Positions 1-64,000 of a DNA stretch of 64,000 bases are shown here, piece after piece. Within the stretch, counting starts at the first letter, position 1. The number at the start of each line of letters is the position of its first letter. The stretch spans positions 25,544,001 through 25,608,000 of the forward strand of contig NC_135901.1 of assembly GCF_964194155.1 (NCBI RefSeq). Direction: 5' to 3'. The position numbers and the translations under genes are program-made. The DNA comes from Cetorhinus maximus (taxonomy: Eukaryota). The notes beneath the pieces are model-generated. The model saw only the letters and a program-made list of their open reading frames with translations. It searched no databases and was not told where the DNA came from.

Positions 1-360
1 GTGTGGGTATCCTCATGTGTCTCCAGGTTGGATGATCAGTTGAAACCCTCTTTGCAAAGAATACGTGTATGGTTTCTACTCACTGTCAATGGTGTGAAGA
101 TTTTTTAGGCTGTGTAACTGGTTATAGCTCTTTCTGCAGTCAATACACTGGAACACACACACTCTGGTTGGTGTGTCTCACTGCTTTTCCAGTCACACAG
201 ATGTTTGAAATCTTTTCCCACAGAAAGAATAGACAAACATTTCTCCTTCCACATTCAAAGGCCGGTGTGATTTAGGTCCTTATGAATGGTGTGACTTTTA
301 AATCTTGGATCTGAAGATTGATTTGAGTTTCCTGTCTGTAAATATTCCACTTCTAATATC
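1..360 (-). other. 5' (leader) part of a C2H2-ZNF terminal exon (unit A); the finger array lies beyond the window start
   Basis: The minus strand has the cluster acceptor ttttacag|GATATTAGAAG at 361/360. It is followed by the same degenerate-finger leader seen at 4866-5210, 42233-42558 and 60736-61086. Confidence 0.75.
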
Positions 361-779
361 CTGTAAAATGTGATTACAAAAGTCATCACTGTCAGTGCAG
401 GTTAGAAATTCAGAACATGCAATTCTAGTTTCGATGGAACATTTTTTCCTCTCTTGTTCCTCCAAAGCTGTAAATCCCCGTCCCACACACTCTCCCTCCT
501 CCCTGGGCTGAAATCCAAACCCATCTCACCATCTCCACCATTTCTTTCCTCCACTCCCAGTTTTCTCCCTCCCCCTCCTCTGCCTGGGTTCAGTTCTCCA
601 GCTCCTGTCTGCAGACTGACAATAAAATCAATGAGTCTTATTGGGGGTTTGGGGCCTCCAGCGGGTGTTTCTGAATCCTCCCCGTCCACCTCCCAGGGTT
701 TCCTTCCTTCCCACAGATCAGATTCCTCATTGATTTGAGCCCAAAGTGTAACCTCTTATTTATTGTCCCCCCCTCCCCC

Positions 780-1340
780 ATCCTCTGATGTGAACCATCC
801 TCCACTCGCTGACCCAGGATGGCGGCCGTTAACCTGGGCCTGTTCCCGGGAGGGAGAAGCCCCGCAGCTGCAAACCAGGAGCTGACAATTATTCCTCAGG
901 GTTTGCGGATCCACAAAGTGTTTCCAAATCCTCCCCTTCCAGCCGCCGGCTCCATCGCTCCCTCCCCCCGGGCCTGTCACCGCGGGGTAAACACGGGGCC
1001 TGGGGCCTACCCCAGAAGTTGATCCAGTTCCCAGTCCAGCCGCGGTTTCCATTCCTACCCTGTGCTCACAATCTCCTCCCACCTCCCGAACCGTCCGCTC
1101 CTCCTCACTCTGTCACCATGACTGACACTGAGCATGCTCAGAGCGCACACCCACACTGCACCTGCGCACTGGGAGCCGGGCTCACCGGCCGTCGCCATCT
1201 TGGGAGAGGAAAGCGAGTCTGTTCAGGGAGCCGGGCGTATGGGCGGCCACCTTAGTGAGGGAGAAATGTGAGGGCGGGGCTTCCTCCCCGGCGACGGGCC
1301 CGGGTTACCCGGGCAACCGGCCGCCGCCATCTTATGCTGA
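780..1340. promoter_or_regulatory. CpG-island promoter, probably for unit A and possibly bidirectional
   Basis: CpG-rich. YY1-like CGCCATCTT at 1193-1201 and GCCGCCATCTT at 1323-1333, a GC box GGGCGGGG near 1272, and an RFX X-box-like GTTACCCGGGCAAC at 1304-1317. Confidence 0.65.
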
Positions 1341-1481
1341 GGGTTTTCCATCCGGGTCTTTAGTGAAGGAATGGACAATGAGCTGGAGTCAGTTTGAAAA
1401 CTGTTCAGAGGAAGGTCTGAAATCAGATTTACATCCAGATACCTGTAAGGACAATAAAGTTTACATCAATTATGTGTTTAA

Positions 1482-1645
1482 AATGAAATCAGAATGCTGG
1501 AAATACTCAGTTCTGAAGAAGAATCATATTGGATTGGAAATGTTAAATCAGTTTCTCTCTCTTCACAGAAGCTGCCAAACCTGCTGAGGATTTCCAGAAC
1601 TTTCTGTTTTTATTTCAGATTTCCAGCATCCACTGTATTTTACTA
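1482..1645 (+). mobile_element. Penelope-terminal short repeat with a degenerate hammerhead core, partly inverted
   Basis: AGTT-CTGAAGA-AGAATCATATTGGATTG-GAAA-TGTTAAAT from 1509, followed by the family tail. A short opposite-orientation piece lies at 1482-1510. Confidence 0.7.
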
Positions 1646-1914
1646 AAATTATTATGTTTCTTTGAAATTTTGTTGCACAACTTAATTACGAGCATAATAA
1701 TTGTTACCATTTAAATGTACAAATCAGTGATATTTATCTGTGTAACTTGGTTGTTCAGGAACAATGTCAGAAATCACTTCACAGAAAATATAGTGGAAAT
1801 TTGGAATTCTGCTGAAATTTCGTCAGTTGGAAATTTTAAAAATACTGAGATTACTGGACATTTCTGAAGCAAGGGTATCAAGGCAAATAAATTGATTTAA
1901 CATGGAAATCAAGG

Positions 1915-3814
1915 ATCTACATACTGGAGCTCAATGTCTGAGGTTGGACTGATTCTGGTTTTGTTTCAAAGGTGGTGTAGGTTTCCCGTCTGTTCTGTAG
2001 ATTATCTCCACGCCCATGGGTAATTTTCTCGAGGTGAGATGCAGGAACGATGGAGAAGAGGGTTGGTGTAATGACACAGCCTTGTCTGATCACAGTCTTC
2101 ACTGAGATAGGGTCTGTGGTGATTTCGTTGATGATGATCATGGCTTTCACGTCATCGTGGAGTAGGCGGAGGATGGTGACAAATTTCTGTGGGCAGGCAA
2201 ATTTGAGGCAGATACTGCATAAAACTTCATGTTTGACCGTGTAAAGGGCTTTTGTAAGGTTGAAAAAGGCCAAGCACAGAGGTTGGTGCTGTTCCTTGGA
2301 TTTTTCTTGGGTTTGCCGCACAGTGAAGATCGTGTCTGTGGTGCCTCTCGATGAGGAAAACCGCACTGTGAGTCTGGAAGGAGCTCTTTGGCCACTAAGA
2401 GAAGGTGATTGAGGAGGACCATTGCAATGATTTTCCCTGTGCAGGCAGCAGGAAAACTCCTCTGTAATTACCACATTCGGACTTGCCTCCCCTCTTGAAT
2501 AGAGTCACAATCAGAGTGTCCCAGAGATCCTCCAGCATGCATCCCATCCCAATGAGGAATGTGAGGTTGTGCAGCTGGGCCAGGAGTGTAACACCGCCGT
2601 GTTTCAGAATTTCAGCATGGATTCCATCTGCGCCAGAGGCCGTGTTGTCTTTCAGCTGTTGAATGGGTTTATCACTCTTGCTCCCGACCGTGGTAGCATC
2701 GAGATTGAGCCGGGCAGGGTATTGAGGAATGGAGATGAGGATATTCAAGTGGAAGACAGAGTCTCGGTTGAGGAGTTCTTCAAAATGTTCTGTCCAGTGA
2801 TCCCTGTCCTTGATGAGCTCCCCTCCATCTTGGCTCACAGTGGTTTGGGCCGCAGAGTGCTCGAGTCATAGATTGTCTTGACAGCGCTGAAGAAACCATG
2901 CATGTTGTTGATGTCTGTGAGTTGTTGGATCTCCCATACACTTTATACCCACCGTTTGTTATTTATCTTGTTTACCACATATTTCCCCACCCCCCACCCC
3001 ATTGATAAAGAGCAACAGTGAAATCCTGGAAAATATGGACCATTTTCTTTATCTTGGGAGCTCCCTCTCGCTGAAGGCTGACATAGACAACAAAATTCAT
3101 CATCGCCTCCAATGTGCCAGTTCAGCCTTCAGCAGAATGATGAACAGACTATTTGAGGACCAGAATGTCAAACCCAAAACTCAGGTCCTGGTTTACCGGG
3201 CAGCAATGATCCCCGTGCTCCTAAAGGCTTCAGAGACTTGGTCAACCTAGAGCAGGCGCCTCAAAGCACTGGGGAAATACCACCAGCGGTGCATTTGCAA
3301 GATCCTCCAAATCCAGTAGCAACAAGGTTGTCCAACAGCAGCATCTTCTCCCAAGCCAACTCGCCCAGCATTGAGGGGCTGATCACTCAAAACCAGCTCT
3401 GCTGGGCGGGACATGTCGTTCGTATGTCTGACACCGAATCAACTGCACTACTTGGAACTCAGTCACAGACACTCAGGAGGTCAGTGGAAACACTGCAGAG
3501 ATCTCCTCAAAGCACCCCCTGAAGAGATCAGTTGTCCCCACCAACTTATGGAAGACCCTGGATTGTCACCAGTCGAAATGGAGAACGGTCATTCAGGAAG
3601 GCACATGACCGAGACTTGGTCAGGAACACGCAGAGGTGAAGTCGAGATGTCTCAGGGGGCGCACAAACCTCCAAACAACCCATCTACCCAACCCTTCAAC
3701 CCCGCATATGACAGAGTCTACAGATCACACATTGGATTTATCATCCACCTCAGAACCCATCAAACCAGAGTGGAAACATGTCATCCTTGATCCAGAGGAA
3801 CTGCCAAAGGAAGA
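1915..3814. mobile_element. RTE-clade LINE with an inverted 5' segment (1915-~2965 on -, ~2990-3814 on +)
   Basis: Minus-strand RT motifs RGTTDTIFTVRQ, QGCVITPTLFSI and IELQYVD. Plus-strand continuation DHFLYLGSSLS...ASSAFSRM, C-terminal GFIIHLRTH and a purine-rich tail. Confidence 0.85.
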
Positions 3815-3909
3815 GGGAATCAGGGCAGATCAGAGAGGGAGGCTCCCTTTCCGGTGACAGGCCCAGGTTACGCAGACCACCAGTGCCATTTGAGCGCGGA
3901 AGGTGGGCC

Positions 3910-4545
3910 TTTTTTTTTATATTCATTTACTGGATGTGGGCTTCGCTGGCTGCGCCAGCATTTATTGCCCATCCCTAGTTGCCCTTGAAAAGGTGGTGGT
4001 GAGCTGCCTTCTTGAACCGCTGCAGCCCATGTGGTGTAGGTACACCCACAGTGCTGTTAGGGAGGGAGTTCCAGGATTTTGACCCAGCGACAGTGAAGGA
4101 ACGGCGATATATTTCCAAGTCAGGTTGATTAGTTACTTGGAGGAGAACCCCCAGGTGGTGGTGTTCCCATGTGTCTGCTGCCCTTGTTCTTCTAGGTCGT
4201 AGTGGTCATGGGTTTGGAAGGTGTTGTCTAAGGAGCCTTGGTGAATTCCTGCAGTGCATCTTGTAGATGGTACATACTGCTGCTACTGTGCATCAGTGGT
4301 GGAGGGAGTGAATGTTTGTGGATGTGGTGCCAATCAAATGGGCTGCCTTTCTCTGAATGGTGTCAAGCTTCTTGAGTATTGTGGGGAGCTCATCCAGGCA
4401 AGTGGGGAGTGTTCCATCACCCTCCTAACTTGTGCCTTGTAGATGGTGGACAGGCTTTGGGGAGTCAGGAGGTGAGTTACTCATGGCATGACTCCTAGCC
4501 TCTGACCTGCTCTTGTAGCTACAGTATTTATTTGGCTAGCCCAGA
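3910..4545 (-). mobile_element. 3' fragment of CR1-group LINE family 2
   Basis: Reverse complement of about 9240-9870, including the tail ...GGGCAATAAATGCTGG...TGAATA(n). Confidence 0.85.
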
Positions 4546-4865
4546 CAGCAGGGTGCATGTGTGGCCATCTTGGTGGGCGGGCAGGGGATTGGTCATCGGG
4601 TGGGTAGGGCTTCAGGGTCCCAGTGACCAGGAGAGAACATGATTGACTCATCAATTTTATTCTCAGTCTGCACCTGGGAGCTGAAGAACTGAACCCAGCC
4701 ACAGGAGAGGGAGGGAGAAAGCTGGGAGTGGAGGACAGAACTTTAACTGAAATCTGCACAGGAGAGAGCTGGGAATTTACAACTTTTAGGGAAAGCATAG
4801 AAAATTGTCTGTTCTGAATTTCTATCCTGGACTGATGTGATGACTTTTGTTAACTCTTTTTGCAG
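4546..4865 (+). promoter_or_regulatory. Paralogous first-exon/intron segment and branch-point/acceptor cassette of unit B
   Basis: 4605-4740 matches 16525-16615, 47790-47880 and the reverse complement of 530-650. The cassette ttctatcctggactga...tttttgcAG ends at 4865. Confidence 0.6.
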
Positions 4866-5212
4866 GATGTTGTTAGCTGAAGATTGGCAGACAGAAAAAA
4901 AAAATCATCACGTCAAGATCTAACAGAGTCACTTGATTCACCTGGACCTGAATATTATCGGCCTTTGAATGTGCACAGAGAAAAGCTTGCCTATTCTGCC
5001 TGTGGGAAAAAATGTCAAACATCAGTGTGACTGGAAAAGCACCGAGACACACATCCGAGTGAGAGTGTTCCAGTGAACTGACTGTGGAAAAAGTTTTAAC
5101 CAGTTACACACCCTGAAAATACATTGCACCATTCACAGTGAGGAGAGACTGTACACGTGTTCTGTGTGTGCACAAGGCTTCAACAGATTGTCCAACCTGG
5201 AAAGACAAAGAC

Positions 5213-5989
5213 ATGAACACCGTGGAGAAACCGTGGAAATGTGGGGACTGTGGGAAGGGATTCAATTATCCATCCCGTCTGGAATACCATCGACGCAGCC
5301 ACATTGGGGTTGGCGCCACAGAGAGACCATGGAAATGTCAGGATTGTGGGAAGGGATTCAATTACCCGTCTGAATTAGATATTCATCGACGCATTCATAC
5401 TGGGGAGAAGCCTTTCACGTGTTCAGAGTGTGGGAAGGGATTCACTAGTTCTTCCAATCTACTGAAACACCAGCGAGTTCACACTGGGGAGAGGCCATTC
5501 ACCTGCTCCGAGTGTGGGAAGGGGTTCTCTGATATATCCACTCTGCTGAAACACCAGCGAGTTCACACTGATGAGAAACCTTTTAAATGTCCAGATTGTG
5601 AAAAATGGTATAAAAGTTCCAGGGCACTGATGCGCCATCAGCAAGTTCACACTGACGAGAGACCGTTCAGGTGCTCTCACTGTGGGGCTGGGTTCAGGCG
5701 ATCACCTCAACTCACTGCACACCAACGAGTTCACACTGGAGAGAGACCGTTCATCTGCTCCGAGTGTGGGAAGGGATTCACTCATTCATCCAACCTCCTG
5801 AGACACCGGCAAGTTCACACTGACTTGAGCAGATTTAAATGTTCTGATTGCGAGGAGATCTTTAAAAGCAGCATTGATCTTCTGAGACACCAGTGCACTC
5901 ACACTGGAGTGGGGCCGTTCATCTGCTCCACGTGGGGGAAGGATTCTCTCAGGCATTCACCCTGCTGCAACACCAGCGAGCTCACATAG
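5213..5989 (+). CDS. C2H2 zinc-finger protein (unit B): 8 intact fingers, then a frameshift in finger 9
   Basis: ORF 5138..5989 has 8 CxxC-x12-HxxxH repeats with TGERPF-type linkers. The first in-frame ATG is at 5213 ([10 protein letters not shown]). Two further partial fingers lie in another frame up to about 6040. Confidence 0.75.
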
Positions 5990-6374
5990 GGGAGAGACCA
6001 TTCACCTGCTTCGAGTGTGGGAAAAGATTCACTGATTCATTCCGCCTGTTTCCCTGGTTCAGAGCTCCTAGACACGGAACAGAAGGCGTCTTTACAACTG
6101 TGTTTAGAGTCATGAAGAACAACGGTGAATGCTGGAAAAGTGCTGTCAAATCAGAGATTGGTGTAAAACTGTGATCTGTTCCTGACTGAAAGTGAAACGG
6201 CAGGTTTAAGTTTCCAGTCTGAAAATGACCGTGGTAATTACATGAACATAAGAATTAAGAGTTGGCCATTCACCCCCTCGAGGCTCCAATGATAGGGCCC
6301 TTAAATCTGGTTCCTAGAACAAAAGCACCTGGAACAATGGAATGTCGCAGTCTGAATCCATCAGGACAGCTCAT

Positions 6375-7008
6375 GGATCTGGGGGATAATATTCACTGTT
6401 TTACATTCAGGTCTGGGGGATAATGCTCACTGTTTTGTATTCGGGTCCGGGAGATAATGTTCACTGTTTTATATTCGAGTCTGGAGGATAATGTTCACTG
6501 TTTTACATTTGGTTCTGGGGGATAATGCTCACAGTTTTATATTCGGGTCTGGGGATAATGTTCACTGTTTTGTATTCGGGTCCGGGGGATAATGTTCACT
6601 GTTTTATATTCGAGTCTGGGGGATAATGTTCACTGTTTTACATTCGAGTCTGGAGGATAATGTTCACTGTTTTATATTCGAGTCTGGAGGTTAACGTTCA
6701 CTGTTTTATATTCGGGTCTGGGGGATAATGTTCACCGTTTTATATTCAGGTTGGGGGATAATGTTCACTGTTTTATATTCGGGTCTGGGGATAATGTTCA
6801 CTGTTTTATACTCGGGTCTGGGGGATAATGTTCACTATCTTATATTCGAGTCTGGAGGATAATGTTCACTGTTTTATATTCGGGTCCGGGGGATAATGTT
6901 CACTGTTTTATATTCGAGTCTGGAGGATAATGTTCAATGTTTTATATTCAGTTCTTGGGGATAATGTTCACTGTTTTATATTCAGGTCTTGTTCACTGTT
7001 TTATATTG
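6375..7008 (+). repeat. 33-34 bp minisatellite, about 18-19 units
   Basis: The unit GGGTCTGGGGGATAATGTTCACTGTTTTATATTC is repeated head to tail with point variants. One isolated unit lies at about 7372-7407. Confidence 0.95.
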
Positions 7009-7406
7009 AGCTTTGGAGATTATTAGATGGGGTTGATTCTGACTCTCGGTGAATGCTGGACTGTCACAGCCGCCATTAAAGGCCCTCATGTTAGGTCAGT
7101 GACTGAGTTTTCTCTGGGCTGGAGAATCAGGGTGGGGGTAAAGTTCCTCAGGGACAGTGATGGGTTGGAATGGTGACAAAATAAACCCAAACTCCACCAG
7201 GTAATGTGATCACTATGAAACTGTCACAAACGACTGCAGCACGTGTTGGAAAACTTTGGAGAATATTTTATCTGAATCTTTGATCAATTTTGTTTGATTA
7301 AATATTATAACTGACGAGTTGGATTGCTGGTTATTTTCTAAAGGCAGCTCAGGACCATCAGTCTATATTGGGGTCTGTGGGGGATAATGTTCACTGTTTT
7401 ATATTC

Positions 7407-7690
7407 GGGGTGGCATAGTGATATTGTTGCTGGACTAGTAATGCAGAGACCCAGGATAATACTCTGGGGACTACGGCAGATGGCAGAATTGGAATTTCAA
7501 TAAAAATCTGGAACTAAAAGTCTAATGGTGACCATGAAACCATTGTTTATTGTTGTAAAAATCCATCTGGTTCACTAATGTCCTTTAGGGAAGTAAATCT
7601 GTCGCCCTTTCCTGGACTGGCCTAAACGTGACTCTAGATCCACAGCAATGTGGTTGACTATTAAATGGTCGAGCAAGCCATTCAGTTGTA
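7407..7690 (+). mobile_element. tRNA-derived SINE (SacSINE1/DeuSINE-like)
   Basis: A-box-like TGGCATAGTG head and core ...CATCTGGTTCACTAATGTCCTTTAGGGAAG...GTGACTCTAGATCCACAGCAATGTGG, shared with other copies in the window. The family name is from memory, not from a search. Confidence 0.7.
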
Positions 7691-7694
7691 TCAG

Positions 7695-9872
7695 ACTGCA
7701 TGGTGTTGTGTGGCAAAAGCACCGTGCTAAATGGGATAGATTTCAAACAGATCCAGCAACTCAAGACTGGGCATCCATGAGGCGCTGTGGGCCATCAGCA
7801 GCAGCAGAATTGTACTCGAACACAATCCGTAACCTCATGGCCCGGCATATCCCCCACTCTACCATTACCATCAAGCAATGGGAATCTACCCTGGTTCAAT
7901 GAAGAGTGCAGGAGGGCGTGCCAGGAGCAGCACCAGTTATACCTTAAAATGAGGTGTCAGCCTGGTGAAGCTATAACAGAGGACTGCTTGCGTGTCAAAT
8001 AGCATAAGCAGCAAGTAATAGAGCTAAGCGATCCCACAACCAATGGATCAGATCTAAGCTCTGCAGTCCTGCCACATCCAGTCGTGAATGATGGTGGACA
8101 ATTAAACAACTCACCTGGAGAGGAGGCTCCACAAATATCCCCATCCTCAATGCTGGAGGGGCCCAGAACATAAGTGCAAAAGATAAGGCTGAAGCATTTT
8201 CAGCCAGAAGTGCCGAGTGGATGATCCATCTCGGCCTCCTCTGGAGGTCCGCAGCACCACAGATGCCAGTCTTCAGCCGATTCAATTCACTCCACGTGAT
8301 GTTAGGAAATGGCTGAAGGCACTGGATACTGCAAAGGCTATGGGCCCTGACAATAGTCTGGCAGTAGGACAAAAGACTTGTGCTCCAGAACTTGCCGCGC
8401 CCCTAGCCAAGCTGTTCCAGTACAGCTACAACACTGGCATCTACCCGGCTATGTGGAACATTTCCCAGGTTCGTCCTGTGCACACAAAGCAGGACAAATC
8501 CAATCCAGCCAATTACCGCCCCATCAGTCCACTCTCAATCATCAGTAAAGTGATGGAAGGGGTCATCAACAATGCTATCAAGCGGCACTTTTTTAGCAAT
8601 AACCTGCTCACTGACGCCCAGTTTGGCTTCCACCAGGGGCTCCCAGTCCCTGAACTCATTACAGCCTTGGTTCAAACATGGACAAAAGAGTTGAACTTCC
8701 GAGGTGAGGTGAGAGTGACTGCCCTTGACATCAAGGCCGCACTTGACCGAGTGTGGTATCAAGGAGCCCAAGCAAAACTGGAGTCAAGAGGAATCGGGGA
8801 AAACTCTCTGCTGGTTGGAGTCATACCTAGCAGAAAGGAAGGTGCTTGTGGTTGTTGGAGGTCAATCATCTCAGTTCAAGGACATCTCTGCAGGAGTTCC
8901 TCAGGGTAGTGTCCTAGGCCCAACCATCTTCAGCTGCTTCATCAATGACCTTTCTTCCATCATAAGGTCAGAAGTGGGGATGTTCGCTGACAATTGCATA
9001 ATGTTCAGCACCATTCACGACTTCTCAGATACTGAAGCAGTCCATGTCCAAATGCAGCAAAACCTGGACAATATCCGGGCTTGGGCAGACAAGTGGCAAA
9101 TAACGTTCGCACAACACAAGTGCCGGGCTCCAAGAAAAGAGAATCTAACCATCGCCGCTTGACATTCAATGGCATTACCATCACTGAATTCCCCACTGTC
9201 AACACCCTGTGGGGTTACCATTGATCAGAAACTGAACTGGACTAGTCATATAAATACTGTGGCTGCAAGAGCAGGTCAGAGGCTATGAATCTTGCGACAA
9301 GTAACTCACCTCCTGACTCCCCAGAGCCTGTCCACCATCTACATGGCACAAGTCAGGAGTGTGATAGAATATTCTCCACTTGCCTGGATGAGTGTAGCTC
9401 CAACAACACTCAAGAAGCTTGACACCATCCAGGACAAAGCAGTCCGCTTGATTGGCACCACATCCACAAACATTCACTCCCTCCACTACCGATGCACAGT
9501 AGCAGCAGTGTGTACCATCTACAAGATGCACTGCAGGAATTCACCAAGGCTCCTCAGACAGCACCTTCCAAACCTATGACCACTATGCTCTAGAAAGACA
9601 AGGGCAACAGATAGATGGAAATACCACCACCTGGAAGTTCCCCCCCCCAAGTCACTCACCATCCTGACTTGGAAATATATCACCGTTTCTTCACTGTTGC
9701 TGGGTCATAATCCTGGAACTCCCTTCCAAACAACACCGTGGCTGTACCTGCACCATATGGGCTGCAGTGATTCAAGAAGGCAGCTCACCACCACGTTCTC
9801 AAGGGCAATTAGGGATGGGCAATAAATGCTGGCCTATCAGTGATGCCCGCATCCCATGAATGAATAAAAAAA
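7695..9872 (+). mobile_element. 5'-truncated CR1-group LINE family 2 (frameshifted RT)
   Basis: ORFs 8217..8909, 8725..9162 and 9292..9579 give NYRPISPLSIISKVME, QFGF, GVPQGSVLGPTIFSCFINDL and MFADN. The tail ends TGAATGAATAAAAAAA. Confidence 0.9.
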
Positions 9873-10322
9873 ATGTCGGGCCCGGCAATTTCCAATGTGA
9901 AATTGTCAAAAGGATGTAGATTCCATGTGAGATCGGGTTGTTAAACGGACACTGTCTGTGCAACGTAACAGGATATTGTTTCAGAAACAAGTATTTCTGT
10001 AGATGCTTTTGGTGAGAAAGCGGGGAGGGTTGGGTAGAACAAACGAGAAGGCCAGTGATAGGTTAGAGGGCTGGAGAGATTAAATAACAAAGATGTCATG
10101 GAACAAAAGGCAATGGGAGTGGTAATGGTTGTATTAAAGGAACAAAGCACTGTAAGTTTTACTGTCAGAATACAGGACAAAAGACTGGTTCTGTTTTGAA
10201 GAAGAGTCATATTGGACTCGAAACATTAACTCTGTTTCTCGCTCCACAGAGGCTGCCTGACCTGCTGAGTTTTTCCACACTTTCTGTTTTTAGTTCAATG
10301 AACCATTAATATCTCCTCAGCA

Positions 10323-13300
10323 AAAGCAAAATACTGCAGATACTGGAAATCTGAAATACAAACAGAAAATGCTGGAAAAACTGAGCAGGCCAGCAGCACC
10401 TGTGGAGAGAAAAGCAGAGTTAACATTTTGAGTCCATATGACTTCTTCAGAGCTAAAGGAAGGTAGAAATGTGATGAAATTTATACTGTTTAGTGGGGGA
10501 GGGGGTGGGTGTGTGGTGGAGCAGGTGAAGCTGGATAGAAGGCCAGTGATAGGTGAGGGCAAAGGAGAAATTGACAAAGGTGTCATGAACAAAAAGACAT
10601 CGGGAGTGTTAATGGAAGTGGTAAGGGCCAAAAAAGGTGCTGATAGTGGAATAAAGATAACAAAGCAAAATGTGATAATAGCAGAACAAGGGTAAGCACT
10701 CTGAAAAGAACAACATGGAACAAGTAACAGGTAGCCCTTTTGGGGGTAGGGTGGTGGGAGGGGGCAGTGGTTGTGGATAAAGGATGGAAAAAGGGCTAAA
10801 AAGGGGATAAAACAATGAATAAAAATGAAAATAAGTGGATAAAAAATAAAAATACATTTAAAAAAGGGGGATTAAGAAAGGGTGAAGATAGAGGAGAGAG
10901 TTCATGGTCTGAAGTTGTTGATCTCAGTGTTAAGTCCAGAAGGCTGTAAGGTGCCTAATCAGAAGATACGGTGTTGTTCCTCCAGTTTGCAGTGGGCTTC
11001 ACTGGACATTGCAGCAGGCCAAGGATGGGCATTTGGGCATGAGAGCAGGATGATGTGTTGAAATGGAAAGTGACAGGAAGTTCTGGGTCATGCTTGCGGA
11101 CAGATCGAAGGTGTTCCGCAAAGCGGTCACCCAGTCTGTATTCGGTCTCCCCAGTGTAGAGGAGACCGCATTGGGAGCAGTGAATGCAGTAGACCAAATT
11201 GGAGGAGGTGCAAGTGAAGTGCTGCTTTGGGCCCTTAGACAGCGAGGAGGGAGAAGGTAAACGGGCAGGTGTTGCACCTTCTGCGATAGCATCGGAGGGT
11301 GCTGTGGGAGGGGGATGAGGTGTGGGGGTGATGGAGGAGTGTACCAGGGTGTCCCAGAGAGAATGGTCTCAACAGAATGTCGATGAGGGGGGGCGGGGGG
11401 GCGGTGGGGGGTGAAGGGAAGATGTGTTTGGTGGTGGCATCATGCTGGAGTTATGGAAATGGTGGAGGATGATCTTTTGAATGTGGAGGCTGGTGGGGTG
11501 AAAAGTGAGGACCAAGGGGGACCCTATCGTGGTTCTGGGAGGGAGGGGAAGGTGTGAGGGCAGAGGTGCCGGAGATGGGTCAGAAATGGTTGAGGGCCCT
11601 GTCAATCACAGATGGAGGGAAACCGTGGTTAATGAAGAAGGGAGATATGTCAGAAGCACCATTTGGAAAGTGGCATCATTGGAACAGATGCAACGGAGGT
11701 GAAGGAACTAATTGAATGGGATGGAGTCCTTACAGGAAGCAGGGTGTGAGGGGTTGTAGTCGAGGTAGCTGTGGGAGTCGGTGGACTTGTAGTGAATATT
11801 GGTGGACAGTCTATCACCAGAAACGGAGATAGAGAGGTCAAGGAAGGGAAGGGAAGTGTCAGAGATGGACCATGTGAAGGTGATAGAGGGATGGAAATTG
11901 AACGCAAAATAGATACATTTTTCCAGGTCCAGATGAGAGCATGAAGCAGCACTGAAACAGTCATCGATGTACCAGAAAAGGAGTTGTAGGAGGGAGCCTG
12001 AGTAGAATTGGAACAAGGAATGTTCCACATACCCCACAATGAGACAGGCATAACTGGGACCCACGGGGTACCCATAGCCACACCTTTTATTTGGAGGAAG
12101 TGAGACAAGTTTAAGGAGAAATAGTTCGATGAGAAAACAAGTTCAGCCAGATAGAGGAGAGTGGTGGTGGATGGGGATTGTTCGGGCCTATGTTCAAGGA
12201 AGAAGTGGAGAGCCCTCAGACCATCCTGGTGGGGGATGGAGGTGTAGAGGGATTGGACGTCCATGGTGAAGAGGAGGCGGTTAGGGCCAGGAAACTGGAA
12301 ATTGTTGATATGATGTAGGGTGTCAGAGAAATCGCGGATGTAGGTGGGAAGAGACTGGACAAGGAGAGAGAAAATGAAGCCAAGATCGGAAGAAATGAGT
12401 TCCATGGGGCAGGAACAGGCTGACACAATCGGTCTGCCAAGACAGTCCTGTTTGTGGGTTTTGAGATGGAGGTAGAAGTGGGCTGTCTGGTGTTGGGAGG
12501 AAAGACCTCCAGAGGAGATGAAGTCAATGACAGTCCTGGAAACAATGGCTTGATGTTCGGTGTTGGTGTCATGGCCCAGTGGGAGGTAGGAGGAAGTGTC
12601 TGAGACTTGGCGCTCAGCCTCTGTGAGGTAGAGGTCAGTACGCTAGACAACAACAGCACCACCCTTGTCAGCAGGTTTGATAACAAAGTCAGGGTTAGAC
12701 CTAAGAGAATGGAGTGCAGCAAGTTCAGAAGGAGACAGGTTAGAGTGGGTGAGAGGAGCAGAGAAATTGAGACAGCTGATGTCATGCCGACAGTTCTCAA
12801 TGAAAAGATCATGAGCAGGTAAGATGCCAGAGGGAGGGGTCCAAGTGGAGGGATAATACTGGAGCGGGTGAAAGGATCCATTGAACAGGGGGAGGACTCC
12901 TGCCCAAAGAAGTGAGCACAGAGATGAAGGCGGCAGAAGAAGAGTTCAGCATCATGCCGAGCCCGAAATTCATTAAGGTGAGGGTGTAAGGGTTTGAAAC
13001 AGAGTCCTTTGCTGAATATTGAACATTCAGCATCAGAGAGGGGAAGGTCAGAGCGTATGGTGAAAAAATGGCAAGGGCTGGGGTCAGAAGACAGGATGGG
13101 GTCAGAGGGATAGGAAGGGGTGGAGGGTCCTGGATGGGCATTGGTATCAATGAGTTGTTGGAACTTGTGTCCCTTAACACTTGAAAGGAAGAGAAAAAGT
13201 TTCATGTTAAGGCGTCAGATGAGACGAAGAATGAAATGAAACTGGGGACAAGGACAGACTTGAGATAGTGTGAGTAGCTGCTGCTGGAGAGAGAGAGAAA

Positions 13301-13541
13301 GAAAGTGCACATATGGCAGCACATGGCACTGAGTATGGATCTCAGGATGCAGAGAACACCACTCCGAGGAACGTTGTATGTCCCAGAGATACCTGTAATC
13401 CTGGATGGATTCTAAACATGAGGGATGGAACTTCAGTTGGAATCCATGCGAGATAAGTCGGAGACGGAGACAGTCGTTGAGAAAGGAAATATGGCTGTGA
13501 AAGCGAGTTTTGGTAAAAACCTTGTCAAACACTAGGAGGGA
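10323..13541 (-). mobile_element. Penelope-like element (RT + GIY-YIG endonuclease, frameshifted) with a 15-bp TSD
   Basis: RT motifs MDVQSLY, GVAMGT, MGPSYA and WYIDD. GIY-YIG motif VYCIHCSQCGLLYTGET..RLGDRFAEH. Flanked by AATATCTCCTCAGCA at 10308-10322 and 13542-13556. Confidence 0.92.
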
Positions 13542-13659
13542 AATATCTCCTCAGCACACTAGTCAATCAATCTTTCCACAAGGGTGTGTGTGCCTGAGAA
13601 GTTTCCAACTGGAAAACCTTTTCCATTCACCTCTTACATTACTACAGCAGATATACATT

Positions 13660-14795
13660 AGAATCATAGAACCATAGAAAACTTACAGCACAGAAGGAAG
13701 CCATTCAGCCCATCTTGTCCATGCCATCCCGAGGACACCCAGGTGCCCTTTCTAATCCCACCTTCCTACACCCGGCCCATAGCCCTGCAGCTTGCAGCAC
13801 TTAAGGTGCAGATCCAGGTACTTTTTAAAAGAGTTTAGAGTTTCTGCCTCTACCACCAACTTGGGCAGCGGATTCCAGACACTCACTACCCTCTGCGTAA
13901 AAAAGTTCTTCCTCATGTCCCCCCTACACCCTCTGCCACTTATCTTGAATCTATGTCCCCTGGTTCTAGGATTCTCCACCAAGGGATGCAATTTTATCCT
14001 GTCCACTCTATTTGTTCCCCTCATAATTTTGTACACCTCAATCAAGTCACCTCTCAGCCTTCTTTGTTCAAAGAAAAATAACCCCAAACTATCCAATCTC
14101 TCCTCGTAGCTACACTTTTCTAACCCTGGCAACATTCTTGTAAACCTCCTCTGCACTCTCTCCAGTGCTATTACGTCCTTCCTGTAATGTGGTGACCAGA
14201 ACTGCACACAATGCTCCAGTTGTGGCCTCACCAGTGTTTTATACAATTCCAACATTATATCCTTACTTTTATATTCTATACCTCTGCCAATGAAGGAGAG
14301 CATTCCATATGCCTTCTTTACAACTTTGTCTACTTAAAATGCTGCCTTCAGGGACCTGTGTACTTGTACACCAAGATCTCTCACTTCATCTACCCATCTT
14401 AGCATATTCCCATTTATTTTGTAATCCCTGTAACTGTTTGACCTCCCTAAATGTATGACCTCACATTTCTCTATGTTAAAATCCATCTGCCACTTTACCG
14501 CCCACTCCACCAACCCATCTATATTGTTTTGGAGATTATGGCTATCCTTTGCATTATCCACTACTCAGCCAATCTTTGTGTCATCTGCAAATTTCCCAAT
14601 CGTGCCCCCCATGTTCACGTCCAAATCGTTAATATATAACACAAACAGCAAGGGTCCCAACACCGAGCCCTGTGGAACACCACTTGAGACAACTTTCCAT
14701 TCGCATGGGCATCCATCGACCATTACCCTTTGTTTCCTGTTACAAAGCTAACTTTTTATCCAGTTTGCCACATTATCCTGAATCCCATGGGCTTT
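13660..14795 (-). mobile_element. 5'-truncated vertebrate-type CR1 LINE
   Basis: ORF 13752..14303 contains LVRPQLEHCVQFWSP...RRLRGDLIEVYKIM. TACATT is duplicated at 13654-13659 and 14796-14801. Confidence 0.9.
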
Positions 14796-15072
14796 TACAT
14801 TGTCCTGACAGTGTCAGCAGAGCTGTGGAAGTAATGGACAAATCCTCCAAAGAGCCAGCACAGATATGATGGGCCTAATGGTTTCCATCTGTACAGTATT
14901 GTTCTATAAAACAGTGAATATTCTGTTCAGGAGATAGAGAGAGAAAGAGAGAGGGACTAGTGACTGTGGGATTGAACCCAGCCAGAGTCAGCACCTTCAG
15001 GGCAGGAGTGAGAGAGAGGGAAACCGGTGGGAAAGTTTTAAAAGCTCAGTGTATTCCCACAGGAGAGCAGAG

Positions 15073-16015
15073 TCATACAGTTATACAGCACATAAACAGG
15101 CCCTTCGGCCCATCATGTACATGCTGGCCATCAAGCACCTATCTACTCCAATCCTATTTTCCAGCACTTGGTCAGTAGCCCTGTATGCTATGGCGTTTCA
15201 AGTTCTCATCTAAATACTTCCTAAATGTTGTGAGGGTTCCTGCCTCTACCACCCCCTCAGGCAGTGTGTTCCAGATTCCAACTGCCCTCTGGGTGAAAAG
15301 TTTTTCCCTCAAATCCCCTCTAAACCTCCTGCCCCTTACCTTAAACCTATGCCCCCTGGTTACTGACACCTGGGCTAAGGGGAAAAGTTTCTTCCTATCT
15401 ACCCTATCTATGCCCCTCATGATTTTGTGTACTTCTATCATGTCCCCCCTCAGTCTTCTCTGTTCTAAGGAAAACAACCCCAGCCTATCCAATCTCTCTT
15501 CATAGCTGAAATGCTCCAGCCCAGGCAACATCCTGGTGAATCTCCTCTGCACCCCCTCCAGTACAATCACATCCTTCCTATAGTGTGGTGACTAGAGCTG
15601 CACACAGTGCTCCAGCTGTGGCCTAACTAGCGTTTCATACAGCTCAAACATAACCTCCCTGCTCTTATGTTGTATGCCTCGACAAATAAAGGCAAGTACC
15701 CCATATTCCTTCTTAACCACATTATCTACCTGTGCTGCTGCCTTCAGGGATCTATGGACATGTACACCCATGTCCCCATGTGCTTCCTACTATTCATTGT
15801 GTATTCCCTAGCCGTGTTAGTCCTTCTAAAATGCATCACCTCACACTTCTCAGGATTAAATTCCATTTGCCACTGCTCTGCCCATTTTACCAGCCCATCT
15901 AAATCGTCCTGTAATCTAAGGCTTTCCTCCCCACTATTTACGACACCACCAATTTTCGTGTCATCTGTGAATTTATTGATCATACCTCCTATATTCAAGT
16001 CTAAATCATTTACAG
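15073..16015 (-). mobile_element. 5'-truncated vertebrate-type CR1 LINE
   Basis: ORFs 15744..15998 (KFTDDTKIGG) and 15172..15570 (RRLRGDMIEV). The element is absent from the paralogous site near 47265. Confidence 0.9.
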
Positions 16016-16139
16016 CATTAAACTACTTTCAGAAATGGAACATAGAAGTGCGGAGATTCACAAGGATTTATGTGTTTTTTTAAATTAATTTATCTCAATT
16101 ACGTAACAAAATTATTTCCTGTTCTGTGTTTGGATGTTT

Positions 16140-16680
16140 TAATGGCGCTGATGTTACCCAACATTCCCTGCGGGTGTGAATGTGCTCTATACACTCTACA
16201 GGAGGCCAGTACGCAGGCGCAGTGCTGAACAATCTGGAGCATGCGCAGTCTCACTTTGCTCGGGCCGTGTGGGTGCTGGAGAGGTTTTTGGAAACGAGTG
16301 AGAGCGAGCAGGCGGAGGGAGGAATGCAGCCGGGAGCTGAGAGTCGAGAGGGAGCCGAGGTTTCATAAACACCAGGTGTTGGCCTCAAACCCAGAATAAG
16401 AGGAATGGAATCGCGTTTGCAGGTCCGGGCCTTTTACCCGGGAGCGTCCCCAGGTTACGTCTGCCATCATGTTTCAGCGGGAGCAGTGCGCATGCGGGAT
16501 CATCTTGGTGACGGAACAGAACATGGGCGGGGCTTCAGGGTCCCAGCGACCAGGAGAGAAAATCATTGCCTCATTGATTTTACTCTCACTCCGCACATCG
16601 GAGCTGGCGCCTGACCTGGGTTAACGGATGGGTAATGTGCTGCAGGGCGCATGTGCAACCGTCTGAAGAACGTAAAAATG
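16140..16680 (+). promoter_or_regulatory. CpG-island promoter/first exon of unit C
   Basis: ZNF143/Staf-like TACCCAACATTCCCTGCG at 16155-16172. NRF1-like GAGCATGCGCA near 16237 and TGCGCATGCG near 16487. Paralogous to 47390-47960. Confidence 0.65.
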
Positions 16681-16869
16681 ACATCAGAATTAGTAGTTTC
16701 TGGGTCAAAATCCTGGAATACCCTAACAGCACTGTGCGTGTACCTACACCACATGGACTGCAGTGATTCAAGAAGGAAGCCCACCACCACCTTCTGAAAA
16801 GCAACAAGGGATGAGCAATTAATGCTAGCCCAGCTAGTGAAGCCCACATCCCCATTAATGAAAAAAAAA

Positions 16870-17365
16870 GACCATTTGGGCCATCATGTCTACTCCCCCA
16901 TTTAATAAGATCATGGCTGATCTGATTGTGGCCTAAACTGCACTTTCCTGCTGCCTTATCAAAGGTTTGGAATAACCTTTGACTCCCTTGTAGATCAAAA
17001 TTCTCTTTAACTCAGCTTTGAATATATTCAATGGCCAGTCTCCACTGCTCACTGGAGAAGAGAATTCCAAAGACTGATGACCCTCAGAGAGAAGAATTTT
17101 CTCCTCATCTCAGTTTTAAATGGGAGACCCTTTATTTTTCAACCGTGTCCCCTAGTTTGAGAATGCCCCATGAGACGAAACATCCTGTCGGCAGCTACTC
17201 TGTCAAAGCCCCTCAGAATCTCATATGTTTCAATAAGATCGCTTATTCTTCTAAACTCCAATGAGTACAGCCCCAACCTGCTCAACCTTTCATCATAAGA
17301 CAAACCCCCTCATCCCAGGAACCAGCCTAGTGAACCTTCTCTTACCTGCTTCCAATTCCAATGTC
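16870..17365 (-). mobile_element. CR1 3' fragment
   Basis: Similar to the 3' parts of 27325-27800 and 55675-56150. A matching fragment is present in paralog G at 48350-48630. Confidence 0.75.
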
Positions 17366-17944
17366 GCTGCTTAAGTAATCCTGGGCCAGGGAGCAGGAGA
17401 AGATGATAGTGAGAATTTCTATCCTGGACTGACAGAGATGGATTTTGGAACCTCCTTTTACAGGGGGTTACAAGGGGTGGATTTACACACAGCAAACTCA
17501 GATCAAGAGAAATGTTTGTCTCTTCTCAATTTCTAACCTCAACTGACACTTATGACCTTTGTAATCTCCTTTTACAGAGAGTTAGAAGATTTGAAGACTG
17601 CCAGATTTTTCTCTGCCTCCAGTGTTTCTGATGTCTTTCCAACTGCAGGCTCCAGCAGGAGATTTTAAAATTGAAATTATTTCAGAGGTGAGCATTATTG
17701 AGTGTCCACCTGCAATTTAGAGCTTTTAGTGCCGTGCTCTGGTTCCATGGCTCTGGGGCTGGTGTTGCGGCTTTACTGTGGATTTGAACCCATGTCTATC
17801 CACTGCTCTGTTTCACCTCTGTCCTCCCCAGTCACCTCTCTGCCATTGTCTAACTTCCACTTCCTCTAATGATGGGTGTTTTCTGACCATGTTTGGTATT
17901 TTACTGTTATTTCTGACAACTGTATCTAAATGGACATGGACTGC

Positions 17945-18803
17945 CAGATACTGAAGCAGCCCATGTCCAAATGCAGCAAGACCTGGACAATATCCAGGCT
18001 TGGGCTGACAAGTGACAAGTAACATTCGTGCCACACAAGTGTCAGGCAATGACCATCTCCAACAAGAGAGAAAATAACCATTGCCCCTCAATGTTCAATG
18101 GCATTATGATCACTGAATCCCCCACTATCAACGTCCTGTGGGTTACCATTGACCAGAAACTGAACTGGACTAGCCATATAAATACTGTGGCTTCAAGAGC
18201 AGGTCAGAGGCTAGGGATCCTGTGATGAGTAACTCACCCCCTCACTCCCTAAAGCCTGTCCACCATCTACAAGGCACAAGTCAGGTGTGTGATGGAATAC
18301 TCCCCACTTGCCTGGATGAGTGCAGCTCCCACAACACTGAAGAAGCTTGACACCATCCAGGACAAAGCAGCCCACTTGATTGGCACCACATCCATAAACA
18401 TTCACTCCCTCCACCACTGATGGACAGTAGCAGCAGTGTGTACCATCTACAAGATGCACTGCAGGAACACACCAAGGCTCCTTAGACAGCACCTTCCAAA
18501 CCCACGACCAGTACGATCTAGAAGGACAAGGGCAGCAGATAGATGGGAACACCACCACCTGGAGGTTCCCCTCCAAGTAACTTACCATCCTGACTTGGAA
18601 ATATATCGCCGTTCCTTCGCTGTCGCTGGGTCAAGATCCTGGAACTCCCTTCCTAACAGCACTTGTGGGTGCACCGACACCACACGGACTGCAACAGTTC
18701 AAGAAGGCAGCTCACCACCACCTTCTCAAGGGCAACTAGGGATGGGCAATAAATGCTGGCCCAGCCAGTGAAGCGCACAAACGTTGAATGAATATATTAA
18801 AAA
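17945..18803 (+). mobile_element. 3' fragment of CR1-group LINE family 2
   Basis: Near-colinear with 9025-9870. Confidence 0.88.
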
Positions 18804-19384
18804 ATGAGGCTTCCACTGCTTCCCCAGCTATGTGCTGATGGTTTATCAGCTTTATCTTCCCATGGCCAGGAATTGTTTTTCCTGCACTAAAGATCGTTTC
18901 TCTTCCACTTTTGAGCTTATGTTGACCTTCAAATTGTGTCCCATTTTTATTCCACCAGATTAATTCTGCACACCCTGAAATGTTAACTCTGTTTCTCTTT
19001 TCACAGTTACTGTCTGATGTGCTGAGTATTTCTAGAATTTGCTCTTTTTATTTCAGATTTCCAGCAACTGCAATATTTTGCTATTATTTTATTGCAGGTG
19101 TTTCTCACAGAACCAAACCTAGAAACGCAGACGAACCAGTTAAGAGCCACTTTGTATCAGGGTGGACATTGGTTGCAAAGTTTGGTCGCTGGCCTCTAAT
19201 GTAGGTCTTTTTCATTGAGTTATAGGATCACTGAATGATGACAATACAGAAGGAGACTATTTAACCCATCATGTCCATGCTGGATTTCTGCAAGAGAAAA
19301 TCAGTTCATCTCACTCCCTTATCCTTTCTTTGCAGCCCAGCTTTTCCTCTTCAGGTGTTTATCCAATTCCCTTCCGGTGAGGGT

Positions 19385-19672
19385 TTCAGCAGCAGATGAG
19401 CTGAGACTAGGATGGAGTTGGGTGATGTTACTGAGGTGGAAGCAGGCAGTCTTGGTGGTAACATGGATATCTGGTTGTAAGCTCATCTTGGGGTAAAATA
19501 TTATTCTGAAGTTGTGAAAAGTCTGCTTCAACCTCACCCATTTGCCAGGGAGAGGGATGGAGTCTGTGGCTAGGGAGTGGAGTTTGTAGTGGGGACTGAA
19601 GAGAATGGCTTCAGTCTTCCCAATGTTTAAATAAAATAAATTTCTGCTTATACAGTACTGTATGTCAGACAA
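19385..19672 (-). mobile_element. L2-type LINE fragment
   Basis: ORF 19319..19672 contains FYLNIGKTEAILF and ACFHLSNITQLHPSLS. Also present in paralog G at about 49780-50050. Confidence 0.7.
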
Positions 19673-19938
19673 CTCAGGACGGTGTGTGACTTGGGAGGAA
19701 ACTCGGTGGTGATGGTTTTCACATAGACCTGCTACCCTGGTTCTTCTAGATAGCGCATCAAGGTTTGGGAGATTCTGTCAAAGCTCTGGTTGAGTTGAAG
19801 ATGTACAAAATCTCTCTCCTTTGAGCCCCTCCCCCCCCCGTACTTCTCCCATCTCCCTCTCTCTCTCTCTGTCCCCTCTCATAGAGGACAGAGTTTTGCA
19901 TAGGTCCAGACTGGGTGAAAGGCTCCCTTCCCTGAAGG

Positions 19939-20931
19939 TGTTATGATATGGCAGATGGTATTTGCCAGGTTAACCAAATCCCAGAGGGAAACTTGGCCAG
20001 GCTATCACAATGATTTTGCAATTTGTATTTATTATGAGAAGGTTTGTGTACTGAAGTCAGAAGTAACGAGTCCACTACCAACTTTAGAAATTTTTAAAGA
20101 TTATATTAAAACATTAACAAAAGAAAAAAAAAATTAAATGCACAGAAGATTACAGTTACTTAGTCTGATAACAGTTCCCAAAACTACTAAATAACCGGAC
20201 TCCCAACTACACACCCCTTTCAGGAAACAGTCCAAAATAGATTCTTAATCTATAAAACACTCAGCAAGATTACCACAAGCACCCACTGTTGCTGTAAGGG
20301 AGGTAACTCGCAGTTTCTTTCTCCTCCCTACTTTCTTTCTCCCTCTCGCTCGACAGTGAAACTCGAAAGGCTTTTAACATACCCTTGGTTACTGGAACAG
20401 CAAACTTCTCCAGGATAGCCGGAGGCTTTTTCCACAATTCTGTTTCACACAGTGCACTTTTCAAGATCTCACACAGCCACACCCATACAGCTTTCCATCA
20501 TTCTTTTAAATATATTTTCTTCCTTTTTGATCTGTAAATCCCATTGTTTCCATCTATCTTTGGAATTTATATTTCCCAGAATATAAAAATCTTTTATGAT
20601 GTCATTATGGCCAGCACTTTTGGGAAAAATAGCATAATAACTTAGCCTTATTTACCTTGCCGGTTGCAACCATCTTACGACGTCCCTTTGAAAAGCCAAC
20701 AACCTCTCCACTTATCTAAAAATGCAAATTCCCTTTTACTTAGCTCGTCTATTAGCATTTTCAATGCCTCTTTTTTACACTTAACTCCTTTGTTGATTTA
20801 AACCTTGCAGTCTAACAGTCTGCAGTTTACTTAAATAATGCACACACTCAGAAATATACACACACACAAACATAAGCCTGCTTTAAAGTATCCCACAGTA
20901 ATATCAGGAAAAATATGATAGTTACTTTACA
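19939..20931. mobile_element. Solo LTR (about 993 bp) with a 4-bp TSD
   Basis: Begins TGTTA and ends TTACA, with AAGG on both sides (19935-19938 and 20932-20935). It interrupts CCTGAAGGACAT.AGTGAA, which is uninterrupted near 38705 and 50291. Confidence 0.8.
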
Positions 20932-21089
20932 AAGGATATTAGTGAACCAGTTGGGTTTTTATGACAGTCCAGCGGTTTTCATGGTCACTTTTTCCTTGTG
21001 CCGGCCTCACAAATTATCAGATTCATTCAGCTCAATTTCACAACCTGCCTTTCTGCTTTTATTTTTTCTGCTTTAAACTAATTTCACAG

Positions 21090-22229
21090 GGTATTAAAAG
21101 GGGAGGATTCGCCGTCAGGAAGCTCAAACATCATGCCAGGATCTGTTGCAGTTGCCCAATTTATCGTATCCTGAATATCATCAGATTTTTAACATGGAGG
21201 CAAAAAGCACCGTTCACAGTGGGGAGAAACCGTACACATGTTCAGTGTGTGGATGAGGCTTCAGCCAATCATCTGACCTGGCGAGACACAAGCGCAGTCA
21301 CACTGTGGAGAAATGGTGGAAATGTGGGGTCTGTAATGAGGGATTCAGATTCCCATCTGAGCTGGAAGCTCATCGACGCAGTCACACTGGGGAGAAGCCG
21401 TTCGCCTGCTCCGTGTGTGACAAAGGATTCATTCGGTCATCCCACTCTGCTGAAACACCAGCGAGTTCACACTGAGGAGAGACTTTTTAAATGCCCAGAT
21501 TGTGGGAAGTGCTATAAAAGTTCTGATGTGCTGATGTCCCATCAACGTGTTCACACTGACGAGAGACCTTTTAAATGCCGAGATTGCGGGAAGTGCTTTA
21601 AAAGTTCCAGTGCACTGATGTCCCATCAACGTGTTCACACTGACGAGAGACCGTTCAGATGTTCTTTTTGTGAGACTGGGTTTAGACAATCATCTCAACT
21701 TACTGTACACCAGCGGATTCACACGGGGGAGAGGCCATTTACCTGCATTGAGTGAGGAAGGGATTCACTTGGTTAACTGACCTCCTGACACACCAGTGCG
21801 TTCACACTGGGGAGAGACCATTCATCTGCCCCGTGTGTGAGAAGAGTTTCACTACCTTATCCAACCTGCTGATACATCAACGCACTCACACTGGGGAGAG
21901 GCCATTCACCTGTACTGAGTGGGAAAGGATTCATTCAGTCATCCACCTTGCTGATACACAAGCAAGTTCATACTGGGGAGAGGCCATTCACCTGCTCTGA
22001 GTGTGGGAAGGGATTCACCACCTTATCCAACCTGCTGACACACCAGCGAGTTCACACTGGGGAGAGGTCATTCACCTGCTTTGTGTGTGAGAAGAGATTT
22101 GCTCACTCATCCTCCCTGCTGAGACACAAGCGGGTTCACACTGGGGAGAGGCCATTCATATGGTCTATGTGTAATAAGAGATTTGCTCACTCATCCCACC
22201 TGCTGAGACACCAGTGGGTTCATGAATAA
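21090..22229 (+). pseudogene. C2H2-ZNF pseudogene (unit C)
   Basis: Acceptor AG at 21088-21089 and ATG at 21194 ([16 protein letters not shown]). In-frame TGA at 21254-21256 and frameshifts near 21445, 21752 and 21920. About 12 finger remnants are split over three frames. Confidence 0.85.
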
Positions 22230-22430
22230 CTATGGTGATGGAGTTTGCTGTTAATCAAATCTAGGATTGAACCATGTTCATTGGAGTCTGTTTCTGCTAA
22301 TGTTAATAAACTCCAGCCCACGTTTAGTGGTTAACATTGTGGATAAAAGTCAAATAAATCAGCTTTGTGTTAAGTACAGTGTACAAAAGGCTCCTTTACA
22401 ACTGTGTTTAGAATCAAGGAGAACAACAGT

Positions 22431-22647
22431 GAAATAAAAATGAAATGGTGTGGATGCAGCAAATCTAAAGTAAAAACAGAAAGTGCTGTAAAAACTCAGC
22501 CGGTCTGGCAGCATCTCTGGAGAGAGAAAAACCAAGTTAATGTTTCAGAACCGAAGAAGAGTCATCTTGGACTCAAAACGTTAATTCTGTTTCTCTCGCC
22601 ACTGATGCTGCCAGACCTGCTGAGATTTTGCAGCAATCTCTGTTTTT
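22431..22647. mobile_element. Foldback Penelope-terminal element with a central hammerhead-like core and a TSD
   Basis: Two arms in inverted orientation, flanked by AGAACAACAGT at 22420-22430 and 22648-22658. The empty paralogous site is at about 6116-6126. Confidence 0.8.
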
Positions 22648-23359
22648 AGAACAACAGTTAATGCTGGAAACGTGCTGTCAGATCAGAGATTGGTGTAAAA
22701 CTGTGACTGTTCCTGATTGAAAGTGAAATGGCAGGTTTAAGTTTCCATTCTGAAGATGACTGTGGTAATTATACTACAGCTACCATTTCAGGACAGTGTT
22801 AACTCATTTAAAATATACCTGTTTAAAATGTATTTATTAAAGTCTGCATTAAAATAGCAGATGGGGGAGTTCACAGGATAACTGCTGGGACAATTATACT
22901 ACAGACACTTGATCTCCAGATAAAGAAGCAGCTGCAGTGTGTTTCCAGGAATTACCCTGTTTTATCCTGAATTATCCTGTTTCCAGGAATTACCCTGTTT
23001 TATTGATGTGTGTGTGTGAGACACCAGGATAACTAAACATACCCAACTCGGAAAACCCATGGCAGTGTGATCCCGACAATTACTCTGGGATCACTCCCGC
23101 TGTGGAGCTCCACCACTGACCCTGCTGAAGGTTGTGGGCTCAGGGAGTGGGGTCTCCAGGAGTGGACTGTAAGAAAGATGAGTTTCAGTATCCTGATTAA
23201 TATATGGTGAAAAACTAGAGGAATCCTGACTGAGGAACTGTCTGGGGTTTTACCTGTCAGTGTAGGTCTAGGGGTGAATGATTCTCGACTCCCTGAACTG
23301 TCTGACATTGAACTCAGTTTAGAACAAAATGGATTCAGTGTCCAGGAGAATGGGGACAA

Positions 23360-24100
23360 ATATCACCCACAATTGAAGGAGACAAAGGCAGCTGTTACAG
23401 AAGTGAAGATAGCTTTGGAAAAGAAGGTGGTGAACAATTGTAGCAATAATCGTGACAACTTTTCCAGCTCCAGCAGGAGTGAGAAGATGGTTATAGATGT
23501 TTTCGAGCCACTGAAAGTCAGTTCAGGACAGATTGAAACAGATTGCCAGGCTATGACAGAGCTGTTAAGTGACTATTTCACGTCAGTCTGCACTCCTGTG
23601 GGTGGTGCTTACATTCCAGCTGTGGGATGTGCTGTCGACAGTAACATCATCAATATTAAAATAGACAGTGATTGTCATCCTGGATAAAATAGGAAATCTC
23701 AAACTGGATGGTGCTCCAGGTCCAGATGAAACCCACCCAAGGGTGTTTAAAGAGATGGGGCGGGAGCTCTTTGAGCCCCTTGGCCGAATCTTCAATGGCT
23801 CAATAGAGTCGGGGATTGTTCCCTGAGATAGGAAGGCAGCTCACTTAATTCCCACTTTCTGAGTTGGAGACAAATCAGAGCCGGGGAACAACAGGCCTAT
23901 TAGTGTGATGTCAATCACAGGGAAGATGCTTTAAGAGATCCTAAGAGATCCTGTTTCTGGTCACTGGGGAAGAGAAGGAGCCATGAGAGATCCTGAACAC
24001 GACTTCCAGAAAAGGTCACATCTTACAAACCTTTTTGTGTTTTGTGAAGAAGTTGCTGTGTTTGTGGATGAGGGGAATCAGGTTGACATTGTCTATCTCA
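23360..24100 (+). mobile_element. Old degenerate CR1 ORF2 fragment
   Basis: Translates to AMTELLSDYFTSV and GAPGPDETHPRVFKE, plus NRPISVMSITGKML-like and VDIVYL motifs typical of CR1 RT. Confidence 0.65.
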
Positions 24101-24297
24101 GGGTGTAATCCAACAACAACACCTTGTATTTACACAGAGGGTTGTGGGGCTGAAGGAGGTTACAGAGACACTGTGGATCCCGTTGACATTGTCTATCTCC
24201 GGGTGCAATCCAACAACACCTTGTATTTACAGAGAGGGTTTGGGGCTGGAGGAGGTTACAGAGACACTGAGGATCCTGTTGACATTGTCTATCTCAG
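24082..24297 (+). repeat. Local tandem duplication, 96-100 bp unit, 2 full copies plus a partial third
   Basis: GTTGACATTGTCTATCTC recurs at 24082, 24182 and 24278 with similar intervening sequence. Confidence 0.85.
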
Positions 24298-24551
24298 GAG
24301 CGTCAAACTCATTTTCCAGGGCGGCTCTGATCCGATATCCTGGCATTGGGTGAGGGCCACATTCAGCAGAAGCTATTAACATAGGATTGGATACAGGAAA
24401 ACTATATCAGGATTTACTGACATTTCCATTTATTTACTGGTCCTGCTGCTCCTGATACCTGGCACCTCTTAGCTCGAACCATCACATCAACACTTGGAGG
24501 AAATGACTGGGCTGAGGCCTGTCTCAGATAAAAACACGAGGCCCACTTGTC

Positions 24552-25115
24552 ATCATAGAAATTTACAGCACAGAGGAGGCCATTCAGTCCATCATGTCTG
24601 TGCTGGCCGAAAATGAGTTATCCAGTCTAATCCCACTTTCCAGCTCTTGGTCCATAGCCCTGTAGGTTACACTGCCTCCAGCACATATCCGAGTGTTTTT
24701 TAGATGTGATGAGAGTTTCTACCTCTACCACCCTTTCAGACTGTGAGTTCCAGATCCCATCTGGGTGAGAATATTACTCAACTCCCCTCTAATCCTCCAT
24801 CAATTAGTCTAAATCTCTCCCCCTGGTTATTGATTTCTCTGTTAATGAAACAGGTCCTTTCTATCCACTCTATCTGGGCCCCTCATAATTTTATACATCT
24901 CAATTAAATCTCCCCTCAGCCTCCTCTGTTCCACAGAAAATAATCCCAGTCTATCTGATCTTTCCTCACAGTTAAAATTCTCCAGTCCTGGCAACACCCA
25001 GATAAGTCTCTTCTGTACCCCCTCTAACGCAATCACATCCTTCCTGTAATGTAGTGACCTGAACTGTACTCAGTACTTTAGCTGTGGTCTAACTCGTTTT
25101 CTTTATAATTCTAGA
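24552..25115 (-). mobile_element. CR1 3' fragment
   Basis: ORF 24842..25036 contains QRRLRGDLIEMYKIM. CATAGAA-type tail on the + strand at 24553. Confidence 0.85.
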
Positions 25116-25469
25116 ATAACCACTCTCTCACCTTCCATTCACTTCAATATAATGGAAACTGATGGTTGGAATCTGTCAGCACTTGAAAGATATTTACAAA
25201 TGGTTCGAGGGTTTCTTACAGTTGGGATCTTTCTCTGTTCTATCAACTCGAGGTGTTAGGTAACAGACTTTCTCCTGTGAATATTGAGCTGGAGTATTGG
25301 GCTGTAATGTGTTTCCTTGTTCATCTTGTTGAATCTAAATGTTCAATCCTGTTGTTTCAGACACCAGATAATCAAACTCACAATAACAGATTGGCTTTTC
25401 CTGACTTTATTAACAGCACTGCAATCATACAGACAGAGTATAGTTCCCCGATCCGGAGAACAGGGATAA

Positions 25470-26180
25470 TGTTGGGGTAGACTCCTCGTTGTTCGAGTAT
25501 GTCCAAGCTGTCAATGATTGCATCGTTTTCTGTGGCTCCTCTCATGACTGAAGAGTCCAATGTGGGATCGACATGGACGCCCACAAAACTGGCAGTTCAT
25601 GCTGCTGTTGTTGGTGCCGGGGGAACTTCTGCAGCTGCTCCATCTCTGGTCTTCCTCTGGGCACATCGGATGTTGCAAGTCTGGTGTACATGGTCCTTGA
25701 AACATGCTGAACCAAATTTCAGTGCTTGCCTACACATGGGCCGGTCGGCTGCAGTGTTTCCTCAGAGAGGTGGTCTGCAATTCACAAGTTTGTAAAGCTC
25801 TTTTTTAGGGTGTCCTTGTATCATTTATACTGACCACCTTGATGTTGTTTACCCTGAGACAGTTCCTCATTGAAGATCTGCTTGGGAATTCTGTCATCAT
25901 CCATGTGGGGTACATGGCCTGGCCATCCAAGTGGAATTTTCTGGAGGGTAGTCTCTGTGCTGTTGAGCCCAGCACGATGGAGAATCTCATTGTTTTGTGA
26001 TTTTGTCCTGCCATCGAATTCTCATGATGGACCTCAGGTGTCTTTGGTGGAAGCGTTCCAGAGCTTTGATATGGCTCCGATAGCAGACCCAGGATTCTGC
26101 TCCATACAGCAGGGTGGTAAGGACAATGCCCTGGGAGAGTCTGAGTTTAGTCTTCAGGTTAATGCCATGCTGCTTCCCGA
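25470..26180 (-). mobile_element. RTE-clade LINE 3' fragment
   Basis: C-terminal knuckle CQFCGRPCRSHIGLFSHERSH (ORF 25511..25705), with upstream LRWPGHVPHMDDDRIPKQI-like sequence. Confidence 0.75.
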
Positions 26181-26214
26181 CACAAACAGAAATAATAGTG
26201 GATTCAGAGCTGGA

Positions 26215-26672
26215 TTACATAGGATTACAGAGGATATACGGCACAGAAACATGTCATTCAGTCTGTGTTTATGCTCCACTCAAGCCTCCTCCCATCTTTC
26301 CTCATATAACTCTATCATTGTAATCCTCTACTCCCTTCTCCCTCTTGCGCTTGTCCAGTTTCCCCTTAAATACATCTGCACTATTCACTTCACCCACTCC
26401 TTGTGGTAGCGAGTTCCACATTCTCACCACTCTCTGGGTGAAGAAGTTTCTTCTGCATTCCCTATTGGATTCTTGGTGACTATCTTATATTGATGGTCTC
26501 TCTTACCCGCAAGAGGAAATATTCTCTCTGTATCCTCTCTATCAAAACCTTTCATCATTTTAAAGGCCTCTATTAGGTCACCTCTCAGTCTCCTTTATCC
26601 AAGAGAGAAGAGACCCAGCCTGTCAATCCTTTCCTCATATGTAAACACACACATTTCTGGTATCATTCTTGT
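26215..26672 (-). mobile_element. CR1 3' fragment
   Basis: Colinear with the other CR1 3' ends (GAGTTCCACATTCTCACCACTCTCTGGGTGAAGAAG). Confidence 0.7.
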
Positions 26673-26674
26673 CA

Positions 26675-27260
26675 AACAGTGCGTCCCTTCGGCTGTTCAC
26701 AACAGGCAAAGTACTGACCATACTCAACCGGCCCAGACTTGCAAAACTCATAACAAAGTGTCTAACATTAGAAGTGATTCCCTAATTGCTTTGCTAAACA
26801 AATCTGATTGTGCTAAGAATGACACTGACAAACAATTTAAAATTATCAATCATGCTCACGGTATGGCTCACTTACACATGCTAGAAATTCATGTATTCAC
26901 ACACCTGTCCTGCGCTCTCTGTTTGCAAAGGACATGTCCACACATTGCACCATTTTCAACAAAACAAAAGCTTGGGGACAGCCATTTCATGGTTCATTCC
27001 CCATGACAATGCCATGACCAACCAGAATCGACCTGGTTTGAATTTTAACAAAAGCTTGGCAGTTAACTACTGCCTTTTGCATTCTCCATGGTAACACCTC
27101 CACCAATCAGAGTTCTCTTGCCAACCAATCAGCCCCTCTTCTCATGTAGTGTAAATCATTGTTCTATTTACAATTGGTATTCTTACAAACCTGTCCTGAT
27201 GAGTGCAAAATGAAAACCTTCAACAGGATGTCTGTTTTTTCACAAAAGTTCAGCAAACTT
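26675..27260 (+). mobile_element. Fragment of a second Penelope family (GIY-YIG C-terminus plus 3' terminal region)
   Basis: CAKNDTDKQFKIINHAHGMAHLHMLE...PALCLQR resembles the Penelope endonuclease C-terminus. A hammerhead-like core lies at 27190-27227. Confidence 0.6.
27190..27227 (+). ncRNA. Minimal type I hammerhead-like motif (second family, degenerate)
   Basis: CCUGUC-CUGAUGA-GUGCAAAAU-GAAA-ACCU-UC-AACAGG. The flanks pair (CCUGU/ACAGG) and the core boxes are intact. Confidence 0.55.
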
Positions 27261-27324
27261 TCAGCAATAGTGATCCTGGGTGTGTTACCAATTCCTTCCC
27301 TGGATGCCAAGGCTAGGAGAGACA

Positions 27325-28292
27325 TAATGACATAAGAAATAGGAACAGGAGTAGACCATTCGGCCCTGTGAGCCTGCTCCACCATTCAATAAGATCATGG
27401 CTGATCTTCTTGTATTTCAATCCTGATAACCTTTAATTCCCTTACCTAACAAGAATCTATTTACCTCTGCCTTAAAAATATTCAGTGACCCCGCCTCCAC
27501 CGCCTTCTGAGGCAGAGAATTCCAAAGTTGCACAACGCTCTGAGAGAAAAAAAATTCTCATTTCTGTCCTAAAAGGGCGACCCTAATTTTAAAACAGTGC
27601 TCCCTAGTTCTGGACTCACCCACAAAAGGAAACATCCTTTCGACGTCCACCTTGTCAAGGCCGTTCAGGATCTTGTATACTTCAATCAAATCACCCCTCA
27701 CTCTTCTAAACTCCAGTGGAAACAAGCCCAGTCTGTCCAACCTTTCCTCATAAGACAACCCACTCCTTCCAGGTATCAATCTAGTAAACCTCCTTTGAAC
27801 CACCTCCAATGTATTTCTATCCTTCCTTAAATAAGGAGACCAAAACTGTATACAGTATACGAGGTGCAATCTCACCAATGCCCTGTATAACTGAAGCATG
27901 AAATCCTTACATTTATGTTCAATTCCTCTTGTAATAAAGGATAGCATTCCATTAGCCTTCTTAATTACTTGCTGTACCTGCTTACTAACTTTTTGTGACT
28001 CATGTACTAGAACACCTAGATCCCTCTGCACCTCAGAATTATGCAGCCGTTCTCCATTTAAGTAATGCTCTGCTTTTTTGTTCTCCCTGCCAAAGTGAAC
28101 TTCACATTTTCCCACATTAAACTCCATTTGCCAGATCTTTGTCCACTCACTCAACCTACCTATATCCATCTGCAACCTCCTCATGTCCTCTTCACAACAT
28201 ACTTTCCTATCTATCTTTGTGTCCTCTGCAAATTTAGCTACCATGTCTTCACTCCCCTCATCTAAGTCATTGATGTAAATCGTAAAAAGTTG
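27325..28292 (-). mobile_element. 5'-truncated vertebrate-type CR1 LINE
   Basis: ORF 27558..28331 contains QLFTIYINDL, KFAEDTK, WQMEFNVGKCEV and RRVRGDLIEVYKIL. Confidence 0.9.
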
Positions 28293-28388
28293 AGACACTC
28301 TAGGAGGTACGCAGAGCTGGGACTTGTCCATGAGAGTGACTGAAGATATGAGAACTGAAATAATCTAGAGTTAGAAAGGAGAAAAGGT

Positions 28389-29813
28389 TCAGTTCTGGAC
28401 GTGATCCTCAGCATCAACAACTGAATCCAACTTTTCTGGTAACTTGTGAACTCGCTTATGTCTCAGCAGGTCGGATGACCGAGTAAATCTCTTCTCACAC
28501 ACGGAGCAGGTGAATGGCCTCTCCCCAGTGTGAATGCGTTGGTGTCTCAGCAGGTTGGATGAATTAGTGAATCCCTTCTCACACACAGAACAGGAGAACG
28601 GCCTCAACCCCATATGAATGCGGTGGTGTCTCAGCAGGTGGGTTGAATCAGGGAATCCCTTCCCACACAAGGAGCAGGTGAACGGCCTCTCCCTAGTGTG
28701 AATGCGCTGGTGTCTCACCAGATAAGATGAACAAGTGAATCCCTTCCCACACACAGAGCAGGTAAACGGCCTTTCTCCAGTGTGACTGCGCTGGTGTCTC
28801 ACCAGATGGAATGAATGAGCGAATCTCTTCCCACACGTGGAGCAGGTGAACGGCCTCACACCGGTGTGAACTCGCTCATGTACCTCAAGGTAGGACAAAC
28901 GAGAGAAACTCTTGCCACATACGGAGCAGATGAATGGCCTCTCCCCAGTGTGAACCGACTGATGTGTCCGCAGGTTGGCTGACTGAGTGAATCTTTTCCC
29001 ACACACGGAGCAGGTGAACGGTCTCTCTCCAGTATGAACTCGCTTGTGTATCAGAAGTTGGTTTGAACGAGTGAATCCCTTGCCGCATATGGAGCAGGTG
29101 AATGGTCTCTCCCCGGTGTGAATCCGTTGGTGCATCAGAAGGCTGGATGACCGAATAAAACCCTTCCCACACACGGAGCAGATGAATGGTCTCTCCCCTG
29201 TGTGACCACGCTTATGTGTCAGAAGGTGGAAAGAATGAATGAATCTTTTTCCACACACAGAGCAGGGGAACGGTCTCTCCCCAGTGTGAATGCACTGGTG
29301 CCTCAGCAGATCAATGCTTCTTTTAAAGGTTTTCTCACATTCGGAGCATTTAAAAGGTCTCTCATCTGAGTGAACCAGTTGGTGCTTAGTGTAGCTTGAA
29401 AACTGAGTGAATGCCTTCCCACACTGGGAGCAGCTGAATGGCCTGTCCTTGGTGTGAACTCGCTGGTGCTCAGTGAGATGCCCTGACTCACTGAACGACT
29501 CCCCACAGTGAGAGCAGCTGAACGGCCTCTCGTGTGTGTGAAGGAGCTGGTGCTCCGCGAGGCAGGAGGACAGCCTGAACCTCTTCCCGCAGTGGGAGCA
29601 GCTGAACGGTCTCTCATCAGTGTGAACTCGTTGCTGTTGGACCAGTTCCTCAGAGGTTTCAAAGCTTTTCCCAGAGTCAGAGCACTGAAGAGGCTTCTCA
29701 TCAATGTGATCCAGTTGGTGTGCCAGCAGGTTGGATGAACACATGAATTTCTTCCCACACACAGAGCAGGTGAACAGCCTCTCACTATTGTGAGCTCGCT
29801 GTCGTGTCAGCAT
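28389..29813 (-). CDS. C2H2 zinc-finger protein (unit D): 15 intact fingers plus 1 degenerate
   Basis: Uninterrupted ORF 28389..29840 with the first ATG at 29813 and TGERPF linkers. Acceptor ttttacAG at 30004-30003. C-terminal tail KLPEKLDSVVDAEDHVQN. Confidence 0.88.
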   Translation of the reverse strand: MLTRQRAHNSERLFTCSVCGKKFMCSSNLLAHQLDHIDEKPLQCSDSGKSFETSEELVQQQRVHTDERPFSCSHCGKRFRLSSCLAEHQLLHTHERPFSCSHCGESFSESGHLTEHQRVHTKDRPFSCSQCGKAFTQFSSYTKHQLVHSDERPFKCSECEKTFKRSIDLLRHQCIHTGERPFPCSVCGKRFIHSFHLLTHKRGHTGERPFICSVCGKGFIRSSSLLMHQRIHTGERPFTCSICGKGFTRSNQLLIHKRVHTGERPFTCSVCGKRFTQSANLRTHQSVHTGERPFICSVCGKSFSRLSYLEVHERVHTGVRPFTCSTCGKRFAHSFHLVRHQRSHTGERPFTCSVCGKGFTCSSYLVRHQRIHTRERPFTCSLCGKGFPDSTHLLRHHRIHMGLRPFSCSVCEKGFTNSSNLLRHQRIHTGERPFTCSVCEKRFTRSSDLLRHKRVHKLPEKLDSVVDAEDHVQN

Positions 29814-30400
29814 GTTTACCAGCTGTATCAATCCCTTCACACAGGAGGAGCAGGTGATCGGCCTCTCACCAGTTTCCAGCTGAGACGGTCAATTAAATCC
29901 CTTCAGATGTACAAATCTTCAGATCCCAATCAACCAGTTTACTCTGTCAGACGTGAGATTTGATTTGATATTCCTGTCTGCAAATCCTCCTCTTCTATTA
30001 CCCTGTAAAATAGGTTTACAAAGAATTACACAGAATATACATTACACAAACAGGCCATTTAGTCTATCTAGTCTGCACTGGAGTTTCTACTCCACACGAA
30101 TCTCCTCTCATTTTGCCAACCTCATCTCAGCCGTTCAGTTGATCTTTCTAATCCCTTCTCTCTCATGTTCTCATCTAGTTTCTATTTGAAAAAGTCTCAG
30201 GTATTTTTCTCAGCCACTTACTGTAATAGTGAGTTCCACATTTTAATTACTGCCTGAGGAAAGAAACATCTGAAGTTTTCCTGTTGGGTTTATTTGTAAC
30301 TATTGTGTACACAAGACCTCCAGTATTGAACAGACCAACAAGCGGAAACATTCTGTCCGCATCGACCTGCCCATCCTCATGAGGATTTTAAAGACCTAGA

Positions 30401-30657
30401 TAAAGCAAAATACTGCGGATGCTGGAAATCTGAAACAAAACAAAAATTGCTGGAAATAACTTAGCAGGTCTGACAGCACCTATGGAGAGAAAGACAGAGC
30501 TAATGTTTCGAGTCTGCAGGACTCTTAAGTTCTGAAGAATCATACGGACTTGAAACGTTAACTGTGTTCCTCTCCGCAGATGCTGTCAGACCTGCTGAGT
30601 TTTTCCAGGTATTTTTGTCTTTGTTTCGGATTTCCAGCATCCCAGTTTTTTGCTTTA
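30401..30657. mobile_element. Foldback (inverted dimer) of the Penelope-terminal unit
   Basis: Termini TAAAGCAAAA...TTTTGCTTTA with arms of about 115-130 bp. Hammerhead core on + at 30528-30563 and a partial core on - at about 30497-30526. Confidence 0.85.
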
Positions 30658-30679
30658 ATCTCAGAAATGCACAATATTC

Positions 30680-31110
30680 TCTCCTCCTGCTGACAGGGAT
30701 GTTCGCGCATGCGCCCTGCTGCACCAGTAAAGATGGCGGCCATTAACTCCGTCATTTTACTGAGAACAGCGGCCCGCAGCTGCCCCCACGACCGTTCGCT
30801 GCGACCGCGGAGCCACTACAATTAATTCGGGTATTGAAGCCTTCAGTGGATCTCTATAAAACCTCACTGCCCACTCCACCGCCTCCAGTCCTCGCCATCT
30901 ACCGGTTTCATTGACTCGCCTGCACTCCGCAATTCTCATCCTTCTACCAGCGCCTGGTACAGGCAGCTACTGCGCATGCTCCCCTAAATGCACCCACAAG
31001 GCGCATGCTCGAGACTCACCCGGCATTGCGCCTGCGCAGTCTTCCTGCAGCGAGGATAGGGTATATTCTGCCCCGCCGTGAATGCTGGGTAAACCCTCGG
31101 CCATTGAAAG
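30680..31110 (-). promoter_or_regulatory. CpG-island promoter of unit D
   Basis: NRF1 GCGCATGCGC at 30705-30714, YY1 AAGATGGCGGC at 30730-30740, further TGCGCATGC and TGCGCCTGCGCA at 30970-31040, and a ZNF143-like site at 31074-31091 on the - strand. Confidence 0.7.
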
Positions 31111-31444
31111 GCGATATTGTTGAATAGGAAATCACGTTTTGTAATCGATTGGAGTCATAGGGCCAAGATATGAAATTATGACATCAATTGATACAGCAAC
31201 CAAAGTGCACGGGTCCTCCATCATAGTTCTTTCCTGGGTGTAATTAATAGAAATTAACACTTCAACAGTTAAATTCAAACTCACTGTAGTCTCAGAACAT
31301 GGGGGAAACAAATGATTTTTTTTCCAAGGCTCAGAACACCTAAGATGTCTCTTTCTAGTAAGAAAGTGCTGATTTGTGAATAAAATCCTTCAAACTTTCT
31401 AAATTGGTGAATTGGGAGGTGAGAAAACTAAGCAAATCCTTTCT

Positions 31445-31610
31445 GACTTGTGAAATATCTGAAAGGTCTCTCTGCAGTGTGACTGCTGTTGTGTCAGTAA
31501 ATAGGATGATCGATTGAATCCCCTTCCACTTCCAGATGGTGATGATCTTTTTACGCTGTGATTTTACTCATCAGTTTCCAGCTCAGACGGGGATCTCAAA
31601 CCCTTCTTGC
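31445..31610 (-). pseudogene. Highly decayed ZNF finger remnant
   Basis: The minus strand reads ...CCGTCTGAGCTGGAAACTG...GGATTCAATCGATCATCC...CAGTCACACTGCAGAGAGACC. It is an inverted paralog of 36805-36945. Confidence 0.5.
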
Positions 31611-32116
31611 AATGAGCTCCACATCCTCAGCACTCTCCAGTTCAGGAAAAGAAAAATATTGGGGATGCTGGAAACCTGAATGAAAAACAGAAAGTGCTGG
31701 AATTTTCAGCAGATCTGATTGCGTCTGTGGAGAAAGAAACATAGTTTACATGTATTTCAGCCTGTAACCTTTCATCAGAACCGCACTGTGTCTGTGCATC
31801 ACTGTGATTTTCAATCCACTGAAGCAGCCATTGAAAACTGCCCTCCACTTCACTGGAAGTACAAGGGACAAGTTTGTAGGTGTGGCCTAATGTACAATAC
31901 ATGATGGTATTTCAAAAGAGAGCCCATGTACCAATAGATATTTACATTAATTAACCAAACCTCTTAACCCTGAAGTCTGCTTAAATAATTCACCTCTTTA
32001 ACAAAGTCAGGACAATACAGCTCACACACACTCTGTCTCCAGGTTTCTTGCCAAATGAGTTCACCTGCCATTTTATAGCTTTCTCTCTCTTCTATGCAGA
32101 CCATGTTAAACAAACA

Positions 32117-34317
32117 AAAACAAAAGTGCCTGGAAAAACTCAGCAGGTCTGACAGCATCTGTGGAGAGGGATACAGTTGACGTTTCGAGTCCGTATGATC
32201 CTTCATCAGAACTAAGACATATAGAAATGAGATGAAATATAAGCTAGTAGAAGGGGGTGGGACAGGAGAGCTAGATAGGGGGCCAGTGATAGGTGGAAGG
32301 CAAGAAGAGACTGCCAAAGATGTCATAGACAAAAGGACAAAGGGGTGTTGACGGTGGTGATATTATCTAAAAGATGTGCTAATGGGGACATTAAGGGAAA
32401 CAAGCTAGTGGCAGATGGCCCTAATGCGGGTGGGGTGGGGGGAATGGATTGAAATGGGCTAAAAGCTGGAGATGAAACAATAGATCGAAAAACTTTTAAC
32501 ATAGGAGGGAAGAGAAAAAAAAGTTGCAAAAATAAATAAATAAATTATAAATTATTGGAAAAGGGGGGATCGGAAAGGGGGTGGGGATGGAGGAGAGAGT
32601 TCATGATCTGTAATTATTGAACTCAATATTAAGTCCAGAAGGCTGTAGAGTGCCTAGTCGGAAGATGAGGTGCTGTTTCTCCAGTTTGCTTTGAACATTA
32701 CAGTAGGCCAAGGACAGACATGTGGGCATGAGAGGAGGGTGGTGTGTTGAAATGGCATGCGACAGGGAGGTCTGGGTCATGCTTGCGGACAGACCGAAGG
32801 TGATCCACAAAACAGTTACCCAGTCTGCGTTTGGTCTCTCCAATGTAGAGGAGACAGCATTGGGAGCAGCGAATGCAGTAGACTAAATTGAGGGAAGTGC
32901 AAGTGAAATGCTACATCACTTGAAAGGAGTGTTTGGGCCCTTGGACGGTGAGGAGAGGTGAAGTAAAGCGGCAGGTGTTGCACCTTCTGCGGTTGCATGG
33001 GAAGGTGCCATGGGAGGGGGTTGAGATGTAGGGGGTGATGGAGGAGTGGACTAGGGTGTCCCGGAGGGAATGATCCCTGCGGAAAGCTGCCAGGGGGGTA
33101 AAGGGAAGGTGTGTTTGGTGGTGGCATCATGCTGGAGTTGTCGGAAATGGCGGAGGATGATCCTTTGAATACTGAGGCTGGTGGGGTGATAAGTGAGGAC
33201 AAGGGGGACCTTATCATGGTTCTGGGAGGGACAGGAAGGTGTGAGGGCGGATGTGCGGGAGATGGGCCGGACACGGTTGAGGGGCCTGTCAACCACCGTG
33301 GGTGGAAAACCTCGGTTAAGGGAGAAGGAAAACATGGCAGAGGAACTGTTTTGGAAAGTGGCATCATCAGGACAGATGCGACGGAGGCGAAGGAACTGAG
33401 AGAATGGGATGGAGTCCTTACAGGAAGTGGGGTGTGAGGAGCTGTAGTCGAGGTAGCTGTGGGAGTCGGTAGGCTTGTAATGGATATTGGTGGACAGTCT
33501 ATCACCAGAAATTAAGACAGAGAGGTCAAGGAAGGGAAGGGAAGTGTCAGTGATGGACCACGTGAAAATGATGGAGGGGTGGAAATTGGAAGCAAAATTA
33601 ATAAATTTTTCCAGATCCAGATGAGAGCATGAAGTGGCACCGAAGCAGTCATCGATGTACCAGAGAAAGAGTTGTGGGAGGGGTCCTAAGTAGGACTGGA
33701 ACAAGGAATGTTCCACATAGCCCATAAAGAGGCAGGCATAACTGGGGCCCATGTGGGTACCCATAGCCACACCTTTTATTTGGAGGAAGTGAGACGAACT
33801 TAAGGAGAAATTGTTCAGTGGGAGAACAAGTTCAGCCAGACGGAAGAGAGTGGTGGTGGATGGGGATTGTTCGGGCCTCTGTTCAAGGAAGAAGCGGAGA
33901 GCCCTCAGACCATCACGGTGGGGGATGGAGGCGTATAGGGATTGGACATCCATGGTGAAGAGGAGACGGTTGGGGCCAAGGGACTGGAAATTGTTGATAA
34001 GATGTAGGGCGTGAGAGGAATCGCGGATGTAGGTGGGAAGAGACTGGACAAGGGGAGAGAGAATGGAGTCAAGATAGCAAGAAATGAGTTCTGTGGCGCA
34101 GGAACAGGCTGACACAATCAGTCTGCCGGGACAGTCCTGTTTGTGGATTTTGGGTAGGAGGTAGAAGCGGGCCATCCGAGATTGGGAGACTATGAGGTTG
34201 GAAGCTGTGGAGGGAAGATCTCCAGAGGAGATGAGGTCAGTGACAGTCCTGGAAACAATGGCTTGATGTTCAGTGGTGGGGTCATGGTCCAGGGGGAGGT
34301 AGGAGGAAGTGTCTGCG
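32117..34317 (-). mobile_element. 5'-truncated Penelope-like element with a 13-bp TSD
   Basis: 374-aa ORF 33051..34175 contains FYLLPKIHK, MDVQSLY, GVAMGTHMGPSYA, WYIDD and FLDL. A GIY-YIG remnant lies near 32600-32900. TGTTAAACAAACA is at 32104-32116 and 34318-34330. Confidence 0.93.
32175..32213 (-). ncRNA. Minimal type I hammerhead ribozyme motif in the Penelope terminus (best-preserved copy)
   Basis: RNA reads AGUU-CUGAUGA-A-GGAUC-AUACG-GACUC-GAAA-CGUC-AACU. Stem I is AGUU/AACU, stem II has 4 of 5 pairs, stem III is the palindrome ACGU, and the GUC triplet predicts a cut after 32179. Confidence 0.72.
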
Positions 34318-35109
34318 TGTTAAACAAACACATGTCACCCTTTGAACTGCCATTTCTTGAGGCGTCCTAGCAATTTCAAAAGCCTAGAATGTTAATAACC
34401 TTATCCTTACAGCTTTAATCTTCCCCAAGCTAAAAATTATCTCTAAAATATTGATATGAATCATGAACAAGATCGTTATGAAAATATTTGCTTCATTGTT
34501 TCAACACTTCAAAATAATGGTTGTTTTCCTATGTGACTGTGTGTGTTTGTTCAATGAAATGTTTGTAAAAGGTAATGGTGGAGAAAGATTGAGAGTTTTT
34601 AGCATAGGACAGAAGTGAAATGGGTCAACAGAGAAGCAACACATTTCCAATTAGAGCAGAAATTGATGACACATACAGAATGACTCTTCCACCTGTAGTT
34701 TCATCACGAGTTCCATTACCATCGTTTTTGCCTTGCATCCTCATCCCCTTTGTTATTTAATCTCTCCCAATCACAAACCTTCTCTTTCGTTATTTCCCCA
34801 TCCTCCCTTTTCTCTGCCTGTGAACTTGTTCTGATGGAAGTTCAGTGTCCGGAACCATTAACTGTTTCTCTCTCCACAGACTCTCAGTCTGACCTGCTCA
34901 GTATTCCCAGCATTTCCTTTGGTCTGACCTGCTCAGTATTCCCAGCATTTCCTTTTTGTGAATAAGACTGAGAGTTGTATGGTCAGTTCCCCTCGGTCTG
35001 GAATGCTTGGCACTGATTTCCTTAGTGCAACGGTCATAATGTTTGCTTTACATGTGAAATTACTGGTTTGATCCTATATGGAAACGTTGTGTTTCAATTG
35101 TGAAGGACA

Positions 35110-35475
35110 GGTGACCAGGTCACTGGACTAATAACCTGGACCTGTGGACACAGGTTCAAATCCCACCATGGCAGTGGGTGGAATTTCAATTCAATTCATC
35201 AATAATTCTGAAATTGAAGACTAGTCTCAGGAATGGTGACCATGAAGCTATCATTGATTGTCATGAAAACCCATCTAATTCTCTAATTTTCTTTTGTAGA
35301 GGAAATCTGCTTTCCTTACTTGGTCTGACCGACATGTGACTCCCGGCCCACCGTGATGGGTTGGCTTTTAAATGCTTTTTAAAATGGCTGATCAAGCCCC
35401 AAAGATCAATGGAAATTAGATTTTGATCATAAATGCTGGTCTTGACAGTGACCCCACATCCCATCAAACAATAGT
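35110..35475 (+). mobile_element. Older tRNA-derived SINE copy
   Basis: B-box GGTTCAAATCC near 35153, the shared core and a LINE-family-2-like tail. Confidence 0.65.
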
Positions 35476-35611
35476 TTAAAAAGTGAGTAACTAACATTTT
35501 GTCCCATTTGTTTTCGAACAGATTGACAGTAACTGTTGCCTTATTCTTTAATAATTTTAATTCTTTAAACAGCTCACATTAAGTGAGAGAAAACTGTTCC
35601 ACAATGACCCA

Positions 35612-36330
35612 AAAATAAAATACTGCAGATGCAGCAATTCTGAATTTAAAACAGATAATGTTGGAAACACTCAGCAGGTCAAACAGCCTCTATGGAGAGG
35701 GCAGCAGCATCAATGTTTAAGGTGAGTGAACCTTATCAAAGCTTGAAGAATTTAAAGATGTAATTGTTCACAATCAAGTACAGAGCCTGGGAAAAGAGCG
35801 GGGAAGAGAAGAAAGAACATTGTTAATGGAAGGTAGCAGTGATTAAATGACAAAGGGGAGGATAATGTCACACAAAATTGTGTGATAATGAGACAAGTAA
35901 ATAAACTAATGGGACAAGTGAACAAATAAAATTCAGATCCAGAGGGAGTATAAATGATAACAGCAGAACCATTACCAGCATCTACTGTCTGAAATAATGG
36001 GAGTGGTGATTATGATCAGTGCAGGAGGCTGAGGACAGAGAGCTCAGACTGGGAATGGGGTGGAGAATTAAAATAGCAAACGGCTGGATGCTCAGGAACA
36101 TGCTTGAAGATTGAATGGCGATGTTCCACAAAGCATCTATCCAATCTTGATTTAGTCACCTTAGTATGGAAGGGGTCACATCATGAGCAGTGAATACATG
36201 ATCCTAAATTGAAAGTAGTACAAATAATTTGCTGTATCACTCAGAAAATGTATTTGTGGCCCTGGAACATGGGAACTGAGGAGGTGAAAAGGTGGTTGCT
36301 GCATCTGCTGTGCTTGTATCAAATGTACTG
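35612..36330 (-). mobile_element. Old, decayed Penelope 3' region
   Basis: Starts with the family terminus AAAATACTGCAGATG...CTCAGCAGGTC and stays loosely colinear with 10323-11280. Confidence 0.6.
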
Positions 36331-36549
36331 GAACGATGCCAGAACTACAACATTATGCCTATCAAGAAAGATTGAACAAGCTAGAGATGTTTTCTCTGCT
36401 AAAGAGAGTGAGAGGTGACCTGATCGAGCTTTTCAGATTATAAAAGTGACAAAGTAGACAAGATGGTTCCAGTTTCAGATGGACGAGAATAAATGTAAGT
36501 TCATCACCAACAAATCTAATGTGCAATTTGGGAGAAAGTTATTTAACAG

Positions 36550-36770
36550 GAAATAAAACCAGAAAATGCTTCAAATCCTCACCATGCAGCAGATTGGGAA
36601 ACATGGTTAACATTTCAGCTCTGTGCACTGACACAGTGCAGCTCTGATGAAAGGTTGAAGACCTGAAATGTAAATTATATTTCCCCTCTGTAGACAATCC
36701 CAGTTCTGCAGAAATTTCCAGAATTCTCTGTTTTTATTTCAGATTTACAACACCTGCAGTATTTTTTTTA
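36550..36770. mobile_element. Degenerate foldback Penelope-terminal element with a hammerhead core
   Basis: CTGATGA (36644-36650)-A-AGGT-TGAAG-ACCT-GAAA (36665-36668)-TGTA lies between inverted family arms. Confidence 0.6.
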
Positions 36771-36804
36771 CTAGGAGAATGTTGAGAATCTGGAATTTAT
36801 CACC

Positions 36805-36945
36805 GGGAGGGTTTGAAATCACCGTCTGAACTGGAAACTCAGGTAAATTCACACCCATGAATAGGTCGTTCACCAGCTGAATGTGGAAATGGATTCACTC
36901 AGTTATCCCATTTACTGACACAGTCACACCGGATAGAGACTTCTC
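36805..36945 (+). pseudogene. Highly decayed ZNF finger remnant
   Basis: CCGTCTGAACTGGAAACTC...GGATTCACTCAGTTATCCC...CAGTCACACCGGATAGAGAC. Confidence 0.55.
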
Positions 36946-36959
36946 GTGTACTACAGCCG

Positions 36960-37195
36960 TGTTTTTTTTATTTGTTTGTCGGATGTGCTAGGCCAGCATT
37001 TATTGCCCATCCCTAATTGCCCTTGTTCAGAGGGCATTTTTTAAAGAGCCAACCACATTGCTGTGGGTCGGTAGTCACATGTAAGCCAGACCAAGTGAGG
37101 ACAGCAGATTTCCTTCCCTAAAGGATATCAGTGAACCAGATGGGTTTTAATGACAAACAACAATGGTTTCATGGTCATCATTAGAGTTTTAATTC
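36960..37195 (-). mobile_element. tRNA-derived SINE 3' part
   Basis: Reverse complement of the SINE core and tail (compare 62160-62300). Confidence 0.75.
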
Positions 37196-37499
37196 AGTTT
37201 GCCCATGTGTTCACACTTCAGTTCAAAGGATTTTATCCACAATGGGTACACTCTTACAGGGAAGGCATGTTTTAAATGTTCTGTATATGGGGGAAAAAAA
37301 TCACTTGTTCACCCCAGGTGCTGAGACTCCAGTGAGTTCACACTTAACCTTAGTGGTTTGTTCTGCTGTGAATTATGCCCAGGACAGAATTATGGGGAAA
37401 GGCCACCTTGTTGTATCAATTAATTTAATAATTTTATATCTTGGCCTCATGGCTGCATCGTCATCAATCACAAATCATAATTTTCTATTCAACAATGTC

Positions 37500-37930
37500 A
37501 TCGTTCAATGGCGCGGATCTTACCCAGCATCCTCGACGATGCAGACTGTGCTCTATACTCACTGCAGGAAACCCTGGCGCAGGCGCAGTGGTGGATTGTG
37601 AATGGAGCATGTGCACCGCGGGTTGGATCTGGCGCACGTGCAGTTTGGGTGCTGGAACTGCAATGAGATGGTCATTTCGTCTCCGCAACCGGTGAATTAC
37701 GGCTGATTATAGGGACGTAACGGAGGCGCCGGATTGGGCGGAGAGGCCTTATAAACACCCAGTGGAGGCCTCGGACCAAGATTAAGAATCTACCAGTCCC
37801 GCATTGAGTCCAGGTAGAGCAACAGCCGCGGGACTGAACCTGACAGGCCTGAGTTAACGGCCGCCATCTTTACAGGGGGCAATGTGCAACAGTGCGCATG
37901 CACGGTCATCCCCGTCCCTGTCAGCAGGAG
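37500..37930 (+). promoter_or_regulatory. CpG-island promoter of unit E
   Basis: ZNF143-like TACCCAGCATCCTCGACG at 37521-37538, GCGCAGGCGCA near 37577, YY1 GCCGCCATCTT at 37860-37870 and TGCGCATGC near 37893. Inverted paralog of 30680-31110. Confidence 0.65.
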
Positions 37931-38339
37931 GAGAGAATGTTGTGCATTTCTATCCTGGACTGACAGGGATGGGTTTTGGAAACTCCTTTTACAGGGGGTT
38001 AGAAGGGAAGGATTTACTTTTAGGTGGTGGAGGTTGAGGGTTTGGGAGGTTTTGTCAAAGTTCTGGTCAGGTTGAAGGTACATAAAATCTTCCTATTTCT
38101 TCTCCCCCTGTCTCCGTCCTCCCATAGAGGCCAGAGTCTTGTGCAGGTCCACACTGTCTGGCAGGTTCCCTTCCCTGAAGAACATTCGTGAACCAGTTGG
38201 GTTTTTACAAGAATCAAACAGCTTTCATGGTCACTTTTTCCTAGTGCTGTCCCCACAAGTTACCAGATACATTCAGCTCAATTTCACAACCTGCCTTTTG
38301 TTTTTGTGGGGTCTCTCTCACTTCCTTTTTCAATTTCAC

Positions 38340-38582
38340 GGAGGATTAGAAGAGAATGATTTGCAGCCAGGAAAGTCTGACATCTCTTACAGATTCACCC
38401 AATTTATCCTAACCTGAATATCGTAGAATTTTGAACATGGAAGAAAAATCAAAATTTACGGCAGGGAGAATTCGTACACGTGTTCTGTGTGTGGGCAAGA
38501 GTTCAGCCAATCATCTAGCCAGTCGAGACTCAAGCACAATCACTGGGCAGAAATTGTATAAGTGTGGTGACTGTGGGAAATG
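38340..38582 (+). pseudogene. Truncated tandem copy of the start of a ZNF exon
   Basis: About 38040-38582 duplicates about 38585-39140. The acceptor is mutated (TTTCACGG) and the first finger is frameshifted. Confidence 0.7.
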
Positions 38583-38991
38583 TCTGGTTTAGTTATAGAA
38601 ATCTAAAATCCCTCTCCTTAGCCACTCCCTCACCCTCTTTCTCTCTCCCTTCCCAAAGAGGACAGTTTCTTGTGTAGGTCTAGACTGGGTGGTAGGATCC
38701 CTTTCCTGAAGGACATTAGTGAATCAGTTGGGTTTTTACGACAATCCAGCAGTTTTCATGATCAGTTTTTCCTAGTGCCGGCCCCACAAATTATCAGATT
38801 TATTCAGCTCCAATTCACGATCTTGTGTTTTTGTGGGTTCTCTCTCACTCCCTTTTTTCTATTTTAAATCACTTTCAGAGGGAATTAGAAGGCGAGGATT
38901 TGCATTCGGGAAACACCAAATAAATATCATATCAGGATCTGACAGAGAGTCGCCCAATTTGTCATAACCTTTATATCATTAGATTTTGAAC

Positions 38992-39860
38992 ATGGAAGGA
39001 AAAAGCACCATTCACAGTGGAGAGAAACCATACATTTGTTCTGTGTGTGGACGGGGCTTCAACCAATCATCTGACCTGTCAGAACATAAATGTTGTCACA
39101 ACAGGGAGAAGCCGTGGAAATGTGGGGAATGTGGGAAGGGATTCAATTATCCAGTTGAACTGGAAACTCATCGTCGCAGTCACACTGGGGAGAGACCATT
39201 CACTTGCTCCAAGTGTGGGAAGGGATTCACTCTGTCATGCAACCTGTTGGCACACCAGCGAGTTCACACTGTTGAGAGACCTTTTAAATGCCTAGACTGC
39301 GGGAAGTGCTATAAAAGTCCCGTGGAACTGATGCGTCATCAACGTGTTCACACTTTGAGAGACCGTTCAGGTGCTCTCACTGCGGCACTGGGTTCAGGCA
39401 ATTATCTGACCTCACCGTGCACGAATGAGTTCACACTGGAGAGAGTCCATTCACCTGCACGGAGTGTGGGAAGGGATTCACTCGGTCATCATGCCTGCTG
39501 ATGCACCAGCGAGTTCACACTGGGGAGAGACCATTCACCTGCCTCAATTGTGGGAAGAGATTCACTAATTCATCCACCCTGCTGAAACACCAGCGAGTTC
39601 ACACTGGGAAGAGGCCATTCACCTGTTCCAAGTGTGGGAAGGGATTCACTCAGTCAACTGACCTGCTGGAGCACCAGCGAGTTCACACTGGGGAGAGACC
39701 GTTCACCTGCTGCAACTGTGGGAAGAGATTCACTCAGTCGTCAACCCTGCTGACACACCAGCGAGTTCACACTGGGGAAAAGCCATTCACCTGCTCTGTG
39801 TGTAAGAAGGGGTTTTCTCACTCATCCACCCTGCTGAGACACCAGCGAGTTCACAAGTAA
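38992..39860 (+). pseudogene. Split C2H2-ZNF gene (unit E): 4 fingers, then a frameshift and a stop, then further fingers
   Basis: ATG at 38992 ([14 protein letters not shown]). A 1-nt deletion near 39355 and a TGA near 39426 in the finger frame. Downstream ORF 39501..39860 has 4 complete fingers. Confidence 0.8.
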
Positions 39861-40094
39861 CTAATCTGATTGGATTTTTCTGTTAATTCATTTGTCCACT
39901 TGGGTCTGTTTCTGATAATGAAATCCAGCCCTGTTACAGTGATTAATATTCTGGACAAAAGTCAGATCAGCTTTTTGTTAAACACACAGTGTGTTGGATC
40001 TCTTTAATATCTCTAATTCATGTTAGTTTATTTTGAAGGGCTCTCCCTTTCCCCAGCCTCCCTCATCCTCACCTCCAAAATGATGAAAGAGCCT

Positions 40095-41540
40095 TGAGTT
40101 CTTTGAGGATGTAATAAGCAGGGTGGATAAAGGGGAACCAGTAAATGTAGTGTGTTTGGATTTCCAAAAGGCCTTCAATGAACTCTCACATTAAAGGTTA
40201 CTGCACGAGATAAGACCTCATGGTGTTGGGGGTAATAGATTAGCATGGATGGAGGACTGGCTAACTAACAGGAAACAGTGATTTGGGATAAATGCGTCAT
40301 TTTCTGGTTGGCAAACTGCAACTAGTGGAGTGCCTCAGGGATCAGAGTTGGGGCCTCACATATTTACAATCTATACAAATGACTTGGCTGAAGGCACCAA
40401 TTGTATTGTCGCTAAATTTGCTAATGATATAAAGATAGGTATGAAAGCAAGTTGTCAGGAGGATACAAAGAGTCTTAAAATGGATAGAGATAGATTAAGT
40501 AAGTAGACAAGAAATTGGCAGATTGTGTATGATGTGGTAAAATGTGAGAATGTCCACTTTGGCAGGAAGAATGAAAAAACAGAATATAATTGAAATAGAG
40601 AGAGACTGCAGAATGCTGCAGCATAGAGGGATCTGGGTGTCCTTGTACATGAGTTACAAAACATCAGCATTCAGGTACTGCAAGTGATTAGGAAGGCAAA
40701 TGGAGTGTTGGCCTTTATTGCAAGGGGGATGGAGTACAAAGGTAGGGAAGTCTTGCTACAACTGTACAGGGCATTGGTGAGACCACACCTGGATTACAGT
40801 GTACAGTTTTGGTCTCCTTACTTAAGGAGGGGATATACTTGCACTGGAAGCAGTTCAGAGAAGGTTCACTCGGCTGATTCCTGGGTTGAAGGTGTTGTCT
40901 TATGAGGAAAGGTTGAGCCTGTATCCATTGGAGTTTAGAAGAATGAGAGGTGATCTTATTGAAACATACAGGATTCTGAGAGGTCTTGACTGAGAAGGGG
41001 AGGTGATGGCATTGCAGTATTGTCACTGGACCAGCAATCCAGGAACCAAGGGTAATGCTCTGGGGACCTGGGTTCAAATCCTGCCAGGGCAGATGGTGGA
41101 ATTTGAATTCAATAAAAATGGAATTAAAAGTCAAATGATCACCATGAAATCATTGTTGATTGTGGTAAAAATCCATCTGGTTCACTCGTGAACAAGGACA
41201 ATTAATGCTGGCCTAGCCAACGATGCCCACACCCAATAAATAAATAAAAAGTTATGTTTCTTCTTGTGGGGGAACTGAGAATTAAGTGACACTGTTTAAA
41301 AGTAAAGGAGTCTTCTATTTAAGATGGAGATGAGGAGGAATATTTTTCGCAGAGAGTGTGGAGGCTGGGTCATTGAATATTCCAAGGCTGAGTTGAACAG
41401 ATTTTTGATCTACAAGGGAATCAAAGGCTAATGGGATTGGGGACAGACAGGAAAGTGGAGTTAAGACCACAATCAGATCAGCCATGATCTTATTAACTGG
41501 TGGTGCAGCCTCAAAGGGCTGAATGGCCTACTCCTGCTCC
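40095..41540 (+). mobile_element. Vertebrate-type CR1 fragment interrupted by a SINE
   Basis: GVPQGSELGP, KFANDIKIG and [18 protein letters not shown] (ORF 40684..40905). The SINE is inserted at about 40997-41250. Confidence 0.85.
40997..41250 (+). mobile_element. tRNA-derived SINE (internally deleted)
   Basis: GGGGAGGTGATGGC head, B-box GGTTCAAATCC at 41071-41081, and an (AAAT)n tail. Confidence 0.75.
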
Positions 41541-42232
41541 TATCTCTTATGATCTAACCTACCTGACCAGTACATTGTTATCTCCCTGCAGTCTCCAGCT
41601 TTCTATTTCACTACCAAGCACACAGCCATTTTTTGTATCATCTGCAAACGTGTTATTCATGTCCCTACATTTAAGCCTGAATGAATGAAATAAACCAGGA
41701 ATGAAGGACCCAGTACTGAGCCCTGTGAAACCCCATTGGAAACAGCCTTCCAATCACAAAAAAACACCCATTGACCATCATTCATCACTTCCTGCCATTG
41801 AGCCTATTTTGGATCCAACTTGTATCTTGCTCTGGGGTCCCATGAGTTTTTTATTTTTCTGCCCAGTCTGCCATGTGGGACCTTGTAGATCTGGAGAGAA
41901 TGTGGGAGAATCCAAAACTAGGGACCAGGAATACAAGATAGTTAATGATAAATCCAATAGGAGAAATGTGTTTACTCAGAGTGGTTAGAAAGTGGAACTC
42001 ACTACCACAGGAAGTGGTTGTGGCAAAAAGCTGAGATAATTTCAGAAGGAAACTAGATGAGTACATGAGAGAAAAAAGAATAGAAAACTAAAGTGAAAGA
42101 GTGAACTGAGGTAGATGGAATGGAATGAGAAGCTTGTGGAGTATAAAGACCAGCAGAGACTAGTTGGGCCAAATGGCCTGTTGCTATTTTGTATATCCTG
42201 TGTAATACTATGTAATTTTTTTTGGTTTACAG

Positions 42233-43149
42233 GGTATTAGGAGGGGAAGACTTACAGATGGGAAACGAAAACCAATTACCAAAATCTGACAGAGTCACTC
42301 GATTCATCAGGGCCTGAATATCATCGGTCTCTGAACATGGAAAGAGAAATGTTTGTCTGTGGGAAAAGATTTCAAACATCAATGTGACCGGAAAAGCACC
42401 GAGACACACACACCTGAGTGTGAGTGTTCCAGTGTTCCGGTACACAGCCTGAAAAGAATCACACCATTCACAGCAAGGAGAAAATGTACACGTGTTCTGT
42501 GTGTGGACGAAGTTTCAGCTGATCTTCCAAGTTGGAGAGACAAAAGGATACCATCACCATGGAGAAACCATGGAAATGTGGGGACTGTGGGAAAGGATTC
42601 AAATACCAATTGTGGCTGGAAACTCAGTGACACATTAACACTAGGGAGAGACCATTCCCCTGCTCCTTGCGTGGGAAGGGATTCACTCGGTCATCCGACC
42701 TTCTGAGACACCAACTCACTCACACTGAGGAGAGGCTGTTCACCTGCTCCATGTGTGGGAAGGGATTCATTAATTCATCAGATCTTCGGACACACCAGAG
42801 AGTTCACACTGGGGAGAGGCCATTCACCTGCTCTGCCTGTGGGAAGGGATTCACTCAGTCAGCCCACCTGCTGGCCCACCAGCGAGTTCACACTGGAGAG
42901 AGGCCATTCACCTGCTCCACCTGTGGGAAGGTATTCTCTCGGTCATCCCACCTCACTGCACACCAAATGGTTCATACAGATAAGCGACCTTTTAAATGTT
43001 CTGACTGTGAGAAGAGCTTTAAATGCAGGTACCAGTTGCTAACACACCAACGTACACACACTGGGGTGAGGTTGTTCACCTTCTCCGAGTTTGGGAAAGG
43101 ATTCACTCATTCATCTCACCTGGTGAGACACCAGCGAGTTCAGAATTGA
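42233..43149 (+). pseudogene. C2H2-ZNF probable pseudogene (unit F)
   Basis: Acceptor tttacAG|GGTATTAG near 42232 and ATG at 42559 (MEKPWKC). Premature TGA at 42628-42630. Four intact fingers plus degenerate ones follow in ORF 42667..43149. Confidence 0.75.
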
Positions 43150-43554
43150 CTGCAGGGGTTGGATTCTGCTGTTGTTAACCACATCCAGGACTGAACCATC
43201 TTCATTCTGAAAGTCCGTGTTTCTTTCTGCTGATGTTAATAATTGAACTGAAGTTTAATATTCTGGTTATATTCAAATAAATCAGCATTGCTTCAAACAT
43301 ATTGTTGTAGATTTTTCTCTTCCCCACCTGAGTGTTTAGCATCATCTGGCTGGAGCTCAGAAAGAACAATCTGTGTGAGGATCATACGGCAGGAACAGAA
43401 CTTCAGCCTGGACACAGTCCAGGAGCACGATGACCATCCACACCTTGTCCCTGTGTTTATTCTCCATCTAGTTATCTGACCTTTTAATCTTGTACAGTTT
43501 ACACTGATCTCCATGGTAACACGGACACTGTATTTCCTTCCCTTGTTTCCAATT

Positions 43555-44510
43555 CCATAAGAGGCCATAAGACATAGGAGCAGAAATTAGGCCATTTGGC
43601 GCATCGGGTCTGCTCCGCCATTCAATCATGGCTGATAAGTTTCTCAACCCCATTCTCCCACCTTTGCCCCGTAACCTTTGATCCCCTTACCAATCAAGAA
43701 CCTATCTATCTCGGTCTTAAATACACGCAATGACCTGGCCTCCACAGCCTTCTGTGGCAATGACTTCCATAGATTCACCACTCTCTGGCTAAAGAAGTTT
43801 CTCCTCATCTCTGTTCCAAAAGGTCTTCCCTTCACTTTGAGGCTGTGCCCTTGGGTCCTAGTCTCTCCTACTAATGGAAACATCTTCCCCACATCCACTC
43901 TATCCAGGCCTTTCAGTGTTCTGTAAGTTTCAAACAAATCCCCCCTCATCCTTCTAAACTCCATCGAGTATAGACCCAGAGTCCTCAAACGTTCCTCATA
44001 TGTTAAGCCTTTCATTCCTGGGATCGTTCTCGTGAACTTCCTCTGGACCCTCTCCAGGGCCAGAACATCCTTCCTGAGGTACGGGGCCCAAAATTGCTCA
44101 CAATATTTTAAATTTGGTCTGACCAGAGCCTTATAAAGCCTCAGCAGCACATCCCTGCTTTTATATTCTAGTCCTCTCGAAATAAATGCCAACATTGCAT
44201 TTGCCTTCCTAACTACTGACTCAACCTGCAAGTTAACCTTAAGAGAATCCTGGACTAGGACTCCCAAGTCCCTTTGCACTCCAGATTTCTGAATTCTCTC
44301 CCCATTTAGAAAATAGTCTATGCCTCTATTCTTCCTACCAAAGTGCATGACCTCACATTTCCCCACGTTGTATTCCATCTGCCACTTCTTTGCCCATTCT
44401 CCTAATCTGTCCAAATCCTTCTGCAGCCTCCCCACCTCCTCAATACTACCTGTCCCTCCACCTATCTTTGTATCATCTGCAAACTTAGCCAGAATGCCCT
44501 CAGTTCCTTC
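43555..44510 (-). mobile_element. Relatively young 5'-truncated CR1 LINE
   Basis: Uninterrupted 263-aa C-terminal ORF2 (43644..44435), preceded by KFADDTKIGG. Confidence 0.92.
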
Positions 44511-44639
44511 ACTAATTCACAATTCGCTAATATAGGATTTGTTTCTCTCAACCTAGAACATTATATGGACCTTCCCAATTAACCCCCCAGACTGATCCTG
44601 TTTAACAATATTTTTAACATGACTTCATCTCCCATTGAA

Positions 44640-46430
44640 CAGATAATATGTGTTGGTTCTCCCTGGAGATGTTGAGATGGGCAGCGCTAACTTCTCCACT
44701 GCCTGTAGCAAGGAGGATGCTGAGGTTTATTGGAGGTTCTGCAGAAACTGGTCATGCGTCTGTCGAGTAGCCATGGGGAGTGGGAACCCGGGATGATGCA
44801 CAATCTGGATTGGGTGACCTGTCATGAGCTGAAATGGGCTGTGACCGAGGAGTGAACAGGAGTGGAGTGAATGGTTATTAAGACACCAGGAAAGACAATG
44901 ACCCAGTCATTGGACTTGACCAGATCATCAGCTCCCTCCATGACAGATTTTTTCAGTGTTGTTTCACCAGTGTGATTAAAGCTGTCGACCATCACACTGG
45001 ACTCTGGGTGGTAGGGGATGTGGGAATGTTGCTCTACACCCACAAGATGACAGAGCTATTGGCATCACTTCTGCTGTGAATTGAGAACCATTCTCACTCT
45101 CTATGGCTTTTCAGAAAGCCCCATCTGGTAAAGATCTGTTCCCACAAGATTTTAGCTATAGTGACTACATTTTTACAGACAGGAAAGCTTCAATCCACCA
45201 GCTAAACATATCTATAACTACCAGGATATACCGGTCCCCTCCTTTACTGTGGGTCCCGAGCCTGTATAAGTTTCCCCGGGTCATAATTCAGATGGGATGT
45301 GCCCGTTGGGACCTTACATTTCGCAGGGCTGGATTCATTTGTGCACAGAGAAGACACAGGTCCAGGTGGTAATGGAGATCCTTGTGCATCCTCAGCCACC
45401 AAGAGTAATTGTGTAACATATCGAGGACTTGAAACAGAGAAGCACTCCCTTAATTTGATTCATAACCTAAATTAATTCCTTTCTAAGCCATGAAGGTGTG
45501 ACTTAAATCAAAATTAGAGCCATCCTCGTGATAGAAAACCTCATCATGTAGGATGAGTGAATCCTTACTTGATGTGAGGGATGAGGGAAAGTCTTTTCCG
45601 TGGTGTGCAGCCTCTTTGACCACAGTCACATCAGGGTCAGAGCACTGACAAGTTTTTAAATCAGGTTTAACTGGAGTCTGTCGTACCGGTGCCAATGATT
45701 GTGTTTTGGGTGGATCCCATGGAATCCCCTCTGGAGCAGTTTTCCTGGTGAGTCAGTCTGCCTGGTTATTACTATTACCCTCTTCGCTAACTCCTGCTGC
45801 TCCTTCACCTTACAAATTGCAATTTGTCCTGGACACTTACCAGAAATATCCCAAATCGTTCGAAGTTTGGAGTGGTGGGTGAGTGGTTTCCTTTCTGCTG
45901 TGGAGAAGCTGTGTTTTTTTTTTTGCCAGAGAGGTAGGTTTTCCCTGAGGGAGTTACAACTAAAGGACAGTTTCAGAATGGTTGGAGATTCCATCAGTAA
46001 CAGTTTGAAGAGCTGTGATCACAATAACCTCAGACTTCTGGGCTAAATATTGTAGTTATATTTAATAAAGGTACTACAGCTATCAGGAACAAAATCACAG
46101 CTCTAGTCTGATACAGTCCTTCTTCATAAAACCGACACTCATCCATATAAACCCTAGTGGAGTTTGACAGTGGTATGGCGTTAAGAGGTCCATTGGACAC
46201 GGACTCTTTCATCTGACAAGCATGTGGTGTTCTTTCATACTGCAACATCCCAGCCAATTGGTATTTGTGAGGTTACAGGATATTAATATCTGTCCTTTGT
46301 AACTCCATAATTCATCTACCCTATCACGCCAGGGATCCCTTACCTTGGCCCTTTCTTAATAATGCCACTGTGGTATATGGGGCGTGTAGAATTATTCAAT
46401 TGAACTCTACCAGATAGTCTGTGTGCTTAA
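44640..46430 (-). mobile_element. Decayed LTR-retroelement pol (RNase H plus integrase), retrovirus-like or Gypsy
   Basis: Manual translation of the - strand gives VYMDECRFYEEG, LPLWQKK..FSTAERKPL, WWLRMHKDL....DLCLLCAQMNP, YILVVIDMFSWWIEAF, IFTRWGF, IESENGSQFT and PYHPESS..VDSFNHT. Confidence 0.75.
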
Positions 46431-46454
46431 TTCTTATTTGAAATCAATATACAT

Positions 46455-46900
46455 GTGGATGTTAGAAATCTGAAATAAAAACAGAAGGTTCTGGAAAAAC
46501 TCAGCAGGTCTGGCAGCAGCTGTGGAGAGAGAAACAAAGTTAATATTTCGCGTACAGTATGACTCTTCAGAACTGAAGAGAGGTAGATATACAATGGGTT
46601 TTATGCTGTTGAAAATGGGAAGAGTCAGGTAGAATAAAAGGGAAGATCAGCGATAGGTTAGAGGGTGGGAGAGATTAACTAACAATGGTGTAATTGAAAT
46701 AAAGGCAAAGGGAGTGGAAATTGTTGTAATAAAAGAAACAAAACAGAGTAAGTTTTAACGTCAGAATAAATGATAAAAGTCCATCCAGTTCAGTTCTGAA
46801 GAAGAATCATATTGGACTCTAAATGTTAACTCTGTTTTCTCTCCAATAATGCTGCCAGACCTGTTGAGTTTTTCCAGTACTTTCTGTTTTTATTTCAGTG
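46455..46900. mobile_element. Penelope 3' remnant with an inverted terminal unit
   Basis: Family terminus on - (46455-46580, core CUGAAGAGUC...CGAAA) and on + (46790-46900). The right half is paralogous to 10010-10295. Confidence 0.75.
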
Positions 46901-47389
46901 AACCTTTTATATCTTCTAAGTACACTGATCTTTCCACATGGTTGAGTGTGTCTAAGAAGAATCCACCTGGAAATCCTTTTCCATTCACCCCTTGCATTAC
47001 TACAGCAGATATACATTGTTCTGACCCTGCCAGCAGGAATTAATTGGATAGATTTTCTAAAAAGTGAGCACAAGTGTGATGAGCTGAATGGTTTCCATCT
47101 GTGACATACCATTCTATAAAACAGTGAAAAAATTCAATATCAGGGACAGAAACGTGAGGAGGGAGGAATCAGTGACCGTGAGATTGAATCCTACAGGGGA
47201 GAAGGGAGAGGGGAACCAATGGGAAAAGCTTTAACATCTCAGCGTATTCCCACAGGAGTGCAGAGATTTAAGTCACTTTGAGAAATCTAACACAGCAGCA
47301 CACAGATTCACAAGATTTTTTATTTGCTTTTTATTAATTTATCTCAAATGGGTAACAAAATTATTTTATATTCTGTATTTCGAATGCCA

Positions 47390-47960
47390 ATGGCGCTGCT
47401 GTTACCCAACATTCCCTGCGGATGTGAATGTGCTCTGGACACCCCACAGGAGCCCAGTGCGCAGGCGCTGTGCTGACCTATTTGGAGCATGCGCAGTGCC
47501 ACTTTGATCAGAGCCCTGCGACTACGGCAGAGGCTTTTGGGAATGGTTGAGAGCGGGCGGGGCGGACGGAAGGGAGAGGAGGCTTCAAAAGCGCCCGACG
47601 TAAGCCTCAAGGCCAGAATTAGGGTCTGCAGGTCCCGTGTTTACAGCCCCGGGGCTTTTTTCCAGGGAACAGGCCTAGGTGAACCATTATTAGAGGCTCA
47701 GGAAGTTACACAATAGCAGAGAGGTGATTGGGGTGGGCGGCGGGGAGCGGGGCGCATGCGCGGCCATCTCGGTGACGTAACGTAATGGGCGAGGCTTCAG
47801 GGTCCCGGTGACCAGGAGAGAAAAAATATCGCCTCAATGATTTTATTCCCACTCTGCAAACAGGAGTTGGAGCTGGTGATGGGCCCGGGTGAACGTCCAC
47901 CATCTTTTGAGGGGCAATGTGCTGCAGGGCGCATGCGCGACCATCTGAAGAATGCAATAA
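47390..47960 (+). promoter_or_regulatory. CpG-island promoter/first exon of unit G
   Basis: ZNF143-like site at 47403-47420 (identical to 16155-16172), NRF1 GCGCATGCGC at 47752-47761 and 47929-47938, and GC boxes near 47555 and 47735. Confidence 0.7.
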
Positions 47961-48047
47961 TAAGTATATCAGAATTAGAAGCACGGAAAGGCCATTCTGC
48001 CCATCGAGCATGCTTGGAAATTCAATAAGATCGTGGCTGACGTGATA

Positions 48048-48347
48048 GGGGAGGCGGTGGCATAGTAGTATTGTCACTGGGCTAGTATTCCAGAGACCCA
48101 GGGTAATACTGAGGGTACCGAATCCCACCACAGCAGATGGTAAAATTTGAATTCAACAAAAATCTGGGGATTAAAAGTTTGATGATGACAATCAAACCAT
48201 TGTCACCTGGTTCATGAGTGTCATTTAGGGAAGACAATTGCCGTCCTTACCTGGTCTGGCCTACATGTGACTCCAGACCCACAGCAATGTGGTTGACTCT
48301 TAAATGCCCTCTGAAAAAGGGCAGTTAGGAATGGGCAATAAATGCCC
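48048..48347 (+). mobile_element. tRNA-derived SINE (SacSINE1/DeuSINE-like)
   Basis: GGGGAGGCGG-TGGCATAGTAG head, core CCTTACCTGGTCTGGCCTACATGTGACTCCAGACCC and tail GGGCAATAAATG. Inserted into a CR1 fragment. Confidence 0.8.
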
Positions 48348-49194
48348 AAACAATCAGTCTTAAATTGGAGACCCCTTATATTTATATGATTTTATCTTTT
48401 TTTTTGTATGATTCTCCTACCAGGGGAAACATCCTTTCGGCATCCAACCTGTCAAGCACCCTCAGAATCTTACGTTTCAATAAGATCACCCCTCATTCTT
48501 CTAAACTCCAATGAGTATAGTCCCAACCCGATCAACCCCTCCTCATAAAATAAACACCCTAATCCCAGGAATCAGCCGAGTGAACTCTCTCTGAACTACT
48601 TCTAATGCACACATGTCCCTGCTTAAGTAATCCTGGACCAGAAAGCAGGAGGAGAGAATGTTGTTAATTTCTATCCTGGACTGACAATGATGGATTTTAA
48701 AAACTCCTTTTACAGGGAGTTAGAAGGGGAGGATTTATACACAGCAAACTTAAACCAACAGAAATGTTCATCTCTACTGAACTTCTAACCTCGACTGAAC
48801 ATTATGACTTTTGTAACCTCCTTTTACTTTGGAACACAGTCATGCCCAGCAATTTCCAAGGTAAAATTGTTGAAGGAGGTAGATTCTAGGAGAGATAAAA
48901 TGAACATTGTTCATACAACGTAAAAGGATATTGTTTTTGGGACAAGTATTTCTTCAGATGCCTTTAATCTATTTACACATATATATTTTAAACATTTATT
49001 CTTGGGATTTGGGCATCACTAACAAGACCAGTGATATATATTGTCATCCCCAGTTACCTGTGGAGAAGATAATGTATGACCTTCTTAAACCACGGCAGTC
49101 CGTGTGGTGAAGGTGCTCCCACAATGCTGTAAGATAAGGAGTTGCAGGTTATTCACCCAGTGATGATGAAGGAAAAGTGATATATGCCCAAATC

Positions 49195-50050
49195 AACAAC
49201 ATAAAACTGTATTTATATTGCACCTTTAACAATTAAATGTTCCAAGGCATTTCACAGAAATGTTACAAAGCAACATTTGACACCGAGCCACAGAAGGAGA
49301 TATTAGAACAGATGACTAAAGGTTGGGTCAAATAGGTTTTAATGAGCATCTTAAAGGAGGAAAGTGAGGTAGAGAGGTGGGGAGGTTTAGGGAGGAAATT
49401 CCAGAGCTTATGGTCTGAAAGCTGAAGGCGCAACCGCCAAAGGTGAAACAGTTAAAATCAGGAATGCTCAGGATGTCAGAATTAGTGGAGTGCAGCGATC
49501 TCAGAGGATCATGAGAATGGAGCAGATTTCAGAGATAGGGAGGGACCATGGAGGAATTTGAAAATAAGGATGAGAAATTTAAAATGTTAATGTTACTGAA
49601 CCAGGAAACTTTGTCGGTCAGCGAGCACAGAGGTGATGGGTGAATTTGACTTGATGTGAGCGAACACACGGGCAGCAGAGTTTTAGGTGACCTCAACATT
49701 ACAGGGAGGTTGAATGCTGCAAGTGCATTAAGATAATTGACGATTCTAGAGGTGACGGAGGAATGAATTTCAGCAGCAGTTGAGATGAGACTAGGGTGAA
49801 GTTGGGTAATGTTACTGAGTCGGAAATAGATAGTCTTGGTGACGATGTACATATGTGGTTGTAAGCTCATCTTGGGGTGAATTATTACACTAAAGTTTTG
49901 AACAGTCTGTGTTAACCTCAGACAGTTTCCAGGGAGAGAGATGTAGTCAGTGGCTAGGAAATGGAGTTTGTAGTGGGGACTGGCTTCAGGATTCCTAGTC
50001 TTTATATGGAAAAAAAATTCTGTTCACCCAGTACTGGAAGTCAGACAAGT
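49195..50050 (-). mobile_element. L2-type LINE 3' fragment
   Basis: L2-like 3' end (CAACAAC...TTTATATTGCACCTTTAAC on +). ORF 49529..49870 contains YFRLSNITQLHPSL. Confidence 0.7.
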
Positions 50051-50579
50051 CGGGGTGGTGTGTGACTTGGAGAGGAACTTGAAGAGATGGTGTTCACATA
50101 TACCTGCTACCCTGGTCCTTCTAGATGGTGGAGGTTAGCGGTTCAGGAGATTTTGTCAGAGTTATGGTCAAGCAATTGATACATAAAATCCCTCTCCAAT
50201 CCCTGCATCTCTTATTCTCTCTCTCTCTCTCTCCCCTTCCATCGTGGCCAGAGTCTTGTGTAGGTCCAGACTGGGTGGCAGGTTCCTTTCCCTGAAGGAC
50301 ATGAGTGAACCAGTTGGGTTTTTACGACAATCCAGCAACTTTCATGGTCACTTTTCCCAAGTGTCAGTCCCACAAATTATCAGGTTCATTCAGTTAAATT
50401 TCACAATCTGCTTTTGTGTTTTTCTGGGTTTTCTCTAACTCGCTTTTTCCTGTTTTAAATTCAATTCAAAGGGAATTAGAAGGGGAGGTCTTGCAGTCAG
50501 GAAACTGAAGCAAATATCACATCAGGATATGATGGAGTCGCCCAATTTATCGTAACCTGAACATCATCAGATTTTGAAG

Positions 50580-51281
50580 ATGGAAAGAGAAAGCACTGTT
50601 CACAGCAGAGAGAAACTGTACACGTGTTCTGTTTGTGGGCGAGGCTTCAGCCAATCATCTGGTCTGTCGAAACATAAATGCTGTCACACTGGGGAGAAAC
50701 CGTGGAAATGTGGGGACTGTGGGAAGGGATTCAATTTCCCATCTGAGCTGGAAACACATCAGCGCACTCACACTGGGGAGAGGCCATTCACCTGCTCACA
50801 GTGTGGGAAGGGATTCTTTAATTCAACCAACCTGCTGACACACCAGCAAGTTCACACTGACGAGAGACCTTTCAAATGCCCAGATTGCGAGAAGTGCTTT
50901 AAAAGTTCCGGGGAACTGATTCGCCATCAACGTGTTCACACTGATGAGAGACCGTTCAGATGTTCTCACTGTGGGACTGGGTTCAAGACATCACCTACTC
51001 TCATTGCACACAAGCGCAGTCACACTGGGGAGAGACCGTACACCTGCTCCGAGTGTGGGAAGGGATTCACTCGGTCATCCACTCTGCTGACACACCAGCA
51101 AGTTCACACTGGGGAGAGAATGTTCACCTGCTCCATGTGTGGGAAGGGATTCACTCAGTCATCCAACCTCCTTAGACACCAGCGGGTTCACACTGAAGAG
51201 AGGCCATTCACCTGCTCTGATTGTGGGAAGGGATTCACTCAGTCATCCAACCTGCTGAGTCACCAGCGACTTCACCAGTAA
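50580..51281 (+). CDS. C2H2 zinc-finger protein (unit G): 8 intact fingers
   Basis: ATG at 50580 (AAGATGG context) and an uninterrupted ORF to TAA at 51281. Probable acceptor at 50470-50471 and AATAAA at 51398-51403. Confidence 0.88.
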
Positions 51282-51529
51282 GTCCCGTGATTTGATTTAG
51301 CCACACCCAGGACTGAATCATGCTCATTGGGTTTGTTTCTGCTGATGTTAATAAACTTCATCACAGTTATGGGAGCTAATATTCTGGAAAAAAGTCAAAT
51401 AAATTAACTTTGTGTTGAACACACAGTGTGTCGAGTCTTTTGAATATCTCTGTCACAAGTTAATTCCTTTTGAAGGGCTCTCCCTCTCGCCTGTCTCCTC
51501 CATCCCCACCTCCAACAACCACTGCGAGG

Positions 51530-53330
51530 AGCTCATGGAGCTTCTTTGTCACTAAGATTGAGAAATTGAGAAGCCTCTGCTGCTTCCCTCCCTTTCACTA
51601 GCCCACTGGGCCAAATTGCCTCAAAATTCCACCCCCCCCCCCAGCCCCCTTTCCCCCACTTTCCACCCCCCCCTCCCCCCCCCCCCCAACCCACCCTGAG
51701 CCTGAGCCAGGAACCTGCATAGGTTTTCTCCCAGATCCCCTCTGGCCCTCTCAGTGCTCCTCTTGTCCATGAGTCCCACCTCCTGAATCTTATTCTCACT
51801 AAGCCACTGACCACCCAATCTCCCCATGTTGCCTGATATTGTTAATAGTTCTCTCTCTCTAGGTGTTGTCCCATTTTCCTTTAATTCTGCTGTCATTGCC
51901 TTCTCCTCAAAACACAACCCCTTCACCCCACTGGTCCTTGCAAACTATTGTCCCATCCCTAACCTCCCTTTCCTCTCCAAAGTCTAAGAACATTTTGTCA
52001 CTTCCCAAGTCTGTGTCCATTTTCCTGGAGCTCAATGTTTCAATCCTTCCCAGCAGATTTCTTCCCCTATTACAGCCCTGAAACAGCACTTATCAAAATC
52101 ACAAAACATACCCCATGTAACTGTGATGAGAGTAAACTGTCCCTCCTGGTGCTTCTCGACCTGGCTACAGTCTTTTACCACACAATCCTCTTGCAGCACC
52201 TCTTCACTGCTGTCCAGCTGGGTGGGACTGCTCTCTCCTGGTTCCTTGCTTATCTATCAACTCTCAGCCAGAGGATCAACTGCAACATTTCTAGTCTGGT
52301 TCCAACACAGTTACCTTTGGTGTCCCTGAGGATCTATCGTTGTTCCCACCTATTTCATGCCTACATGCTTCCCCTCCAGGACAACATCTGAAAACACTGT
52401 TAGATTTCACATCTATGCTGAAAACACTACCACCTCTCTCGATTTCTCCACTGTTGTTAAATTATCAGACTGTTTAGCCCACATCCTGTACTGAATTTGC
52501 AGAAATTTCCTCCAATTAAATGTTAGTGAGACCAAAGCCATTGTTTATGGTCCCTGTTCTGAATTCATTCTCAAGCTACTGACTCCATCCTTCTCCCTGG
52601 CAACTGCCTGAGACTAAACCAGGCTTTTCACAGCCTTGATTCATATTTGACACCGAGAGTAACTACCGACCACATATTTGTGTCATCATAAATACAACCT
52701 ATTTCCACCTCCATAATGTCGCCTGACTCCGCCCCGCTTCTGTTCATCTGCTTAAAACCTCATCTGTGTCTTTGTTACCTCTGCACCCAACCATTCCAAT
52801 GCACTTCTAGCTGCCCCAACCACCCACCCCCCACCCCCACTCAACTTCAGGTCAACAAAATCCCTGTGGCCCGTGCGCTACGAAGGCCAAACCCCATTCA
52901 CCTATCACCCCGGTGCTCACTGACCGACATTGGCTCCTGGGCAAGCAGTGCCTCAATTTTAAAATCATTACCCTTATTTTAAATCCCTGTATGGCCTCAC
53001 ATCTCCCTACCTTTACAATCTCCTCCAGCCCCACAGCTCTCTAGGATATCTGACCTCTCCTATTTCTGGCCCCTTTCACATCCCATATTTTGTTTGCTGT
53101 ACCATTGGTGGACACGCTTTCAGCTGCCTAAGTCTCTGAGCTGTGTAATTCCTTCCTTAAACATCTCTGACTCTCTCTCCTTCTTAAGATGTTCTTTATT
53201 GACCACGTTTTTGGCCATCAACCTTCACTTCTCTACTGCAGCTTTGTGCCAAATTTCATTTGATAACCCTCCTTGAGATGTTTTACTATGCCAAAAGCTC
53301 TATATGAAGGTGAATTGCTGTTGGATGTGA
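51530..53330 (+). mobile_element. Old L2-type LINE fragment
   Basis: ETALIKIT...SLLVLLDL...ALSWFLAYLS (ORF 52035..52391), HIYAENT near 52410, and an L2-like 3' end near 53270-53325. The reverse complement resembles 49195-50050. Confidence 0.7.
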
Positions 53331-53771
53331 TTGACAACAGCAATGACACTGGACTCCAACTCCATTCGAGCTTGCTGCTGCCTCAGCAGGCTGGATGACT
53401 GAGTGCATCCATTCCTGCACACAGAGCAGCTGAACGGTCTCTCCCTGGTGTGACTGCACCAATGAGTTTCCAGCTCCAACGGATTACTGAAACCTTCCCA
53501 CAGTCCCCACATTTCCACGGTTTCTCCATGGCTCGGGTCTCCTTTCATCTCTCCAGATTGGATGGTCCACACACAGAACATGTGTACGGTTTCTCCCCAA
53601 TGTGAATGGTGTGATTTTTTTTTCATGTCCTGTAACTGGTTAAAACTATTTTCAATCAGTGCACTGGAACACGTGTGTGTGTGTGTTTGTGTGTGTGTGT
53701 GTATGTGTCCATTAAAGTATTGCTGAGATTGTCTGACTTTCTTTGTCTGCAAATCCTCTCCTCCTAATCCT
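53321..53771 (-). pseudogene. Decayed ZNF exon (unit H)
   Basis: Acceptor cassette at 53772-53830, a leader with an expanded (CA)n, [12 protein letters not shown], a frameshift, one degenerate finger and the tail ELESSVIAVVNHIQ. Confidence 0.7.
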
Positions 53772-54387
53772 CTGTAAAAGGAGTTTACAAAAGTCATCAC
53801 TGTAAGTACAGGATAGAAACTCAGAACAGACAATTTTAGTTTCTGTGGAATATTCTTTCTCCTTTCATTCCCCCAAATCTATAATTCTCTGTGCCAGAGA
53901 CTCTTCTACCTCTCTGCTCATCATTCCAGATTCACTGTCTGATCACCTACTAATTGTTTTCCCCTGTCTAGATTCTCTCTCCTCCTGTCCTTAAGCTGGT
54001 GACTGAAGCTACAGTCGATCCCACTCATTGACTTTAATACTACCAAATGATTTAGCTCAAAACAACAAATTATCTTTAAAGACTTTATTAGTAGTTTTGA
54101 ATATACAGAAGTAGCCACCTTTTTCCCAAAGCCGGAGAACAGAAAGTCCAGTGGTTAGTTCATATCTTCCTTCTCCCCAGGTCTGTTCTAACAAGCTGTG
54201 TCTATCTGAGTTACATTTATACAGATTCACTACTCTATTAGTAATTGAGTCTCACTGCACTTTGAAAGAAGAATATTCCAGTCACTCTCAGACAGACTCT
54301 ATCTTGCAGAACAAGTCCTTCTATCTGCACTGGCTCAGCTGCACAAGATCGTCAGAGAGGACTGACAATGTTATTTCCCAAGTGGAC

Positions 54388-54742
54388 TTGGTGGTGTAGT
54401 TGTAATGTCATGGGAATTTTCCCAATGCCCAGGCAATTCTTTGGAGACACTGATTAAAATCCCATTACTGCAGCTGGAACTGAAATTCAATTAATCAAAT
54501 CTGGAATTGAAAATTAGTCTCGGTATTGGTGACCATGAAACTATCAACAATTGTCATAAAAACCCATTACTCATGTTCTTTAGGGAAGGAAATCTGCCAT
54601 CCTGGACCCCCAGCAATGTGGCTGAATTTCAACTGCCCTCTGAAATGGCCTAGCAAGCCACTCAGTTCAAAGGGCAATTAGGGATGCACAATAATTGCTG
54701 GCCTTGCCAACAATGCCCACATCCCATGAAAGAATAAATAAG
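54388..54742 (+). mobile_element. tRNA-derived SINE copy
   Basis: Head TGGTGGTGTAGTTG, the shared core, and tail GGGCAATTAGGGATG...CCCATGAAAGAATAAA. Confidence 0.7.
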
Positions 54743-55014
54743 ATGCTATAAACAACTGGTAATTCCTATAATTCATCTGTCACAGACTTACTCATTGTCA
54801 GGTTTAACTAACAACAATTATCACATGTTACAGAAGGTAGCAGTTGGAACTTGCTCTGTCTTATTTTGCAATCCCTATTTCAGCAGAATTTCACTCTCAC
54901 TTTCCCAGATTCAAACATAAACTGAGGTATGATCTCTAATGGCATCTGGACTACTCACACTCCATCGCATCTCAGAAAACGCTCTATCTGCCGCGGGTTG
55001 GCCAGGTGATCGGA

Positions 55015-55390
55015 GCTGTTAGGGAGGGAGTTCCAGGATTTTGACCTAGTGACAGTGAAGGAACAGCGATATATTTCCAAGTCAGAATGGTGAATGGTTC
55101 GGAAGGAACTTCCAGATGGTGGTGGTCCCATTTGTCTGCTGCCCTCGTCCTTCTAGGTTGTAGTGGTCATGGGTTTGGAAGGTGGTGTCACAGGAGGCTT
55201 GGTGAGTTCCTGCAGTGCACCTTGTAGATAGTACACACTGCTGCCACTGTGCGTCAGTGATGGAGGGAGTGAATGTTTATGGATGGGGTGACAATCAAGA
55301 GGGCTGCTTTGTCCTGGAACATGTCAAGCTTCTTAAGTGTTGTTGGAGATACACTCATCCAGGCAAGTGGAGAGTATTCCATCACATTCC
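55015..55390 (-). mobile_element. CR1-group LINE family 2 fragment
   Basis: Nearly identical to the reverse complement of about 57270-57645. Confidence 0.85.
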
Positions 55391-55670
55391 AGCGCATGCT
55401 CGGAGGGTCCTGGTCTCTTTGTTTGAGGTTGTTCCCGGAGAGAAGCCGGAAGCGGCAGACAGTGAGAGTGGAGAACGTTCATTGTTTAATATTCGGCTCT
55501 GGGGCCGCACTTGGGACTTGTAAACACCGCCCACCCGCCCGGGGTTTATTAACCCGCTCCCGACAGTGACCTCTCACCTGACAGCTCACAATGCCCGGCT
55601 GATTGATGGCAGCTCTGGACCAATAGGAAGAGGGGATAGGGCTGGAGGACAAATCAATGAGGAGCAGGAA
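55391..55670 (-). promoter_or_regulatory. CpG-rich promoter remnant, likely of unit H
   Basis: GCGCATGC, ETS-like CCGGAAG and CCCGCCC. TGATTGATGGCAGCTCTGGACCAATAGGAAGA matches 62942-62973. Confidence 0.5.
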
Positions 55671-55674
55671 TCGC

Positions 55675-58600
55675 CCATTCGGCCCTTAGGGTCTGCTCCG
55701 CCATTCAATAAGATCATGGCTGATCTGATTGTAACCTCAAGTCCAAATTCCCGCCTGCCCCTAATAACCTTTCACCCCCTTGCTTATCAAGAATCTATCT
55801 ACCTCTGCCTTAAAAATATTCAAAGACTCAGCTTCCAACACCTTTTGAGGAACAGAGTTCCAAAGACTCACGATCCTCAGAGAGAAAAAAACTCTCCTCA
55901 TCTTTGCCTTAAACGGGCAACCCCTTGGCTTTTTAACAGTGGCCCGAATTGCTAGATTCTCCCACATGAGGAAACATTCTCTCCACATCCATCCTGTCAA
56001 GACCCCTCAGGATCTTGTATGTTTCAAACAAGTCATCTCTTACTCTTCTAAACTCCACTGGATACAAGCCTAGTCTGTCCAATCTTTCCTCATGCAACAC
56101 ACTACCCATTCCAGGTATTAGTCTGGTAAACCTTCTCTGAACTCTTTCAACTCATTTACATCCTTCCTTAAATAAGGAGACCAATACTGTACACAGTGTT
56201 CCAGATATGGTCCCACCAATGAAGCATTTGTATTCAATTCCCCTCACAATAAATGAGAACATTCTATTAGCTTTTCTAATTGTGCGTTGTACCTGCATAC
56301 TAGCCTTCTGCAATTCATGCACTAGGACACCTAGATCCCTCTGCATCTCGCAGCTCTGTAATCTCTCACCATTTAGATAATATGATTATTTATTATTTTA
56401 CCTGCCAAAATGGACAATTTTACACTTTCCCACATTTTTATCCATTTGCCAGGTCTTTGCCCACTCAATTAAATTATACATATCCCTTTGTAGCCTCCTT
56501 GTGTCCTCCTCATATCTTACTATCCTACTTACCTTAGTGTTATCAGCAAATTTAGCAACCGAACCTTAGTTCCCTTTATCCAAGTTATTTATATAGACTG
56601 TAAAAAGTTGAGGCCCCAGCACTGATCCCTGTGTCACACCACTCATCACATCTTGCCAACCATAAGATGACACATTTATGCCTACTTTATGTTTCCTGTT
56701 AGCTAGCCAATCTTCTCTCCATGCTAATATGTTACCCCCTACACCAGTAGTTTTTATTTTCCACAATAACCTTTGATGTGGCACCTTTTTTATTGATTCA
56801 CGGGATGTGGGTGTTGCGGGCTGAGCCAGCATTTATTGCCCATCCCTAATAGCCCTTAAGAAGGTGGTGGTGAGCTGCTTTCTTGAACCGCTGCAGTTCA
56901 TGTGGTCCAGGTACACACACAGTGCTGTTAGGAAGGGAGTTCCAGGATTTTGACCCAACGACCTTATTAAATGCCTTCTGGAAATCCAAGTATGGGACAT
57001 CCATTGGGTCCCCTTTAGCAAGAGCAAGTACCAGGCAATGACCATCTCCAACAACAGAGAGTCTAACCAGTGCCCCATTACATTCAATGGCATTACCATT
57101 GCTGAATCCCGACTATCAACATCCTGGGGGTTACCATTAACCAGAAGCTGAACTGGACTAGCCATATGTATACTGTGGCTACAAGAGCAGGTCAGAGGCT
57201 AGGAGTCCTGTGGCAAGCAACTCATCTCCTGCCTCCCCAAAGCCTGCTCACCATCTACAAGGCAGAAGTCAGGAATGTGATGGAATACTCTCCACTTGCC
57301 TGGATGAGTGTATCTCCAACAACACTTAAGAAGCTTGACACGTTCCAGGACAAAGCAGCCCGCTTGATTGTCACCCCATCCATAAACATTCACTCCCTCC
57401 ATCACCGACGCACAGTGGCAGCAGTGTGTACTATCTACAAGGTGCACTGCAGGAACTCACCAAGCCTCCTTTGACACCATCTTCCAAACCCATGACCACT
57501 ACAACCTAGAAGGTCGAGGGCAGCAGACAAATGGGAACACCACCATCTGGAAGTTCCTCCTGAACCAGTCACCATTCTGACTTGAAATATATCGCCGTTC
57601 CTTCACTGTCACTGGGTCAAAATCCTGCAATTCCCTTCCTAACAGCACTGTGGGTGTACCTATACCACATGGACTGCAGCACCTTCTCAAGGGCAATTAG
57701 GGATGAGCAATAAGTGCTGGCCTAGCCAGCGACACCCACATCCCGTGAATGAATAAAAAAATTGTGACTCCAATAAATTGGTTAAAGATGATTTTCCTTT
57801 CACAAAACCATGTTGGCTCTGCCTGATTGCCCTGAGCTTTTCTAAGTGACCTGTTATAACAGCTTTCATAATAGTTTCTAACATTTTCCCTCTGACACAT
57901 GCTAAGCTAACTGGTCTGTAGTTTCCTGCTTTATGTCTCCCTCCCTTTTTGCTATATTCCAGTCTTATGAAACCTTCACCGAATCTAGGGAATTTTCGAA
58001 AATTAAAACCAACGCATCAACTATCTCACCAGCCACTTCTCTCCTGAGTTCCTCCCTCCCTTCAATTTCCTGATTTACAGTTATTTCTGGGATGTTACTT
58101 GTATCCTCCATCATGAAGACCGAAGCAAAATACTTGTTTAAATCATCTGCCATCTCCCTGCTTTCCATTATCAATTCCCCGGACACACTTTCTGTAAGAC
58201 CAAAGCTCACTTTGTTAGCACTTTTCTTCCATAAATATCCACAGAAACTCATACTATCCATCTTTATGTTTCTAGCTAGCTTTCTTTCATACTCTATTTT
58301 TCCCCCCCTTATTAACCTTTTGGTCATTCTTGCTATTCGTTATATTCTGTCCAATCTTCTGACCTGCCACCCATCTTTTCACAGTTACATGCTTTTTCTT
58401 TAAGTTTTTTACTGTCTTTAACTTTTTTTGTTGGCCACAGATAGTGGGTCCTCCCCTTGGAAGTTTTCTTTCTCATTGTATTCTCTGTACACTGAAATAT
58501 CCCTTTAAATGTCTGCCACCGCGTCTCGATTGATTAACCCCTTAACCTCATTTGTCAGTTCCTTTTAGCTAGCTCTGCTTTCATGCCCTCATAAATTCCC

Positions 58601-59540
58601 TTTGTTTCAGCTTAAAATACTCGTCTTATACCCACTTTTCTCCCCCTCAAACTGAATGTAAAATTCAATCATAATATGATTACTGCTGCCTAAGAGTGCC
58701 TTCATTAGGAGGTTATCAATTAATCCTATCTCATTGCACAACACCAGGTCTAGTACAGCCTGCTCTCTGGTTGACTCCAGAATGTGTTCTAAGAAATTAT
58801 CCCAAAAACATTCTATGAAATCCTCATCCACATTACCCTCATCCATATTACCTTTGCCCAAATAATTTTTACAGTCTATAAGTAGATTGAAATCCCCCAT
58901 GATTATCGCTGTACCTTTCTGATGAGCTCCCATTTTCTCCTTCTTTACCCTATGTCTTACTGTGTAGTTACAATTAAAGGGCCTGTAAACCACTCCCACA
59001 AGTGACTTCTTGTCTTTACCATTTCTCATCTCAACCCAAACCACTTCTACACCCTGGTTTACTGAACTTAGAGGGTGATGACCTAATGTGCTAATACCAT
59101 CATTAATTAACAGGGCCACCCCTCCACCATTTCCTAACTTCCTGTCCTTCCTAAATGTTACATACCCTTCAATATTCAGCTCACCACTGCCCTCCCTAAG
59201 GGCAATTAGAAATAGGCAATAAATGCTGGCCTAGCCAGTGACGGCCACATCCCATGAATGAATATATTTAAAAAATTCAGGTCCCAATCTATGTCATCCT
59301 GTAGGCATGTCTCTGTAATGGCTATCAGATCATACTTATTTATTTCTATTTGCCCTGTCAGCTCATCTGTTTTGTTTGGAATGCTACATGTTTAGATACA
59401 GAGATTTTTCCTTTTATTATTTTTGTAGCATCGAGCCTTATTTTCTGATTTACTCTTAGATTGGTACTCTGTTCCTGTCATGGTTTGTTTATCATTTCCG
59501 ATATTCGTACCTCACTCTCTTGCCTTGTCTCTACTTTGGT
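55675..59540 (-). mobile_element. Long degenerate CR1 LINE (APE endonuclease to 3' end) with nested insertions
   Basis: APE motifs GVVYRP, IIMGDFN, LDLVL and LGSSNH (58607..59119). RT motifs SQHGFVKGKS and GVTQGSVLGPQLF. Family-2 pieces are nested at 56788-56960, 57025-57760 and about 59180-59275. Confidence 0.88.
57025..57760 (+). mobile_element. CR1-group LINE family 2 3' fragment nested in CR1
   Basis: ORF 57166..57474 contains YKAEVRNVMEYSPLAWM. The tail is TGAATGAATAAAAAA. Confidence 0.88.
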
Positions 59541-59757
59541 TTACCACATCATCCCAAACAAAGGAGAAAGGGTCCAAAAATGGAAGAGTCAGTAACAGGA
59601 CATCAACCAGTCTCCTCTTAGACAAATCAAGGTTGTGAACATTGTTTGACACAAAGCTGATTTATTTAACATATATCCAGAATACTAAACTCCAGCCCAG
59701 TTACAGGGATTATTAACATCAACTGAAACAAACTCCAACTTTCAGAGTGAACATGGT

Positions 59758-60735
59758 TCAATCCTGGTTATGATTAACAGCAGCAATAACAGCAGAATCC
59801 AACTCCTGCAACTTGTGAACTCGCTGGTGTGTCTGCAGGGTGAATGAACGAGTGAATCCTTTCCCACACACGGAGCAGATGAATGGTTTCTCTCCAGTGT
59901 GAACTCGCTGGTGTTTCAGCCGGAGGGAATGCTGAGTGAATCCCTTCCCACACACAGAGCAGGTGTACGGCCTCTCTCCAGTGTGAGTGCGCTGGTGAGT
60001 CAGCAGATCCATTTTACCTTTAAAGCTCTTCTCACAGTCGAAACATTTAAAAGGTCTTGTTTCATAGTGAACACGTTGGTGTGAAGTGAGGTGGGAGAGC
60101 TGAGTGAATCCCTTCCCACACTCAGAGCAGCTGAACGGTTTCACCCCGGTGTGAATGTGTTGGTGTCTCAGCAAGGTGGATGACTGAGCGAAACCCTTCC
60201 CACATACGAAGCAGGTGAATGGTCTCTCACCGGTGTGAACTCGCTGGTGATCCAACAGTTTGCATAACTGAGTGAATGCCATCCCACATTCAGGGCAGGT
60301 GAATGGTTTCTCCCCAGTGTGAATTCGCTGGTGTGTCAGAAGGCTGGATGACTGAGCGAATCCCTTCCCACACTCAGGGCAGGTGAATGGTTTCTCCCCA
60401 GTGTGAACTCGCTGGTGTGTCAGAAGGCTGGATAACTGAGTGAATCCCTTCCCACACTCAGCACAGGTGAACGGCCTCTCTCCAGTGTGAACTCGCTGGT
60501 GAGTCAGCAGATTTTGTTTTGTTTTAAAGCTCTTCTCACAGTTGGAACATTTAAAATGTCTCACGTCAGAGTGAACAAGTTGGTGTGCAGTAAGGTGGGT
60601 TAGTCGAGTGAATCCCTTCCCACACCCTAAGCAGGTAAATGGCCTCTCCCCAGTGTGACTGCGTCGATGAATCTCCAGCTCAGAAGGGTAACTGAATCCC
60701 TTCCCACAGTCCCCACATTTCCACGGTTTCTCCAT
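59758..60735 (-). CDS. C2H2 zinc-finger protein (unit I): 11 intact fingers
   Basis: ATG in ACCATGG context and an uninterrupted 325-aa ORF ending KLQELDSAVIAAVNHNQD. AATAAA on - at 59661-59666. Confidence 0.9.
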   Translation of the reverse strand: MEKPWKCGDCGKGFSYPSELEIHRRSHTGERPFTCLGCGKGFTRLTHLTAHQLVHSDVRHFKCSNCEKSFKTKQNLLTHQRVHTGERPFTCAECGKGFTQLSSLLTHQRVHTGEKPFTCPECGKGFAQSSSLLTHQRIHTGEKPFTCPECGMAFTQLCKLLDHQRVHTGERPFTCFVCGKGFAQSSTLLRHQHIHTGVKPFSCSECGKGFTQLSHLTSHQRVHYETRPFKCFDCEKSFKGKMDLLTHQRTHTGERPYTCSVCGKGFTQHSLRLKHQRVHTGEKPFICSVCGKGFTRSFTLQTHQRVHKLQELDSAVIAAVNHNQD

Positions 60736-61094
60736 GGTGCCGGTGTCCTTGTGTCTCTCCAGGTTGGATGATCAGTTGAAGCCTCGTCCACACACAGAAC
60801 ACGTGTACAGTTTCTCCCCACTGTGAATGGTGTGATGTTTTTTCAGGCTGTGTAACTGGTTAAAGCTCTTTCTACATTCAGTTCACTGGAACACACTCAC
60901 TCGAGTGTGTGTGTCTCAGTATTTTTCCAGTCAGACTGAAGTTTGAAATGTTTTCCCATAGATAAAACAGACAAGCATTTCTCCTTGCACATTGAAATGC
61001 TGATGATATCCAGGTCCTGATGAATTGAGTGACACTGTCAGATCAGCAGATACTTTCCTCTCCATAAATTCTCTCCTTCTAATCCTCTGTAAAA

Positions 61095-61818
61095 CCTTTG
61101 CAGTCACTTGTGATCTACTTGGTGTCTCAGAGATGAGATGACCGAGCGTATCCTTCCCACACACAGGGCAGGTGAACGGTGCTGTGTAAAACTTGCTGAT
61201 GCTGCAGTAGGATGAATGACCCAGTGTACTCCCTCCCACACACGGAGCAGATGAATGGCCTCTCCCCAGTGTGAGTGCGTTGGTTTTCCTGCAGATCACG
61301 GCTACTGTTAAAGTGCGTCTCACAGTTGGGACATTTAAAAGTTCTCACATCAGAGTGAATATGCTGATGTCTCAGCAGATAGGATAAACGGGCTCTGCAG
61401 TGTGAGTGTGCCAATGAATTTCAAGTCAGGCACGTAACTAAATCCTTTCCCACAGTCCACACATTTCCACACATTCTCCATAGTGTTGGTGTCCTTGTGT
61501 CTCTCTAGGTTGGATGATCAGTTGAAGCCTTGTCCACACACACAACAGTTTCCCGCACTGTGAATGATGTGATGTTTTTTCAGGCTGTGTAACTGCTCTT
61601 TCCACAGTCAGTGCACTGAGACACTCTCACTTGGGTGTGTGTGTCTCAGAGCTTTTCCAGCCACACCGATGCTTGAAATCTTTTCCCACAGACAGAACAT
61701 ATATTATTCCTTCCATTCAAAAGCCGATGATATTCAGGTTCTGATGAATTGACTAACTGTTAGATCAGGGTGTGATGTCTGATTTGATTTCCTGTCTGGA
61801 AATCCACTCCCTGTAACC
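61095..61818 (-). pseudogene. Decayed ZNF exon (unit J) directly upstream of unit I
   Basis: Acceptor at 61820-61819, leader, ATG at 61481, then fingers with deletions and missing Cys/His. Ends CAC AAG TGA CTG at about 61112-61101. Confidence 0.75.
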
Positions 61819-62014
61819 CTGTAAAACCAATTTACACAGGTCAGTCCAGGATAGAAATTCAGAGCAGGTAATTCTAATTACTGGGGAAAATTTGTTTCTC
61901 TCTTGTTTCACACACTTTCCCCATTTCAACAAAGTCACTGCAATGGTTTCGTGGCTCACTACCCATCTGATTCAATAATGTCCTTTATGGAAGGAGTTCT
62001 GCTTGCCTTACCTG

Positions 62015-62155
62015 ATAAAGGCAAAACACTGCGGATGCTGGAAATCTGAAATAAAAACAAAAAATGCTGGAAAATCTCAGCAGGTCTGACAGCATTTGTG
62101 GAGAGAAAGACAGAGTAAACATTTTGAGTCATTATGACTCTTCTTCAGAGCTAGT
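62015..62155 (-). mobile_element. Solo Penelope-terminal (hammerhead-bearing) unit inserted in a SINE, with a 9-bp TSD
   Basis: CCTTACCTG at 62006-62014 and 62156-62164, where the SINE consensus has it once. The core on - is AGCU-CUGAAGA-A-GAGUCA-UAA-UGACUC-AAAA (G12 mutated). Confidence 0.85.
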
Positions 62156-62689
62156 CCTTACCTGGTCTGGCCTACATGTGACTCCAGACCCACAGCAATG
62201 TGGTTGGCTCTTAAATGCCCTCTGAACAAAGGAAATTAGGGGTGGGCAATAAATGCCGGCCTAGCCAGTGACATCCACATCCCATGAATGGATGAAAAAA
62301 AATCACTGAGATTAGCTTTTAAATTCCACCAGCTGCCATCGTGGGATTTAAACCCTTATCCCCAAATTATTAGCCTGGGTCTCTGGATTACTAACTCAGT
62401 GACATTACCACCCCAGGCTCCACGGAACGCAATGCTTACACTCAAAGGCCGATAATATCCAGGTCCTGATGAATCGGGTCTGCTCTGAATGTGATGTTTG
62501 GTTTCACTTTCCCGCCTGTAAATCTTCCCCTTTTCACCCTCTGTAAAAGGAGTTTCCAAAATCCATCCCTGTCAGTCCAGGATAGAAATTCACACCATTC
62601 CCTCCTCCTGCTCCAGGATCAGTAAAGTGAGTTAAAGGTGATTTCTCATTAACAAATCCATTGCTGCATTTCCTTCATTAACCCACATT

Positions 62690-63075
62690 TGTCCACTCGG
62701 GACTGGCACCGGGAGAAATCCCGCAGCTACCGTTCCGTTCGGTGCAAAGGCGGGCCCGACACTTTCTTACTGGGGGTGTTGAGGCCTCCACTGGGTGTTT
62801 GTGAAGCCTCCCCTCCCACCCACTGCCCCTAACGCTGCCTCCGCTTATCCCCCTCCTTCCCGCCTGAAGATGAGACAAACAAGCGTCTGTCCATGAACAT
62901 CACCCGCACTGCGCATGCTCCAGATCACGAGACCCGGGGAGTGATTGACGGCAGCTCCGGACCAATAGGAAGAAGGGGCGGGACTGGAGGACCGAGCGGG
63001 TGAGGCTGGTCTTCCAGCCAATCGGAGTGAATGAGGGGCGGGGCGGGGCTGAGCCAGGATCTCCCTCATTGGCTG
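62690..63075 (-). promoter_or_regulatory. CpG-island promoter of units J/I
   Basis: TGCGCATGC near 62910, CCAAT at 62962-62966 and 63018-63022, ATTGG near 63068, and GC boxes at 62975 and 63035-63048. An acceptor cassette lies at 62541-62590. Confidence 0.7.
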
Positions 63076-63574
63076 AAACTCTGCATCATTTTGAAAGCTG
63101 ATTTGTCTCAAACTCCAGGAGAAAACTGGGCCTTTCTGTTTGTGGCTTTAAACAGATGAAACCCTGTGGGTGTGGAGCAAACATTTCAACATTTGTTTGT
63201 GAAATGTGGGAACATGATGAAACAATGTAGGAACAATTCAAGGTCTGACTTAAAGGAATAACTGGGCGGCAGGAAATGTCACCATTAGAATAAGGAGAGG
63301 ACCTGGTTTCCATAAATGAGCCAGCAGAAGGGTTAGGACAGGTTAGGGAGAAGTTAAATACTGTCATCATTGAGAACTACACAGACTATAAAGGAACATT
63401 GATCCCAAAGACAACCTCTTGTAGTATGTGTAGAGGGGGTGTGCTGAATCAGGTTCAAAGAAGTTAACTGATGTATGTTCGCTACATTGGACAATGGAAT
63501 TAATACCTGAGACTCAGATGACCCCATAGATCTGTGTTAGGTGAGATGATCTGGTGTATTACAACCAGACTCAC

Positions 63575-63716
63575 AGACTCACTCTTCTTCAGAGCCAAAC
63601 GGACTCGAACAGTTAACTCTGTTTCTCACTCCATGAATGCTGTCAGACCTGCTGAGTTTTTCCAGCATTTTCTGTTTTGATTTCAAATTACCAGCATCTG
63701 CAGTATTTTGCTTTTA
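63575..63716 (+). mobile_element. Penelope-terminal unit (truncated core)
   Basis: GGACTCGAACAGTTAACTCT...GACCTGCTGAGTTTTTCCAGC...CAGTATTTTGCTTTT. Confidence 0.75.
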
Positions 63717-63974
63717 TAACTGTATTTTCAGAACTGATTCCTGAGATAACAGCAATCCCATTGCTATCTATTGGTAAAACTGATGGAAGTATTTAAAGTG
63801 GAGACCATAGACGTGTTGGAAAGTGATGCACACAAGGAATTTATGAACTATCTGAGGATAATAGTGAGTGGAAAGGAAGGGATCTGGAAAGCAGCTAATG
63901 AGGGGCAGCACACATACACACCAACACACAGAAATCTACACACACCTTCTGTCTCTCTCTCTTTCTCACTCACT

Positions 63975-64000
63975 CAGGTGAATGGCCTCTCACCAGTGTG
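63975..64000 (-). other. Edge of a further ZNF fragment
   Basis: The minus strand reads CACACTGGTGAGAGGCCATTCACCTG, which translates to HTGERPFT. Confidence 0.5.

What the first reader, a model, noticed from the sequence alone, without database searches (positions are those of the whole stretch)
32175..32213. Minimal hammerhead ribozyme family in Penelope termini, with over a dozen full or partial copies in 64 kb
Seen: the roughly 140-bp repeat that ends both Penelope elements contains AGUU-CUGA(U/A)GA-A-[GAGUC...GACUC]-GAAA-CGU(C/U)-AACU. Stem II varies while keeping pairing (GAGUC/GACUC at about 10204 and 22559, AGGU/ACCU at 36652). Copies with full or partial cores lie at about 1509, 10193, 10420, 22550, 30528, 31750, 32175, 34828, 36641, 46545, 46792, 62115 and 63600. 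Established: minimal type I hammerheads with a short palindromic stem III occur in Penelope-like pseudo-LTRs and are thought to cleave as dimers. Inference: the copy at 32175-32213 may still be active, while most others carry CpG-type decay in the core.
Basis: partly seen in the sequence, partly recalled or inferred. Interest (0 to 1): 0.7.

Follow-up and report, generated by a model that had tools for sequence, protein, structure and literature searches.

The report
Penelope hammerhead relics; young lineage mutated
These motifs are damaged, likely dead leftovers of a known small RNA motif, predicted to cut itself, at the ends of a very abundant jumping gene; the less ordinary point is that the gene's youngest intact copies have replaced one normally fixed core letter of the motif, which likely slows the cutting.

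Summary
The motif is real: 17 copies in the window, 31,002 exact matches in the genome against 0 in the control. It is the known minimal type I hammerhead in the pseudo-LTR of a Neptune-type Penelope element. Genome-wide, 85% of exact matches lack core A6 (U or C instead). These lineages look youngest, include intact 917-aa elements and later gained a compensatory stem II pair (10,062 against 369). Copies tend to begin at the first bases of the motif, about 30 nt behind a TATA-like box, not at the cut site; one copy is fused to 28S rRNA exactly at the cut site. Best reading: a slow, rarely cutting, likely protein-helped ribozyme; no cleavage was measured. The scan found the A6 loss before, on other DNA of this genome.

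The parts
32175..32213 (-). Hammerhead copy of the finding: helix I 4 bp, CUGAUGA, extra A, stem II with G-U and an A-C mismatch, GAAA, palindrome ACGU, C17; predicted cut after 32179
32117..34317 (-). Penelope element B, 5'-truncated and frameshifted (RT part, CxxC linker, GIY-YIG part, 3' UTR, hammerhead, short tail); 13-bp target duplication at 32104-32116 and 34318-34330
10323..13541 (-). Penelope element A, nearly full length but without the 5' hammerhead; 15-bp target duplication at 10308-10322 and 13542-13556
10418..10454 (-). Hammerhead copy ending element A; 2-nt deletion, G12>A, C15.2>T
10192..10231 (+). Copy with C3>T and G16.2>A; element A sits in its tail
1509..1548 (+). Copy with broken stem II and C15.2>T
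18949..18988 (+). Partial copy: 3' half and tail only
22430..22660 (.). Head-to-head pair of stubs (22535-22573 -, 22547-22586 +), both damaged
30400..30660 (.). Head-to-head pair of stubs (30498-30538 -, 30528-30563 +); the + copy keeps all core letters but has lost 3 nt of stem II
31743..31782 (-). Copy of the old AGGU-stem family, stem III destroyed
34827..34863 (+). Decayed copy (A9>G, A15.1>C)
35706..35743 (-).
36640..36676 (+). Copy of the old family, stem II AGGU/ACCU, C15.2>T and A at position 17
46538..46574 (-). Copy with 3-nt deletion and CpG decay
46792..46831 (+). Copy with G12>T and C15.2>T
62114..62152 (-). Copy with G12>A and C15.2>T
63580..63618 (+). Partial copy: 3' half and tail only

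Best explanation
The motif is the minimal hammerhead at the end of a Neptune-type Penelope retrotransposon, and the window's copies, including 32175-32213, are damaged and likely inactive leftovers of a ribozyme that likely cuts only slowly and rarely even in working elements. Shown: a full element is hammerhead, one ORF (RT, CxxC linker, GIY-YIG), hammerhead, 3.3 kb apart; insertions run through the uncut site and end at two points in the tail behind it; copies then lose G12 and the stem III palindrome by CpG decay. Inferred: the element's RNA likely starts at the first bases of the 5' hammerhead (TATA-like box about 30 nt upstream, initiator-like TCAGTT, pile-up of copy starts). The two hammerheads of one RNA would pair through the ACGU palindrome and helix I, probably helped by the element's protein, and would cut a small share of RNAs. 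Reverse transcription starts behind the cut site and needs that site whole, so weak cutting likely costs the element little; the youngest lineages replaced A6 by U, then C, while keeping the other core letters and repairing stem II, which likely slows the ribozyme further without abolishing it.
For: Architecture: 11 of 20 long-ORF loci and 2 intact elements carry two direct hammerheads about 3.3 kb apart. Protein: RVT_1 and GIY-YIG matches and a CX4CX2C linker. Stem II covaries between subfamilies: AGGUC/GACCU 300 matches, GGGCC/GGCUC 10,062, mismatch control 369. A6 states: 4,589 A, 7,307 C, 19,106 other (mostly U) of 31,002. Age order from flanks only: nearest-neighbour distance AA 0.112, AT 0.082, TT 0.064, CT 0.053, CC 0.038; two intact C6 elements are 99.5% identical. 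Twelve core positions did not change along the consensus ladder (rough P 0.003-0.03). 50 of 62 young copies end 59-70 or 105-117 nt behind the motif and 13 of 62 start within 11 nt before it, matching the two internal RT starts of the anole element (PMC11167929). A6C lowers Mg2+ cleavage in two other hammerheads (PMC7151607, PMC3088659). One copy starts exactly at the cut site fused to 82 nt of sense 28S rRNA.
Against: No cleavage was measured. Copies starting at the cut site are not enriched: 26 in younger families and 6 in old ones, no more than at neighbouring control positions. The rRNA fusion is one case and template switching could make it. In all 9 copies folded, other folds beat the double hammerhead (by 7-13 kcal/mol in the 8 family copies). 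Copy-level covariation is weak (21-39 of 500 shuffles reach three measures, 315-317 of 500 the other two; helix I has no two-sided change) and the subfamily changes are few events. Helix I may be kept as an initiator rather than as a helix. In 40 random copies A6 is still the majority (25 A, 9 U, 6 C), so the 85% applies to undamaged copies only. The RNA start was not seen: all runs were contigs.
Confidence: 0.58

Rival explanations
1. In the young U6/C6 lineages the motif no longer cuts at all; it is kept as promoter (initiator) and as a folded handle for the element's protein.
For: A6 changed twice in the spreading lineage. No excess of copies starting at the cut site. In the anole element catalytic mutants did not affect insertion in vitro and no reads ended at the cut site (PMC11167929). 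Naiad elements spread without canonical hammerheads (PMC8557442).
Against: C3, U4, G5, G8, A9, G12-A14, the palindrome and a non-G position 17 are all kept. A6C hammerheads elsewhere still cleave with Mn2+ or high Mg2+ (PMC7151607).
Confidence: 0.22
2. The hammerheads cut efficiently in the cell at both ends, the unit RNA is ligated into a circle, and the circle is the template; the A6 change is neutral because protein or Mn2+ compensates.
For: Model proposed in PMC4209133. Partial tandems of 150-1,570 bp in front of full elements fit a circular or tandem template. The rRNA fusion at the cut site fits a ligatable 5'-OH end.
Against: Copy starts pile up at the predicted RNA start upstream of the cut, which a circle would not mark. 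Minimal hammerheads cleave poorly even as dimers (PMC4209133); 1 of 9 Xenopus dimers cleaved (bioRxiv 10.64898/2026.07.22.740005).
Confidence: 0.15
3. The copy at 32175-32213 is itself an active ribozyme that cuts a host transcript, for example that of the zinc-finger gene at 28389-29888 on the same strand.
For: All core letters, the palindrome, C17 and helix I are intact; same strand as the zinc-finger frame.
Against: Stem II is not predicted to form; no intact partner on that strand nearby (31743 has lost stem III); the element is about 12% diverged from its nearest relatives in hand; transcription through the site was not shown.
Confidence: 0.04

Closest known systems
Minimal hammerheads (min-HHR) in pLTRs of metazoan Penelope-like elements (Cervera and De la Pena 2014, PMC4209133; parts 1-2 of 4 read, 2 of 3 supplements searched)
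   Same: Type I layout, 4-bp helix I, extra base between A9 and 10.1, G10.1-C11.1 in most subfamilies, palindromic 15.2-16.2, mostly solo copies of truncated elements, pairs on opposite strands.
   Different: Stem II is 5 bp; the youngest subfamilies carry U6 or C6. The core variant named in the parts read is U3-A8, not a change at position 6.
Poseidon element PAc of the green anole (Frangieh et al. 2024, PMC11167929; parts 1-2 of 4 read)
   Same: Hammerhead in the pLTR, two copy ends in a tail behind it, uncut RNA appears to be the template.
   Different: Here the element is Neptune-type, the ORF starts about 150 nt behind the motif rather than inside it, and the core lacks A6 in young copies.
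Neptune-clade Penelope-like elements (Craig et al. 2021, PMC8557442; Arkhipova et al. 2013, PMC3846280; passages read)
   Same: RT then CX2-5CxxC linker then GIY-YIG, 5' truncation, partial tandems, inverted 5' copy, optional tail, TATA and initiator-like motifs in the pLTR.
   Different: Clade placement rests on the linker motif; no tree against reference elements was built.
A6C hammerhead of phage Bcep176 (PMC3088659, PMC7151607; passages read)
   Same: CUGCUGA core.
   Different: A single phage ribozyme; here tens of thousands of copies in a spreading animal retrotransposon, plus U6 and C6C7 forms.
Non-LTR retrozymes of vertebrates (bioRxiv 10.64898/2026.07.22.740005; parts 1-3 of 5 read)
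   Same: Hammerheads derived from Penelope pLTRs; reported in one cartilaginous fish.
   Different: The window's copies are dispersed stubs and element ends, not head-to-tail arrays.

Membership tests
Minimal type I hammerhead of PLEs | Core CUGANGA and GAAA with NUH site | tested here: met
   Met in 4,589 exact genomic matches and in 2 of 17 window copies.
Minimal type I hammerhead of PLEs | Invariant A6 in the youngest subfamilies | tested here: not met
   26,413 of 31,002 exact matches lack A6; 0 of the first 100 GGGCC matches have it.
Minimal type I hammerhead of PLEs | Extra base between A9 and 10.1; palindromic 15.2-16.2 without loop 3 | tested here: met
   A at the extra position in 36 of 40 random copies; ACGU palindrome in every subfamily consensus.
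Minimal type I hammerhead of PLEs | Compensatory changes in stem II | tested here: met
   Three stem II forms; C-G 10,062 against C-A 369; 3 of 5 pairs with two-sided change.
Minimal type I hammerhead of PLEs | Compensatory changes in helix I | tested here: inconclusive
   Only one-sided G-U changes, 0 of 4 pairs two-sided; C at 2.2 breaks a pair in older copies.
Minimal type I hammerhead of PLEs | Located in both pLTRs of a full element | tested here: met
Minimal type I hammerhead of PLEs | Self-cleavage as a dimer | not testable with these tools
   Only indirect genomic footprints: no excess at the cut site, one rRNA fusion.
Neptune-type Penelope-like element | Single ORF with RT and C-terminal GIY-YIG | tested here: met
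   917-aa ORF in L236: RVT_1 E 2e-6, GIY-YIG E 4.5e-4, both just under Pfam's cut-offs.
Neptune-type Penelope-like element | CX2-5CxxC linker between RT and endonuclease | tested here: met
   CPRRRCNTC in L236; definition from PMC8557442.
Neptune-type Penelope-like element | Placement in the Neptune clade by RT tree | not tested
   No reference sequences in hand.
Neptune-type Penelope-like element | Partial tandems, inverted 5' copies, optional tail | tested here: met
   Inverted arm in 39 of 85 loci; two end points.
Non-LTR retrozyme | Head-to-tail array of hammerhead units | tested here: not met
   No such array among the 17 window copies; only two short two-unit stubs among young loci (L252, L253).

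The most novel reading that the evidence does not exclude
A currently active vertebrate retrotransposon has tuned its own ribozyme down by replacing the invariant A6 with U and then C, turning it into a Mn2+- or protein-gated cutter at the very 5' end of its mRNA; the series A6, U6, C6 in one genome is a natural allelic series for asking what Penelope hammerheads are for.
Probability: 0.3. Interest if true: 0.65.

Novelty: new variant of a known kind. Interest (0 to 1): 0.4.

Why it matters
The finding as written is known biology in one more genome. What the hammerheads of Penelope elements do is still open: they may process the RNA, be dispensable, or only ride along (PMC8557442, PMC11167929). 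This genome offers a dated series of core variants, intact 917-aa elements with a C6 core, and a predicted RNA start at the motif, so the question can be tested directly. No paper describing U6 or C6 cores in Penelope hammerheads came up in four searches, but Lunse et al. 2017, the paper most likely to list such variants, was not held.

Tried and rejected
Rfam has no model that finds these motifs: 0 hammerhead matches at E up to 5. A programmed frameshift between RT and endonuclease, suggested by many top hits ending at one place, is a selection artefact: the query carried that frameshift, 33 of 40 query-selected copies had the short C-tract, but the in-frame length was the commonest in other copies (15 of 41), and intact ORFs exist. 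An intron acceptor overlapping the cut site was dropped because its AG is lost in young subfamilies. A 5' UTR intron before the ATG was not supported: no matching joint in 4 runs (thin cover) and its acceptor AG is absent in L236. An excess of copies starting at the cut site was looked for and not found; 11 of 20 fetched cases were inversions through helix I. Public runs were contigs only and could not show RNA starts, ends or strand. Rfam did not recognise the 82-nt rRNA piece in place; it was identified through its tandem genomic source. Lunse et al. 2017 was not held and is cited from a review's passage (PMC6765202) only. One supplement of PMC4209133 could not be searched and figures are not held, so core variants shown there may be missed.

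Full report
Observation. The window is part of a 4.0-Gb genome and holds a C2H2 zinc-finger cluster. That it is a shark-like genome is my recalled impression of the repeats and is not tested. A profile of the tail alone gave 18 window hits and none in the reversed window; in 60 random 10-kb stretches it gave 50 hits and none in the control, so the window is about three times richer than average and the genome holds roughly 330,000 such ends (extrapolated). Rfam does not detect the motif. A full-core pattern matches 2 of 17 copies, 30528 and 32175, against 0.025 per shuffle.

The two elements. Element A (10323-13541) and element B (32117-34317) are minus-strand, 5'-truncated, frameshifted insertions with 15- and 13-bp target duplications. 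Each has one hammerhead, at its 3' end. In full elements elsewhere the motif stands at both ends: 11 of 20 long-ORF loci had two direct copies 3,288-3,334 bp apart, with the ORF starting about 150 nt behind the 5' copy. Of 20 regions chosen by hammerhead spacing, 2 (L236, L237) have an unbroken 917-aa ORF with RT, a CX4CX2C linker and GIY-YIG. The linker marks the Neptune type (PMC8557442, passages); no tree was built. An inverted arm lies within 1.5 kb in 39 of 85 loci (some loci are two arms of one insertion), as described for this class (PMC3846280, passages).

The copy of the finding. 32175-32213 keeps helix I, CUGAUGA, the extra A, GAAA, the ACGU palindrome and C17. Its stem II reads GGAUC/GACUC, one change from the GGGUC of a sister copy (L100). 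Stem II alone folds at 0.0 kcal/mol against -3.9, and the modelled double hammerhead at +2.3 against -10.1. There is no partner in its element, and the nearest same-strand copy (31743) has lost stem III. It is the best-kept copy in the window but likely inactive. CpG decay is real: in 40 random copies (of 45 aligned; 5 dropped for under 24 of 39 identities) the two CpGs carried 9-13 transitions per position, hitting G12 and the palindrome.

Covariation. On 114 of 132 copies chosen without regard to the motif's letters (18 with gaps or odd lengths left out), 89% of cells pair; 3 of 5 stem II pairs show two-sided change, 0 of 4 in helix I, and the shuffles are reached 21-39 times in 500 for three measures and over 300 times for two, so this test alone is weak. 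Subfamily counts are clearer: an old family with AGGUC/GACCU (300 matches, 88 of the first 100 with A6), the main GRGUC/GACUC group (31,002), and GGGCC/GGCUC (10,062) against 369 for the mismatched form. These are a few inherited events, not thousands.

Loss of A6. Of the 31,002 matches, 4,589 have A at core position 6, 7,307 have C, and 19,106 have another base, U in 71 and G in 2 of the first 100 listed. Of the first 100 GGGCC matches 99 have C and none A. Exact matching favours young copies: among 40 random copies 25 have A, 9 U and 6 C, and no window copy belongs to these lineages. A tree from flanks only (92 of 217 copies, those with a long 3' UTR) is a ladder AA, AT, TT, CT/CC, with median nearest-neighbour distances 0.112, 0.082, 0.064, 0.053 and 0.038 (group sizes differ and copies are related, so the P of 3e-7 is only a guide). 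Inverted arms are 77% identical in the old family (3 loci), 91% in A6 (13), 92% in C6 (18) and 99% in GGGCC (5). The two intact elements have CUGCUGA at both ends and are 99.5% identical. So the compensatory stem II pair arose after A6 was lost. Twelve other core positions did not change along the consensus ladder, where flank rates predict 4-6 changes (rough P 0.003-0.03). The A-to-T change is also in contigs of four organism labels. A6C is known from phage Bcep176, where it lowers Mg2+ cleavage and spares Mn2+ cleavage (PMC7151607, PMC3088659; passages).

Footprints in copy ends. Of 62 young copies, 21 end 59-70 nt and 29 end 105-117 nt behind the motif, 3 run on into the ORF, 2 hit a locus edge and 7 end elsewhere. 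This matches the two internal RT starts shown for the anole element (PMC11167929) and means the template was whole, or re-joined, at the cut site. Thirteen of the 62 (9 loci) begin within 11 nt before helix I, none at 12-27 nt, and 10 at 28-66 nt. Genome-wide, 39 junction matches at helix I against 4 at 11 nt upstream give about a fourfold excess after correcting for filter pass rates, with wide error. All eight subfamily consensuses have a TATA-like box about 30 nt upstream, and the young ones read TCAGTT across the start; the RNA start is inferred, not seen. Copies starting exactly at the cut site are not enriched: 26 in younger families against 222 at a control offset, of which about a fifth of the first 100 were true junctions by eye, and 6 against 36 and 14 in old families. 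Of 20 fetched cases 11 are inversions through helix I and 4 join foreign DNA. One of the four (L226) is 82 nt of sense 28S rRNA, 96% identical to the tandem rDNA and joined with no shared bases at the cut site; it is the only rRNA piece in 302 sequences (1.49 Mb). Ligation of a 5'-OH end before reverse transcription, as reported for U6/LINE-1 chimeras (PMC6789731, listing only), would explain it; template switching would too. Its subfamily could be A6 or U6.

Mechanism. Shown: architecture, subfamily series, copy ends, decay. Inferred: transcription from the pLTR starting at the motif, pairing of the two hammerheads of one RNA, help from the element's protein (other folds beat the double hammerhead by 7-13 kcal/mol, and the anole ribozyme cut only with protein), rare cleavage, and further slowing by U6 and C6. 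I put this at 0.58, a non-cutting handle at 0.22, an efficient cutter with a circular template at 0.15, and an active 32175 copy at 0.04.

Novelty. Minimal hammerheads in Penelope pLTRs, the extra base, solo and inverted copies and weak dimer cleavage are in PMC4209133. The position-6 series did not come up in four paper searches; Lunse et al. 2017 could not be read. I reached the A6 and RNA-start readings before looking at the scan's notes, which report the same on other DNA of this and other genomes; two notes from other genomes report an excess at the cut site, which I did not find here. Verdict: an ordinary window, a new variant at family level, interest 0.4.

Noticed in passing
L226:1531-1612 (G000:C7:130059706-130059787): 82 nt of sense 28S rRNA fused exactly at the predicted hammerhead cut site of a Penelope tail; single case among 20 fetched.
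   Followed up: partly
window 10016-10322 and 10323-13556: Element A inserted into the tail of an older plus-strand copy, giving a tail-to-tail pair with a 15-bp target duplication.
   Followed up: partly
window 22430-22660 and 30400-30660: Palindromic head-to-head stubs made only of hammerhead and tail; the same form is common genome-wide, often joined through helix I.
   Followed up: partly
L236:4324-7074 and L237:2477-5227: Intact 917-aa Penelope ORFs between two identical C6 hammerheads, 99.5% identical to each other: a recently active subfamily.
   Followed up: yes
window about 33065-33095 (-) and 11400-11450 (-); many loci: A C-tract between RT thumb and linker is very variable in length (16-53 nt between anchors) and frameshifts many copies.
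   Followed up: yes
L084:1709-1800 and sister loci: Young subfamilies have a strong splice-donor-like site in the tail and a weak acceptor before the ATG; no spliced joint seen and the acceptor is lost in L236.
   Followed up: partly
window 5117-5989, 20946-22400, 28389-29888, 38983-39860, 42335-43149, 50556-51281, 59758-60771: Cluster of C2H2 zinc-finger frames on both strands; the window is about three times richer in Penelope ends than random DNA.
   Followed up: no
window 36013-36319: A piece about 62% identical to the endonuclease region of elements A and B, on the same strand: an older Penelope family.
   Followed up: no
window 13752-14333, 15172-15591, 27558-28364, 43644-44516 and 1917-2865, 8193-9162: Several broken LINE-type RT pieces (CR1/L2/RTE-like by recalled motifs).
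   Followed up: no
L084:1625-1668, L193, L236: In C6 subfamilies helix I can extend from 4 to 6 bp (UCAGUU with AACUGA or GACUGA), possibly offsetting the core change.
   Followed up: no
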